DNA of 64,000 bases from Octopus vulgaris (lineage: Eukaryota): assembly GCA_951406725.2 (NCBI GenBank), contig OX597816.1, positions 107,446,001 to 107,510,000 on the forward strand, read 5' to 3'. This document shows, piece after piece, positions 1 through 64,000 of the stretch. The notes under the pieces were generated by a model that was given only the letters and a program-made list of their open reading frames with translations, was not told the DNA's origin and did no database searches. The stretch's first letter is position 1. Each line of letters starts with the position of its first letter. Made by a program: the position numbers and the translations under genes.

Positions 1-1000
1 GCTCTAGTTCTGGGGTTCGAATTTCCTTGTCACTTTTCTCTGCTACTTTTTTGCTTTGCTCTTTTCCTGCCTTTCTTTTTTATATTTTGGCTTTTTGGTG
101 GTGACTCCACTCTTGTTCTTTTCCTATCTGCCACTGTTTCTTCCTTTTCCTCTTCCACTACTGCTTCTTCTACCTCTGTCTGGTTTTGCTCTTGTTTATG
201 GGGACACCTTGCTTGCATGTGTCCCCTACTTCTGCAGTTGTAACATATAGGAGGTTTCCTCTCCACTATGACTCTCAATCAGGTCTCATCAGGGAGCGAC
301 AGCTCCTCTACTATCTTATGCAAATCTGGCAGGGTTATATGTATCATGACTTCTAGACCATACCCCCACCAGTTGATCTCGTTCGACTTCTCGACCTTTA
401 TCACCTCCACTTCCTTCTTGCAATTGTAGAGGATGGTTGCCACTAGCCATGCCTCATCTATCTCCGAGGGCACTCTCCCTATCCTAACACTTGCAGCTCT
501 TTTTCTGCAGTAAGTCAGCAAGAGTTCCCACTTGGCTGTTCTCAAAGGCACAGTGGAGTCCTTTTTGCTTCCTCCTCACTCATGAAGATCATCTCCACTG
601 TGCCATACTTCCTTCCTCTTTTCATGACGCTGTTCATCAGTTCCTCAGGTGACATCAACATTATCTTGTCGCCTTCCTTTCTCAGTAGATTCTTGCTAGC
701 CTTCATCTTCCTGGGCTCGACCTTTATTTCATATGTCTCCAGTGCTTCCTCCTCTGCTTGTCTTCCAGTTGCAGCTGCATAGCTGTGGCCGCCTGCTGGT
801 GCCTTCTCCATTTTCCTCAACGGGAAAATTTAACAATACAAAAATTTAAAAGTGATAACAACGGTATTAATAACAGCAATATCAACAATAAATTCACTTC
901 TACTCACTAATATAACTCAACTTCGACTTCAAAATTAACACCTGTTAACTACAAAATTCGATACTCAACAACCGACGTCTAGACTTCTCCCTCTATATCT
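1..1000 (-). mobile_element. Tx1/L1-clade non-LTR retrotransposon, 5' UTR plus frameshifted ORF1 (zinc knuckle); runs off the window edge
   Basis: ORFs 542-820, 279-551 and 30-278 (-) are consecutive pieces with RGRKYGTVEM, RVIVE and CYNCRSRGHMQARC (CX2CX4HX4C), then an acidic/basic tail. Homologous to the other ORF1 copies in the window. Confidence 0.8.
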
Positions 1001-1653
1001 ACGTATTGGGCTAGCCTACTTCATCGTCTGGTGGCGTCCACACAACACCTCCCCTTTTGAGTTTTTTAAACCCGAATTTATCTATTTTATTTCCTCGGTG
1101 AGAAACTGGCATATCGTTTTCTCTTAGCGTTAATTTCCACCATTTCTGTAGGTTTTCTCTTCCTGTTCGACCTACGTGTCGGTTCTGCTTTTGCTTGTGG
1201 TTCTGGGATCTGGAACAAATCATACCATAAATCCATTGGTTCTTCTAGCCTCTCTTAGTTTTTGTTATATCTTTTTTTAAAATTGGTTTAAATGCCTTCT
1301 GTGTTTATATTTGGTCCTTTTACCATGTACATCACATTACCCAGACGTCCAGTTATACTTCCTTGTTCCCAGTCCTGTTTTCCGTTACTATATATTTTAA
1401 AATACACTTTGTCACCTGTGTTAAAAAATTTCGTTTTTTTTCCCGAATTTTCTATTTTCTGTTTCCTGCTCGGCAACCATTTGTCAAAATAGAACAAATT
1501 TTTCTAGAAAACATCAAATCTGCGGGTGACCTATCTGCATTTGGATTCGGTGTTATTCTATACACCTGCAAAAACTTTGTCATATTTTTATCTTCAAGGA
1601 TTTCCCATCTGGTCTTCCTTAAGGCTCTCTTGAATGTGTCGACGAATCTTTCT
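1000..1653 (-). mobile_element. Gypsy/Ty3 LTR retrotransposon 3' fragment: integrase C-terminus, polypurine tract and start of 3' LTR
   Basis: ERFVDTFKRAL...FLQVYRITPNP...SPADLMF and FNTGDKVY...WEQGSITGRLGNVMYMV. Minus-strand AAAAGGGGAGG (1048-1058) is followed directly by TGTTGTG. Confidence 0.75.
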
Positions 1654-2420
1654 AGTCGGGTCTCATTGAAGAGCACCAACTCCTCTGCAATATTATGCCA
1701 ATCCGACATGGTTATGTGTATCAAGGCTTCTACACAATAACCCCACCAGTTGATGTCTCTTGACTTTTCTACTTTGATGATTTCCACCTCATCTTTACAG
1801 TTGTATATTATGGCTGCTACCAGCCATTCTACATCCATCTCCGGTGGCACTTTTCCAATCCTTACTCTCGCGGCTCGTCTTCCGCAATAGGTAGGTAAGA
1901 GTGCCCACCAAGTTGTTCTCAAGGCCATAGTGGCATGTCTCTTCGCATCTTCTTCACTTGCAAAACGTACCTCTACAGTACCATGCTTCCTTCCTCTTGT
2001 GTAGAAGGTGGTCACGTCTTTTATTTCTTCTAAATACTCCTCAATATCTTCTATCTCTTCCACTTCAATCTTTTTTGTAGCCACATTTAGCGTTCTGTAA
2101 ACGGTAATCTTTTTTCCGCTCTTTGTACAGCGTCCTTCGGCGGTATAATTCGAAGGCCTCCCTTCTCAAGTACTGTTCACTCCTCTGAACCTCTTCCTTA
2201 TCAATCATAACAGTCCTTGTCCCCAGTGACGCGACACTTTTCGCTGCAGCGACCCTCGCATAGCTATCCATAACGGAGGGACCACGTCTCTTCTTTCACC
2301 AAAGATGGAAAAAAACCCCGCAAAGCAACAGCAAGCAGCACATGCGAAGCGTTTTATCAACTTTTTCTCCACAAATCACCAAATAAGGGGTAAAATCCAG
2401 TAAGGCGACATAACATTGTG
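1654..2420 (-). mobile_element. Tx1-like LINE 5' fragment (5' UTR plus N-terminal ORF1)
   Basis: ORFs 2065-2271 and 1452-2084 contain RGRKHGTVEVRF and LLPTYCGRRAARVRIGKVPPE, clearly similar to ORF1 at 279-820. Confidence 0.75.
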
Positions 2421-2422
2421 AC

Positions 2423-4240
2423 ATTTTTTTTATTATCCATACAGACGTACATAGAGGGGACAGTACAATATGATCTGGGGGTCATATATAACGAATGAAT
2501 TGGTTAAAAATTTAAAAACATAACATCGAATGGGGCACAAAAGACATTAACAACAATGAGGACAACATGAGATTAAAAGTAGACAGGGTTGCTACGAGAC
2601 CTGCCCTTTTAACTGACACCTTGCTTTTCCATTATGACATGCTCACGCAGGGTTTTTCACTCCCAACATGCGTGTAACACGTGTCCATCGTTTTTGAAAC
2701 ACACTCTGTGACAGACACCTTCTCTCCAGCCTCACCTTTCTTTTCAGGTGAAACGTAAAAACATTTACCAAGGCGGGACCATATATGAAGCAGTCTGTCA
2801 CAAAACCTTTCATTCTCGACTTCCAAATCACCTCTTTCATAATTGCTACTACTATGAGAAAACAATTCTTACCCTGATCCATAAGGAAGTCTGGTGGGTT
2901 GATTTTTAGAATCGATTCAGCTGATAGCTGTACTCTTCTCACATCTGACAACAGGTGTTCCGCATAAACCCACACTTCTGAAATGCCAGGACACTGCATA
3001 ATAGTGTGCAGGACAGTTTCCACGTCCCGCTCACATCTTGAGCAGGCCGACGGCCCAGGGTGTCCGTGTCTGGTGAGTTTATATCGAACCGGTAAAGCTC
3101 CTCTGTAACATTGCCAGGCCAGTGACTTTTGGAAGTTATTCAGTGTCCTTGGTCCAAAAGTTCTCTGGAACAGGCCAACCAACTGGTTATCATCGAGACT
3201 CAGGGTCCTCCCCAAGTTATCGTCATTTCCAGCCTCTACCAACCTGCTATAGAACTTGCGGTGGTACCGAAACCACTGGCATTGCCCGTGTTGCGGAATC
3301 GGAGAAATGCCTTGCGGCACTCCTTGTACCAGATACTCGACATTACTGTGACGAAACCTGTTTTCTCTATCTCTAAAACCGGTAAAGCCGGGGAACATCT
3401 GTCTTGTGAGTGGAGACCACTCGATTTGGAAGTGAAGAATGAAAGCGCATCATTAGCCAAGGCACCCCCTACCCACCCTTTAACGGCTTCTGGCAGCAAA
3501 TAGAACGTCTTACAAGGGGAGAGAAGCCCTTCCACAAAAAGCGAAAGATTTGTCTTTCCAACTTGCTCAACCACGAATCCGGACAGGGCACAACGGTTAG
3601 GCGGTAAGTGATGACCGATGCGATGAACACATTGGCCACCTCCGCCCTCCCTTTCAAGGATAGCCACCGCCCAGACCAGGTCTGGACTATGTGGGTCACC
3701 TTGCCCGAAACCTCTGACTAGTTCATTTCTATTTGGAAATCTGGACCAATCCATATTCCTAGCATTTTAACCGGGCCCTCCGTCCAGTGTCCTACGACGC
3801 TATTCGAAGGCATCGACTTGCACCCCTAGGTGCCGAGTTGCAAGCCCATTGATTTTTCCCGGTTAATATTTGCTCCTGCCACCGTCTCGTAATCTTAATG
3901 GTTTCACCTACTTGCTGAAAGTGTTTCATTTCGGTCACGATGATTGTGATATCGTCCGCGTACGCTGTAACAGATCCTCCACCTCCAAGAATCGTCGGGA
4001 TGCCACTCAGCTTTCTCAGCAATGGCTCAAGAGCCATTACGTACAAAAGCCTGGGAGAGTGGACACCCTTGGCAAACCGACCGTTTGATGCGGAACGGCT
4101 TCGACAGAAAACTGTTCACCCGAACGATCGAGTCGATGTCATCGTACAACTGTATGATACACCTGAGAAAACAGAGACCCAGTCCGAACTGCACGAGCAG
4201 TTACCAGGTAACAATGGTCCACTCTATCAAAAGCTTTAGA
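2423..4240 (-). mobile_element. Tx1-like LINE ORF2 3' half (RT domains to C-terminal zf-RVT-like region) plus 3' UTR, frameshifted
   Basis: KAFDRVDH, MALEPLLRKL, VTAYADDITI, WSGRWLSLKGRAEVAN, KGG and CSRC...ETVLHTIMQC. An A-rich tail motif lies at about 2423-2470. Confidence 0.85.
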
Positions 4241-5525
4241 AAGTGATGCTAACGGCCCCATCCGCTAGCATCACTTACCTGTCCTTCAGTCGTCAGTCCC
4301 AAACAAACCTCCCTTGCTCAGTCCCAATACAATATGCCTCCATCTCTATCCTTCTCTCGAACCTCTCTTCCAATTCCTTCATCATCTCTGTTTTCTTGTT
4401 GGTGGGGAGCGGGTGGGTTCACTGTCTGCGGGGGAAGGGTGGTGTTGGGGTGGATTGGGGTTCCGTACTGTTTAATTTTCTCCTCTTTCTTTTTTTCCTT
4501 CCTTCTTCCCACTCTTGCTGGACCTCCTCTTCTTCTGTTACCTTTTCTGTTTGGTTCTGTTCTTCTTTAGTCTCTTCCTCTCTTTGGGGTTCTGTCACAC
4601 TTTCCTTTGGTGGGGGAGGGCAGTTGGCTCTTATGTGGCCTCTCAGGCCACACTTATAACAGCACGGGGCTCTGCCCTCAACCCACACTCATGATGATGT
4701 TTCCCATTCTTATGCTTTCCGTTAACCTTTCCAGCGTTTCGGTCTCCGCCTGTATGTTCATATCCAGGGTAGCACCCCTCCAGCCTTCATATTTTATGGT
4801 GGCATGGAGGATGTCCACCTCTTCTTCATTTCCTTTAATTACAGCTGCTGCTATATATTCACCTTCTAGGTGTGGGGGTATTCCTTCCACCCTGATTCGC
4901 GTGGTTTTCCTGTTCAAATACGAGGGTAGAAGAAATACCTTATCCGTTTTTACTGCTTTGGCTGCCATTTTTCTTGCGACGCTCTCGCTCCTAAATTGAA
5001 CCGTCACTGTACCGTATTCCATGCCTCTTGTCAAATATATAATTTCTTCCTCTGTTTGTTTCAGCGCTTCTTCAATAATTTCCATGCTGACTATCTCTAT
5101 TCTTTTCTTTCCGTTTGCATACACTCGATACTTGACGAACCACTCACCACGTTTTGTTGGTGGTAACAGTTCAACTTCACCGTCTTCCTTTTCCATAAAT
5201 TCCTGGAAGCCTGGCAGCTTGACCAAGTTTATCTCTTTTTCTCCCGACTTCTTCTTTGTCACTCCTGCATATGTATTACCTAGTCTTTCATCCATTTTCA
5301 TCACTACCTTTTCCAGTTCCTCTTCGGACGTCGACAGTTTTGACAAACTTTCAAACAACCTTTGTCTGGCCATCCCTCCCGTTAGGGAGGGGCAGTCCAT
5401 TTTCTCCCTATCCGTCTCAACACAGACAGACAAGAACTAAAAACCGCACACCAAAACGTTCAACAATAACAAATTCAACAATCAACAAATTAGCAACTCA
5501 CAATAAACAGTTTTCTGAAGTATCG
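4241..5525 (-). mobile_element. Tx1-like ORF1 element (5' UTR plus frameshifted ORF1)
   Basis: ORFs 4678-5433 and 4419-4688 with CYKCGLRGHIRANC. A close paralogue of 5896-7032, sharing the 5' end (plus-strand TTTTCTGAAGTATCG). Confidence 0.85.
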
Positions 5526-7200
5526 TATTTATTTACTACCCACTAGGGCGACATAGAGGAGACACTACAAAACATTGGGGACATAGAACATAACAATTAA
5601 AATTATGGAAAATGAATTTTTAAATGAAAATGATAATATGAAAGTGATGCTAACGGCCCCATCTGCCAGCACCACTTACCTGTCCTTCATTACCCATCAC
5701 ATTCTCCAATCAAAAACCATTCTTTTCTTATCATTTTCTCAACTATCCTTTCATATTCTTTTATCCTCTCATCCGAAAATATCATATTCCTCACTTTTAC
5801 ACCCTCTCTTTCACCCAGCGCTACAATTGTGTCTATTAGTTCCTCTGGCATCACCATATATCCCCCATCTTCTCTCTCATACCATAATTCAGAACCTAGG
5901 ATTCTTTTCGCATCCTCAGCGTCATCCCATTTTGCGTAACATAAAATATGGGGTTTGGGATCTTTTTTATTTTGTGTGTCTGCATTATTATTTTGTTTTG
6001 GTTTTCTTGTAGGCGGGGAGTGGGTGGAATTGCTGTTTGTAGGGGAAGGATGGGACTCAGAGGGTGTGGGTGGTGTTGGGGTTCAATATTGTTCAACTTT
6101 CTCCTCTTTCTTTTTTTTCTTTCCTCTACCCATTCGTTCTGGGCCTCTTCTTCTGTAGTTTCACACTCCACTGGATTCCGTTCTTCTTTATTTTCTTCTT
6201 CTCTTTGTGTCTCCATAACAATTTCCTTTGGTGGGGGAGAGCAGTAAGCTCTTATGTGGCCCCTCAGGCCACACTTATAGCACCTTGGTGCTCTGCCCTC
6301 CACCCATACTCTCATGACAATATTTCCCATGTTAATGTTATCTGTTATTCCTTCAATTGCACTCTCCTCCGCTTGAACACTCATTTCCAGCGACTTTCCA
6401 CGCCATCCCTCACTCTTTACAGTAGCATGTAAGATGTCTACCTCCTCTTCTATCTCTTTTATAACTGCTGCAGTGACCCATTCGCCTTCTATGTGGGGGG
6501 TTATCCCCTCCACCCTTATCCTTGTTGTTCTCTTATTCATATACGTTGGTAGTAAATATACCTTTTCTGTCTTTAACGCCTTAGCTGCCATTCTTCTTGC
6601 CATACTTTTACTTCCAAACTGTACCATAATTGTTCCGTATTCCATATCTCTCGCTACAAACACAATTTCCTCCTCCACTCTTCTTAATGCCTCCTCTATG
6701 TCTTCCATTTTTATTGTTTCCACTCTTTTGTTATCTTTTACGAATGTTCTGTATTTTATGACTCTTTCTTCAAACCATTCGCTACGCTTTTCTGGCGGTA
6801 ACAGTTTCACTTCGCCTCCCTCCTTCGTCATATATGCTTGATAGCCTGGTAACTTTTCCAGGTCTATCTCTTTTTCGTCTGTTTTTCTTGCTGCTCCCAC
6901 GTACGTTTTACCAACCTTAACGTCTATTTTCTTTACAGTATCAATCAACTCGTCCTCGGAGGTCGATACCTCCGATAGACTTTCGAAAAGTCTTTCTTCA
7001 TCCATCTCTCCCATTAGGGAGGGGCGGTCCATCTCCTTTTATCTCTCTCAATACAGACAGCCAACGGCCGACAGCCCAACAACAGTGTAACAAGGTCGTA
7101 TAAAAAACGTATAACAAAACGTACAATTCAACAGCAAATTCAAACAACAAATTATCAATAACTCACGCGTACTTGAAAAAAAGTTTTCTGAAGTATCGAT
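5526..7200 (-). mobile_element. ORF1-only (HAL1-like) non-autonomous Tx1-type element, about 1.7 kb
   Basis: The 5' end is at about 7200, ORF1 is open for 378 aa, and a short 3' region ends in the Tx1 tail motif at about 5530. No ORF2 sequence is present. Confidence 0.7.
5896..7032 (-). CDS. Tx1-type ORF1 protein (RRM-like region plus CCHC zinc knuckle), 378 aa
   Basis: Uninterrupted ORF containing VWVEGRAPRCYKCGLRGHIRAYC and a KKRKRRK basic patch. The C-terminus may be frameshifted. Confidence 0.75.
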   Translation of the reverse strand: MDRPSLMGEMDEERLFESLSEVSTSEDELIDTVKKIDVKVGKTYVGAARKTDEKEIDLEKLPGYQAYMTKEGGEVKLLPPEKRSEWFEERVIKYRTFVKDNKRVETIKMEDIEEALRRVEEEIVFVARDMEYGTIMVQFGSKSMARRMAAKALKTEKVYLLPTYMNKRTTRIRVEGITPHIEGEWVTAAVIKEIEEEVDILHATVKSEGWRGKSLEMSVQAEESAIEGITDNINMGNIVMRVWVEGRAPRCYKCGLRGHIRAYCSPPPKEIVMETQREEENKEERNPVECETTEEEAQNEWVEERKKRKRRKLNNIEPQHHPHPLSPILPLQTAIPPTPRLQENQNKIIMQTHKIKKIPNPIFYVTQNGMTLRMRKES

Positions 7201-7210
7201 GAACAAGTGA

Positions 7211-8100
7211 TTTCTTTATTACCCACAAGGGGCTAGCGAAGAGGGGGACAACACATCATGATTTGGGGTCATGAGACACAGATGAAAATTTACATATAAA
7301 TGATCTTTAAAAATTATTACATGAAATTGAAAACAAAATCGAAGAAATCGAATGATACACAAATTTTTTACAGCACAACATAAAAACGACACATGAAGTG
7401 GGAACACCAGGATTGCCGACCCCACGAGCCCTGTTTTTCCCACCGAAACTCGGCAGCCAACTTACAGCGTGTTCATGTGGCCCCTTTCACTCGCAGCAAT
7501 CGTGCCACACGTTTCCATCTTTTGTCAAACTCACACGCAGACAGACACCTTTTCTCTAACTCCACTTTTCTTTTTAGGTGGAACCTGAAAAAGGTCACCA
7601 AGGCGGAGCCAGAGATCATGGTGCCTGTCTTTACAACTTTCATTCTGGTCTTCCATATACACTCTTTCGCTACTGCTACTATACTGAGAAAGCAATGCTT
7701 ACCTTCACTTGTCAAAAAGCTAGGCGAGTCAATTTTTATAATTGTCTCAGCCGATAGCTGTACTCTTCTTCCGTCTGACAACAGGTGTTCTGCATACACC
7801 CACACGTCCGAAACTTCCGGACACTGGACAATAGCATGCGAGACTGTTTCCAGATCCCGCTCGCATCTTGGACAGTTCGATGGTCCACTCCAACCATGCC
7901 TTGTGAGTTTATCCCGAACGGGTAAAGCTCCTCTGAAACATTGCCAGGTCAAAGACTTCTGGAAGTTATCCAATGTCTTCGGCCCGAACGTCCTTCGGAA
8001 CAGGCTGTCTAACTGATTTCGATCGAGGCCCAAGGTCCTTCCTAAGGCATTGTCATTTCCGGCCTCTACCAACCTGCTATAGAAAGCTGCGGTGGTTCTG
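7211..8100 (-). mobile_element. Tx1-like LINE ORF2 C-terminus plus 3' UTR
   Basis: ORF 7473-8072 has WQCFRGALPVRDKL...CPRC...ETVSHAIVQC, paralogous to 2643-3398 and about 23820-24420. Tail motif TTTATTACCCACAAGGGGC (plus strand). Confidence 0.85.
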
Positions 8101-9070
8101 TTCGCTCTTCATGATAACCTGATCAAAGGTTACGAAGAAGGTATTGAAGCAAATCCAGTTCAACGAGTACCAGGCACATAGTGCGAGCACCCCGAAGCCC
8201 AAGTTTCAAATCTGTAGTGACTACTCAGTATCAACGATCAACTAGAGGAACACCGTCATCCAATGCCACCCCCATAGGAACTGATGCAGAAGCTGGAAAG
8301 TGGATACGGTTACACGAAGATTGACCTTGCTGATACCTACAACCAGATCAAACTGGCACCAGAGAGTCAACAAAGTCTAGCCCTCAGCACTCACTATGGA
8401 GCACTCCTGCAGCAACGACTCCCATTTGGAATCAGGTCAGCGCCTGGTAACGTCCAGGAGATCCTAACCAGTGATCTGCCTGGAGTGCCGTCTTCCAAGA
8501 CGATATGCTTGTCAGCGGGCAAGGCGCCAATGACCACTTGAGCAACCTGGGTCCTTTGCTCTCACGTCTGAACAACAAAGGACTCCGATGCCGTTGTAAA
8601 AAGTGCCTGTTCCCACAACCCTGTTGGAATATCTTGGCTGCACCTTATCGGCCAAAGGATTCGCGAAGGGATCCAAGGTCGAAGCAATCGTGAAAATGCC
8701 ACCTCCTGCAGACGTCTCAAGCTTAAAGTCTTTGTTTGTTTCAGTTCAGTTCTACGGGAAGTTCATCCCAAACCTGGCCACTACGGCCAAACCACTTTAT
8801 CTCTCAACAAAGAAGGCAACTCCCTGGAAGTGGGGAGATGAGGAACAAGTAGTGTCTGAACAGTTGAAAAGTTTTTCATCAGATCAAATCCCTGTACATT
8901 TCGACCCAGACAAGCCTCTAAAACTGGCTTGTGATACGTCCAACGTTGGAATTAGAGTGGTCTCGTTTCATCGCTATCTGGATGGAAGCGAGTGCCCAAT
9001 TCCCAATATGTCCAAGACACACATCTGCAGAAAGACACAACAGCCAAATACACAAGGAAACCCTAGCCAG
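8100..9070 (+). mobile_element. Gypsy/Ty3 pol fragment (RT and RNase H), degraded
   Basis: YTKIDLADTYNQI...QRLPFGIRSAP, LEYLG, VQFYGKFIPNLA...PWKWG and LKLACDTSNVGI. Confidence 0.85.
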
Positions 9071-9074
9071 TTCT

Positions 9075-9895
9075 ACAAATATAAATATAAAACGTAATAC
9101 TTTGACCACTTTATACATCTATGTACACTTTATACTTGTATACATCTATACATCACATATAGAATGCAAGATAAAATCCTGGATACATATTGCACAAAAT
9201 TATTATGGATTACTGCGGAGGATTTACCAAGGATGCATACACAGACTTCAAACTTTTTGTACAAAAGTGTACCTACGAAAATCAAAGCCAGTAACTTATT
9301 AATTTTTTTAAAAAAGACACCCTATTCCTATATTCTTTCATATTTTAAAAATAGCATTCGATTAATTATACAAATTTCACCCTCTCCATCTCTGATGAGC
9401 GGAACTATTGCCTGTCCACGTTTATCAATCTTGGATTTCATTATAAAGGCAATACTTTTGCGAAACGATCGTAAGATGCGTTAAATACTTAAACTTTTAA
9501 ACCGTCACACTTTATATATTTACAAAAAATCTTTGTGAAAAAATTTTTGATATTGATTTTCCTGCTATCATTTCACAATATATAATCGCTCGTATTAAAT
9601 GTTTAAATACTTTAATAATATTAATACTTTGACACTTCTATACAAAGAGCACTCATTTTAAATTCAGTATAACACATTCTCATAGAATATATTTAATTAA
9701 GGATATATATTGAGCTCTATATATAAAGAGCACTTAATACTGGATTTATTAAGCATGGAAAAGCAATATCTGGGAATATCACTTAAAGATATACAGATTC
9801 CTTCTAAAGACACATACTTATTATCCTCACTTCAGAAAACCAACGTCTTAATAAAAGAATGAGATGGAAGGCATTCTTTTATGATAAAGGAACTG
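9075..9895 (+). mobile_element. Penelope-like element 5' region (hammerhead-containing pseudo-LTR plus ORF start)
   Basis: Hammerhead at 9387-9478. ATG at 9755 gives MEKQYLGISLKDIQIPSKDTYL...(frameshift)RMRWKAFF, resembling the SLKNIPIP...RMRWKA N-terminus of Penelope ORFs. Confidence 0.65.
9387..9478 (+). ncRNA. Type I minimal hammerhead ribozyme
   Basis: CATCT-CTGATGA-[stem II GCGGAA..TATTGCCT / AGGCAATA..TTTTGC]-GAAA-C-GATC-GTA-AGATG. The catalytic core is intact, stem I is a perfect 5 bp, loop III is palindromic and the cleavage triplet is GUA. Confidence 0.8.
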
Positions 9896-9899
9896 TAAA

Positions 9900-10180
9900 A
9901 GTTTCGCGGAATATATTCCGCAAAACTTTTGACAAAACAATAATTTAACAGTTACTAGAAATACAGGAGGACAGAAGCTTGTGTGAAAAACTGGTTGGTT
10001 ACCTTTCAAATAATTGTATTATCGAAGGTAAAAAGTCCACTCGGCAAGGATAGTCTTTCTTATCCTATTGGCGACGCCACTTTGCTGTACTTTTTTCATT
10101 CACTCGCAAAGAAGATAAGTGATACTCCAGATAGGTTTTGATTGTTTTAATACAGACTTATCCACCCGAAAACTCTTTAT
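9900..10180 (-). mobile_element. LTR-retrotransposon 5' fragment with primer-binding site (tRNA-Ser-like)
   Basis: Minus strand reads ...CA-AAG-TGGCGTCGCCAATAGGAT (10062-10079), resembling the complement of a tRNA-Ser 3' end. Confidence 0.45.
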
Positions 10181-12205
10181 CTTTATTGCCCACATTGGCA
10201 ATAAACACAGAAGGGGCAACACAAAGACAAGTGGGAACACATACCAAATAAAAGATTGGTGTATGTTATAATCAATAATAAGATAAAGATGAGAAATGGA
10301 ATGAAGTTTCCTCAGCCCCACCTCTGAGTTACTTCATTTTTACCTCCGTTCATTTTTTTCTTTTTGAACCCGGAGCCTTCTAAAATATCTACTCCGTTCT
10401 CTTTCAGTAGAAATGTGTAGTTCATATTCCGTGGCATATTTTGCATGTCCAGATCGACTTGCCATACTGTAAGTCCTTTTATGAATTTTAAAATTTTCTG
10501 CCTTTGGTTCTCATCCAACAACAGGCAGCAATGCCACCCTTGCACGTTGTCGAACTTGCAAGTGTCCACTGCTCTAATGTCCTTCCACATTTTTTATTTC
10601 TTCACACAAATTTTTATTTGTGTTATCATATATCATTACATAGTTTCCTTTCTTCTTTTTCCCGGAGAAGAGGAGGTTGAATTACTTTTGTCTGACTGTG
10701 TTCGTTTTCATGTTGGAAAGGACGGGTAGATTCAGTGTCTGTAGGGAGCGGGTGTGAAGAAGAGGGTGTGGGTTTCAGTATTTATTTTACCTGGTTTCCT
10801 TTTTCTCTTCCTTTTCTTCCCTAGTGTCACCCATTCGCCTTCTGTTCCGCTTACTTCTGATTCTGTTGGTGATGGTACTATTTTCTCCTTTTCCCTTGCC
10901 GGTTCTTCCTTTTCCTTGTAGAGGGCAGTTTGCTCTAATGTGACCTTTCTGGCCACACTTGTAGCACCTGGGTATCCTGCCCTCTACTCTGACTACCTTT
11001 GTTGTGTCTCCAAGCACTATTGTTTCCGGTAACTCTTCTATTACATCATTCGGTTCCCATATCACGATATTTAAGGATTGCCCTTTCTAGTTCCTTGCTT
11101 CCGTTTTGGTGGCCTGGAGAACCTCCATCTCTTCCTCGTTACCAAGCAATACTGCGGCTACTATCCAGGCTACGTCGACATCCCGGGGGGGGGGTTTCCC
11201 CTCTACGTTGACCCTTATAGCATTCTTTCCCCCATATATTGGCAACATCACTACTTCCTCGTTTTTTAATATTTTTGACGAGTTCAAATTTGCACTGCCT
11301 ATATCATTAAATTGGACTTTAATTGTACCAAATTTTCTGCCTCTTGTTAAATACATAATATCCATCCTTCCATACGGGCCTTAGTACCTTCACTTGGGTT
11401 GTCGTCATCTCTTTAATTCTTCCTTCGGCCACTGAGTGTGTTTTATACTCTACAGTACATCTCGTTATTTTATCAATTATTGACACAGTTACTTCCACTT
11501 TTGTTCTGTCCCTTTTTATCATTTTTGGAGTATTTCTTCCACTCTTTAAAATCCACATTACTTCCTGATATTTTAGCCACTTCTGCGAAGCTTCTTTCAT
11601 TCCTGTTGACCCACCAAGTGTCCGACTGCTCAGAATCGGACACCTCAGTGTAGCTATTATCTGAGGAGGAGGCGTTGAAAGGTGATATGCGAGGATTTTC
11701 GTTTGTTTTGTTGTGTTATTTGTGTTGATTGCCGTGATGTTGATGACAGATTCTGGAGAATGCGGTTCAAGTGTGTGTGAACATGTGTGGAAGGTTGTGC
11801 TTGTATTGTGGTGTGTGTCTTGGGACGGAAAGGATCAGGGAAGTGTTTTTCTTTTTTTTAAGCCACTGCTTCCCATTTGTGATCTGTTGTGGGGTTGCCT
11901 TGACTTTTTGTGGTAGTGTTTGTGCTCAATTCATTTTCTTTGTCAGTAAATTCTTGTTCATTGTTGTACATTTGGGTGTCCTTCTTCGTGTTTAACGTAT
12001 ATTTTGGGGTTTTTTTCTGTGTTCACTTCCTCCTGGGAAACATTTCTTGGTACATCTCATTAAGTTTGTTGATATTGGGGACGTTGTTTGTGTTTTGGCT
12101 GGAACCCACAGTTTTAAAAACGTGTAAATAAATTACACAAGATGTTTCAAAAAAGTTCAATTCACCCCTTAAAGGGGGAATTTCTAGACTCGATACTTCC
12201 CCTCT
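10180..12205 (-). mobile_element. ORF1-only Tx1-type element, about 2 kb, degraded ORF1
   Basis: ORF pieces 11319-11600, 11087-11365 (YLTRGRKFGTIKVQF), 10787-11065 (CYKCGQKGHIRANC), 10732-10956 and 10312-10590 lead to the tail motif CTTTATTGCCCACA at about 10181. No ORF2. Confidence 0.7.
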
Positions 12206-12235
12206 TAAGCAGGTTCAGAGCTGATAACACACATA

Positions 12236-13125
12236 TTTCTTTATTGGCTACTGAGGGCCCAACATAGAAGGGACGGCACAAGGATGGTCAACACAATGTG
12301 GGGACATAAAACATAGACAAATGAATGGGATGAATTATTAAATGAATGAGGATGAAATGGCTACTGAACCCCACTTTCACTAGTACCATTTGACTGCTTT
12401 TTTTTTCATTGTTTATCATTTTGGTATAAAAACAAATACTTACCATATTATATAGGTCACCATATTCCACTACTGGAGGTAGTGTCAAATCTCACCCCCT
12501 AGTTCTATTTTTTTCCTAAATGTTTCTTTTAATTTCTTAAAGTTTTCTGTGTCAATAATGACACATTTCATGTCTGCTGGGTGGGTACTCCACTTCTGGT
12601 ATTTTAACTTTTATTGCTGTTTTTATTTTATTTATCTTTTTCTCAATGGCCGAGCTCTTCATATAGGTCATAATATATGTCCAGAGAGGTTTGTCGATTA
12701 AATATGTCTGTTTGTGTGTCTATTTGTCTGTATACCTACTGGGAGAAGCGGGGTTGTTTGCAGTGATTTTTTTTTTTTATGGGGTGTCTGCAGAGGTGAG
12801 ATGGGTGTTCTGTCTGTTTGTGTTTTCTGCATGTTGAATAATGTGTCTTGTTTGATTTCCTACTTTTTCTTTTTCTTTTTTTTTTTTTTTTTTTTTTTTG
12901 ACGTTTTTGGAGGTGAGTTTTTTGACTCCTTCCTCTTCCTGCTTGGAACTTCCTGGAATTCTTCGATTGGATGTGTTGTTTCTGTGTTTTCGATGTCGTT
13001 GTTCTTCTCATTTTGGTTTTCAGGCATTTGGTTATTAATTTGGGGGCAATTCGCTTTTATATGTCCCCTCCTCCTACAGTGATGGCAGGTGGGAGGTCTT
13101 CCCTCTATCACTACTCGTAGCTTTA
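12236..13125 (-). mobile_element. 3' half of another ORF1-only Tx1-type element
   Basis: VVIEGRPPTCHHCRRRGHIKANCP and a poly-K patch, then a short 3' region ending in a tail motif at about 12236-12285. Confidence 0.65.
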
Positions 13126-13275
13126 CATCTAATAACTAATGGATGATTTTTGTTTTTAATCACACGATACAGGTTAGTTTATGAGCATTGCTTAGATTAG
13201 ACTATATTTATCAGTTTGCACGGGGCTGAATTGCCTAGATCTACTGTGTTATACAGGAAGTTATGTTATTCATAT

Positions 13276-15625
13276 AATAATAATAATAAACATTGTGTAC
13301 AGTGCTCAGGTGCACTACAACTCATCTAAAGTGCATATATAATCAGGTGTAGTTTCGACGGATTTCGGAAAGCATGAGGGCCTTAAAGGATGCAGTGTCA
13401 TGGCAGTCAACAACTGACGCAGGCAGTTTATTCCATGCTTCAGCAACTCTGAGCGTGAAGAAATGTTTCCGAAAGTCATGGGAGCTGTGTTGTTTTCTGA
13501 CTTTGTAGGCATGTCCACGTGTGTTAGACACATGGAGATCAAAACGGTGTTCAGTGTTGTTATTGGTGAGGTGGTTGACAACTTTGTGGGCGTTTACCAA
13601 GTCCGTTGCCAGACGCCGGAGCTTCAGTGAATCCATGCCCAGGGAAACAAGGCGCTCAGAATATGGTGTCTGATGGAGGGTATGCGTTTGGTTGCACGTC
13701 TCTGAACAGATTCCAGGAGGTCAATGTTCTGAGCAAGATAGGGGTTCCAAACTAATGATGCGAATTCCAAGTGTGGTCGTACCATAGCCGTATACAGTTT
13801 TAAATAGATGGCTGGAGAGCGGCTAACAAAAGTCTTGCTGAGTGATGCCAAGACACCCTCGGCCTTCTTGACAATTTTAGAGATATGCTTTGTCCAACGC
13901 AAATCACTGCTGACAGTGATGCCTAGGTCACGCTCGCAAAAGGATTTCTTGATATCAGTGTTGTGGAGGGAGTATGTGGACGCAGGGTTTTTTCTCCCAA
14001 AATGCATGGTGGTACACTTGTCCACAGCCAGTTTCAGTTGCCAGTCTGTGATCCATTGCTGCATTGTGTCCAGGTCTGATTGCAGGAAAGAGCTGTAGAC
14101 AACAGGATCTGTCCTCTTGATTTCAAGGTAGAGCTTGATGTCGTCTGCATATTTTAATACTGTGGCATTCTTTAAATTTGCATCTATGTCATTAATGTAT
14201 GCCCCAAACAAGAGGGGACCAAGGACAGATCCCTGTGGTACACCCGATGACATCTCATATGGTGTAGAATGCTGTCCTAGAACTGTGACTACCTCCTTTC
14301 GGTTGAGAATGAAGGATTTCAACCAGTTAAAAAGGTCATCCCTCACACCCGTTGCAGAGAGTTTCACCATAAGCCTTTTGTGTGGCACAGAGTTGAAAGC
14401 CTTAGCAAAGTCAAGGTAGACAACATCCACCCATGAGCCACTGTCAGTGATCTGAGTAATGTCCTCAAGGAACTCGACAAGCTGATCACTGCAGCTGGAG
14501 TTAGGGACAAATCCATATTGTGAGGGTCGGATGAGACTGTGTGAGCTCCAGAAGTTCCAAAGTGTTTCTCTGACACACGATTCCATCAGTTTTGCAATAC
14601 AGCTAGTGAGACTGACTGGGCGATAGTTGACAGGTTATGTGCGGTCGCCCTTTTTGAACAGAGGAATGACACTGGCAGTTTTCCACTGTTCCGGAGTAGC
14701 ACCATTGTTGAGACAGTACTGGAAGAAAATAGAGAGCTGGTGTAAAAGGAAGTACCTGCCACGTTTGAGAAGCAGGTATGTAACTCCATCAAGACCAGGG
14801 GGGGGGGCATAGTTGCGCTTATTTTGAAGGTGACGTCGCAGTATTGCAGGTGTAAATTCCATAGTTGTTATGGAATTTGCTGTTAGAGATGGTGAAGATG
14901 GTACATTTTGATTTTCAACAGTGAATGTTTGCATAGCACTCGGCAATGAGTTCTGCGCATTCCTTGGGGTCGTCAGTGATCTGGTTTGTGTGAGGGTTGC
15001 GAAGAGGGCCCACTGGAGAGTGAGGTCTCTGCTTCGAATGCACATATTTCCAGAAAACCTTGCTGTCAGGATTGGCTGCTATGCACTGTTCAAATTCAAG
15101 CACTGCTTTTTTTGTCACTTGCTTGAGATGGTTGGAAGATTTATTCCGCTTCTTCCTGTTGGTGTCTGATTTATGCAACTTGTATTCCCGTTCAGCAGTT
15201 CGATGTTCCTTCCTGGCAAGTCGGACCGCTGAAGTTTCCCAAATTGCACTTTTGGGGCGGTTCTTCTTTTTCTGTTTACATGGCACTGATGCTGCACATG
15301 CTGCCCATATTGAGTCCAGGATACTCTGGAGTATAGTATTCACATCTCCAGAGTTGTAGAATTCACGCCAGTTTGGGTGCTGTAGTTCAGTGTGGTACAG
15401 GTTCCAATCTGCTCTCTTCCAATCGAAGGAAGCAGATTGGAGATGGTTCAGGTTTTTGTTGTTGCCTGCAAGAGCCAGATTGGCGATGATCATAGCATGA
15501 TCAGAGTCGCCTAGAGGTTCCTCCGTAGTGCAATTCATAACCGCTTCAGGAGTTGTGGTGAAGAGCAGGTCCAAGGTGTTGTCGCCTCTTGTTGGAGAGG
15601 TGACTACTTGTGACCAGTTTGAGTC
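13276..15625 (-). mobile_element. CR1-clade LINE, 5'-truncated ORF2 (end of APE, RT, C-terminus) with 3' stem-loop and (TTA)n tail
   Basis: PTRGDNTLDLLFT...LGDSDH, VYLDFAKAFNSVPHKRL, GVPQGSVLGPLLF, YADD, MVRPHLEFA, LESVQRRATK and TRGHAYK...RVAEAWNKLP. A GTGC-ACCTGA-GCAC hairpin precedes TTATTATTA. Confidence 0.9.
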
Positions 15626-15978
15626 CAGTGAATTAAAATTTTTCGGAATGTTTAGTCGCTAACCTGTCTGAGCAAGCTTAAATGTGTTTTCCCTATTAAA
15701 ACAATGGCGGAAAAAGCTGAAACTGTTTCACAACATATGGACAAGTATGAAGCACACAATTTTTATGACTTGTGTGCTGTTTACTGGATTGCATTTTTCA
15801 TACAGTCAGTAATTTCTTGGGATAAATGGTATGAGATAAAGCAAGAGATATCATTAAGAATAATGTAAAGTTAGAGAGTATGGAAAGTAACTATAAAAAC
15901 TATTATTTAATTTATTTCACTTCAGCTACATCTCAAATGAACATTAATGACCATTAATCTAATAAAGTATTAGTTTAA

Positions 15979-16499
15979 CCCTTTCGTTACCAAACCGCCC
16001 TTTTTCGAATGAGCCTATTTGAAATCATTACGGCGGAAACGAACCGTTACGCTAAACGTAAACAAAGCGAAAGAAAGGATAGTTAGTGGTTTCCCACAAC
16101 CTTAAATGAAATTAAGGCCTATTTTGCCATAAATATTATTATGTGTATCAGAAAGTTACCCAGAATAACAAATTCTATCGTAAAATTTTGTTGTATACCC
16201 AATTGAATATTAGCTAATAACCCATTTTCTATAGCGATGTTTGAACAAAATTTTAATAATTTTATATATTGTTGAATTTACCTGTATCTACCTGCAATTA
16301 GTCACTTTGTGACAAAAATTATAGTATAGAATTGGTTGAGAACATTTCATTAAATTATCTTCCAAAATTCATGTTAATATATTGATAAATAAAAAAGTTA
16401 TAGTTGTTTAATGAAACCAGACTAAATTTATGATTACGTTAGAAATTAATTGAAACACATAAGGGGTGTATTTTGGTCAGAAATATAGTAACGAAAGGG
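15979..16499. mobile_element. piggyBac-type MITE
   Basis: TTAA|CCCTTTCGTTAC ... GTAACGAAAGGG|TTAA: a 12-bp TIR with CCC/GGG ends and a TTAA target duplication. Confidence 0.85.
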
Positions 16500-17050
16500 T
16501 TAATGTGTTCTCTTTTGTAGCCTTTGAGTAAAAAAAAAAAAAAATTAAAATGCTGATTGCTTGGAACCGTGAAAAACATGTTACATCTGTACACTTGTGT
16601 ATGTTTGTGGAGGGTGTATAGTTTGATTCTTGTTTAATCCAAGGCCAGTTCTCATTAAGCAAACCAGTGATGAAAGAGTTTTGGGATTACATAATCTAAT
16701 TTATATCCATTCAAGACAGTATGCCTCTTATTTCTTGATCAAGTGTTGGACATAGATATTTATAGACGCCGTTCATCAAAATCTACAATTTTGCAATAGT
16801 TCGCCGCAGATGCCCTTTTCTCTGTTTAAGATGAGAATTTCACTTTCATTGGGGCATGGGCATAAATTTTTCTTTTTTTTACTCCGATATACGATCTGTT
16901 GGGATTGTCGATATTTTAATAGAGCAATCCAGCAGTATCTAATGGTTGAATGCATAAAATGTGCAATAGGTGTAGCACGTGCATCAAAAAGCAGTTATTA
17001 CGTCGCAGATATTTTTAGAAAAGCTGCTTAAAAATGCATGACCATATAGT

Positions 17051-17451
17051 TGTAGTGTCGCTACACAGCGGCGCGTGCGCGCACCGTACATTTTCTATTT
17101 CGCGCGCGTTGGTGCCTTCACCAAGAGAGAGGAAGGGCCCTCTCGCGCATGCGCGAAGCACCGGAAGAAGAACCCTTTTGCCTACGTAGCAGTTAGCCGA
17201 GGCAAAGGGGATCGTAGAACGTTTGACCACTAGCGGCAGTCAGCGACTTGAGACATGGCAATCGAAGGTACTACACGTATATTCTCTCGTCAAGGTTTTT
17301 GCGTTCCCTTGCCTCTTTTCTAAGGGTCGCTTTTCCTAGCCAATCAGCTAATTCCACGATAGCAATATTTCCTCTTGGTGATGAAAACACCAACGCGCGC
17401 GAAATAGAAAATGGACGGTGCGCGCGCGCGCCGTTGTGTAGCGTCACTACA
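17051..17451. mobile_element. Long-TIR MITE, Ginger-like (TGT...ACA, 4-bp TSD)
   Basis: About 80-bp imperfect TIRs (TGTAGTGTCGCTACAC... / ...GTGTAGCGTCACTACA) flanked by TAGT on both sides. Confidence 0.75.
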
Positions 17452-18834
17452 TAGTTAAAATTGCTTTGTAACTATGCGGTTTTGGCTTGATCCCATTACT
17501 AGGCAGTTTGGGCATGTGTAATCTACCAGAGCGTCGGGTAGATCAATTCTTTGTAGGTAGAATTTGGTTGTCGAAAACTCTTTGGAAGTTTGTTGAGAAG
17601 TAAAATTATGTAACTTTGTAAGAGAACTGAAAAAAAAACAAAAAAACTACGTCATAAACTGTCCTTTCAAATAATTTGTTTTGCATTGAATTCCAGAAAC
17701 TCTCTCTTGATTTTCAGTGCTGGAAATACAATAAACCAGCAATTAGCTCGTTGGAAGCATGTAGCCAACAATGTTATTGCTTATCACCTGTGAAATAAAA
17801 CGTGTGTCTGCCACTCTGGTACAACACAGCCAACTTCATACAGTTACTTCATGTAATAAAAAAAAGTGTTAGTGTGAAGGGAAACAACTTAATAAACATG
17901 TTTGCAAGGGAAGTAACTCTTTAAAATAAGAGTGACGTTTAAAACCGTCAAGGCAAGGAGACATTATAATACGCACACATACATATATGTGTATAGTTAT
18001 AAATTATACTATTTTATATAGATTGTTAACGTTAACAATACTCAGAAACAGGCTAGAATCGAAGTGCTCAAATTGAGCTAAGTTCCAATTTATAATTTAA
18101 GTGGAGGCAATGGGAACGGGAAACTAGAGGAACATGACCTATTATCCAGCAGAATATTCAGTATATATGTGTACTTTCTTCAGCATTAATAAAGCAAAAT
18201 AAAGTTCGAAATAATAGTAGTATTAAAAACATACAAGCATATAAATATTTAAAAACACGCAAATATTTAAAAATACGTTGGCATTTTAAAAATATATAAA
18301 CACATAAATAGATATAAAGAACGTCGATATGATATAAGACAGTGAATTATAAATTCACACGATGTGATATAAAGGAATAAAAATTTACAAGTGAAAACAC
18401 AAGCATATAACCTATATAAAACACGTAGGTATTTAAAAATATTTAAAAATATATATATCACAGGTGCCAATACGTTGAATCGAACCCATAATGCTGTATT
18501 CTCTATCCTACTTTCGAATGTCTCAGTCTGGTTGCTTTTTCATCATCTAATAATACTGCTTTCTTGTTTCGATTCTCCTCTTTATCTGCAAGTTTCACTC
18601 TGATAACTCCTTTCATTCTTGCTATCAATTTTTCAATTTCTACGCTTTTCTCGTATCTCATATACGTTCTTTCGTATTTTCCTTTACGTGGCCTTCTTTC
18701 AACATTCTCTGTATATAATGACGATGAAAATGACTTTCTACCCACCAAAGTAGAAAGTTGCATTTTACTGTTCAGTTTGTATCTTTTCTACTGTTCAGTT
18801 TATATATTGTTTTACTATTCGGTTTGTATCTCTC

Positions 18835-21800
18835 TTTTTTAAGCTTCCAGTAGCCGGGTCCTCTCTTAAGCGCACTATCTCCAGTCTACACTTAACCATT
18901 CTATGGTAAGTGTAGGACGCCTGAACAAGCTGTGGACAACTTAAGCTAGCCTTATCTTATGCTCTTATAACTATCCTATCTAAGTAAGATTTGAACCATC
19001 TGTCGCCACTAATCCAGGTCCACTCTGGGACGTCCGGATGGTCAAGTCTGTAACGATCTGCTAGCTGAAACCGCCCGCAGGTAGCAAAGTAAATCGTAAG
19101 ATACTATCAGTGGCTGGTTCTGTTCGGCTAATCCTGCAGAATCAGCAACCTTTCTCACAGAGACATATTCCGACGTCAGCAAGCAAAGGTTTCGGCGGAC
19201 GACGGATTTTGGTATCAGTCTCACCATCTGGTGAAGACTTAACCCTCCGTCCGCCGGCTGCTATATAAGAAGGAAGATGACGTAGACTCGGGGAGATGAA
19301 GCATTCTTCTAGCCCCCACGCGGATGGCCGTGTCAAGCCTCTCAAGTATTCCTCTTGGCGGCAGTACCTGCACTAGACTATAAAAAAGTCTAGGCAGGTA
19401 ATATTGCTGGAGCAAGAGGAATTTTTGTCGGGGTTTCAGCGGAGCCCTGCACATTTTATTTATGTCCAGGGACACCTGCACCACTGAATCTAAACCAAAC
19501 TACCGACTTGAGATCGAAGTCCACTTGGGGATGTTTACACCTAGATAACATACTCTCTCTCTCTCTCTCTCCCGGTTCTACCTTTTTAATAGTAACACCA
19601 TCGATATTCGGCGGGGTGTTCTCATTGACGAGGTAGGACTTGCCGCAGATAGAGAACCACGCACACTTACCGACATTAAGCCCCAGTCCAACCGCGCGAT
19701 AGAACTCCAAGCATCTGTCTATAAGAGCCTGGAGACCATCGCGCGATTTCGCTTGGATTCAGGGGAGTTACCTGAAGCATGCGTTTGGCGACCATCTTTG
19801 AAAATAAACGATATACCGCAGAACATATCGTGATTGGTCGCCAATTTGCAAGATCGTATGGGTCGTCTGATCTCTTGGGTATGAGAATCGACTTACCCCG
19901 CTTCAGGATATCGGGTACCTTACCCGCCAGCAACATGCAGTTGCATATATTTGCTAGAACAGCTGGGTCCATCGCTTTAATTTCACATATAGTGATACCG
20001 TCTGGACCCGCCGCTGAGGAGATCTTCATCTTACGTCTACTTATCTTAATCTCCTCCACGGAGAACGGACTCAAAATGGAGTCGCTCTCAACCTGGGAGG
20101 AGGAGGGGTAGTTCTTCAGATCAACCTCAGGGCCTGGAGCAGAAAGCCTCCCTTTATAAAATTCCTCTATCGAATAGATTGGAATAGGGCATTCCTGCTC
20201 CCTGTTTTCACCTAATACAACTGCAAGGAGCTTCTTTCTATTCTTTTTAAATAGATCTTGATGGCGGGCGTAAGCATGACGCTTATCCCGTCGCCTAAGT
20301 CTAGTGTTTCTATTATTGTTATTATTACTATCACTAACTAGATTCCTCCTGTTGGTGGTTACTTCTCTACGCGATTCATATTGCTCCACCCAGTCCTCTA
20401 CAGTTTTCTCAAATGAGCCCCAAGCAGCCGCGGTCCCGTCCTCCACGGGTTCCAATAGGGCCTCGGAGAAGACTGCAGACCAACGGGTATGCCCGGGACA
20501 TGCAGCATCGAGGCAGCGATCCTTCCAGTCAATACTAGACTGGGGTTCTCCCCCGATTTGTGATTGGGAATTGGTCGCGGACTGCTCTGACCCTTGATGA
20601 CTCGTACGAGCCTTTTTGGCCAGGTCAGCCCTTTTCGATCCTACCTGTTTGGCTGTTTTGCCCGGTAAGAATCGTGCAATGGCAGCATTGATCCGCTTTA
20701 CCCCTGTCTTCTTCAGCTCCGACTTCTTTTCAACGAGGACCACTACTTCCTCGTCGGACCAACAGCCCCTGCGTCTTTGGCCTATTGCCTCAGCAGCGGC
20801 TGCCCGATCGGCACGTTTCTTCGCAATTTGCTCTAAGCGAGCAGCAATCCTGCGGGCATTCGCCACTACAGGATGCTTATGCCGAACGTGCTGCGATCGA
20901 CCTATAGCCGTCAAAAAAGAACGGCTGCAGTGGTCACAATCAAAGGAGGCTAGAGCTGGACTAGGGGCAGGTGCTCTAAATGCACTGCCATCGCATCTAC
21001 CTGCGTGACACCTCATAGAGTGGAGGTGTCCGCTTTCCCTATCACATTTAATGCACTTGTAGGCCTAATACCATGTCTACAAATAACATGCTCCCCCCAA
21101 TCATGGGGGGGGGGGAGGAGAAGCGCAGAGGACATAGCGGACAGGCTATGGAGCATGACGCGCAGGGAATTGTAAGTGAGAATTTACCCCCAACTGGAGT
21201 GGGGCTTGATACCCCCACTACCTCCTCTTGATCCATTTCTAAATTAAGAGAATGAATGGGGAGGTCCCTAGCGACCCTATCTCGGTCCGTCTCTAGATCA
21301 AAAGACCGGACTTCATCGATGGGGTCATGTGCTAGGTCCAGTGGGAGTTGATCTCCTCTCACTATCAGGGAATGGTCCTTATATTCTAATCTAAATATAT
21401 TTTTCCTATTTTTATAATACTTCAGTGTCGGACGCAAAGTTAAGCGCCCGACACTAGTCTTGTCAAAGCCTATCGAGCCACTTGATCTTACTTGCACCGG
21501 AGATGACTCATTGTCCCGTGCAAGGGAGGGTCGTAATTCGGCCGACCGCATTTGGGTATTGCAGTCAGCCTGACGTGTGGGCCCCATCCCGGACCCACAG
21601 GCCACCAGTTTGGCGGCGCCTGGCTGCCGTATGTTTCTTAACTTATTAGTATTGGAATACATGTCACTATTCTTAGCGGCATTTAACTAGGGATCATGGC
21701 CGAAACGATAAAGTAGAACTTAAAGGAGGCGCATTACCAGTCCTACCAAGAAAAGCAAGCTAAGCCACTAACCTAATCTCAAAGACCTTATGGCCACCCA

Positions 21801-22825
21801 CTCAAGTCCGGAGACAAACAGCAAGCCCCCCGAGAACTATTACCCCCAGGAAATTCCTGGGGGACTTGTCTAGGCTAAGCGGGGCCCGTGAGTGTATCCA
21901 CCCCAGACCTGAAGCGGTGATCAAGAACGAGCCACCCTAAGATAAGTCCTAAGATAAGTCCTATTAAGGAAACCTCAACCGGTGTGTGAGGCGATAAACC
22001 ACACTCAAGGGCAAATATAGAAGATACGGCTAAATTCCCTCGTCACAACAACCGGCTAGACCATTAACATCAAAAGGGCGCCCATCCCTATGGTAGTCAC
22101 CCCCAAAATGGAGGCAAGAGAAAGGGCCTTCACTCTGTACTGCTACAAGACAACTGCCCGACTGTAAGAGCCGGACAGTCCCCCATCTACAGCCCGTGAA
22201 GGGCTCTATTCTATAACACTGCCGCTGGGTACCTAGCTCACAGGCCCCTCCACACCAGCACAGGAGGAACCGGCGATCCCCCACACCGGAATCAACCAGA
22301 AACCCCGGCCCTACATAAGCCCAAGACTACAACTCACTGGCTCCATAAAAGAGCCGCAAACTTCACTTTATTGTCCCCAAGGGAGAACCGCCCACTATCC
22401 ATCACACGCAAACAAGAGAACTAACCGGGTCACTAATGACCAACAAGGACTCCGAGGGTTCGGCCAGCGGCCGCTCAACTAAACTAGCAGGGAGGCATGC
22501 ACCCCCCTATCAGAATCGCCCAAAATCCGCTAGCTCCCCACCAAACTAAATTGGAACCGCTTTGGAGAAGGAAGGACACGTTTAGTTTGTCCAATGCGAG
22601 GTTTTTATCCGGCATTGCGCAAAGCATATCCGGCATCGACCCCACATGGACGTAAGCTCTCTTACCACGCCAAGGTAGTGTCCAAAAGGGTGAAGCCTGG
22701 CAGTGCATCCACCTGCCGAGTAAAAGACAGTGAGCAAAGCCCACTGAATCCCGACAGGTCATAACATACCAGACCTACCTGTTAATGCATCCACCTCAAA
22801 AGAGGTCATAAGAAACAGGCCCCAC
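18835..22825 (-). mobile_element. R2 non-LTR retrotransposon (three zinc fingers plus Myb, R2-A-like), internally deleted
   Basis: CPLC.., CIKC..HAGRC and CDHC..HVRHKH fingers. Myb WSDEEV...FLPGKTAKQV. RT SAAGPDG and ILIPK...NWRPITI. Later GLGLNVGKC and APLKPRQK. The 5' end joins 28S at the R2 site. Confidence 0.9.
19676..21016 (-). pseudogene. Largest remaining open segment of the R2 ORF (zinc finger, Myb, RT N-terminal domains)
   Basis: 446-aa ORF. RT motifs stop after about 19750, where the catalytic YADD region is deleted. Confidence 0.85.
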
Positions 22826-22859
<34 letters not shown>

Positions 22860-22990
22860 ACTTGGTTGAGACATTCAGAGCACTGGGAAGAAATCACATC
22901 TCGTCTGTGCGGCTCGGCCGCCTACGGATGCTCTGTTTTAATTAGACAGTCGGATTCCCCCGGTCCGTACCAGTTCCGAGTCGACCGTTG
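22826..22990 (-). rRNA. 28S rRNA: 28S rRNA fragment (orphan) ending at the R2 insertion site
   Basis: Minus strand reads GAACTGGTACGGACC...GGGGAATCCGACTGTCTAATTAAAACAGAGCAT...GATGTGATTTCT..CCAGTGCTCTGAATGTC...GCGGGTAAACGGCGGGAGTAACTATGACTCTCTT, the conserved LSU core. About 13 nt appear deleted after GAATGTC. Confidence 0.95.
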
Positions 22991-23590
22991 CTGTCTCTTC
23001 CGGTGCTTCTTCCCTTCTTTCCTTCTCTTTTGGTTGGCACTCGGCCCTGATATGTCCCTTCAACCCGCAGTTGAAGCATCTCGGCGTTCTGCCTTCCACG
23101 TGGACTATGAGTCGCTCTCCTCCGCCAACATTTATGGCTTCTGGGATTTCCTCGAGTGTAGTCACCTCGGCTTGAATTGCCATTGTCAAGCTCTGGCCTC
23201 TCCACCGGTCTTCCTCTACCACTGTTTTGTTTTTCCGGTGTTACTGCTAGTGAACTATTTTCTTCACCTGACACAGGTGAGTAGGAGATTGGTGTATCCA
23301 TTTCCATTTTTCGCAACAGGTTGGCTTAAAACAGCCTTTCAAAAAATTGGCTTAAAAAGCCTTTCACAAAAGATGGTTTCAGAAGCCTTTTCACAAAAAT
23401 TGGCTTAAAGAGCTACAGGATAACAATAATTCCCCCGCAGGGGGGAATTTCAACAAATAGCTTTCGAAGAAAGCAATTAAGTTCTTTTTTTAAAAAACAA
23501 TAATAATAAATCACGGTAACAATAGCAGTATTCACAGGAGAAAATTGACACGTACCAAATTAGTCTAACGAAGAAGTCGGCGTAACATGC
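22991..23590 (-). mobile_element. Internally deleted 5' copy of the Tx1-like element at 23597-28660
   Basis: The 5' UTR and MDTPISYSPVSGEE are fused at about 23225 to VVEEDRWRGQ...CFNCGLKGHIRAEC, near-identical to about 27550-27790 and 28290-28660. Confidence 0.85.
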
Positions 23591-23596
23591 TTGATT

Positions 23597-26500
23597 TTTT
23601 ATTACCCACAAGGGGCGAACAAAGAGGGGACAACACAATCTGATTTGGGGTCAGACTATCGGATGATTTTACATATATGATAAAATTAAAAATTTTAATA
23701 CAATAAAATCGAAAAAATCGGATGATAGGACAGACTGGAAGACATTACGGATGGAGGAGGGGTTAGCTCGGACCCCACGAGCCCCGCCTCGCCACTGATA
23801 CCTTGGTTTCAACCTGTCCCACATTTATGTGGTACCATTCATACGCAACATCTGTGCTACATTCTTCTATCGTTTTTTTTGAACACTTTCTCAGTCAGGC
23901 ATTTTCTCTCCAGCCCTATTTTCCTTTTCAGGTGGAAGATGAAGTAATTCATCAATCCAGGGCCAGAGATGAAATTGCCTGACTCTATACCTTTCAGCCT
24001 CGTCTTCCAAATCACCTCTCTCGCAATTGCAACTACACTGAGAAAACAATTCTTACCTTCTTTCAAGAGGAAATCCGGTGGGTCAATTTTTATAATAGAC
24101 TCAATCGACAGCTGTACTCTTCGTGTGTTTGACAACAGTTGTTCGGCATAAACCCACACCTCTGACACCTCCGGACATTGAACAATAGCGTGCGGGACGG
24201 TTTCCCTATCCCACTCGCTTCTTGGACATGTCGGATTGCCTCGGCTACCATGCCTTATGAGTTTGTCCCGAACAGGTAGAGTTCCTCTGTAACACTGCCA
24301 TGCCAGAGACTTCTGAAATTTGTCCAGGTTCTTCGGCCTGAATGTACGTCGGAACAGACTGGCCAGCTGATTATCATCGAGACCTAGGGTTTCCCCTAAA
24401 GTATCGTCACATTTCGCCTCTACCAGCCCTCTATAAAAGAATGTGGTGGAACCCCCACCGCAGGCGTTTCCCGAGCGACGGAATAGCGGGAGAGTCTTGC
24501 AAAACTCCGTAAACCATGTGCTCAGTTTCTATCTTCGATTCAACCAGGTTTCTCGTCCACCGAAACTAGTGAACTTGGGAAACGTCAATTTTGCCAGCGG
24601 AGACCACACCCGTTCACCATCAAGGTAGAGCCACAGATGCCTCAACCTCAGCGCATGTCTGCGCATCAACAGCCAAGGCATCCCTAGCCCACCCTTTAAC
24701 AGTTGTTGACAGCAAGTAGAGCGTTTCACAAGCGGTTTCTAGCCCCTCCGCAAAAAGTGAAAGAGCTGTCTTTCCAGCTTGGTCAACCACGAATCAGGGC
24801 AAGGAACGACGGATAGGCGATAGGTGATGACCGATGCGATAAACAGATTGGCTACCTCCGCCCTTCCTTTCAGGGATAGCCACCGCCAAGACCAGGTCTT
24901 GACTACTGCAGCCACCCTGCCCGATACCTCGACCTAGTTCTTTTCTATTTGGAGGTCTGGTCCAAACCAAACCCCTAGCAACTTAATCCGACCCTCCGTC
25001 CAACGTCCCACGACGCTGTCGGGAGGCATCGACTTGTAGGTGATCCATTTCGGTTACGATGATGGTGATGTCATCCGCGTAAGCTGACACCGATTTTCCA
25101 CAACCTGGCTGTCTCGGGATGCCGCTCAATTTTCGCAGTGATGGCTCAAGAGCCATTACGTACAAAAGCGGGGAGAGCGGACACCCTTGACGAACCGAGC
25201 GTTTGATGTTGAACGCCTTCGAAAAGAAGCTGTTCACCCGAACTACCGAGTCGATATTGTCATAAATCTGAATGATCCTCCTGAGGAAGCCAAGGCCCAG
25301 GCCGAACTGTACCACAACGGACACCAGGTAGCGATAGTCGACCCTATCAAAAGCTTTACATTGGTCTAAATGGACAAGTGCCCCACCCTTGCCAGAATCA
25401 CTATTAAACCCCTCTAAAGTGTACCGCATAAGATGGAGATTATCCTGAATGGTTCTGCCGGGAACGGCACATGTCTGTGCCTCCCCGATCAGTCCATCCG
25501 CGACACGCGCCAACCTTTTCGATAACACTTTGGCTAAAATCTTCAACTCTGTGTTTAGCAGTGATGGGCCGGAAATTATCAATACAATCCCCCTTGTTCG
25601 GGTCCTTTCTGACAAGCGTCACTACTCCCCGGCGCACAGATCTGGGAATAAACCCGTTCTGCTGCCAGTTCGCGTAGACATCTGTCAATAGGTGCCCGAA
25701 AAGTCTGGCATACTCTTATATAACTGATAGGGTAGACCATCCAGACCTGGCGCCTTACCCGCGCCGCAGTCCGCCATCATCTCAGCCACCTCCTCAGGCG
25801 TGATCGGCCCTTCATAGCTCTCCGCGTCTCGCCCGGATAGGCGCGGCAGCTCGTCGAGGAGGTCCGCAAAGTCCCTCCTAGTGTCCGGTCCGCCGTCCCC
25901 ACCAAAAAGCTGAGCGAAGTGCTCCTGAAAGGCCTCACACATCTCCTCGGGTTCGTCTATCAACTTACCTTGTTCGTTCGTCAAAGATCGAATTGTGGCA
26001 TCATTACCACGTTGAGCCTCCACCACTTGGGCCCATCCTGCGGCGTTGATTCCCTCACAATTCACTGCGCGGATCCTAGCCCTGACAATGCAGCCAATGT
26101 GTTTGGCCTCGAGGTGCTGGTTTAACGCCAGTCTCTTGGCCGTCACCTGAGCCGCAGAGCCAGTTTTCATGGCTTCCTCTAATTCCTTAACTTGAGTTGA
26201 TCCCCTCCTAGCCTCTCTAGCCACTAATCCTATGCTATATCTAATAGACTCGAATTTAATGGCCCGCTTGAGAGCATACCACCATTTATTATTAATGATG
26301 GCACCAGATAGTGCCCTCTGAATCAAAGTCCTAATCCCGTCTCTGTACTCCTTAATCGCCAAAAGGGACGTATTAAGTTTCCAATAACCGGAGCCTCTAT
26401 TATATACCTTATCTATGTCAAGCTTACAGGTGACCATTTTATGATCACTGTAGCTGACCGGGTAAAACTGTGGACACTTAGCTATTTCTCTATCTGCTTT

Positions 26501-28660
26501 TCTAATTAGTAATCTGTCTATGTACGACCTGGAAGATCCGTCGCTATTTGACCATGTCCACAATGGAGAGTTCGGAAATTCCAACCTATAAGGATCTGCC
26601 AGCTCAAAGCGTCTTAGCAATTCCAGGAAGCCATTGTTACCCTTTCTATCTGTCCACGAGCCAACACAATCTACATCCGCCTTGCAAATTGTGTTATAGT
26701 CTCCTAGCACAACTAATGAATGTGAAGTACTAAGAAACTTCTCCAGCTCTCGAAAATACTCACTTTGCCCAGTTTTTGGGGGTGCATAAATTGCAACCAG
26801 TCTGATAACTTTACCGTTACTGAACGTCAAATCCATGTCGCCCAGCCTACCTTCTGGATCTGAAAAAATTAACTTTTCTCAAAAACCCGGTTTCTTTTTA
26901 ATAGGACCAACACCCCACTCCCGCTGAAAGGACCGCCTGGAGAGAAAAAAACTCGACAGCGGGAGTAGATCTCTTGGCCCCTCTAACCGGGTTTCTGTAG
27001 TAACAATAACAGCCAAATTCCGCGACCTGACATCATTAAGGAAGCGACACTGCTTCCAGCTTGATCTGAGGTCACGCACATTTATGCAACCAACATTAAT
27101 GTGAGACATTGCTTACCTCAGTATCATTGGTTTGGCGTTCCTTCATTCTCTTTTTCTTTTTCACAGGCTCGTGGCATATTTGGATGTAGGCCCTCGTAAA
27201 TATATGGAGAAAAATCCATTCTTAGAGAGCCTACGTCGTGGAAAAATTCGGACTTAATCCGCCCGTAATCCATCCGGCCTATCCTGTAGATATGAAAGTC
27301 TTTTGAAGTCGTTTTTTCAACTCGTTTGGCAGTTGGGATAACTGCCAAATGGTTGAGCAGTCTATTATTTGAGGCCTTTATGGCCATGTATGTGTTTTCT
27401 TTCTTTTTTAAATTCACTTTGGGAGGGGTGGACTGTGTTTTTTTTTTCTTTTTCTTAGAAATTGTCGACCACCCCTCCTCTCTGTCTTTCTCTTCACTTT
27501 CTTCCGTTGTTGGTGATACAACTTTAGGTACTGGTGCTTCTGTTGGCATCGCTGCTGTCTCCTCCGGTGCTTCCTCCCTTCTTTCCTTTTCTTTTGGTGG
27601 GCACTTGGCCCTTATATGGCCCTTCAACCCGCAGTTGAAGCATCTCGGCTTTCGGCCTTCTACGTGGACTATGAGTAGCTCTCCTCCGCCAACATTTATG
27701 GCTTCTGGGATTTCCTCGAGTGTAGTCACCTCGGCTTGAATTGCCATTGTCAAGCTCTGGCCTCTCCACCGGTCTTCCTCTACCACTGAGGCCTGGAGAA
27801 TATTTATTTTTTCCTCCGGCCTAGGGTTATTGCTGCCACTAAGCAAGTGGCATCCACCTCAGGGGGATATTTATATTTATTTTTGAGGTTCTTCTTCCTA
27901 TATATATTGGGAGAACCACCTCCTCTTATCTCAGTGTCTCCGACGAGTACCTCTTTGCTGCCTCCTCCGTTTTAAATCTTACCTCCACCGTACCGAATCT
28001 TTTTCCTCGGTTGATGTAGGTGATTTCTTGTAAGATTGTTTCGAGGCATTTTTCCACTTTGTTCTCTTCAATTCGCTGTATCATTTTTTTTTCTATACTG
28101 CATGTTTTGTAAATTATTCTTATCCTATTCACAGCATCTGTCTCTTCCTCTGTTGCAGCTACTGTTATTTCTGTTCCATTCCTTTTTAATACGTGTGTAT
28201 ATTTCTCCAGGTTGGACCTTTCTGTATTTATTTTCTTCACTTTTTTTCCCGCTACCTCTGCGAATTTCTTTGGTGAGGTAGCTGGTATATTTCCCTTTTG
28301 TTTTTCCGGCGTTATTGCCGGTAGACTATCTTCTTCACCTGACACAGGTGAGTAGGAAATTGGTGTTTCCATAATGAGTTGGCTAAAAAGCCTTTCAAAA
28401 ATTGGCTTAAAAAGCCTTTCGCAAGAGATGGCTTCAGAAGCATTTTCACAAAAATGGCTTAAATTGCCGCAGGATAACAATAATTCCCCCGCAGGAGGGA
28501 ATTTCAACAACTAGCTTTCGAAGAAAGCAATTAACAGTTCTGTTTTTTATTTTTGAAAAACAATAATAATATTCACAGTAACAAATAACAGTAATCACAG
28601 AAACAAATTCACACGTACCAAAGTAGTAGTTTAACAAACAAACCACCAGCATAACATGCT
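23597..28660 (-). mobile_element. Near full-length Tx1/L1-clade LINE (ORF1 with zinc knuckle; ORF2 with APE, RT and C-terminal domain), multiple frameshifts
   Basis: ORF1 spans about 28372-27124. ORF2 starts at 27109: INVGCINVR, IYAP, VLGDYN, SYIDRLL, SDHK, GYWKLN, KAPGLDGLP, DQCKAFDRV, SVRQGCPLSPLLY, AYADD and GGLGMP. The tail lies at about 23597. Confidence 0.92.
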
Positions 28661-29771
28661 GTCAGTTCGACTAGCACGAAAAATCTGGGAAAACCAGACT
28701 TTCGGCTGATTGGGTCCATAGGGTCAAAACAGCTTTTGCCCCCTACCAATCAGCCGTAAGCAGAATTTTTACATTAAGTAGCTTGGTACTGCTACCACCC
28801 AGACCCCGGCGGATAGAATCCTCTATCCACTCGGGCTCAATTCCGGGTGGCAAACCGCAGACCATGAAATGAACTTTCAAATTTTTTAGCATTGTTAAGC
28901 TCAAGAAATGTTATGTTCTGGATTGCAAATATCGGGTTTCCAGATTTTGTTTTATTTTTTTAACCACACGGTGGGTGACTCACTGGGGGTAGTTGTCTAG
29001 CCAGATACATAAAATGACTTCCTATTTTAACACGCATTTCTTTGTAGTTTTTCTGTTTAAGGCTGACAGAGGTATTCCCGAACAGCTCTGCCCATTTCAA
29101 ATGTAGATACAAATTCAAAAGCAACCACTGAATTTGAGAAGGCGACTGTCACATTTCTACCGATAAAAAACAGGTCCACGCTAGAAGGTTCAAGTAGCAG
29201 CAAACCTATTCCGACTGTCCCTTTCCTATGACTTTAAGGCTTTTCAAGTAAAATAAAAATTATATTTAAAAAATGCTTATCTCTTTGTCTCTTTTGTTCT
29301 CTCTCTCTTTAATACATATTATTTCATTTTTTTGATGTTTAGTTATAAAAAATAATTTAATATAAACAATTTTTATCATAACATATAAAAAAACCCAAAC
29401 GATTTTACATTAATCAGATGGATTACTCTATATTTTTCTGAAGTAAAAATTTATTTTTAATAATATACATATATATATATATAATCCTGACACAACCAAT
29501 CTAATCTGGATCTGTTGTTTATAAGCTGCTGCTGTGAACGTCCCGACAAATAATTTCATATATAAAAGTGATAAAATTCATCGTAATTCTATATCAGCTG
29601 ACTAAATTTCGCCAGTAACGACGGATAGCAATACCGTATCACGTGATTTCCCCGTATTGCGTATCGTCAGTGATAACCAGCCTCGTACCTAATGTCAGAA
29701 CGTAAATCAGTCAAACCGATATAGTATAATATTGGCTGGATGGACGGAGATCTACCTCCATCACTATATTC

Positions 29772-29821
<50 letters not shown>

Positions 29822-31095
29822 AATTAACGTAAACGAATAATAAAATATGAACGTGATGAGGTGCACAAATGTATTAGCTCGATGGTATATGGGAAAACCT
29901 GTCGGATATCACTAAATAAACAACTGAGAAAACAACAGTTTTGATTGTGACCCCATTTCCTGAGTTGTTTACTTAGTGGCATCCGACAAGTTTTCTCATG
30001 CTCTCACTCTCTTTCTCACTCACACATTCTCAAACTTTTTCATTTGTGTATATGAAACCGTATGCAGGAAGTAGCAACACTATTTTCTTGATTTGAAAGA
30101 AAGGAAAAAAAAAAAAGCTTCATAAAAGAAATACTAGAAAAATCAATGTTTACTTTAAAGTGCTGCCAGTTTTACTTTAATCAGTCGGATATATTATTGA
30201 TACTTACTTCATCTGCCCCAGGGAAGAAGACCAGCGAAGTAGAATCCTATCATCGAAATTTACAGAGTGACGTCACTAAATGCTGTCTGACAATGTTACA
30301 CCTAACAAATTTGGCGAGTTTGTCATCTTGTAATCTGTCAATAATAATTAATAGAAAAATATGTCATAAAGAATTGCATTGTACGCGTAAATATTATTCA
30401 TGTATGCTATATCGGTTATACTAGTATATTAGTAAAATTTTCATTAATCTTAGATATGTTGAAATGATTTACATGAAAAATTCTCAAATTTGAAATAGTT
30501 TACATTCATTGGAGAGTGAAGTTATATATATATATATATATATATAGTGTATGCATATGCATGTATGCAAATGTATGAATATGTGTGTACTCGCATATAG
30601 TCTAACGAAGTATTGAACGAACAATTTATTTAATGAGGTGTTACCAGCGAATAACTGACCCATCAGTAAAATGTCCGCTTGATGTTGTGGAAGATATGAA
30701 TTTTGAATTACATATTTTAAATCGACCTTACGATCGAAATCTCATTAATATTGTATTTATCGGGTAGGATGGCTGCAATAAAAAAGCCCCTTTTCCTTTG
30801 AAAACTTTATTCAATTTTGAATTACTAAAAACTTACAATTATGATAAAACATTCAACAGAGTGTTAAAATATCACTATTTTGGTTGGTTGGTTGGTTGAC
30901 TCTATGGTTTGACTCTCTTAGCTGGTGTAGTTGTTAGTTAACTCCATGTCTGTCACGGTCGAACAGACTTATAAGAAAAAGCCTTGAAGCTATGAAAATA
31001 TGAGTGTTTTCTTACATTGCAAATATAGGAGTACATTATTTGCATACATGAATGCATAGGCAGCGCTTTCTTTCTAAGAAGAATTCTAATAAATA

Positions 31096-31916
31096 TTGAG
31101 TCATCCCATGAATAATGCAGTTTTTACCAAATTAAGATAAACAAAGTTCTTTTTAAATCTAAAAATACTCTCAATTTTCTACAGTGCTCTTCCATCTATC
31201 TGATAGTGTTGCAGGGCCCCTCTTCCAAAATTCACTTGACGGTGAAGAAAAATACTCCTCCAGTACAGCTCTGACTTCATCTACAGAATTCATCTTTTTT
31301 TCCCGTTCAAATGTGGAATAAATGATAATCAGATGGGGCAATGTCAGGTGAATATGGAGAGTAGGGCATCGTTTCCCATTCAAAATGCTCCAGCCTTTGG
31401 AATGTCATCCTCGCCCTATGTATCCGAGCACTATCATGATTGAAGAACACCTTTCGTTTTGAAACCAAAGATGGTCGTTTTTCTTCTAGCGCTAACTGGA
31501 ATGATTGGTTAAATGACCAAATTCAAGCTTTTCTGATAGTTTCTCAATAGTTACGATGGGATTTTGTTCCAACAGGGTTTGCAGGACGTCCTCATCGAGC
31601 TCTACAGATCTTCCAGTATGAAGCTCGTCTTCTAGGCTGTACTTTCCGGCTCGGAATTTCTGGAACCACTGTTGACACTGGCTTACGCTTATTGTCCGAT
31701 CCCTATACACTGCATAAATATTCCTCGCGCTTTCCGCTGTGTTGTTGCCTCTATTGAACTTATAAATCGAAATATACCGAGTGTTCTCCTTTGTAGCTTA
31801 CAGCTTTGAAAAAATAACTGTTGAAATCGAACTTCACTCTTCAAATCTTGCACTACCTGCTTTTATATCAAGTTGATGCAATTGAAAAAAAACACATCAT
31901 TTATGGGATGACCCAA
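31096..31916 (-). mobile_element. Internally deleted mariner transposon
   Basis: TA-flanked TIRs TTGAGTCATCCCATGAATAATG / revcomp TTGGGTCATCCCATAAATGATG. Transposase remnants CQQWFQKFRAG...LEDE..GR and FWKRG..L.DRW. Confidence 0.85.
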
Positions 31917-32781
31917 TATACATACATACGTGTGTGTGCGTGGTGGGTTACTAGATGTATAAACCATATATAGATCATATTAATTCATGTAAATGAAGCA
32001 TTTCTTCACTGAAAGAGCTCTGCAACTCCTTTAGTCGGGGCTGTAAAAAATATTCAAATGAATGAAATGAACAGGAAAAAATAAATTTTAAATACGCACG
32101 CAAGCACCTGTATTGTTACATTCTGGGACGGTCATTTGTTTTTGCCAAATAAACACAGGCACTATATATTCGTTCTTCACTTCATCTTTATTATTGTTCA
32201 TATTTTACTGTCCTATGTCTTAAACGTTACATCACCCCTCGTGTGACCTCTTCAGCGTCACTCCATCCCACAAGTCTACTTCTGTTTAGTCCATCTCATT
32301 TAATTTTTTTTTTCTCTAAGATGCCATGATTTTTCGACAAATTTTTATCTCTGCAGCTGGTGTTAATACAAATGGTAGTCAGCCACGAAGGGTTAATATA
32401 TAAAGCGATATGGAATTGGAAAAAAAAAAAGAAAGGAACATAGCGAACGCTTTTATATAGTACAGAAAAATAATTCTGTTTTGTGAGAAAGGAAAAATAA
32501 CAGTCAGTCCTACTGGGAAATATATTAAGTCAGAACGAATATAATATCCGGGAGCTAACAGCACACGTGCATACACAGTCACTTTCGTGTGTGTGTGTTT
32601 GTGCATGCACATGTAATGTTTGCAGAGTTTTCATGCTAGAACGCAAAGTGATCAATATATACTCTGTTGGACTAATTGGATTAACTCTTCATACTTTTGG
32701 CGAATCTTACTTCTCAGTCTCACGGATGAGAGCGATGAGCCTCAAAAGAATACATACGTAACCGAAAAGTATATATATACA

Positions 32782-33010
32782 TAGGCGCAAGCTTACCTCC
32801 CAACCACATGGTCCCGAGTTCAGTCCCACTGCATGGTATCATGGGCAAGTCTCATCTACTATAGCCTCAGGACAACCAAAGCCACGTGCGTGGATTTGGT
32901 AGACATAAACTGAAAGAAGCCCATAGCAAATATATATGTCCTGGGGTCGATTTTTTTAGACTAAAGGCGGTGCTCCAGCATGGCCGCAGTCAAAAGACTG
33001 AAACGAAAAA
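32782..33010 (+). mobile_element. tRNA-derived SINE (octopus-type), partial; related copies at about 33780-33900, 43390-43460 with 43560-43750, and 59930-60012 (-)
   Basis: Recurrent CTTCCCAAC..CATGG..GGTTCAGT(C/T)CCACTGC.TGG..TGGGCAAG..TACTATAGCCTC and GACTAAAGGCGGTG(C/T)TCCAGCATGGCCGCAGTC motifs. Confidence 0.7.
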
Positions 33011-33307
33011 AAACAATGTACTTGATTTCTGGATAATTATATGTTCATACACACACGCACACACATATATACACAAATTTGTTGTTTGTTTTTATGTTCA
33101 GTTATAACAAAAGCAATTTTACATCAATCTGATGGGTTACTCTATACTGTTGTACAGTACAAATTTATTATTCTGATACAAGAATGTTGTTGACAGTGAC
33201 TTTGAAGTTTTGGCAGTGTGACGAGGGTTTAAGTGGTCGAAACGTCGAAGTTACTGTCAATAACATTCCTGTATAAGAATAATATATAAAATACCACACA
33301 AACACGC

Positions 33308-33348
<41 letters not shown>

Positions 33349-33684
33349 CCAAAAAATAAGCAACAAGAATGGACCCGGTAATTTAGTACAATTGTTTCAT
33401 ACTATAACAATTTATTAAAGCTGCAAATATTACAGCTAATTTCATATAGTAATCTTCAGCTAATTTCATATAGGTTTTCCAATAATGTAACGTTCTTTCT
33501 CCTAACTCCCACTATAAATTCTGATGGCTTTCATTTGAAAGCAAGGTGTGGTTACCGGATCCATTCTTGTTGCTTATTTTTTGGTTATAATCACCCCACA
33601 TAGTTTTATGGGTAATACCATAAAAAATTCTGGTGCATCTAAATTAAGTACCATATTCATTTGAATCTAAATTGTTTTGCTGAA

Positions 33685-33772
<88 letters not shown>

Positions 33773-33999
33773 CAAATTATAGGCGTGGTTGTGTGGAAGC
33801 AAGCTTGCTTCCCAACTGCATGGCTCCGGGTTCAGTTCCACTGCGTGGCACATTGCGCAAGAAGTATCTTTTATTATAGCTTCGGGGTGACCACAAACAC
33901 AATATCCCCACACTAGAGCACAAACACGCACACATTCCAAGAAAAAACGCATACATATGTACTCTTACAATACAATTCCAGCAACCATAACCAACACTC

Positions 34000-34740
34000 A
34001 CATACACATACGTAAACACGTACATGCACACACATACACACACCACCCTGACAATCACAAATCACATTCATACAAACACACGGACACACACACAACCCCT
34101 GATAAATACAACACACTCATACACACACACTCACACATACCCACACACATACATTTGCGCCCTCACACACACATAAGGTAGCTCTCTCTCACGCACACCA
34201 CAGGACAATTATAACAACACAAACGTACTTAGACACACACACACACGTACACTCACACCCACGTACACACACACACTCGCGTACACACACATAACATCCC
34301 CACCAGCAAAAAACACATAAACATACACACGCACACACACAGATGCGCACATACACACACGCGAACAAACACATACGCACACAACACCCAGACAAATACT
34401 ATTCACACACATACACACACAATACCAGGACAATTATAACAACACATACATACTCACGTACACACACACACCCACGTACACACACACTCACGTAAACACA
34501 CATAACATCCCCACCAAAGCAAAACACACGAACATACACACGCACACACAGACGCACATGCGAACAAATACATCCACACATACGCACACACAACACCCTG
34601 ACAAATACTAATCACACACATACATACACAAACTTGCACACGTATACTCACACCACCCTACCAAATATTAAACACAAGCACATGTATATATACTCACACA
34701 CAGAGACGTGCACAAAGACACACACACTCACACCATTCTG
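34000..34740. repeat. CA-rich complex minisatellite with a duplicated unit of about 225 bp
   Basis: CCAGGACAATTATAACAACAC...ATAACATCCCCACC...ACAAATACTA occurs at about 34198 and again at about 34425. Confidence 0.7.
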
Positions 34741-35228
34741 ACCTCTAAGACCAGTCCCCCAAACCACTGAACCATGACAGACTAGCACAGAAACAAAAAA
34801 AAATCCCTTTAATTCCACATTGCTCTACCTGCCCCCAACCAACATCCCACTGTCCCTTTTGATAGCAAACATTCCTTAGATACACACAAGAGAAAATGTC
34901 AGAAAGGTCAGTTATTCCCCTACAATTTTTTGTAAATTCTTAAATATATCTCCTTCTGTGTATATATATATACTACCAAACAAACATGATTTTTATTGAA
35001 CTCTACTTTTTGGAGTCCCGTTCTGATTACTTTCTCAAATACTTTCTTGTAAACTGTTTTTAACATTTTCTTATTATTATCAAAGAATAAATTTCTGTTT
35101 TTTAACCAGTACTTAACACTACGAAGCTCATACAAAGCTTTACATTTTACTTTTGATAATGTTTTTCTAAAAAAGTGAAACCGGTTAAGTAATTAACATC
35201 TTTAAAATTGCATTTTCAAACCTCCTTT

Positions 35229-35292
<64 letters not shown>

Positions 35293-36361
35293 GACATTAA
35301 TTACAATTAAACCACTGAAATATCAAAAGTATAGAGCAGCATTGACTGGATTGGATCAATATAACTGTTATTTATTTTGGATGTCTTCTATTATTCTCGT
35401 CTCAATTGACTCGAAGTGCAGATTCTTGTATGAACGCTTGACTGATGGCAAGCAGTGTTCACTAGTAACTTCTCAAAAGTAGTGTATTTTAACAAATGAT
35501 CTTTTACCAAACTTGTGATATACTACGCTTTAGGTCTCTGCTTTAAAAATAATGTTCGATTCATCTAAAATGTGAAGGGGGTACTTACATTCAATATTGG
35601 CTTTCATGTTGGATAAACTTGTCATAGACATAATCCGAAAAACCTATATACTGGTATGTAACAAAATTACATTTAAAACACTCTAGCTAGAATTTCCCCT
35701 AAGCTCACCAGAAATGAGAGATAGAGATCTGCAAAGTGTACCTGTCCAAAATACTCTTTATGCACAATTACGATATAAAACTGAAGCTATGAATGTCATC
35801 AAGGCAAGCAATAAATATGAAATATTTCAGAAATGAAGACCATGGCTGGAAAAAAGAAAAAGAAATTTTAAAAATAGAAAATACAATAGTAAGAAAGAAT
35901 ATCTAAAGTTGCTTAACTAGATAAATCACTGACAAAAGAAAAAACTTTAGATAAGCCTTAGAAATTGATAGTGAAACAAAATTAATTATCTCATGAAATT
36001 GGGAGCAATGTGAACAATAAAAGCAATAAAAAAAAAACTCAAAAATCTTAAATCTTGTACGGATTTACCAAAGAAACAAATTTAGGTTTTTACAAATTAG
36101 GCCAGTGTTTATGAAAAGTAGTTCACTTATTGCAGATCGTCGAAAAGACAAGAGAAATTGTGAATTAACAAACCAAATTCTAACAACCTTACTAGTATGT
36201 GCATAGGGATGAATCAGATGAGTTATTGAACAGTATATTTATATAAATGTAATCGACAGACAGCAGTTAAATATATTATATTATATTATATTATATTATA
36301 TTATATTATATTATATTATATTATATTATATTATATTATATTATATTATATTATATTATAT

Positions 36362-36413
<52 letters not shown>

Positions 36414-36871
36414 AGGTTGAAAAGGGACACACGAGTTGATATATATGGAAAATAGTCAAGATAGAAAATACTAAAATAATTTTATAAAAAACATTTCAGT
36501 ACCGGTTTCAGTCATTGAGACTTTTTCAACTGTAAGTATGGAAAGGAAAACAATTAAATTTCGAAAATTATTAAAAGAAAAGATTTTTTAAAAGAATAAT
36601 TGTATAGTGTTCAAATACAAGTGGCATTTTCCTTGTTTCTGCCTGTATCTGTCTCTCTTGTTTACTATTGTGGGTTCGAGTTCGTTGTGAATTCTTGGTA
36701 GGGAAGAAGAAGAAGAGGAGGAATGTGGGAGTGCCATGGCAGCAGTTTGTTGAATGGTCAGCTGCGCTGCCCCAAAAATGACCCGCTGTGGATGATAGTA
36801 GTCACTGTTCAATTCATGATATCTCTTTTGAATGTTTTGTTTATAAAATTTTAGAATAACACCTACGCAAA

Positions 36872-36991
<120 letters not shown>

Positions 36992-37229
36992 AATGTAGGA
37001 TAAAATTTTTTTTCGAAAAAATAATTCTTTTCGAAAAAAATCTTATCAATGGCCAGCATATTAAAAAATACCTTTAAAGGTTAAATTTATAAACAATTCA
37101 TAAATAAGGGCAAACGAAAAAATTTCTAATGCCAAATATGCTGAAAAATTGGACATATTGTCCATTAACCATATAATTTTTTCACAATACGCACGCTACT
37201 CGAAAAAAGATCGACAGAAAATTCTAAAA

Positions 37230-37284
37230 GTATCGGACCGATTTCAGGGTTAGCTCATAACAGCCCTCCCTTCGTCAGTGATAC
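37230..37284 (-). ncRNA. Minimal hammerhead ribozyme motif (Penelope-type)
   Basis: GTATC-A-CTGACGA-AGGG..CCCT-GAAA-TCG-GTC-C-GATAC. Confidence 0.6.
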
Positions 37285-37377
37285 ATGTGGCAAAAGAAAT
37301 AAATGAGATACTTACTCATACCCATGGAAGAAGCAAACACTAAGTCATGAGCACAATTAAGTACCCCAAATACATGA

Positions 37378-37443
<66 letters not shown>

Positions 37444-37590
37444 GAAATAGAAAGATGAATAATCTTGTTGCAGATTAATCAAAAGTTTAACCGATACCTT
37501 GGTAGCAAAAATCACAGCAGAAGACAGCACGGTTGGAGGTACAACCCTATGGTGTTGCAACCGTGCGTTGGTGCGGATAATTGAATTTTA

Positions 37591-37762
37591 ATATTATTAG
37601 TGAATTGAAGAAATGGAGTTGAACGAAGATTGAACAGAAATCGTTTTATTGCATTCTACACGTGTATTGGAATTTGGTAAATTGTGCCTTTCGAAACACG
37701 TGTAGAATGCAATAAAACGATTTCTGTTCAATCTTCGTTCAACTCCATTTCTTCAATTCACT

Positions 37763-37770
<8 letters not shown>
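37591..37770. repeat. Perfect fold-back with arms of about 75 bp and a 30-bp spacer
   Basis: ATATTATTAGTGAATTGAAG...CTACACGTGT is followed by its exact reverse complement. Confidence 0.9.
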
Positions 37771-37814
<44 letters not shown>

Positions 37815-38780
37815 TCTGATTACCCAGTATCAAGTGCGAAGCCGATTGCTACAAGAGACTGTACTAGACGTATAATACTGTATGCTTTGATATATATTCA
37901 ACATAAAACTGAGTAACGGTACGATTTGTGAAACTTTCGTTTCTAATAATAAACCACACTACGCTATTGAGCCCATTCTTTTGCTTCTTATACAAAGTTG
38001 TGTGTGTTTGTGCATATATATTTATGTACATGTGTGTGTGTGTGTGTTTAATAAATTGTGACGTGAACAAAATTTAGGTTCGCCCAATCATAGAAAATTT
38101 GTCAACATCCGTTGTTTGAATTTATAATTCTAATATATATATATATAATTATTTTGGTCATAGATTTACCGATTGTATTGAAAGCAGACATTAACTTCTT
38201 ATCAAACATTATAATTCTTTGGTGGTAGATGTAACAGATAAGGTAACCTTTTTTTGAAAAAACTCTTTTATTAAATTATCTTATAACCGCCAAATATTAT
38301 AGCTTTTTTTAAAATGTTATTATACGAAGAATTGTTTGCACAGTCCTCTCTCTCTCTTTCTCTCTCTCACACACACACACACACGCTCACACGCATCCAC
38401 ATACTCATGACACAGATGCATCAGTGTGCATATAGGTGTATGTATGTTTTTCTGAACAATATGGCGGTGCCCCAGTATGGCCGCAGTCTGACTGAAACAA
38501 GTAAAAGATAAAAGATATATGTTTATATGTGTGTAGTGTGTGTGTGTGCAAACATGCTTCTATACATAATTACGCGCCACAAACACACATATATATATAC
38601 CTATATTCGCACGCACGCCCACACACGCACACACACTCACTCACTCACTCACACATAGGCGCAGGCAAAGGTGAGTGGTTTAGAAGTTCGCTTCACAATT
38701 ACAAGGTTCTGAATTCGATTTCGCAGTGAATAGAATTCGGAGAAAGCAGAATCCCGCCATGGTCTCCCCTTCTCTCTCTC

Positions 38781-38819
<39 letters not shown>

Positions 38820-39316
38820 GATAAGACATAGATACAAACATTATAATACATAAACCCACACATACACATACACAAAACATTTAAAAAGAAATAGGAAAAA
38901 AATAGAGATAAATTAATAAATGAAAAGAACTAAATTTATAAGGAACTCTGTTTCAAACAGAATAGTAAGCAAACCCATACACACACATACGCACATACAA
39001 AACACGGAAACCCCCACACATACACACACGCGCAAACGCATGCGCAGATAAGGATACACACCATAGGAAAACAGAATGGACCAAACAGAACAAGAGACAC
39101 GTGGGATGAAGAGCCGCTGAAGAGGTCACAGGATGTGTGACGAAAGATTTACAGGCAAAGGACAATAAAATAAGAACTATAATAAATTGGAAATGAAGAA
39201 CGGCTATATAGTGCATGTGTTTATTTGGCAAAAAAACAACGACTATCTCTTATATAACAATATCTGTTTCAAAACACGATTTCACATCAGGAATCTTGCA
39301 AAATAAATATATAAAC

Positions 39317-39357
<41 letters not shown>

Positions 39358-39494
39358 TAGGGTAATTTGCCTTTGGGAACAAGTAACCGGAAATGTTTTC
39401 TGTGGGACAAGCCCATTGTGGTTCAGTGTTCCACCGCTAGTAATTACTTGATGCAAACCTCAGGCATCATCCTGCCGACAGGCGTCGTCAGTTG

Positions 39495-39995
39495 AAGTCA
39501 TACTGCCACGTGGTACGTCTTTGTTTTGCAGTGTTTCTACCCTGTTCGTCGATTTCTGTGATGGCTGAAAAGAAGGAATAGCCTGCTTCCGTGAAATTCT
39601 GCTTTCTGCTGGGGAAAACGGTGGTCAAAACAGTTGTCATGCTTCAAACAGCTTACAAGGACGCTGCCATGAGCAAAACACAAGTTTACGAGTAGTTTTC
39701 ACGCTTTAGGAATGGTCGCTTGTCGCTTGAAAACTAATCTCGTTCAGGGCGACCGTCGACTTACCGAACGAAAGAAAGCATCATGAAAATTCATGAACAA
39801 ATGTTAGAGGACCGTCGCCGAACAATTGACGACTTTGTTAATGTGACTGGTGTGTCATGGAGCTCCTGACAATGAATTTTTAGCGAGGAATTACGAATGA
39901 AAAGAGTTACAGTAAAAGCTGTTCGACGTTTGCTCACAGAAGATCAAAAGTAGTCACGACTGCATGCGCGTCGTAAACTGAAAGAACAGTTGGAA
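39495..39995 (+). mobile_element. mariner transposase 5' relic
   Basis: VKFCFLLGK..MLQTAYKDAAMSKTQVYE*FSRF..SRSGRPST..EDRRRTI..ELRMKRV, with stop codons. Confidence 0.8.
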
Positions 39996-40074
39996 GTCTG
40001 CGTCTGCTTTGGGGTGGTGCCTTCGGTATGCTGTTAGTAGTTTTCTGGCTTTTCTATCTAGGTTTCCTGTCGCC

Positions 40075-40175
40075 TTTTGGTGTTTAATATTAGTTTAACT
40101 CTTCTGTAATACTCTCTCCAATTTTTCTCTTTCATTTCTGAGTGTTGTATTTTAGCTGTTTCGTCTATTCCTAGA

Positions 40176-40176
<1 letters not shown>
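40075..40176 (-). mobile_element. R4/Dong-like RT fragment abutting a long (TAA)n tract (40177-40335)
   Basis: YLGIDETAKIQHSEMKEK..REYYRRVKLILNT. Confidence 0.55.
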
Positions 40177-40217
<41 letters not shown>

Positions 40218-40267
40218 CATTATTATTATTGTTATTATTATTATTATTATCATTATTATTATTATTA

Positions 40268-40335
<68 letters not shown>

Positions 40336-40664
40336 TAAAACAGTTTGATTCGGCTCCTTGCGGCTTCAAGTTTTGTGGGTTTCTAACAGAAACGCGGGTC
40401 ATTCTGGCTCAGATTACCGGTAATCTGAGCCTGAACGATTTGGGTCTCTAGAAGCCAGCGGAACTTTAAATCGCATGAAGCCGAATCAAACTGTTTGAAA
40501 TAATAATAATAGTAATGATGATGATGATAATAGTAATACATGTGTGTGAGTGTGTATGTATATGTACATGTTATTAAAGTGGTAAAGTGAAAATTGCACA
40601 CACACACACATATATACACACATATATATATACATCTCCCATGTTATATATATATGTACATACA

Positions 40665-40717
<53 letters not shown>

Positions 40718-41149
40718 GCTGCTACAACATATAAGTCTAGACATGCTTCCAGTGGACAAGTTCTAATTACTTCTACACGAATGAAGTTGACGTATTATTT
40801 TCACACTTTTAAGTTCTGATGTCAAATTTTATTCTTGGGTACATAATTTGTTATTATTATTTGATTATAGCACCTGTTGAACTGATTAATGCATATATTT
40901 ACGAATCAAAGTTTCAAATCTCTGGGTCATTTATCAAACAAGATATAAACATTCTCTAGTTTGTCGTTTTATTTGTGTAACCTTTTTTGTTTTGGTTTCT
41001 CATGTTGAATATTAAGTATTAATATGGCGGTCGGTGGACTGGTCGAATCACGAAAGTATTGGACAAATTAATTTATATTATTTAAATACGCAATTCAAAT
41101 TTCTCCAGATTTCGAATCAGTCTTACATCCTTTTGGTGTCTATAAAAAT

Positions 41150-41760
41150 TCTACAATCTTTTCCTCTGTGTCTAGATGAGCAAATCCTTTTTAAATGATC
41201 TGTTTCTCTTACAGGCTTCATTGTGGAGGGGTATATTGGTGTCGTAGTCTTTATGCTTATTTTCTACTGTTTTTAATTGGTTTGAGCCATCCTCTGAGGA
41301 GGGAGCTGGTTTCTAACAAGTCTACAAAGCTACATCATTGGAATCTAGATAACAAAAGTATATTAGCATTTTAAACTTGAGAGATGTTTTGTATATTTTT
41401 ACAGTTCTACTTACAAATTGCATTTGTAACGTACGAGCCTGTTGGTTGATTTCTTTTTCTAAAATCTTGGCCTATCTAGATTGACATTTAGGATATACTC
41501 ACAAAACCAAGTGTACCAAATATTTTGGTATAAATGTGAATTTATAATCTGGATAGAGAAGCTGGTGATTTCGGAGCAGTTGTCCCTGGTTATCATATTT
41601 CTCTCTGATTTTCAAAGAAATATACTTACTTTTTCTTGACTGTTCCAAACAACAATATCCGGCCTGTTATGTTTACACTTGACAGAAGCTTTGATGGAAA
41701 TGTTCCAGCAGTGTTCTAAGTGTTGAGATTTCTTTATGAATTCAATAACAGAGGGATTCT
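41150..41760 (-). mobile_element. R4/Dong-like LINE 3' end (restriction-like endonuclease region)
   Basis: EHCWNISIKASVKCKHNRPDIVVWN, a PD-(D/E)xK-type motif, read on the minus strand near 41640-41720. Confidence 0.6.
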
Positions 41761-43456
41761 CTATATTTGTATGTATGTACGTATGTGTATATATATAACC
41801 GCTAGTGCGCTTTACTATATTGCTAAATCTTTAGGGAAAAAAAAAAACTTCTGAATATGTGATTTTAGAGAAAGGATAAGTGTTGAGAGCGTATTGTGCT
41901 AACCCAATTAATAAGTGGTAGAAAAATCATATAGTTCAGAATATGATTCTATAGAGTTGTCGCTGTGTGAATCTTTATGCTTAAGCTATGCTCTTAAGTT
42001 AGATATTAGTTTCTTCTTGCTGCTGAAATTTAAAGACTAAAACAGGAAGGAAAATAAACATCAGTACATTTATTTGAAATACTTTAATGGATAAGTAAAT
42101 AAATCCTTTGGGAGTAACTGGACACGTGAGAATCTGTAAATATTTGAATTAGATAAAGTGATAGTCTAAAATGTCTCGCTGCGTGATTATTTCGTTGGAA
42201 AATATTTGTTTTACACTTCATCCACCAGAAGGAAGTAAAAAATTCTTAAATTTAAAACTTTAACATTGGTTATTTTTCTTTCTGCACAAAAAGGAAAAAA
42301 ATACAAAACAAAAAGTTTATAAAAATTGTGAGAGCTGTTATATGGTAAAAGTGTTTTACTGGAAGAGATTCCTGTAATGCATTTTGTTATTGAGACTTCA
42401 CTGAAGACCCATTTTCATGTGTATCTAAGACAAATCAATTAAGGCATGGTTTAAGCCCAACACTACAAAATTATACAGTACCATTACTGCTTACAATAAT
42501 CTGTTGTTATTGGGTCAGGTCATCCCTGAGCGAGGAGATATACCCTGAGCAATTAAACCTGCGATCAAAGGTACCCCAGCTGCGACCATCTCATCTTATT
42601 TTCAAGCACAATATATATATGTGAGAATGCATTATCTAATCAATCTTTTCTTTTTTTAAAGATAGCACCAAGGTGTGATTCGTAAGAGATTTGCCAGCTG
42701 TTTCTGTCTGATCCTAGAAGCTCCCCGACGGTTCGAATTGTACATTTTACCTATGAATGGTGGAACTAGATCATCGAAGTGCCACGATATATAACGATTA
42801 TTGATATTCCAGTGATAGGAATGAAATCGCCGATCTTTAGCATAGCTGTCTGTGGTTATAAAAATGCCAGATAATGCAAACATATGTATTATTTCTTAAA
42901 CAAATATATTGACTCAAATACTAAATATCTCTAATTTATGCTTGACTATTCAGCATTTGCGATATATTTCCATGGCTGATTAGTTCTAGTGACATGAAAG
43001 AAAACAACATTTTTTTCAGCATGACATAACTGAAACCCAAAACTGAGCTGTTGTGTATGTGTTGTCTCTATTTGGCGGAGCCTACCTTTACTCAACGTTG
43101 GTAGCTACTGAAGTAAACTTGATTTAGAAATAGCAGTTAAGTTCTTTCACATGGCATCTAAAAAGGTAAAACATTTAGGCATTATCTTTGGTATCTAAAC
43201 AGATACGAAGGTTACTGATGGAACACTCGTAATCATAGTCTGTTTTATCTGAGCTGTTTTGTGATCAAGCAGCAGCAGCAGAAATGACAATATTTAGTTA
43301 ATGTGTGTTAACTTATTGACCATTTGACTGGTGAATAAATGTTTAGTTAAAAGAAATTTAGGAAACTTTAGATGCATATATAAATATTACTATAGCCTCG
43401 GGCCGACCAAAGCCATGTGAGTGGATTTGATAGACGGAAACTGAAAGAAGCATGTC

Positions 43457-43532
<76 letters not shown>

Positions 43533-44879
43533 ATGTAGATATATATAGATGTATATCTTCGTGTATCTGTGTTTGTCCCTCTACCATCGCTTGAACACTA
43601 TTGTTGGTGTATTTATGTCTCCGTAACTTAGCAGTTCGGCAAAAGAGACCAATAGAATAAGTACTAGGCTTACAAACAATAAGTCCTGGGGGCGATTTGA
43701 TCGACTAAAGGCGGTGTTCCAGCATGGCCGCAGTCAAATGACTGAAAGAAAAAAAAAAACAAGAATATATACAGGACTTGACAATATTTGCGACAAATCT
43801 AGGAATCGAAATTTCCGGTCGTAATGTCATAAATGATAAGTATTGGCTAGTTTGCTTTTATGCAGAATCAGATAACGTACACGTTTGTCCATACTCGACA
43901 ACATTTCAAAGCATACAGCCTCGCACTCACTAAAACATGACTACAACTTACATGCACAAGAAATTCAATTTACTGGAATATATAACTTTCATGTCGCTGT
44001 AATCCAGGCTTTGTTCTGAACCATCAGATTTTGATCTTCCTTACAAACGAACAATTAGCTTGCTTGTCAAAACAAGAAATGAATTTAGTAGCAACAGAAT
44101 TGATATTTATACAAAGTAATAAACGATGCAGGATTCTTAAGTTGACGTTTATTGTGGCCAAAGGAAGAATCGAGTAATCTAAGTAGTATGTTATAATGCT
44201 CATGCATAAACTTTTATTTCAAGTATGTTCGGTAGCACCGGGAAAATATCGCGAAATTAAAAGCGTGTTGGTTATAATTTTTCGATCTATATTACTTTAA
44301 ATATGTTAAATGTGTACATCATACAAATATATGACATGATGATGTATTGCCATAAAATCCCACGTATAATATGCGACCTCATGTAAATATTTAAGTCCAT
44401 TTTTGGACTTAAATATTTTAAAAAGTTGTTATTATACCCTGCATAACACATAATGGTGTACAACAACTACAAGGGGAGATAATCTAGCATGATTCTATTT
44501 ATTGTTTGATATTTCATTTTGTATATAAGGACAGCAAGCTGGCAGAATCAGCTAACCATTTTGTGCGCCGCACAAAATGGTTAGCGGTATTTTTCTGGCC
44601 CTTTGTGTTCTGCGTTCAAATACCGACGAAGCCGAGTTTGCCTTTCATCCTTTCGCGGGTGATAACATAAGTATTTGTTGAGCACTAGGATCAATGTAAT
44701 CGACTTCACCTTCCTCTCAATATTACAGGTCTTATGTAAAAGTAATAAAGAAATATTTCTTTTTATATAAAGTAAACTGATATGTAATGAAAAATTAATG
44801 TAAAAAAAGTAATAAAGCTTAATCAAATCGTGTTTATACACACACACACATACACACACACACATATGTTGATTGTCTA

Positions 44880-47415
44880 CTCCTTATGCAGAGTCTGACC
44901 ACCTCCTGTACCACCACCTTAGATCCATCATGGCTTTTTAAACCAGACAATGTATTAAAAAGACACCCATATAGATTGCATATCCGATTTGGACCACCAA
45001 GAGCTGTAGTTAAGTTCTAATCTTTGTGGATCTTAAAATATCTTTTGAGGTCTCCGTTGGATTTGTAGACCTTATAACATATATGGCAATAAAAGGTGTT
45101 CACAGACATATAGGCAGAATAGTTGGTGGAGGTTCGTTTTTCATGGGTCCGCAAATGAGATTTGAGCCCAGCAAAAGAAAGGCATGGTCTGTCCCAAACT
45201 GTGCACACAAAAAGGTCATTGTGATTCACCTTCTCGATCGTAACATTCTTCTTTAAATCTCTCTTGAGTCTTGCATGCATTATCCTGGCCTCATCAAACG
45301 CTCTCACTGCACTCCACACTTTTGTTCGCCAACCAACCCGATCCAAAGCAAGGGTTTCTATGTCCTCTGGATCCGTTCCAAGTGACTTCATGTGTGCGTT
45401 CATCCACCATTCGAACAATATGGACTGACCATCTCATTTGATTTTACATAATCATTGCTTTAATCGAAGTGATTCCTGCAGACGCAAGGACATTTGTGTT
45501 TGGAGTAAAAGAACTACATTTAATGTTTAAAATGCGATGAAGGCATTTTTGGTGGAATTGTTCTAACAATTTGAAATGTCTTTTATAACATGTCCATGTT
45601 TCAGAAGAATACAACAGGGATGGTATGACAAACGATTTGTAAAGAGCCAATTCTGTGTTACCATTTATATGTCGTTGGCGCCAAACGCGTGACTCCAAAC
45701 CATCGAATGCTTGTACTGCCCTTTGAATTCGCAGATGTATTTCTGTGTCCAGATTTCCATAATTTTGTACAGAGCTCCCAAGGTAGATGAAAGAATCAAC
45801 AACTTCAAATAACTTACCCGTAACAAAAATTTTACGGGGGTTACAAATAGCACCACATGCAGGCTGATACATATGACTGTTTTTTTCAAGTTGATGGTCA
45901 AGCCAAAATTATCACAAGCTGAGTGAAATGCAGATACAAGAGATTGCAGACCTGTTTCAGAATGACTGACTAGATCTCAATCGTCAGCGTATAAGAGTTT
46001 CTTAATGAGTGAAGTAAAAATCTTCGTTTTGAACTTCAGTCTTGGCAGATTAAAAACATTCCCTGTTGTTCGATATTTTATGTAAATACCCTCCTCAGAG
46101 TTTTGAAAAGCGCGTGACAGCACATCAGCAAAATATATTGCAAAGAGGGTGGGTGCATCAAGGTCTCTTTGCATTACTCCATTTCAGAGACCCTACTTCC
46201 AAAGTTAGCTCTAGCTTTCATATCTCAATGCAAAGCCCTGATCATGTTTACAAATTTTTCTGGGCTCCCTATTTTCCTTAGAATTAGCCACAGAGCATCT
46301 CGATTAACAGTATCAAATGCTTTGCTCAAATCAACAAGGCAATGGTATAGGGCAAGATTCTGTTCAATGCACTTTTCCTCCAGTTGTCTTATAGTAAAGA
46401 TACAATCAACTGTGCCCCTGGAGGAGTGAAAACCATATTGAGATTCAGACACCACATTTGGAACTATGAGGGTATTTAAACTTTCTAACAGAATGTGTGT
46501 AAGTACCTTTCCAAGCACTGACAAAAGTGAAATCCCACGACAATTATCACATAGATACTTTAGCCACGATTTATACAAGTAGACTAAAATGGCATCAATC
46601 CAGTCTTAAGGCACTTTCTCAGTTCTTCAACAGTGACAAATTAATATATTTAAGAGTTTAAACATTTTGTCCCCTCCATATTTCAAGATCTCTGCACAGA
46701 TTCCATCAGACACTGGCCACTTATTGCTATCCAGCTTATTCACAGCTAAATAAATGTCATTTAGAGTTGGTTCAAATGCCATCTCCTATATAACTGGGAG
46801 GTGTTCAAGTTTTTCTATCATCCTCATGTCAGCGGATGATGGTCTATTCAAAAATGCGGAAAAATGTTCTACCCAGCGCTTATGAATAGAAGCGGTGCCA
46901 GTTAGAAGCAAATGTCCATTTGCTGTTCTCACTGGAGCTATTGAAGAAAATTTTGGGCCATATACCTCCTTAACATAAGAGTACAAACCTTGGCATCATT
47001 TCAATTAGCTGCTTCTTGTGCCCCTTTTGTTCTACCATTCCACCATTCCTGTTTAATTTTTCTTAGAGCAGTTTGTACTTTCCTTTTCAGCTTTCTATAA
47101 GCTTCGTTTGAGTTGGGATTCAAGGACTGAGAAAGAGGTGTATTGCCTAAGTTTTGTTTTTCTAAAAGAAGATCATGAAATTCAGTTGATTTGTCTGAAA
47201 ACCAGTCACTGGACTTACGCGATTTAAATCCCACTGACGAACTTGCAGCCTGAAATACTTTTGTTTTGAAATCTTCCCATAGATTGTTTTTGTCAAGATT
47301 GATACTTTCTACAGCATCGCAGAATCTTTGCAAGTTGCTTGGCAATTTGAAGTTTGCAACATTTAACTTTTTGGGTACCCTAGGACCAGACTGTCGACTT
47401 TTAGGTACTGTTGGT
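44880..47415 (-). mobile_element. RTE-clade LINE, 5'-truncated and degraded, with C-terminal C2H2 fingers
   Basis: NCRGISLLSVLGKV, SQYGF..SRGTVDCIFTIRQLEEKC, DLSKAFDTVNR, LLYADD, FIYLGS, LLYSSETWT and CTVWDRPC..GLKSHLRTH. Confidence 0.88.
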
Positions 47416-47419
47416 TTGT

Positions 47420-47870
47420 TTGCAAATACTGATAGGGCACAGAAGGTATGTCAATAGCCAGCTGGTGAAGGTGTCCCCCTAGGTCTACAAGCTACAGTAG
47501 CATCCACCCTAAGGGGTTAGCCACATTTAAGTGGCAAATGAACTTCACGATGTGTTGCAGCTACTGTTTATACCTCGCTCAGAGATTTATTATTGCTTGT
47601 TTACGATTTTTTTATACCAATGACTATTTGCAAAGGGAGGCCTACTTTTCGTCGACAACTCGTGATTATCACACACTGATGACGGGTCAATACCCAGAAA
47701 CTCGAGTCCGTGTGTATCATAGGTTGAAGACGGGAAGGATGGCCTCCCTTTGCAAATACTGATAGGGCACAGAAAGTGTGTCAATAGCCAGCTGGGGAAG
47801 GTGGGTGTCCTCCTGGGGCTACAAGCTACAGTAGCATCCACCCTTAGGGGTTAGCCACATTCAAGTGGCA
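47420..47870 (+). mobile_element. Small non-coding element with direct terminal repeats of about 120 bp and an internal hammerhead (Penelope pseudo-LTR or retrozyme-like)
   Basis: TTTGCAAATACTGATAGGGCACAGAA...GGGGTTAGCCACATT(T/C)AAGTGGCA occurs at about 47420-47536 and 47749-47870. CTGATGA..GAAACTCGAGTC lies at about 47670-47715. Confidence 0.65.
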
Positions 47871-48474
47871 TATATATATATATATATATATGCGTTTATC
47901 AATTCGTTTTGCAAGATTCATGATGTGAAATCGTGAGTTGAAACAGATATTGTTGTACTTCGGGATGGTCATTTTATTATTATTTTTTTGCCAAATAAAT
48001 ACACGCACTATATTTTTTCTCCACTCGTTTATTACTGTTATTTTATTATTTTCACGCCTGTCCATTGTCCGGAAATCTTTCGTCACACATATGTGATCTC
48101 TTCTGCGACAAAGTGGCTGCTGTCAAAACATTGGAACAAATAAAAGAATATGTATGTATGTGTGTGTATGTGTGTATGTATGTGTATGAGTGTGTGCGTG
48201 TGTACGATTGTTTGAGAAAAACATTTATAATCTAATGCTATGTATTATGCAGACCTCTAATTATCTTGATTTTGGTGAAAAAAGTGGCTACTCAGCGTAC
48301 ATGGTCGTTCATATTTCTCGAATCGAAGCCTATTGTTTGAAACAAAGAACAAGACATTGTTTAACAGAGTTCTTGCTCGCCACTATAAGAAGAGATGATC
48401 ATGACAGGAATGGCTTTGATCATAATAGTTTCAAATTTTGCCACAAGGGCAGCAATTTATTGGGGATGGGATGA

Positions 48475-49190
48475 GTCGATTACATCGACCCCAGTGTTCG
48501 ATTGGTATTTATTTTATCAACCCCGAAAAGATGAAAGGTAAAGTCGACTTCGGCGGAATTAGAACTCAGAATATAACGACGAGCGAAATACCTATTTCTT
48601 TACTACCCACAAGGGGCTAAACACAGAGGGGACAAATAAGGACAGACAAACGGATTAAGTCAATTATATCGACTCCAGTGCGTAACTGGTACTTATTTAA
48701 TCGACCCCGAAAGGATGAAAGGCAAAGTCGACCTCGGCGGAATTTGAACTCAGAACGTAGCGACAGACGAAATACCTATTTTTTTACTACCCACAAGGGG
48801 CTAAACACAGAGAGGATAAACAAGGACAGACAAACGGATTAAGTCGATCATATCGACTCCAGTGCGTAACTGGTACTTATTTAATCGACCCCGAAAGGAT
48901 GAAAGGCAAAGTCGACCTCGGCGGAATTTGAACTCAGAACGTAGCGACAGACGAAATACCTATTTTTTTACTACCCACAAGGGGCTAAACACAGAGAGGA
49001 CAAACAAGGACAGACAAACGGATTAAGTCGATCATATCGACTCCAGTGCGTAACTGGTACTTATTTAATCGACCCCGATAGGATGAAAGGTAACATCAAC
49101 TTCGGCGGAATTTGAACTCAGGACATAGCGACGAGCGAAATAACGTTAAGCATTTCGTTCAGCGCGCTAACGATTCTGCCAGCTCACCGC
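48475..49190 (-). repeat. Head-to-tail array of about four tRNA-SINE units (about 182 bp)
   Basis: Repeated GTTCTGAGTTCAAATTCCGCCGAGGTCGACTTTGCCTTTCATCCTTTCGGGGTCGA (B-box plus conserved central domain). The A-box head is present only at about 49190. Confidence 0.85.
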
Positions 49191-49369
49191 TTTATTAATA
49201 ATAATAATGATGATGACGACGAGAAAAATGTACTTCTAAGGGTGGTCGAAATTTAGCTTGTCCTCGGTGCTGAGAAATCTGATGTTGATCATCCAAACCA
49301 TTATTAGTTTTAATGAAAGTAAAACAAGGCGTATAGCATTGTTATTAGTTTTCGATCAAGATAAATAAC

Positions 49370-49407
<38 letters not shown>

Positions 49408-49799
49408 GAAGGAGAGAGAAAGAATTAAAAAGATAGATAGATAGATAAAGAAAGGCTGGGGAAAGAAAACAAAATATACAACTAAACAAAAGAAAACACA
49501 ACTTCCGTGTCCACTTCGACATGAAAACATCGACAAAAGATAAAAGACGGAAATATAAACAAATGCAAGGAAGAAGGACTAAATGATCACCTCTATATTA
49601 AACTTGAAAAGAATTACTACGAAATATTATATGCCACTTGTTGTAAAGACACCGACTCTTTGAACTACGAAAAGTAAACATGGCTACCACTCAATCTTAC
49701 TCTGTCTTCCTATTGTATACGTGAGTATATGTGTGTTTGCGTGCGTGCGTTTGGATGTGGGTATACACACACACGTATTTGTTTTGTTTTGTTTTTGTT

Positions 49800-50010
49800 T
49801 TTCCAGTTTCAGCTCTTGAGCTGTGGCCATGCTGGGGCACCGCCATTGTGGTGAAAGAGTACAGCAGGGATCACCACCCCCTGCCGGATCCTCGTAGAGC
49901 TTTTAGGTGTTTTTCGCTCAATAAACACACACAACGCCCGGTCTGAGAATCGAAACCGCGATCCTGCGACCGCGAGTCCGCTGCCCTAACCATTAGGCCA
50001 TTGCGCCTCC
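49800..50010 (-). mobile_element. tRNA-derived SINE
   Basis: Minus-strand tRNA-like head GGAGGCGCAATGGCCTAATGGTTAGGGCAGCGGACTCGCGG...GGTTTCGATTCTC. Confidence 0.75.
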
Positions 50011-50022
50011 GTATATAGATAT

Positions 50023-50118
<96 letters not shown>

Positions 50119-50599
50119 ATTTACATAAATGTACATATATGTACATATATGGCTACACGTAAGCGCGTATATATATATATATATATATATTTACATATAT
50201 GTACATATATGGCTACACATATGTGCGTATATATATATGTGCAGATCCATGAACAATAAAAGAAAAATAGGGGCAATAAAAGAAAAGAGGGGAAGACAAG
50301 TCAATTGGATGTATATTAAATTAATGCCCAGTGAAAGTTTTTGGGTGAGAGAATAGGAGAAGGAATGACGTTTTGAGCATGGCTCTTCGTTGGATATAGG
50401 AAAAAGTCCAGAGAAAGAAAAGGAGGAAGGAACCAATAGTCCGTAGAAAAGTACGTGTATTTGCATCAACAGGGGGAATAAAAAATTATCCCCACTTTTG
50501 CCTGCACTTTATTTAGGTTGGTTGCACTGCTTTCTCTGCTCACGTGCTAATAGATGGTACTCTTGTGGTTATATAGCTAGTTTGACCTTTCTTGTGTTA

Positions 50600-51570
50600 C
50601 AGAGTAAACATGGTCACCTCGCTCGTATCGTGCACCAACAAGAATAGGAATCAGTGATTCGATCTCTCTGGTCTAAAGGTCTGTGTCAGGGGCTGTAATT
50701 CATTGCGGGTTTTCAGAACAATACGGGGCCTGCGACACAGAAGTGTATATGAGTGGATCGAGAAGTTTTAAAATGGTGAGACGAGCGTGAAGCACGAACG
50801 CGAGTTTTAAAATGGTCCAGATAAGTGTGAAGCACAACTGACGTGATGACTCCACAAGCTCGGGAAATGGCTCAGGTGAACCGACAAGTAACCGTCGAGG
50901 AAGTGGTATGTTTTCTGCAAATTAGTTATGGTTCTACATACGAAGTCATCCTCGACAAGCTTCGCTTCCATAAAGTCTGTGCGGATGGGTACCAAGAAAT
51001 CTTACTGAAACGCATAAGCACAATCATAAAGAGATCTGTTAACCCTTACTCAATCGCTACGATGAAGGTGAAGCTATTTGGACAGAATAATCACACAAGA
51101 TGAGCCAGAATCTGAAAGGCAGAATATGGAGTAGAGACACCCGGAATTGCCAGCGAAAGAGAAACTCACGACTGAACCTTCCGCAGAAAAAATGATGCCA
51201 ACCGATGTTTGGAACGCAAAAGGGCCTATATTGGTACATTACCTGGAAAAGGGATCTATAGACACCCAGTATAGGCTAGAGTAAAATGCTGGCCAACAAC
51301 CTGAAGCCAGCAATCAACATCTCAACGCCGACATCTATTGTCAAAAGAAGTGTTATTGATGCTTGACAATACACGCCCACATACGTCCACCCAACATCGT
51401 TGAAAATAAGGAAAAATGCGTTTTGTTTTACTGGAATACTCTGTATTCAGTCCAGGTCCTCTGCCTTACGATAATCACCTCTTTGAACCACTCAAGCATT
51501 TATTACGGGGTCATTGATTGGCTACGGACGAAGGAGTGCAGGAAGCGGTGCATGAATAGCTGCGCTACAC
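50600..51570 (+). mobile_element. Degraded mariner transposase
   Basis: SVIRSLWSKG, VYEWIEK, NRQVTVEEV...ISYGS..ILDKLRFHKVCA and DN.RPH remnants. Confidence 0.8.
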
Positions 51571-52028
51571 TTGTGTTTGTGTGTGTGTGTGTGTATATAT
51601 ATGTATGTGTATCTGTATATTTATATATACATATCTTTGTGTGTGTCTATATATATATATATACATGTATGTACGTATGCATGTATGCATGTTGAAAGAT
51701 AAATTTTTGCAGATTATGTATATACATGCAAGTGTTGGAATTTAACATCCTGTTATTAAGTCTTTAATTACTGTGGATAATATAATATAATATAATATAA
51801 TATAATATAATATAATATACCGCCATGTTGATTCGTTAGCTCCTGCACGCATTTTTTTCTCTCCTTGTTTCTCTCCGTGTTTCTTTTCTTTGTATCTTTC
51901 TGTTGAAGAGCGTAGGCTCGAAACGTAAAAGACTTGTTTTATATCTATTCCTGAGCGCCATACTAATACAATTGTTTGTTTGTACTCCACCTGCCTTCGT
52001 CTTTTGTTTATTTTCGTAAAGCTTCCTG

Positions 52029-52088
<60 letters not shown>

Positions 52089-52134
52089 TCGTGTGTATAT
52101 GTGTGCATGTGTGTGTGTATGCATATATGTATAT

Positions 52135-52553
52135 TAGGTGTTCGGGCGAAATGTGATGATTTTTATATGGTTGTCTGAGAATTTCTTTGACTTCCCCAGC
52201 CTTAATTTCTGACCTCCTAATCCCTCCACCCCGATTGTAATCCCCTGGATTACTATGCATGAGGCGCTTTTGAGAAAGACACCAACCGATCTGCTTGCAA
52301 CACAAAGGCCGAGCTGGTGGCCAAGATCAAAGAGGTGTTCGAAGATATTCCCAGGAACACACGCCATGTTCCCGAGCCGTCTTGAGGCCGTGGTGGAAGC
52401 TGAGGATGGCTACATTGAGTAAATTGTTATCTCTCACCCATAACCTAGTTGATATTTTTTGATGTTTTTTGAAATAATTTTATTTTTGGATGGGATAACG
52501 TGTTTGCATTCCTTTCTTTTTATGCAAACTGTCAAGTTGAGACCGAACACCTG
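52135..52553 (+). mobile_element. Tc1/mariner (maT-like) deletion derivative
   Basis: TIR AGGTGTTCGG / CCGAACACCT with an internal PPN..PDCNPLDYY remnant. Confidence 0.65.
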
Positions 52554-52960
52554 TGTGTGTGTGTGTGTGTATGTGTATGCATGAAAACGTACGCGCATCT
52601 GTGTAGAGCGCGCGCGTGTACACGTGCACAAATATATATATTACAGATAGTTAATTATGTTACGAACTTCGTCAATTGAAGAAGGTAAGCATGTCGCAGT
52701 GTACCGGTTTTACATTTATAATCTTTGTGCTGTATCAGGTGGATTAATTAAATTTGGTGGGTGACATGGCCGGATGTAGGGAGCGTAGAAATTATAGTGA
52801 TGGTAGTCTGGTGAGATGAGGATGATGATGATGATGGTTATGATCCTGATGAGTACAGTGTTGACTGATGACGATGACGATGACGATTTTGAATAGGGGT
52901 CTGTGGATAATAATTTCCGTTTTAAATAATGACTTTGGTAGAATTATAATGATAATAATG

Positions 52961-53037
<77 letters not shown>

Positions 53038-53229
53038 TGCTTCTTAATTATGTTCACGAAACATACTATACAATAATCGTTAAATAGGAGACTTACAAAG
53101 ACGTGAAAAGTAATAAATTAGAGGGTGCATCAAAGACAAGTTTAACCTTTATAGAAAGCCTTCAAATAATTATACAGGATTTTAATTTTAAAAAAAACAT
53201 ACTCAATAATTACAATCGCATTTACCAGG

Positions 53230-54090
53230 AAACTTTCACAGCCCCAGTATTACGCATCTTCTCTACAATACCTCGCCATATTTGCATAGTGCCTTTTAAG
53301 GCTAGAAAAACCCAGAGCCGTCCGTAAGGAGATCTTGTGTAAGAGCAGACGAATAAGAGCTAAAGTCCTGTGTATAGTTGACAGGTAACACTTTGCAAAT
53401 ACTCTCGGCAATTTTACTAACATCGGTCTTATGTTTTTGTAGGATTCCATCCTCTCCTCCTCTTCCAGAGAATGCTCGTGCCTTTCATGTGTTCTTGGTT
53501 AGCTTTCCGAAAGTGAAGTCCATTTCACTCGGGGAGGAGTTGGTCCTTCATCACAGAAGATAAGCTGTTTTTCACTGGAGATAGACTCCTTCACGCCAGA
53601 GAAGTGTTCTACTTCCTCAAAGACGTGATCTTTTATCTTAAAAGACGAATTCATTCTCACCAAAGAGGGTCTTTCTTCACGGTAGATATATTACTCCAAT
53701 TACTTTTTGAAAGATTTTTGATTTTTGTTTTTCCTTTTTCGCCATCCTCCACCAGGTTCCTCACACATGGATGAAGCACTACTACTCTTGAGAAGGATTA
53801 TTTTGTAGTTCACTTTCCGCAGCTGTCGTTGCTGATGTGGATCACTCCTCTGTGTCTCTGCATTATCATTGTCGGTTGTTCGCGGAGTTACTAGGTTCCT
53901 TGTTCAAACTTCTGAAAATAAATACGAGTTCCAGAGAACCGACGTTCTGGAAGGGGTGTGTGTAGGGCAGGAATTAAGGCAAAGCCCGTGGTTTGGATAC
54001 AAAAGTATGAGAATAGGCGAGTCGAGTAGATCTGGAATATTTAATCAGAAGTTGTATGATCCCAGTCAGTTGTGAGGAGCAGAGGACATT
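53230..54090 (-). mobile_element. Highly degraded LINE relic (APE/RT, I-group-like)
   Basis: Scattered motifs LDSPILIL, GEDGI and WRGIVEKMRNTG on the minus strand. Confidence 0.4.
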
Positions 54091-54097
54091 ATCCTAC

Positions 54098-54155
<58 letters not shown>

Positions 54156-54855
54156 AGAGAAAAAGAGAAAGAGGACAATGCATCATTAGACCAGAGACTA
54201 GAGAGTGTTTGTGAGTGGCTTTCTCCCATGTAGTCGGATAGACCTTTTTCTGGAAGTAACCGAGAATATCAAGCCGACATCAAGACAAGTGCATTTGAGC
54301 AACCTAGTTTTACTATTAAGATATTTAGCAGAGAAAAAGCGTGAATGACCACTTATCAAGTTTTAGAAGAAGGAGTAATGTGGTCTTTTGAAGGTCTTTG
54401 TAAATCTCGCTCAAAATGACCACGTTTTTGTAGTCTCACGTCGCGTAGGAACCTTTCGTTAAAGTTTTTATAGATTTCTGGTATAATAAGGCTTAATAAG
54501 ACATGTCATATTAGTTATGTGGATGGGTTCACCCATCACCTCTTATGTTTGTAAGATTTCATTACGCCTTGCACATTCCATCACACCATTGTAGTCCAAA
54601 AGGAAAACGGTGTTGAATTATGTGTTGAATCATAGACTCTCCCGTCGAAGAAGATGTATGAGCGTTCATCTTTTGCTGAACGACCCGCACAAATGATTTG
54701 TTTATAGCCATCAAATGTTTGTGCCGCATATTAGTTCACCCTCTGCATCAAATCGACGTTGCCTGAACAGGTGCACCGTGTACCACGCGTCAGGTGTCGA
54801 AGTGACCGCAGAACAACACGAGATTAAATATTTTGCTCAAGAACACAGCGCACCA

Positions 54856-55392
54856 CCCGGTCTAGGAATTGAAACTAAGATCTCACGATCGTGAGTGTAA
54901 CTCCCTAACCAATAAGCTTTAAAATAATGGGGACAGGGCTAGCCGGTTACATCGATTCCAGTGCGTAAGTGGTAATTTTTTGATCTACCCCAAAAGGATG
55001 ACTGTCAAAATCTACCTCGGTGGATTTTCAACTCAGAATGTAACGACAGATGAAATGCTGCTAAGCATTATGTCCAGAATGCTAACATCGACTTACCCCT
55101 TCTCTGAAATTGCTGGCCTTGTGCAAAAATTTGAAACCATTATTATAAAGCTGGCAGAATCGTTAGCATTCTGGACATAATGCTTAGCAGCATTTCATCT
55201 GTCGTTACATTCTGAGTTGAAAATCCACCGAGGTAGATTTTGACCGTCATCCTTTTGGGATCGATCAAAAAATTACCACTTACGCACTGGAATCGATGTA
55301 ACCGGCTAGCCCTGTCCCCATTATTTTAAAGCTTATTGGTTAGGGAGTTACACTCACGATCGTGAGATCTTAGTTTCAATTCCTAGACCGGG
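54856..55392. repeat. Near-perfect inverted duplication of SINE sequence (arms about 231 bp, 75-bp spacer)
   Basis: 54856-55086 is the reverse complement of 55162-55392, with only a few mismatches. Confidence 0.9.
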
Positions 55393-55394
55393 AA

Positions 55395-55980
55395 TCGACC
55401 CCCACTCCAGTGCTCTGCTGGTACTTATTTTATCGAGCTTAAAAGGGATGAAAAGCAAAGTCAATCTCAGCAGAATTTGAACTCAGAACGTAAAGACGGA
55501 CGAAATGCCGCTAGGCTCACCACCTTGCAATCATAATAATAATCCTTTCTACTAAAGGTACAAGGCCTGAAATTTTGAGGGAGGAGACCAGTTGATTGTA
55601 TCGATCCAAGTGTTTAACCGGTACCTAATTTATCCATCCCAAAAGGAAAAAGACAAAGTCAACACTGGCGGATTTTGAACTCAGAACATTAAGACGGATG
55701 AAATGCTGCTACGTATTTTGTCTGGCGTGCTAACGATTCTGCCAGCTCATTATTATTATTATCATTAATGATAATAATAATAATGATAATAATAAGTTTT
55801 GTGAGGAGGAGACTAGTCGATTACAGAGACGCCAGTGTTTCACTGCTACTAAATTTATCGACTCCGAAAGGATGAATGGCAACATCCACCTCGGCAGAAT
55901 TTGAACTCAGAACGTAGCGTCAGACGAAATACTGCTGAGCATTTCGTCCGGCGTGCTAGCGGTTCTGTCAGCTCATCGCC

Positions 55981-55985
<5 letters not shown>
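55395..55985 (-). repeat. Cluster of three further tRNA-SINE copies
   Basis: Repeated plus-strand GGATGAA..GCAA..TC.ACCTCGGC.GAATTTGAACTCAGAACG, separated by (AAT)n. Confidence 0.75.
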
Positions 55986-56047
<62 letters not shown>

Positions 56048-56386
56048 CAACAACAATAACCATAGTAATTTCTTTTCTTTGTCACAAGGGTATAGATGAG
56101 TTGGACTTCAGACAGACAGTCTACAAGTTGTGTGGAGGTCTACATAAAAGATGAAGAGAAAGAAAGGGGGAGAGAAGAGGATGAAATGAAGTAAAAGTTT
56201 ACATAGTATACAGAGTTAGTGATAACAGGACGCAGTCCTCATGATAGAGGAGAAACTATAACTAGGGCCAATCTAGCAAATTCCACAGATCCAAGATTAC
56301 TCCGATCACCAAAGGCATGAACCCTCGCACAACTGCTGTTCTCCAGCATGCTTAGAGTAGGTCCCCCCACCCTCGCCAAATATATA

Positions 56387-56908
56387 CCATAAATCTTCGA
56401 GTATAGTCCGCCCTTGAGTATAATACGCAGGGGATTTTCAGGGGCTGTGCCTCTGAAAAACCTAAACCTTGTGTATAATACGTACTCCTCTAACTTGAGT
56501 CGTGCTTATTTAAACCAGCAGCACCTAGTCGAACAAACACTTCCATGCATGCGTAATACAATAATGGTGATGTTCTCAACTGTTATCTGGGAATGTAAAT
56601 ATGTTTGCAAATTGTTTTTGTTATATGTTATTCTGTGTTCTGAATACTTTTATTTTAATAAATGTTGCTTACTGCAACATGATTATGGATGATCCTTTTA
56701 TGACTTCATTGCTTTCAGGCTTAGCTGAAGGTATTTTCGCGCCCGCCATCACAAAATGCGTCTGAATAAACATTACCGGATAGCAAATAGAGACTCAGAC
56801 ATTGCTTAGAAAATATTTTTCATTTTTAATCTCGTATATAGTACGCACTAGGGATTTTGATCTTTAAATTTTGGAAAAAAAATGCGGATTATACTCGAGG
56901 ATTTACGG
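56387..56908. mobile_element. Tc1/mariner-pogo-type MITE
   Basis: TA|CCATAAATCTTCGAGTATAGTCCGC ... GCGGATTATACTCGAGGATTTACGG|TA. Confidence 0.8.
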
Positions 56909-57429
56909 TACTACAGTCACCTGTGAAATTCACTGGGAGGTTTCACTTCCAAATAATAATGCTTTTTGATAATCGATTTAAGTGGACTCCCTATAATTGA
57001 TTGAAAACCTATTCTACCGATCACGGCATTATAAAGATGGTGTTGATGATGATAGTGGTGGTGGGGGTGAGGGGTGTTGAGTCTGACAGATTTGACTGAT
57101 AAACTGTCAGCACAATAAACAGAGCGGATTCGGTTCCATTAAACGAAAAAGAAAAAAAAAACAAAAATGCAAGACCTTTGTGAAATCAAAGATTAATTTT
57201 CACCTCCCTCCCAGCTTTGAACAAAGGTGCGTGCGTGCGTGTGTGAGTGTGTGTGTCAGAGTCCACATGTGTATGTGAATGTATGTATGGGCATATATGT
57301 ATTAAGTATATGTATATATATATATATCCTCATACGCACAATATACATACACAAATATATCCATATATCTATACATATGCATACACATACATATATGTAC
57401 TGAATGTATTACACACGTACATACACACG

Positions 57430-57534
<105 letters not shown>

Positions 57535-57675
57535 GTGTGTGTGTGTGAGTGTGTGTATGTATGTATATGCGCGGTTTCTTGTTTAAACCTATGCATGAGT
57601 ATATGCTTATATACCAAAATATTTGTATACATACACATGTACATATATTCATACACGTATACATATATATGTATT

Positions 57676-57724
<49 letters not shown>

Positions 57725-58951
57725 TCATACATACATACACACGCACACAGATATATAGGTATATATATATACATGCAAAATATATTTACATGTATGTATA
57801 CACATACATATACATACACATTCAAATATATATATACATATATATATGATCCACTTCTGCAGAAAGACCACGGATCTTTTCATCTGTACACCGTCAACTG
57901 CGCAAGCTTGGAATTCTTTTCAACGAAATTTTAAGTTTAATTAGTTTCCGACAGAATTTCAAACCGACAAACAATATTAGAATATTATAGTTTTTTTCTT
58001 TAAATTCCTATTTTCTATCTCTGATCTTACAATTTTGCTGATAACGAGGGGCACGTTTGTCAGAATTTCCGGTCCTATATTGGCTTCATATATATAGTAT
58101 ACTTTAGTGTTATAAGTTAATAGTAATGAACAATATTAACAACAAAGGCAAGTTGCATCTAATATAAAGTGAAATAATGAATCAAATGGAAGAAAAGGTG
58201 GAATGATATTAAGAAAGGAAGATATATGTACCATCATACACGTCTTATGTGCATTATTTGAGGATCTAATTTTTGTGCCGAATGTGGAATATGGTTTATG
58301 AAGCTGGAAAATGAGGGGAAACGTAATTTTTAAAATAATATTATCAAAATAATTATAAAAATACCATGTAACTATTCATTACGAAATGATATATTTACCT
58401 ATTTATTTGCCGAAGATTTAAACTTTTACAGATTACAAAATGGATAGATATACATACTGATAAAGATATTACAATATCAGTATATATGCACATACACACA
58501 CACACATACATACATCATACATACATATACACATAGACACGCGCACACAGACACAATTACGCACATCTATGTAAATCTGGATAGAACAAACACCTCCAGT
58601 CTCTCTCTCTCTCACACACACACACACATATATATACACATGTACATATACACACATATATAACATACGTTTAACTTGTTTAATAAGGTATATAGATAAT
58701 GAAATAAATAGCTCGATAGCAAGGTAGATTGTTAGATAGGTAGCTAGATAATGAGATAAATTGATAATTAGTTAGACAGGTAGCTAGCTATAGCTAGATG
58801 GATGGGAATGGAGTAGGGAGGTTTAAACGACAAAATTGTACAGGAAGTTACAATCTATCGTAGTTTTGCTGATAACGAGGGGCACGTTTGTCAGAATTTC
58901 CGGTCCTATATTGGCTTCAACAGAACTTCTATTAACAAAAATAAGACGAAG

Positions 58952-59020
<69 letters not shown>

Positions 59021-59102
59021 TGAGAGAGAGAGAGTGAGAGAGAGGGAGAGAGAAAATAGAAGGGAAAGCAAAAGAAGATACGGAGAAGAAATAATAGTCA
59101 AG

Positions 59103-59198
59103 ATGCCACTAACTAAGAAAATTCGATACAATTTAAGAATACACAATGAATTGGTCAGGGAAATGTTAGCCGAATTCCTTGGAACCTTCGTGCTTGGT
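59103..59198 (+). CDS. Aquaglyceroporin (MIP family, AQP3/7/9/10-like), first coding exon
   Basis: MPLTKKIRYNLRIHNELVREMLAEFLGTFVLG contains the MIP TM1 AEFLGT motif. It ends at a phase-0 GTAAGT donor (59199), matching the usual first-intron position of aquaglyceroporins. No later exons were recognised in the window. Confidence 0.85.
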
Positions 59199-59254
59199 GT
59201 AAGTAGAATTTTTTTTTTAAATGTGTTCATTATATAAAATCATTTGTGTGTGTA

Positions 59255-59307
<53 letters not shown>

Positions 59308-59671
59308 GTGTGTATGTATATCTATATATATGTATATATTTTTGGAACAGTGGGACTCGAAGCACTTACAAAGCTATAAATAATAGTGGGCAAATGGTGG
59401 GTTGGAAAACCGTTTTTGAATTGAAACGTCGAAGGCTTCTATCCAAAGCGGTTTTCAACTCATGTACAAGCTATTATTTATAGCTTTATATGTGCTTCGA
59501 GATTCACAGTTTCAAAGAAAAATATTTTCATTGTTCTCTCAAAAGTTCATAAATTCTTATGAGGTCAACACATACATATATCTGCGGGTGTGTGAGTATA
59601 TGTGCTTTGTATGTGCTTTATGTGTGGTTTGTATGTATATGCGTAGAGATATACATACATACATAAATATA

Positions 59672-59736
<65 letters not shown>

Positions 59737-60766
59737 ATATATATATAAGTTTCATATTTGATGTCTGTGTGTGTGTGAGTGTTTGTGTGTGCATGTCCGT
59801 ATGTGTTTAATTTAAATTTTAATTATTCTGTTCCTGGTTCTAATCATACTGGCTTTCCAAGGTTGTGCTCAATTGTATTGGATCTAGTATTTATTTTATA
59901 TTGTTATCGAGAAATGTGAAGTTGACACATATGACGGGCTTCTTTCAGTTTCTGTCGACTAAATCCACTCGCAAGGCTTTGGTCAGCTCGGGGCTATAGT
60001 AGAAGACACTTGCTCTATCGAAAATGGGTTTTCAACCTAATAATTACATTTTATAGCTATATGTGCTTCGAGATCCACTGTTCCAAAAACGAAAATTATT
60101 TCACGTTTTCTCGAAAGTTTATAAATTCGCATGACGTCACTCGAAAGGATGAAAGGCAAAGTTAACCTCGGCGGCATTTTGGACTCTGAACATAAAGACA
60201 GACGAAATGCTGCAGCATTTTATTGATTTCTAGAGTGCTAGTTAAGAAAGCTTTATAGGAAACTTCTTTTCAAGATTGTTTAAGACTCATCTTCTTTGCA
60301 GATGAGACTCAAAAACCTGTCTGGTGGAAAAATAAAGGGAAAAGTGTCAGAGAAAGCCTCGAAAGGACTATGGAAACAATTTTCCCCCCTCAATTATCGT
60401 TTTATAAACTTCAAATATTACTTGAATAGAAAGTTAGTGGCTGGTAGAAACACGGCATTTCGTTATGCAACCATAATATACAATAAAGTATATTAAATAT
60501 TTTTATAAGTCAATACTGTGTTCTGCTGTGTTAGCAGTGCGATTTACATCACTTGTTAAGGTTATCGTATCGCTACAGATACTCTATAGAAATTATAGTT
60601 AGCATGTAACAAAATTAGTGCTGTCTATAATTTCTATAGAATGTTTGTAGAGATAATCTTGACAAGTTTTGAATAGAAAGGTGAGGGTAGAGAAGTGGTA
60701 AAATCCAGTAAATTTGCTGAAAACTTTAGGTTACTGAGACTGCTTTGAACAAGGCAGCTACAGCCA

Positions 60767-61327
60767 GTAGAACATATTTGGGAGATGGTGCTTACGTACT
60801 CTGGAAAATTTGTATTATATCGGGTCCCCTGATTGTTCCTATTGTATATATATGCTCTCCTTTTAGCCATGCATCTTTCTCTCCCTTTTTCCCACCGGTT
60901 GCGTAGTTGACCGGTCGTCAATTCTCTGTGTCCCACTGTCTTGCTACTTGTTATTTTCTAATCCTTCAGGATGCTTTCTAAGCGTTACCCACCGTTTTTG
61001 TCTTTTTGGCCCTAAGGCTATATTTTACTCGTTTCTTGTGTGTTTCGTCTCTGTCCATCATCTTAAATTACATTTATTCACCTTCGTATGTCCACACTAT
61101 TGTTTTGTTTGCTCTCAGCCCTATATTTCCGCAACATTCGCGGGCACCGCCAGCATTGGAAGTTCTCAGTCATATCATTGAAGGTGCGAAACTGGGCAAT
61201 ATCATCTGGCTGATAACTGATGAAGAATTAGGGACCCTCTGCTTCTGTCTCCCGCCCCGTTGTACACTCAGTATACGTTGTACGTTTTTTACCAGTGGTT
61301 TGTTTACTTACAATACATTTTTCATTT

Positions 61328-61379
<52 letters not shown>

Positions 61380-61912
61380 GTATATAAACAGCACAGCGAA
61401 CATCAGACAAACTGAATTAAATCTAAACATTAGAAAGCCTTGGCTGGGAAATAATATATAATTATAATTGCAATTTTATAAAGTAATTAAGAATGCAAAT
61501 ATATTCCCTCTAAGCCATTGGATTGCGACAACAACGATGTAGTAGAGGCTGTTTTTTTTTAAGTATTCTTATAATCGGAAATTCATAAAATTCTAGTTTT
61601 ACCATTACCAGAATCTATTTTAGATTAATAAAGTCTTTCTGCAGAGAAGTTTCTCTCTTCTCTCTGCGAGGTGCATATTTTTGTTCTTTCTACTAAGACA
61701 GATGCATGGCTAAAAGGAGAGCATATATATACAATAGGAACAATCAGGGGACCCGATATAATACAAATTTCCCAGAGTACGTAAGCACCATCTCCCAAAT
61801 ATGTTCTACTGAGAACTTTCCATGCTGGTGTTGCCCGCGAAGGTTGTAGAGAATATAGGGCCGAGAGCAAACAAAATAATAGAGTGGACATACGAAGGTG
61901 AATAAACGTAAT
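60767..61912. repeat. Inverted pair of an unclassified repeat in the putative intron 1
   Basis: About 60767-60875 and 61067-61130 match the reverse complement of about 61700-61810 and 61850-61912. Confidence 0.75.
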
Positions 61913-64000
61913 TTATATATCAGATTACTTTGTTTCCTATCAATGTTTCCTATCGTACTCGAATTAGTTCGTCAACCATTTTTAAACTTTCCATGTAATG
62001 TTCCCCGTGTGTCACCCTTGTAGCTCATTCTGCCAATTCACTGACTTCAACGTATTTCATAACTATAACTGATCCACCTTCAAGACTGACAATGTTGCTT
62101 CTACAATAGTATATAGATACAATCCTAATAACGACCGACTATGCAGCAGCAATGGCTACTGTATAACGAGTATCTTAATAACATAAAACAGTTTGCAGAT
62201 CGTACATGATTTTTATGAATGTACTGTAGTTATAGAACTGTAAGTAGCAACATTAAACTCAATGACGTAGAACATGGATATAAGAAAGAGTATTTTCTTC
62301 TGTAAAACACATTAAGTCGAAATATAAAATCCGTTTATTGTCATGAATCCAAAGTACTAGTTTTTCAAAGCTCATGAGACTAATAGTTTGAAGGTATATT
62401 TAATTTAGATATACAATTAAATGATGTCTTATGTTTAAACATTTAATACAATATATAATAATGTTTTAAAATTTCGTAACATAAGCAGAAGCACTCAAAT
62501 TTTAGAGGAGGATATAGACGATAGTGATTCTGAATAGTATCTTATTTTATCAACCCCAGATGACTAAAAGACAAAGCCGGCTCTGGTTGGGTTTCAAACC
62601 AGAACGTAATTGGCGGTAACTGAATACGACGTCGTTTTGTCTAACGCTGTAACATTTCTGTCAATCCGCAAAATATTGATTTTCAATATTGGAAAGCAAG
62701 GTGGCGAGCTGAATCGTTATCACGCTTAGTATCATTTTTTTCCGTTTCTACGTTCTGAATGCAAATTCCGCTGAGATCGACTTGGTGCCTGTGAGGATGG
62801 TGGTGTTAGAGAGTTAGGGGCAAGTGCAGCAGCGTGTACGGGAGCAGGGGAGCGAGCCAGGCTGGAGAAATGGGGTTCAGGAAGAAACTGTGGACCAGGA
62901 GGACATGTAGGTTGTGGGCTCATTTGAAGGTAGGAAGGGGTAGGCTGGAGAAGATGTGCGAGGTGGAGGGGTTGTTTTATAGATCCCTTCAAGATCTATA
63001 AAACAAGTACCAGTTAAGCATTGAGGTCGATATAGTCAACTTACCTATTTCCCCGAAATTACTGGCCTTGTACCGAAATTTGAAATCAATACTGGAAGAA
63101 CACACATTTAGAGGAAAGGTTAGTACTTCAATTCGGCTGCAATACTTGGCTGGTACCTTATTTTATCCACTGCAAATTTCACGTCTGTAAAATTTGAACT
63201 CGAACCGCATGAGACTAATTCATATTGGCAAATGCTGAAGACAAAAAATTTAAGCTCTTGGACAATCCACTTCTCATTACTTTGACCTCTGTTATTTGAG
63301 ACAAACCAACGAAAGAGTTTCAGTATGGTGGTCATACGACCTACAATAAATGGTAGCCAAATATACTCGCATCCTACATTGCAATTTTGGAAAAGGAAAT
63401 ACATATGGGTAACCTGTTCTTAGATGCATAATTTCTGAAAATATGTTAGGTTAGCCGCTGCTGGAATGTCTGTGAACATAAGTTTGATCATTAAGAGCCC
63501 CCATGAGGCTAAACGAAACCAAGGACAATACGGGTTATTATATGCTCTCAGAGCAAAAAAAGACAGTTATCTGTATTTCACACTCAAGAAAATTTGTAGG
63601 TGGCAAGAAATTTAGTTGCCACGAGGAATAGACTCCACTAACAACAAAGTGCCATTTCAACCCATCTATTACATCGATTACCCCTTCCTTTCTTAGACAC
63701 CCTCCTTCACTACCAACATCTTTCATTCATTGTCATATATTTTCTGCCTTTACTCTTTAACTTTTTCCAGTTAAGTTAATCCCTCCATTTTGTCCTCTCT
63801 ACTGGCTCATTACCGAATCATAATGAGTAAGAATTATTGCCCGAAACGTCAGATTTCCCCACTCTTCACGAAAATAAATTGTCATTCATAAATTATTCTG
63901 GATTTAATTGCTATTGTTGTTGATACACATGATCATCAGTTACTGCGGATCCGGATTTAAAGGGAGATACAGAAAAATTGATAGCTAGTTAATATACCGA

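Follow-up and report, generated by a model that had tools for sequence, protein, structure and literature searches.

A dead R2 relic, still joined to 164 nt of its upstream 28S target, lies far from the rDNA array (contig C20) in the 64,000-nt stretch of Octopus vulgaris DNA analysed here (the window), where it forms part of a patchwork of six pieces, all fused sense-to-sense: a Tx1 5' end, a Tx1 ORF1 piece, the 28S fragment, two R2 parts and a Tx1 endonuclease piece. We give roughly even chances to an origin in which a Tx1 RT switched between RNA fragments, or copied ligated ones, among them an uncleaved 28S-R2 co-transcript.

Composition of the patchwork

The features of the locus and its surroundings are as follows:

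180-611, 1671-2021, 2658-5400, 6229-8126, 10171-11663 and 13043-13129, minus strand: further Tx1 copies or fragments
8600..9094, plus strand: LTR-retrotransposon RT/RNase H fragment (Pfam RT_RNaseH_2)
13379..15658, minus strand: LINE remnant, presumably of CR1/L2 type (Pfam RVT_1, Exo_endo_phos_2)
18503..18787, minus strand: probable C-terminal fragment of a further Tx1 ORF1, a weak match (36% identity, E 5e-4)
18836..19074, minus strand: Tx1 ORF2 endonuclease fragment of a different, high-copy family (86% identity to that family)
19072..19752, minus strand: second R2 piece, subfamily beta, late RT
19752..22826, minus strand: R2 5' part, subfamily alpha, with leader, broken ORF, zinc fingers, Myb and the beginning of the RT
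20630..21143, minus strand: coding region for ZnF3, ZnF2, ZnF1 and Myb
21143-21073, minus strand: ZnF3, CCHH, split by a frameshift
21055-20993, minus strand: ZnF2, CCHC
20938-20873, minus strand: ZnF1, CCHH
20761-20630, minus strand: Myb
22574..22832, minus strand: predicted HDV-like ribozyme, with pairings defined by hand
22826..22989, minus strand: 28S rRNA fragment
22986..23224, minus strand: zinc-knuckle piece of a Tx1 ORF1, fused with the 28S fragment (95.3% identity to the neighbouring Tx1)
23225..23590, minus strand: Tx1 5' end and start of ORF1
23587..28648, minus strand: neighbouring near-complete Tx1

The 28S fragment was recognised by an Rfam LSU_rRNA_eukarya match (22955-22777, minus strand, 98 bits, E 4.6e-22), the sole Rfam match at gathering score in the whole window, and by alignment to the genome's own 28S, to which it is 89.9% identical. 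Counted from the R2 site it spans positions -181 to -4, and it carries a 13-nt deletion private to this copy. At the R2 side it stops 4 nt short of the site and passes directly into the R2 leader, while its far end (22989) is fused to the Tx1 zinc-knuckle piece. The two partners at this far joint overlap by 1 nt, or by 4 nt only if the Tx1 donor differed from the neighbouring copy at one base. Further rDNA (ETS, 18S, ITS, downstream 28S or spacer) was found neither in the window nor in 40 kb of left flank.

The R2 body is a mosaic of two subfamilies. The alpha part is 89-96% identical to a copy at C9:113.36 Mb and 78-85% to a copy on C26; the beta piece is 92-96% identical to the C26 copy and 83-88% to the second copy on C18. 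Where the two meet (19752) they overlap by 1 nt across a 440-nt gap in R2, and the missing 440 nt of RT core include the YADD motif. The final ~1 kb is also gone, and with it the endonuclease and the 3' UTR; the single ORF with RT and C-terminal restriction-like endonuclease, absent here, is present in the C18 copies and in P0001, an intact R2 of the same genome. The window R2 is dead and cannot retrotranspose by itself. The alpha/beta pattern was seen in none of the ten other R2 copies compared, which leaves a natural recombinant R2 subfamily followed by a simple deletion unsupported. The closest 5' relatives of the window R2 (on C9 and C29) lack a 3' part, and this limits the rejection of the recombinant-subfamily reading.

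A reading made earlier from the sequence alone (the sequence-only reading) had described about 165 nt of 28S next to the R2 site, outside rDNA and running into a long leader with three zinc fingers and Myb, as well as a fusion of the far 28S end to Tx1 ORF1 at about 22990; apart from the frameshift in ZnF3, these observations stand. Its "R2 ORF" does possess the fingers and Myb, but is broken and truncated as described above. The element had been taken to start at 18835, whereas R2 similarity ends at 19072 and the remainder is Tx1 ORF2 endonuclease. A 10-nt microhomology at the far joint proved spurious, as the chimera had been compared with its Tx1 neighbour, whereas the true overlap is the one between the Tx1 and 28S partners. 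The reported lack of downstream 28S is correct but follows from the loss of the last part of R2, and so tells nothing about the route of arrival.

R2 lineage and a predicted ribozyme

The element is an R2, as the sequence-only reading had proposed, and its fingers and its scores against solved structures point to lineage-A type. Its best solved-structure matches are R2 proteins: 9nl3, 9dou and 9nl2 (157-140 bits), which we take to be A-type, are favoured over 8gh6/8ibw (67 bits), which we take to be D-type, these labels drawing in part on PMC13188248. The window RT groups at 100/100 with P0001, not with a non-R2 clade. P0001 is 4,750 nt long, lies in the rDNA array, has an intact ZnF3 and is 63% identical in protein to the window R2. 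In the RT tree, which was built without named R2 A-D references, a group of 14 rows (90/90, unstarred) includes the window R2 and all six three-finger proteins, and a separate group of 11 rows consists mostly of proteins with 0-1 finger. The available passages of PMC13188248 define lineage A by ZnF3, ZnF2 and ZnF1 (CCHH, CCHC, CCHH) and state that finger number by itself does not define an R2 lineage.

Several lineage-A-type R2 families reside in this genome, among them P0001, a second family of autonomous type that is now seen as relics only, and non-coding derivatives. R2-family copies on C18 stop exactly at the downstream 28S target. Like the lineage-A elements R2Tg and PlaMe R2, the window element combines CCHH-CCHC-CCHH fingers and Myb with a 28S junction that misses the canonical site by 4 nt and a predicted HDV-like ribozyme that uses upstream 28S. 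Unlike them, it lies outside rDNA as a dead, truncated mosaic of two subfamilies.

The ribozyme pairings (P1 7/7, P3 4/4 and P2 6/6) were drawn by hand and are a prediction only; the minimum-energy fold of the region cannot display pseudoknots. The core motif is common to the window and six of the seven other R2-type heads tested. Upstream 28S contributes 7 nt to P1, which places the predicted cleavage at about -11. Tandem or ectopic R2 heads at C18, C29, C6, C22, L215 and L218 keep 5-9 nt of 28S, in agreement with the predicted 7-nt P1. Mature R2 RNA thus appears to keep just 5-10 nt of 28S, and the 164 nt in the window therefore require either an uncleaved transcript or DNA. The analysis supports the earlier proposal that this locus received a copy of some RNA or DNA molecule in which 28S and R2 were already joined.

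Relics at other loci and the origin of the joints

The genome contains 53 dispersed R2 matches, and at no fewer than 16 other loci, on 11 contigs, upstream 28S adjoins R2. The sequence-only reading had envisaged a special capture into a trap; this is not supported, such relics outside the array being common. A dispersed R2 family that lost its site specificity, and whose 5' head is formed by the 28S piece, would fit the 53 matches, and non-specific R2 families are described in the accessible part of PMC5035012. This reading, to which we accord hardly any credence, is largely refuted: the flanks vary, upstream 28S ranging from 41 to >9,000 nt among loci, and the 3' target junctions are intact, copies with a 3' end mostly continuing into the exact downstream target. 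An apparent common start, which had made a 28S-derived head look like a family trait, was the edge of the query; other loci extend into 28S.

Twelve of 16 comparable loci carry additional rDNA parts and represent larger decayed rDNA segments, ten of these twelve having spacer >2 kb beyond the R2 site. rDNA also occurs as dispersed orphons that may carry R2, and rDNA with two tandem R2s could have moved as DNA into or beside the Tx1 nest, deletions then fusing its remnants to Tx1; we hold this to be a real possibility, though somewhat improbable. Even rDNA relics of 98-99% identity show many collinear deletions, so deletion alone is able to make such joints, and the tandem R2s of different families on C18, C6 and C5 provide a substrate for the alpha/beta joint. 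Internal deletions are also present in the Tx1 copies nearby in the window, failure of the ribozyme is not required, and the C18:79.8 Mb locus, where 18S, ITS, 28S and tandem R2s lie within a same-strand Tx1 nest, offers an intermediate. The window resembles such orphons in its decayed 28S-R2 junction outside the array with collinear deletions, but keeps only its 164 nt of rDNA, fused straight into Tx1 coding sequence. As to a decayed rDNA unit, which the sequence-only reading had named as one of several findings that would refute it, the lack of other rDNA in the window and its left flank speaks against it, while the make-up of the comparable loci speaks for it. Deletion would moreover have to span boundaries at least four times, leaving no boundary intact, with two of the deletions nearly in register.

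Four or five further loci also show Tx1 joined sense-to-sense to R2 or 28S. One of them, C5:22.37 Mb, has an R2 3' piece with 149 nt of downstream 28S inside a collinear Tx1 ORF1, which runs to residue ~192 and resumes at ~235 past the insert; transfer as DNA leaves this arrangement unexplained. The R2 3' end at C6:94.58 Mb continues into the middle of Tx1 ORF1, at C12:71.54 Mb 28S continues into Tx1 ORF1, at C11:75.48 Mb a piece of R2 leader sits between Tx1-like sequence and the start of Tx1 ORF1, and on C18 a piece of rDNA spacer continues into the start of Tx1 ORF2. Tx1 was present within 10 kb of 9/53 relic loci and in 0/20 arbitrary 10-kb controls (Fisher p 0.046), a marginal result, as the Tx1 criteria were chosen once the data had already been looked at, the controls numbered just 20 and the slice taken for C18 lay at the edge beside Tx1. 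Other LINEs were present in 7/20 controls, as against Tx1 in none; three "R2" matches in the controls belong to a distant LINE (24-32% to R2). Relic loci near Tx1 share its strand in 8 of 9 cases (p 0.02), which transfer as DNA again does not explain. Given the recurrence of sense Tx1/R2 or Tx1/28S joints, we therefore prefer template switching or RNA joining to deletion.

The preferred origin would begin with a 28S-R2 co-transcript left uncut by the R2 ribozyme. Tx1, and not R2, would have supplied the enzyme, its RT switching templates or copying pre-ligated fragments, so that the joints would have formed at the RNA/cDNA level and the six-piece patchwork would have come to lie in a same-strand Tx1 nest. 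At the four joints for which both donors are known, overlaps are 0, 1, 1 and 3 nt, at internal positions; the 3-nt overlap is that between the Tx1 endonuclease piece and R2 at 19072. The blunt joint, between the 23225..23590 piece and the next piece, crosses a ~500-nt gap that is absent from all other scored matches. Both same-family joints jump forward by just 440-510 nt, a skip expected, by a rough estimate, in about 10% of cases for each joint if tandem copies were joined at random.

Four candidate 3' ends were compared, and none gives the composite an enclosing target-site duplication; an intact Tx1 3' end closing it was not found either, although both may have been lost later. Of the features of LINE template-switch chimeras, the sense orientation is present and the enclosing duplication and LINE 3' end are absent; the locus behaves like such a chimera but is not classed as one. 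Among the young ectopic R2/rDNA copies at C9:109.88 Mb, C1:149.69 Mb and L220, no convincing target-site duplication was seen. Private substitutions amount to 0.4-2.1% in seven pieces and to 11.9% in the endonuclease piece, a close donor of which is unsampled; dating the joints by these values was uninformative.

An assembly artefact is scarcely credible. None of the contigs listed bridges 19072 or 19752, but each piece has private changes that distinguish it from all other copies examined, the 18836 boundary is crossed without a single difference by contigs of all four runs, which carry three organism labels, and the R2 leader is covered by near-identical contig pieces, one run possibly being the source of the assembly.

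The same-strand nest and related systems

Between 1 and 29 kb, matches on the minus strand add up to 9.8 kb for Tx1, 3.8 kb for R2 and 2.0 kb for other LINEs, as compared to 0.5 kb on the plus strand, and comparable single-strand piles exist at C6, C11, C18 and C5. The same 9-nt word stands at either end of the neighbouring Tx1 and is likely a target-site duplication. A related Tx1 family inserts at a fixed site, with a ~19-bp duplication, and another Tx1 ORF1 lies beyond that site (the 3' junction could be read in 4/9 copies, the host ORF1 downstream was seen in 3/9). Tx1 inserting into Tx1 yields a same-strand nest, and a piRNA trap is therefore unnecessary; the shared orientation noted by the sequence-only reading is genuine but does not imply one. 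The 18503..18787 assignment depends on one match, to a stretch continuing the Tx1 ORF1 at the left edge of the window. A single Tx1 interrupted by an R2 piece was rejected, as the flanking Tx1 pieces belong to different families, and Tx1 targeting of 28S itself was discarded on inspection by eye, the Tx1 3' junctions in the piles being unlike rDNA.

The nest might also be a single-strand piRNA cluster in which R2 and 28S were retained by selection as an archive, a reading compatible with either route of arrival, and one that we consider unlikely. The near-uniform strand of the LINE matches and the similar piles elsewhere would suit it. According to the available sections of PMC6128900, the class 1 piRNA clusters of oyster show a 149-fold enrichment of R2, and Tx1 ranks among the most abundant elements of its class 4 clusters; this parallel makes a piRNA function here plausible, and also less new. 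The nest resembles those molluscan clusters, as far as these sections describe them, in being a single-strand pile rich in R2 and Tx1, although its strand uniformity has an explanation in targeting that requires no selection. Furthermore, the piles consist mainly of Tx1 and R2, while controls mostly show other LINEs, and R2 relics are found by the dozen away from such piles.

The available part of a preprint (bioRxiv 10.1101/2025.02.02.635956) reports 18 human 28S/LINE-1 chimeras (median 269 nt, 83% of them sense) together with U6/LINE-1 chimeras. The 28S/LINE-1 chimeras likewise join a short sense 28S piece to an L1-group LINE, and the window's 28S is within their published range of 50-482 nt. 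The window differs in that its 28S brings R2, LINE sequence lies on both sides, about six donors contributed, and neither a target-site duplication nor an intact LINE 3' end is found. The published LINE chimeras are two-part and the window patchwork is six-part, an observation against template switching. The passages available from PMC3414825 describe R2 template jumps in vivo and Drosophila R2/R1 hybrid SIDEs, in which R2 is likewise fused to another site-specific LINE and the same choice between template jump and recombination arises; for the hybrids the authors held recombination to be likelier. Those are propagating families in rDNA, whereas the window holds a single dead copy outside it, with Tx1 as partner. 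Literature coverage, mostly of open-access main texts, yielded no paper on Tx1/R2/28S chimeras (the supplements of PMC13188248 could hold R2 annotations of this species) and none on chimeric retrogenes formed by template switch with rRNA or the nucleolus.

The single locus is of little weight, being one dead R2 relic among many, while the recurrent sense Tx1/R2/28S joints suggest an exit route for rDNA-restricted sequence from rDNA. It is doubtful, even more so than the selected archive, that Tx1 repeatedly captures uncleaved rRNA-R2 transcripts and places them, aligned in sense, into self-targeted nests whose opposite strand is read as a piRNA source; if true, one site-specific element (Tx1) would build a defence archive against another (R2) for which no other way into a trap exists. 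Should the nests also produce piRNAs, this would help to explain piRNA control of site-specific elements. Lineage A is also, in the accessible text of PMC13580325, the R2 group employed for rDNA-targeted gene insertion.

Identity of the R2 copy and structure of the composite

The single match to eukaryotic LSU rRNA in the window (Rfam; 22955-22777, minus strand, E 4.6e-22) marks a 28S piece that, aligned with the genome's own 28S, covers 164 nt, from -181 to -4 relative to the R2 site, at 89.9% identity; a 13-nt deletion is private to it. Directly next to this piece stand the leader of an R2 and its disrupted ORF, which encodes three zinc fingers and a Myb domain, bearing out the sequence-only reading of a 28S fragment that runs into such an element. 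The closest solved structures to the ORF are 9nl3, 9dou and 9nl2 (157-140 bits), with 8gh6 behind at 67 bits, and in a 28-row tree the copy clusters with its own family and the intact rDNA element, this cluster nesting inside a moderately supported group that contains every three-finger protein. Judged by its fingers and Myb, its solved relatives and its tree placement, the element is an R2; lineage A, as had been proposed, is most likely.

The copy is dead: 440 nt of its RT core are missing, as is its final ~1 kb. Downstream 28S is indeed absent, as first noted, but this is uninformative because the end of the element is itself missing. Similarity to R2 extends no further than 19072; the stretch 18836-19074, at first counted as part of the element, is a Tx1 endonuclease piece. 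From 5' to 3', the composite runs through a Tx1 5' end, a Tx1 ORF1 piece, 28S, R2-alpha and R2-beta (two R2 subfamilies) and the endonuclease piece; a further Tx1 ORF1 piece, a weak match, probably closes its 3' side. Upstream of 19752, the R2 sequence is 89-96% identical to the C9:113.36 Mb copy and 78-85% to the C26 copy, while downstream it is 92-96% identical to the C26 copy and 83-88% to copy 2 on C18. The copy is a mosaic, and the switch at 19752 was found in none of 10 other R2 copies in which it was sought. At the four joints for which both donors could be identified, the partners overlap by 0, 1, 1 and 3 nt; the overlap between Tx1 and 28S, previously read as a possible 10-nt microhomology, is 1 nt. 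The 18836 boundary is spanned, with no differences, by contigs from four of four sequencing runs that carry three organism labels, and this speaks against an artefact there.

Displaced 28S-R2 loci and the rDNA array

The true rDNA array lies on contig C20, with a unit of 18.36 kb and seven units matching the target patterns. One unit of the array holds an intact R2 of a family other than the window's, 4,750 nt long with an ORF of 1,276 residues:
L034:3616-8365 (fetched stretch; C20 ~24.066-24.070 Mb): intact R2, three zinc fingers, exact 28S junctions

Of the 45 places that match the downstream R2 target, 38 are dispersed outside the array. Upstream 28S adjoins R2 at no fewer than 16 other loci on 11 contigs, a lower bound drawn from fetched stretches with the best 40 candidates scored per search; the 28S flanks range from 41 to >9,000 nt. 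Other rDNA parts occur in 12 of these 16 loci, and 10 include spacer >2 kb past the R2 site. The displaced R2 with 28S is real but more ordinary than the special capture first envisaged: it belongs to a set of 17 or more loci of this kind. Its family was site-specific, since the exact target mostly follows copies that retain the 3' end.

The rDNA spacer contains a degenerate copy of the 28S target region (L031/L032), between about +2080 and +2280 relative to the R2 site; an older form of this copy may house some of the R2 relics on C18 and C7. A 1.77-kb R2 derivative, without a long match to the R2 ORF and likely non-autonomous and SIDE-like, occupies the R2 site at C1:149.69 Mb (L047-L048), C1:41.39 Mb, C9:109.88 Mb and in L217, L218 and L237; the C1:149.69 Mb copy lies in a displaced unit that begins 1.45 kb ahead of 18S, ends at +1716 and closely resembles one pre-rRNA. 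At C29:25.635-25.702 Mb (L099-L103), a LINE RT piece, 200 nt of 28S and an R2 fragment form the unit of a tandem array, a second, tandemly amplified type of LINE/28S/R2 chimera.

An HDV-like ribozyme core is predicted at 22832-22574, with P1 drawn from 7 nt of upstream 28S. Tandem or ectopic R2 heads elsewhere in the genome retain 5-9 nt of 28S, and PMC3774820 places R2 cleavage sites 9-36 nt upstream. On these figures a mature R2 RNA would not supply 164 nt of 28S, which calls for DNA or an uncleaved transcript as the source. A dispersed family accounts for 10 of 29 dispersed target matches examined (L206, L209, L213, L221, L223, L224, L225, L227, L228, L230); its head carries ~45 nt of 28S across the R2 site (~-10 to +36) and then an R2-type ribozyme core, and its copies break off within unrelated flanking sequence 50-450 nt further on. 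For earwig R2, a head made of downstream 28S is described in PMC3774820. A non-coding relative of 1.6 kb lies outside rDNA in L220, bordered by ~10 nt and ~25 nt of 28S.

Tx1 nests and the origin of the composite

Retroelement remains, nearly all on the minus strand, are piled up in the first 29 kb of the window (C3:107446001-107510000), with minus-strand matches of 9.8 kb (Tx1), 3.8 kb (R2) and 2.0 kb (other LINE) against 0.5 kb on the plus strand; the 40 kb to the left of the window contained no matches to these elements. At either end of the Tx1 that adjoins the composite, the same duplicated word occurs. A related family has a fixed insertion site with a ~19-bp duplication, and another Tx1 ORF1 then lies downstream in three of nine copies; the target of a third family is a short repeat, and target preference is published for the Tx1 clade (PMC4494074). 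Because insertion of Tx1 into Tx1 builds same-strand nests, these require no trap.

In this genome of 2.8 Gb and 227 contigs, Tx1 lies within 10 kb of nine of 53 relic loci, a set that leaves out the window, the array on C20 and three duplicate stretches, but near none of the 20 arbitrary controls (p 0.046). In eight of the nine it shares the relic's strand (p 0.02). The result is marginal, since the criteria were settled only once the data had been inspected and the slice on C18 had been positioned next to Tx1. Direct sense joints elsewhere are more telling: on C5, a collinear Tx1 ORF1 encloses the 3' part of an R2 together with 149 nt of downstream 28S, and on C6, C11 and C12 R2 or 28S passes straight into Tx1 coding sequence. 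Such recurrent joints are the part of the finding worth following.

Same-strand piles of Tx1 with R2/rDNA
C5:22.36-22.38 Mb
C6:94.56-94.61 Mb
C11:75.46-75.49 Mb
C18:79.79-79.85 Mb
C9:113.35-113.37 Mb

The joints on C5, C6, C11 and C12 fit template switching or RNA ligation during a Tx1 reaction, which would join R2/28S pieces to Tx1; joining of this kind is proposed for human 28S/LINE-1 chimeras (bioRxiv 10.1101/2025.02.02.635956). For the composite itself, we give joining at the RNA level an even chance. Against it stand the large number of donors and the lack of any target-site duplication bounding the whole, as do the abundant deletion-ridden rDNA orphons, one of them within the C18 Tx1 nest, which lend some weight to the somewhat less probable course of displaced rDNA later pared by deletions; for R2/R1 hybrids, too, the authors of PMC3414825 prefer recombination. 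Our search of the literature, with most subscription journals beyond its reach, found no Tx1-R2-28S chimeras. A piRNA role for the locus is possible: in oyster, piRNA clusters are enriched 149-fold for R2 (PMC6128900), and the origin of antisense R2 piRNAs in flies is under study (bioRxiv 10.1101/2025.04.30.651568).

Several other repeats were recorded. A young, high-copy Tx1 family (L091, L092; 355 candidates, two copies 98% alike) has a ~16-bp duplication and a short dispersed repeat as its target. A distant LINE, 24-32% identical to R2 and best matched by protein P0028, occurs in three of 20 arbitrary 10-kb stretches (L166, L175, L179) and is probably very abundant in the genome. In the window, 16000-16506 is a young 500-nt repeat found at 96-99% identity in at least 39 other scored places, and 48474-49142 holds 3.5 tandem copies of a short repeat with a 184-nt unit.
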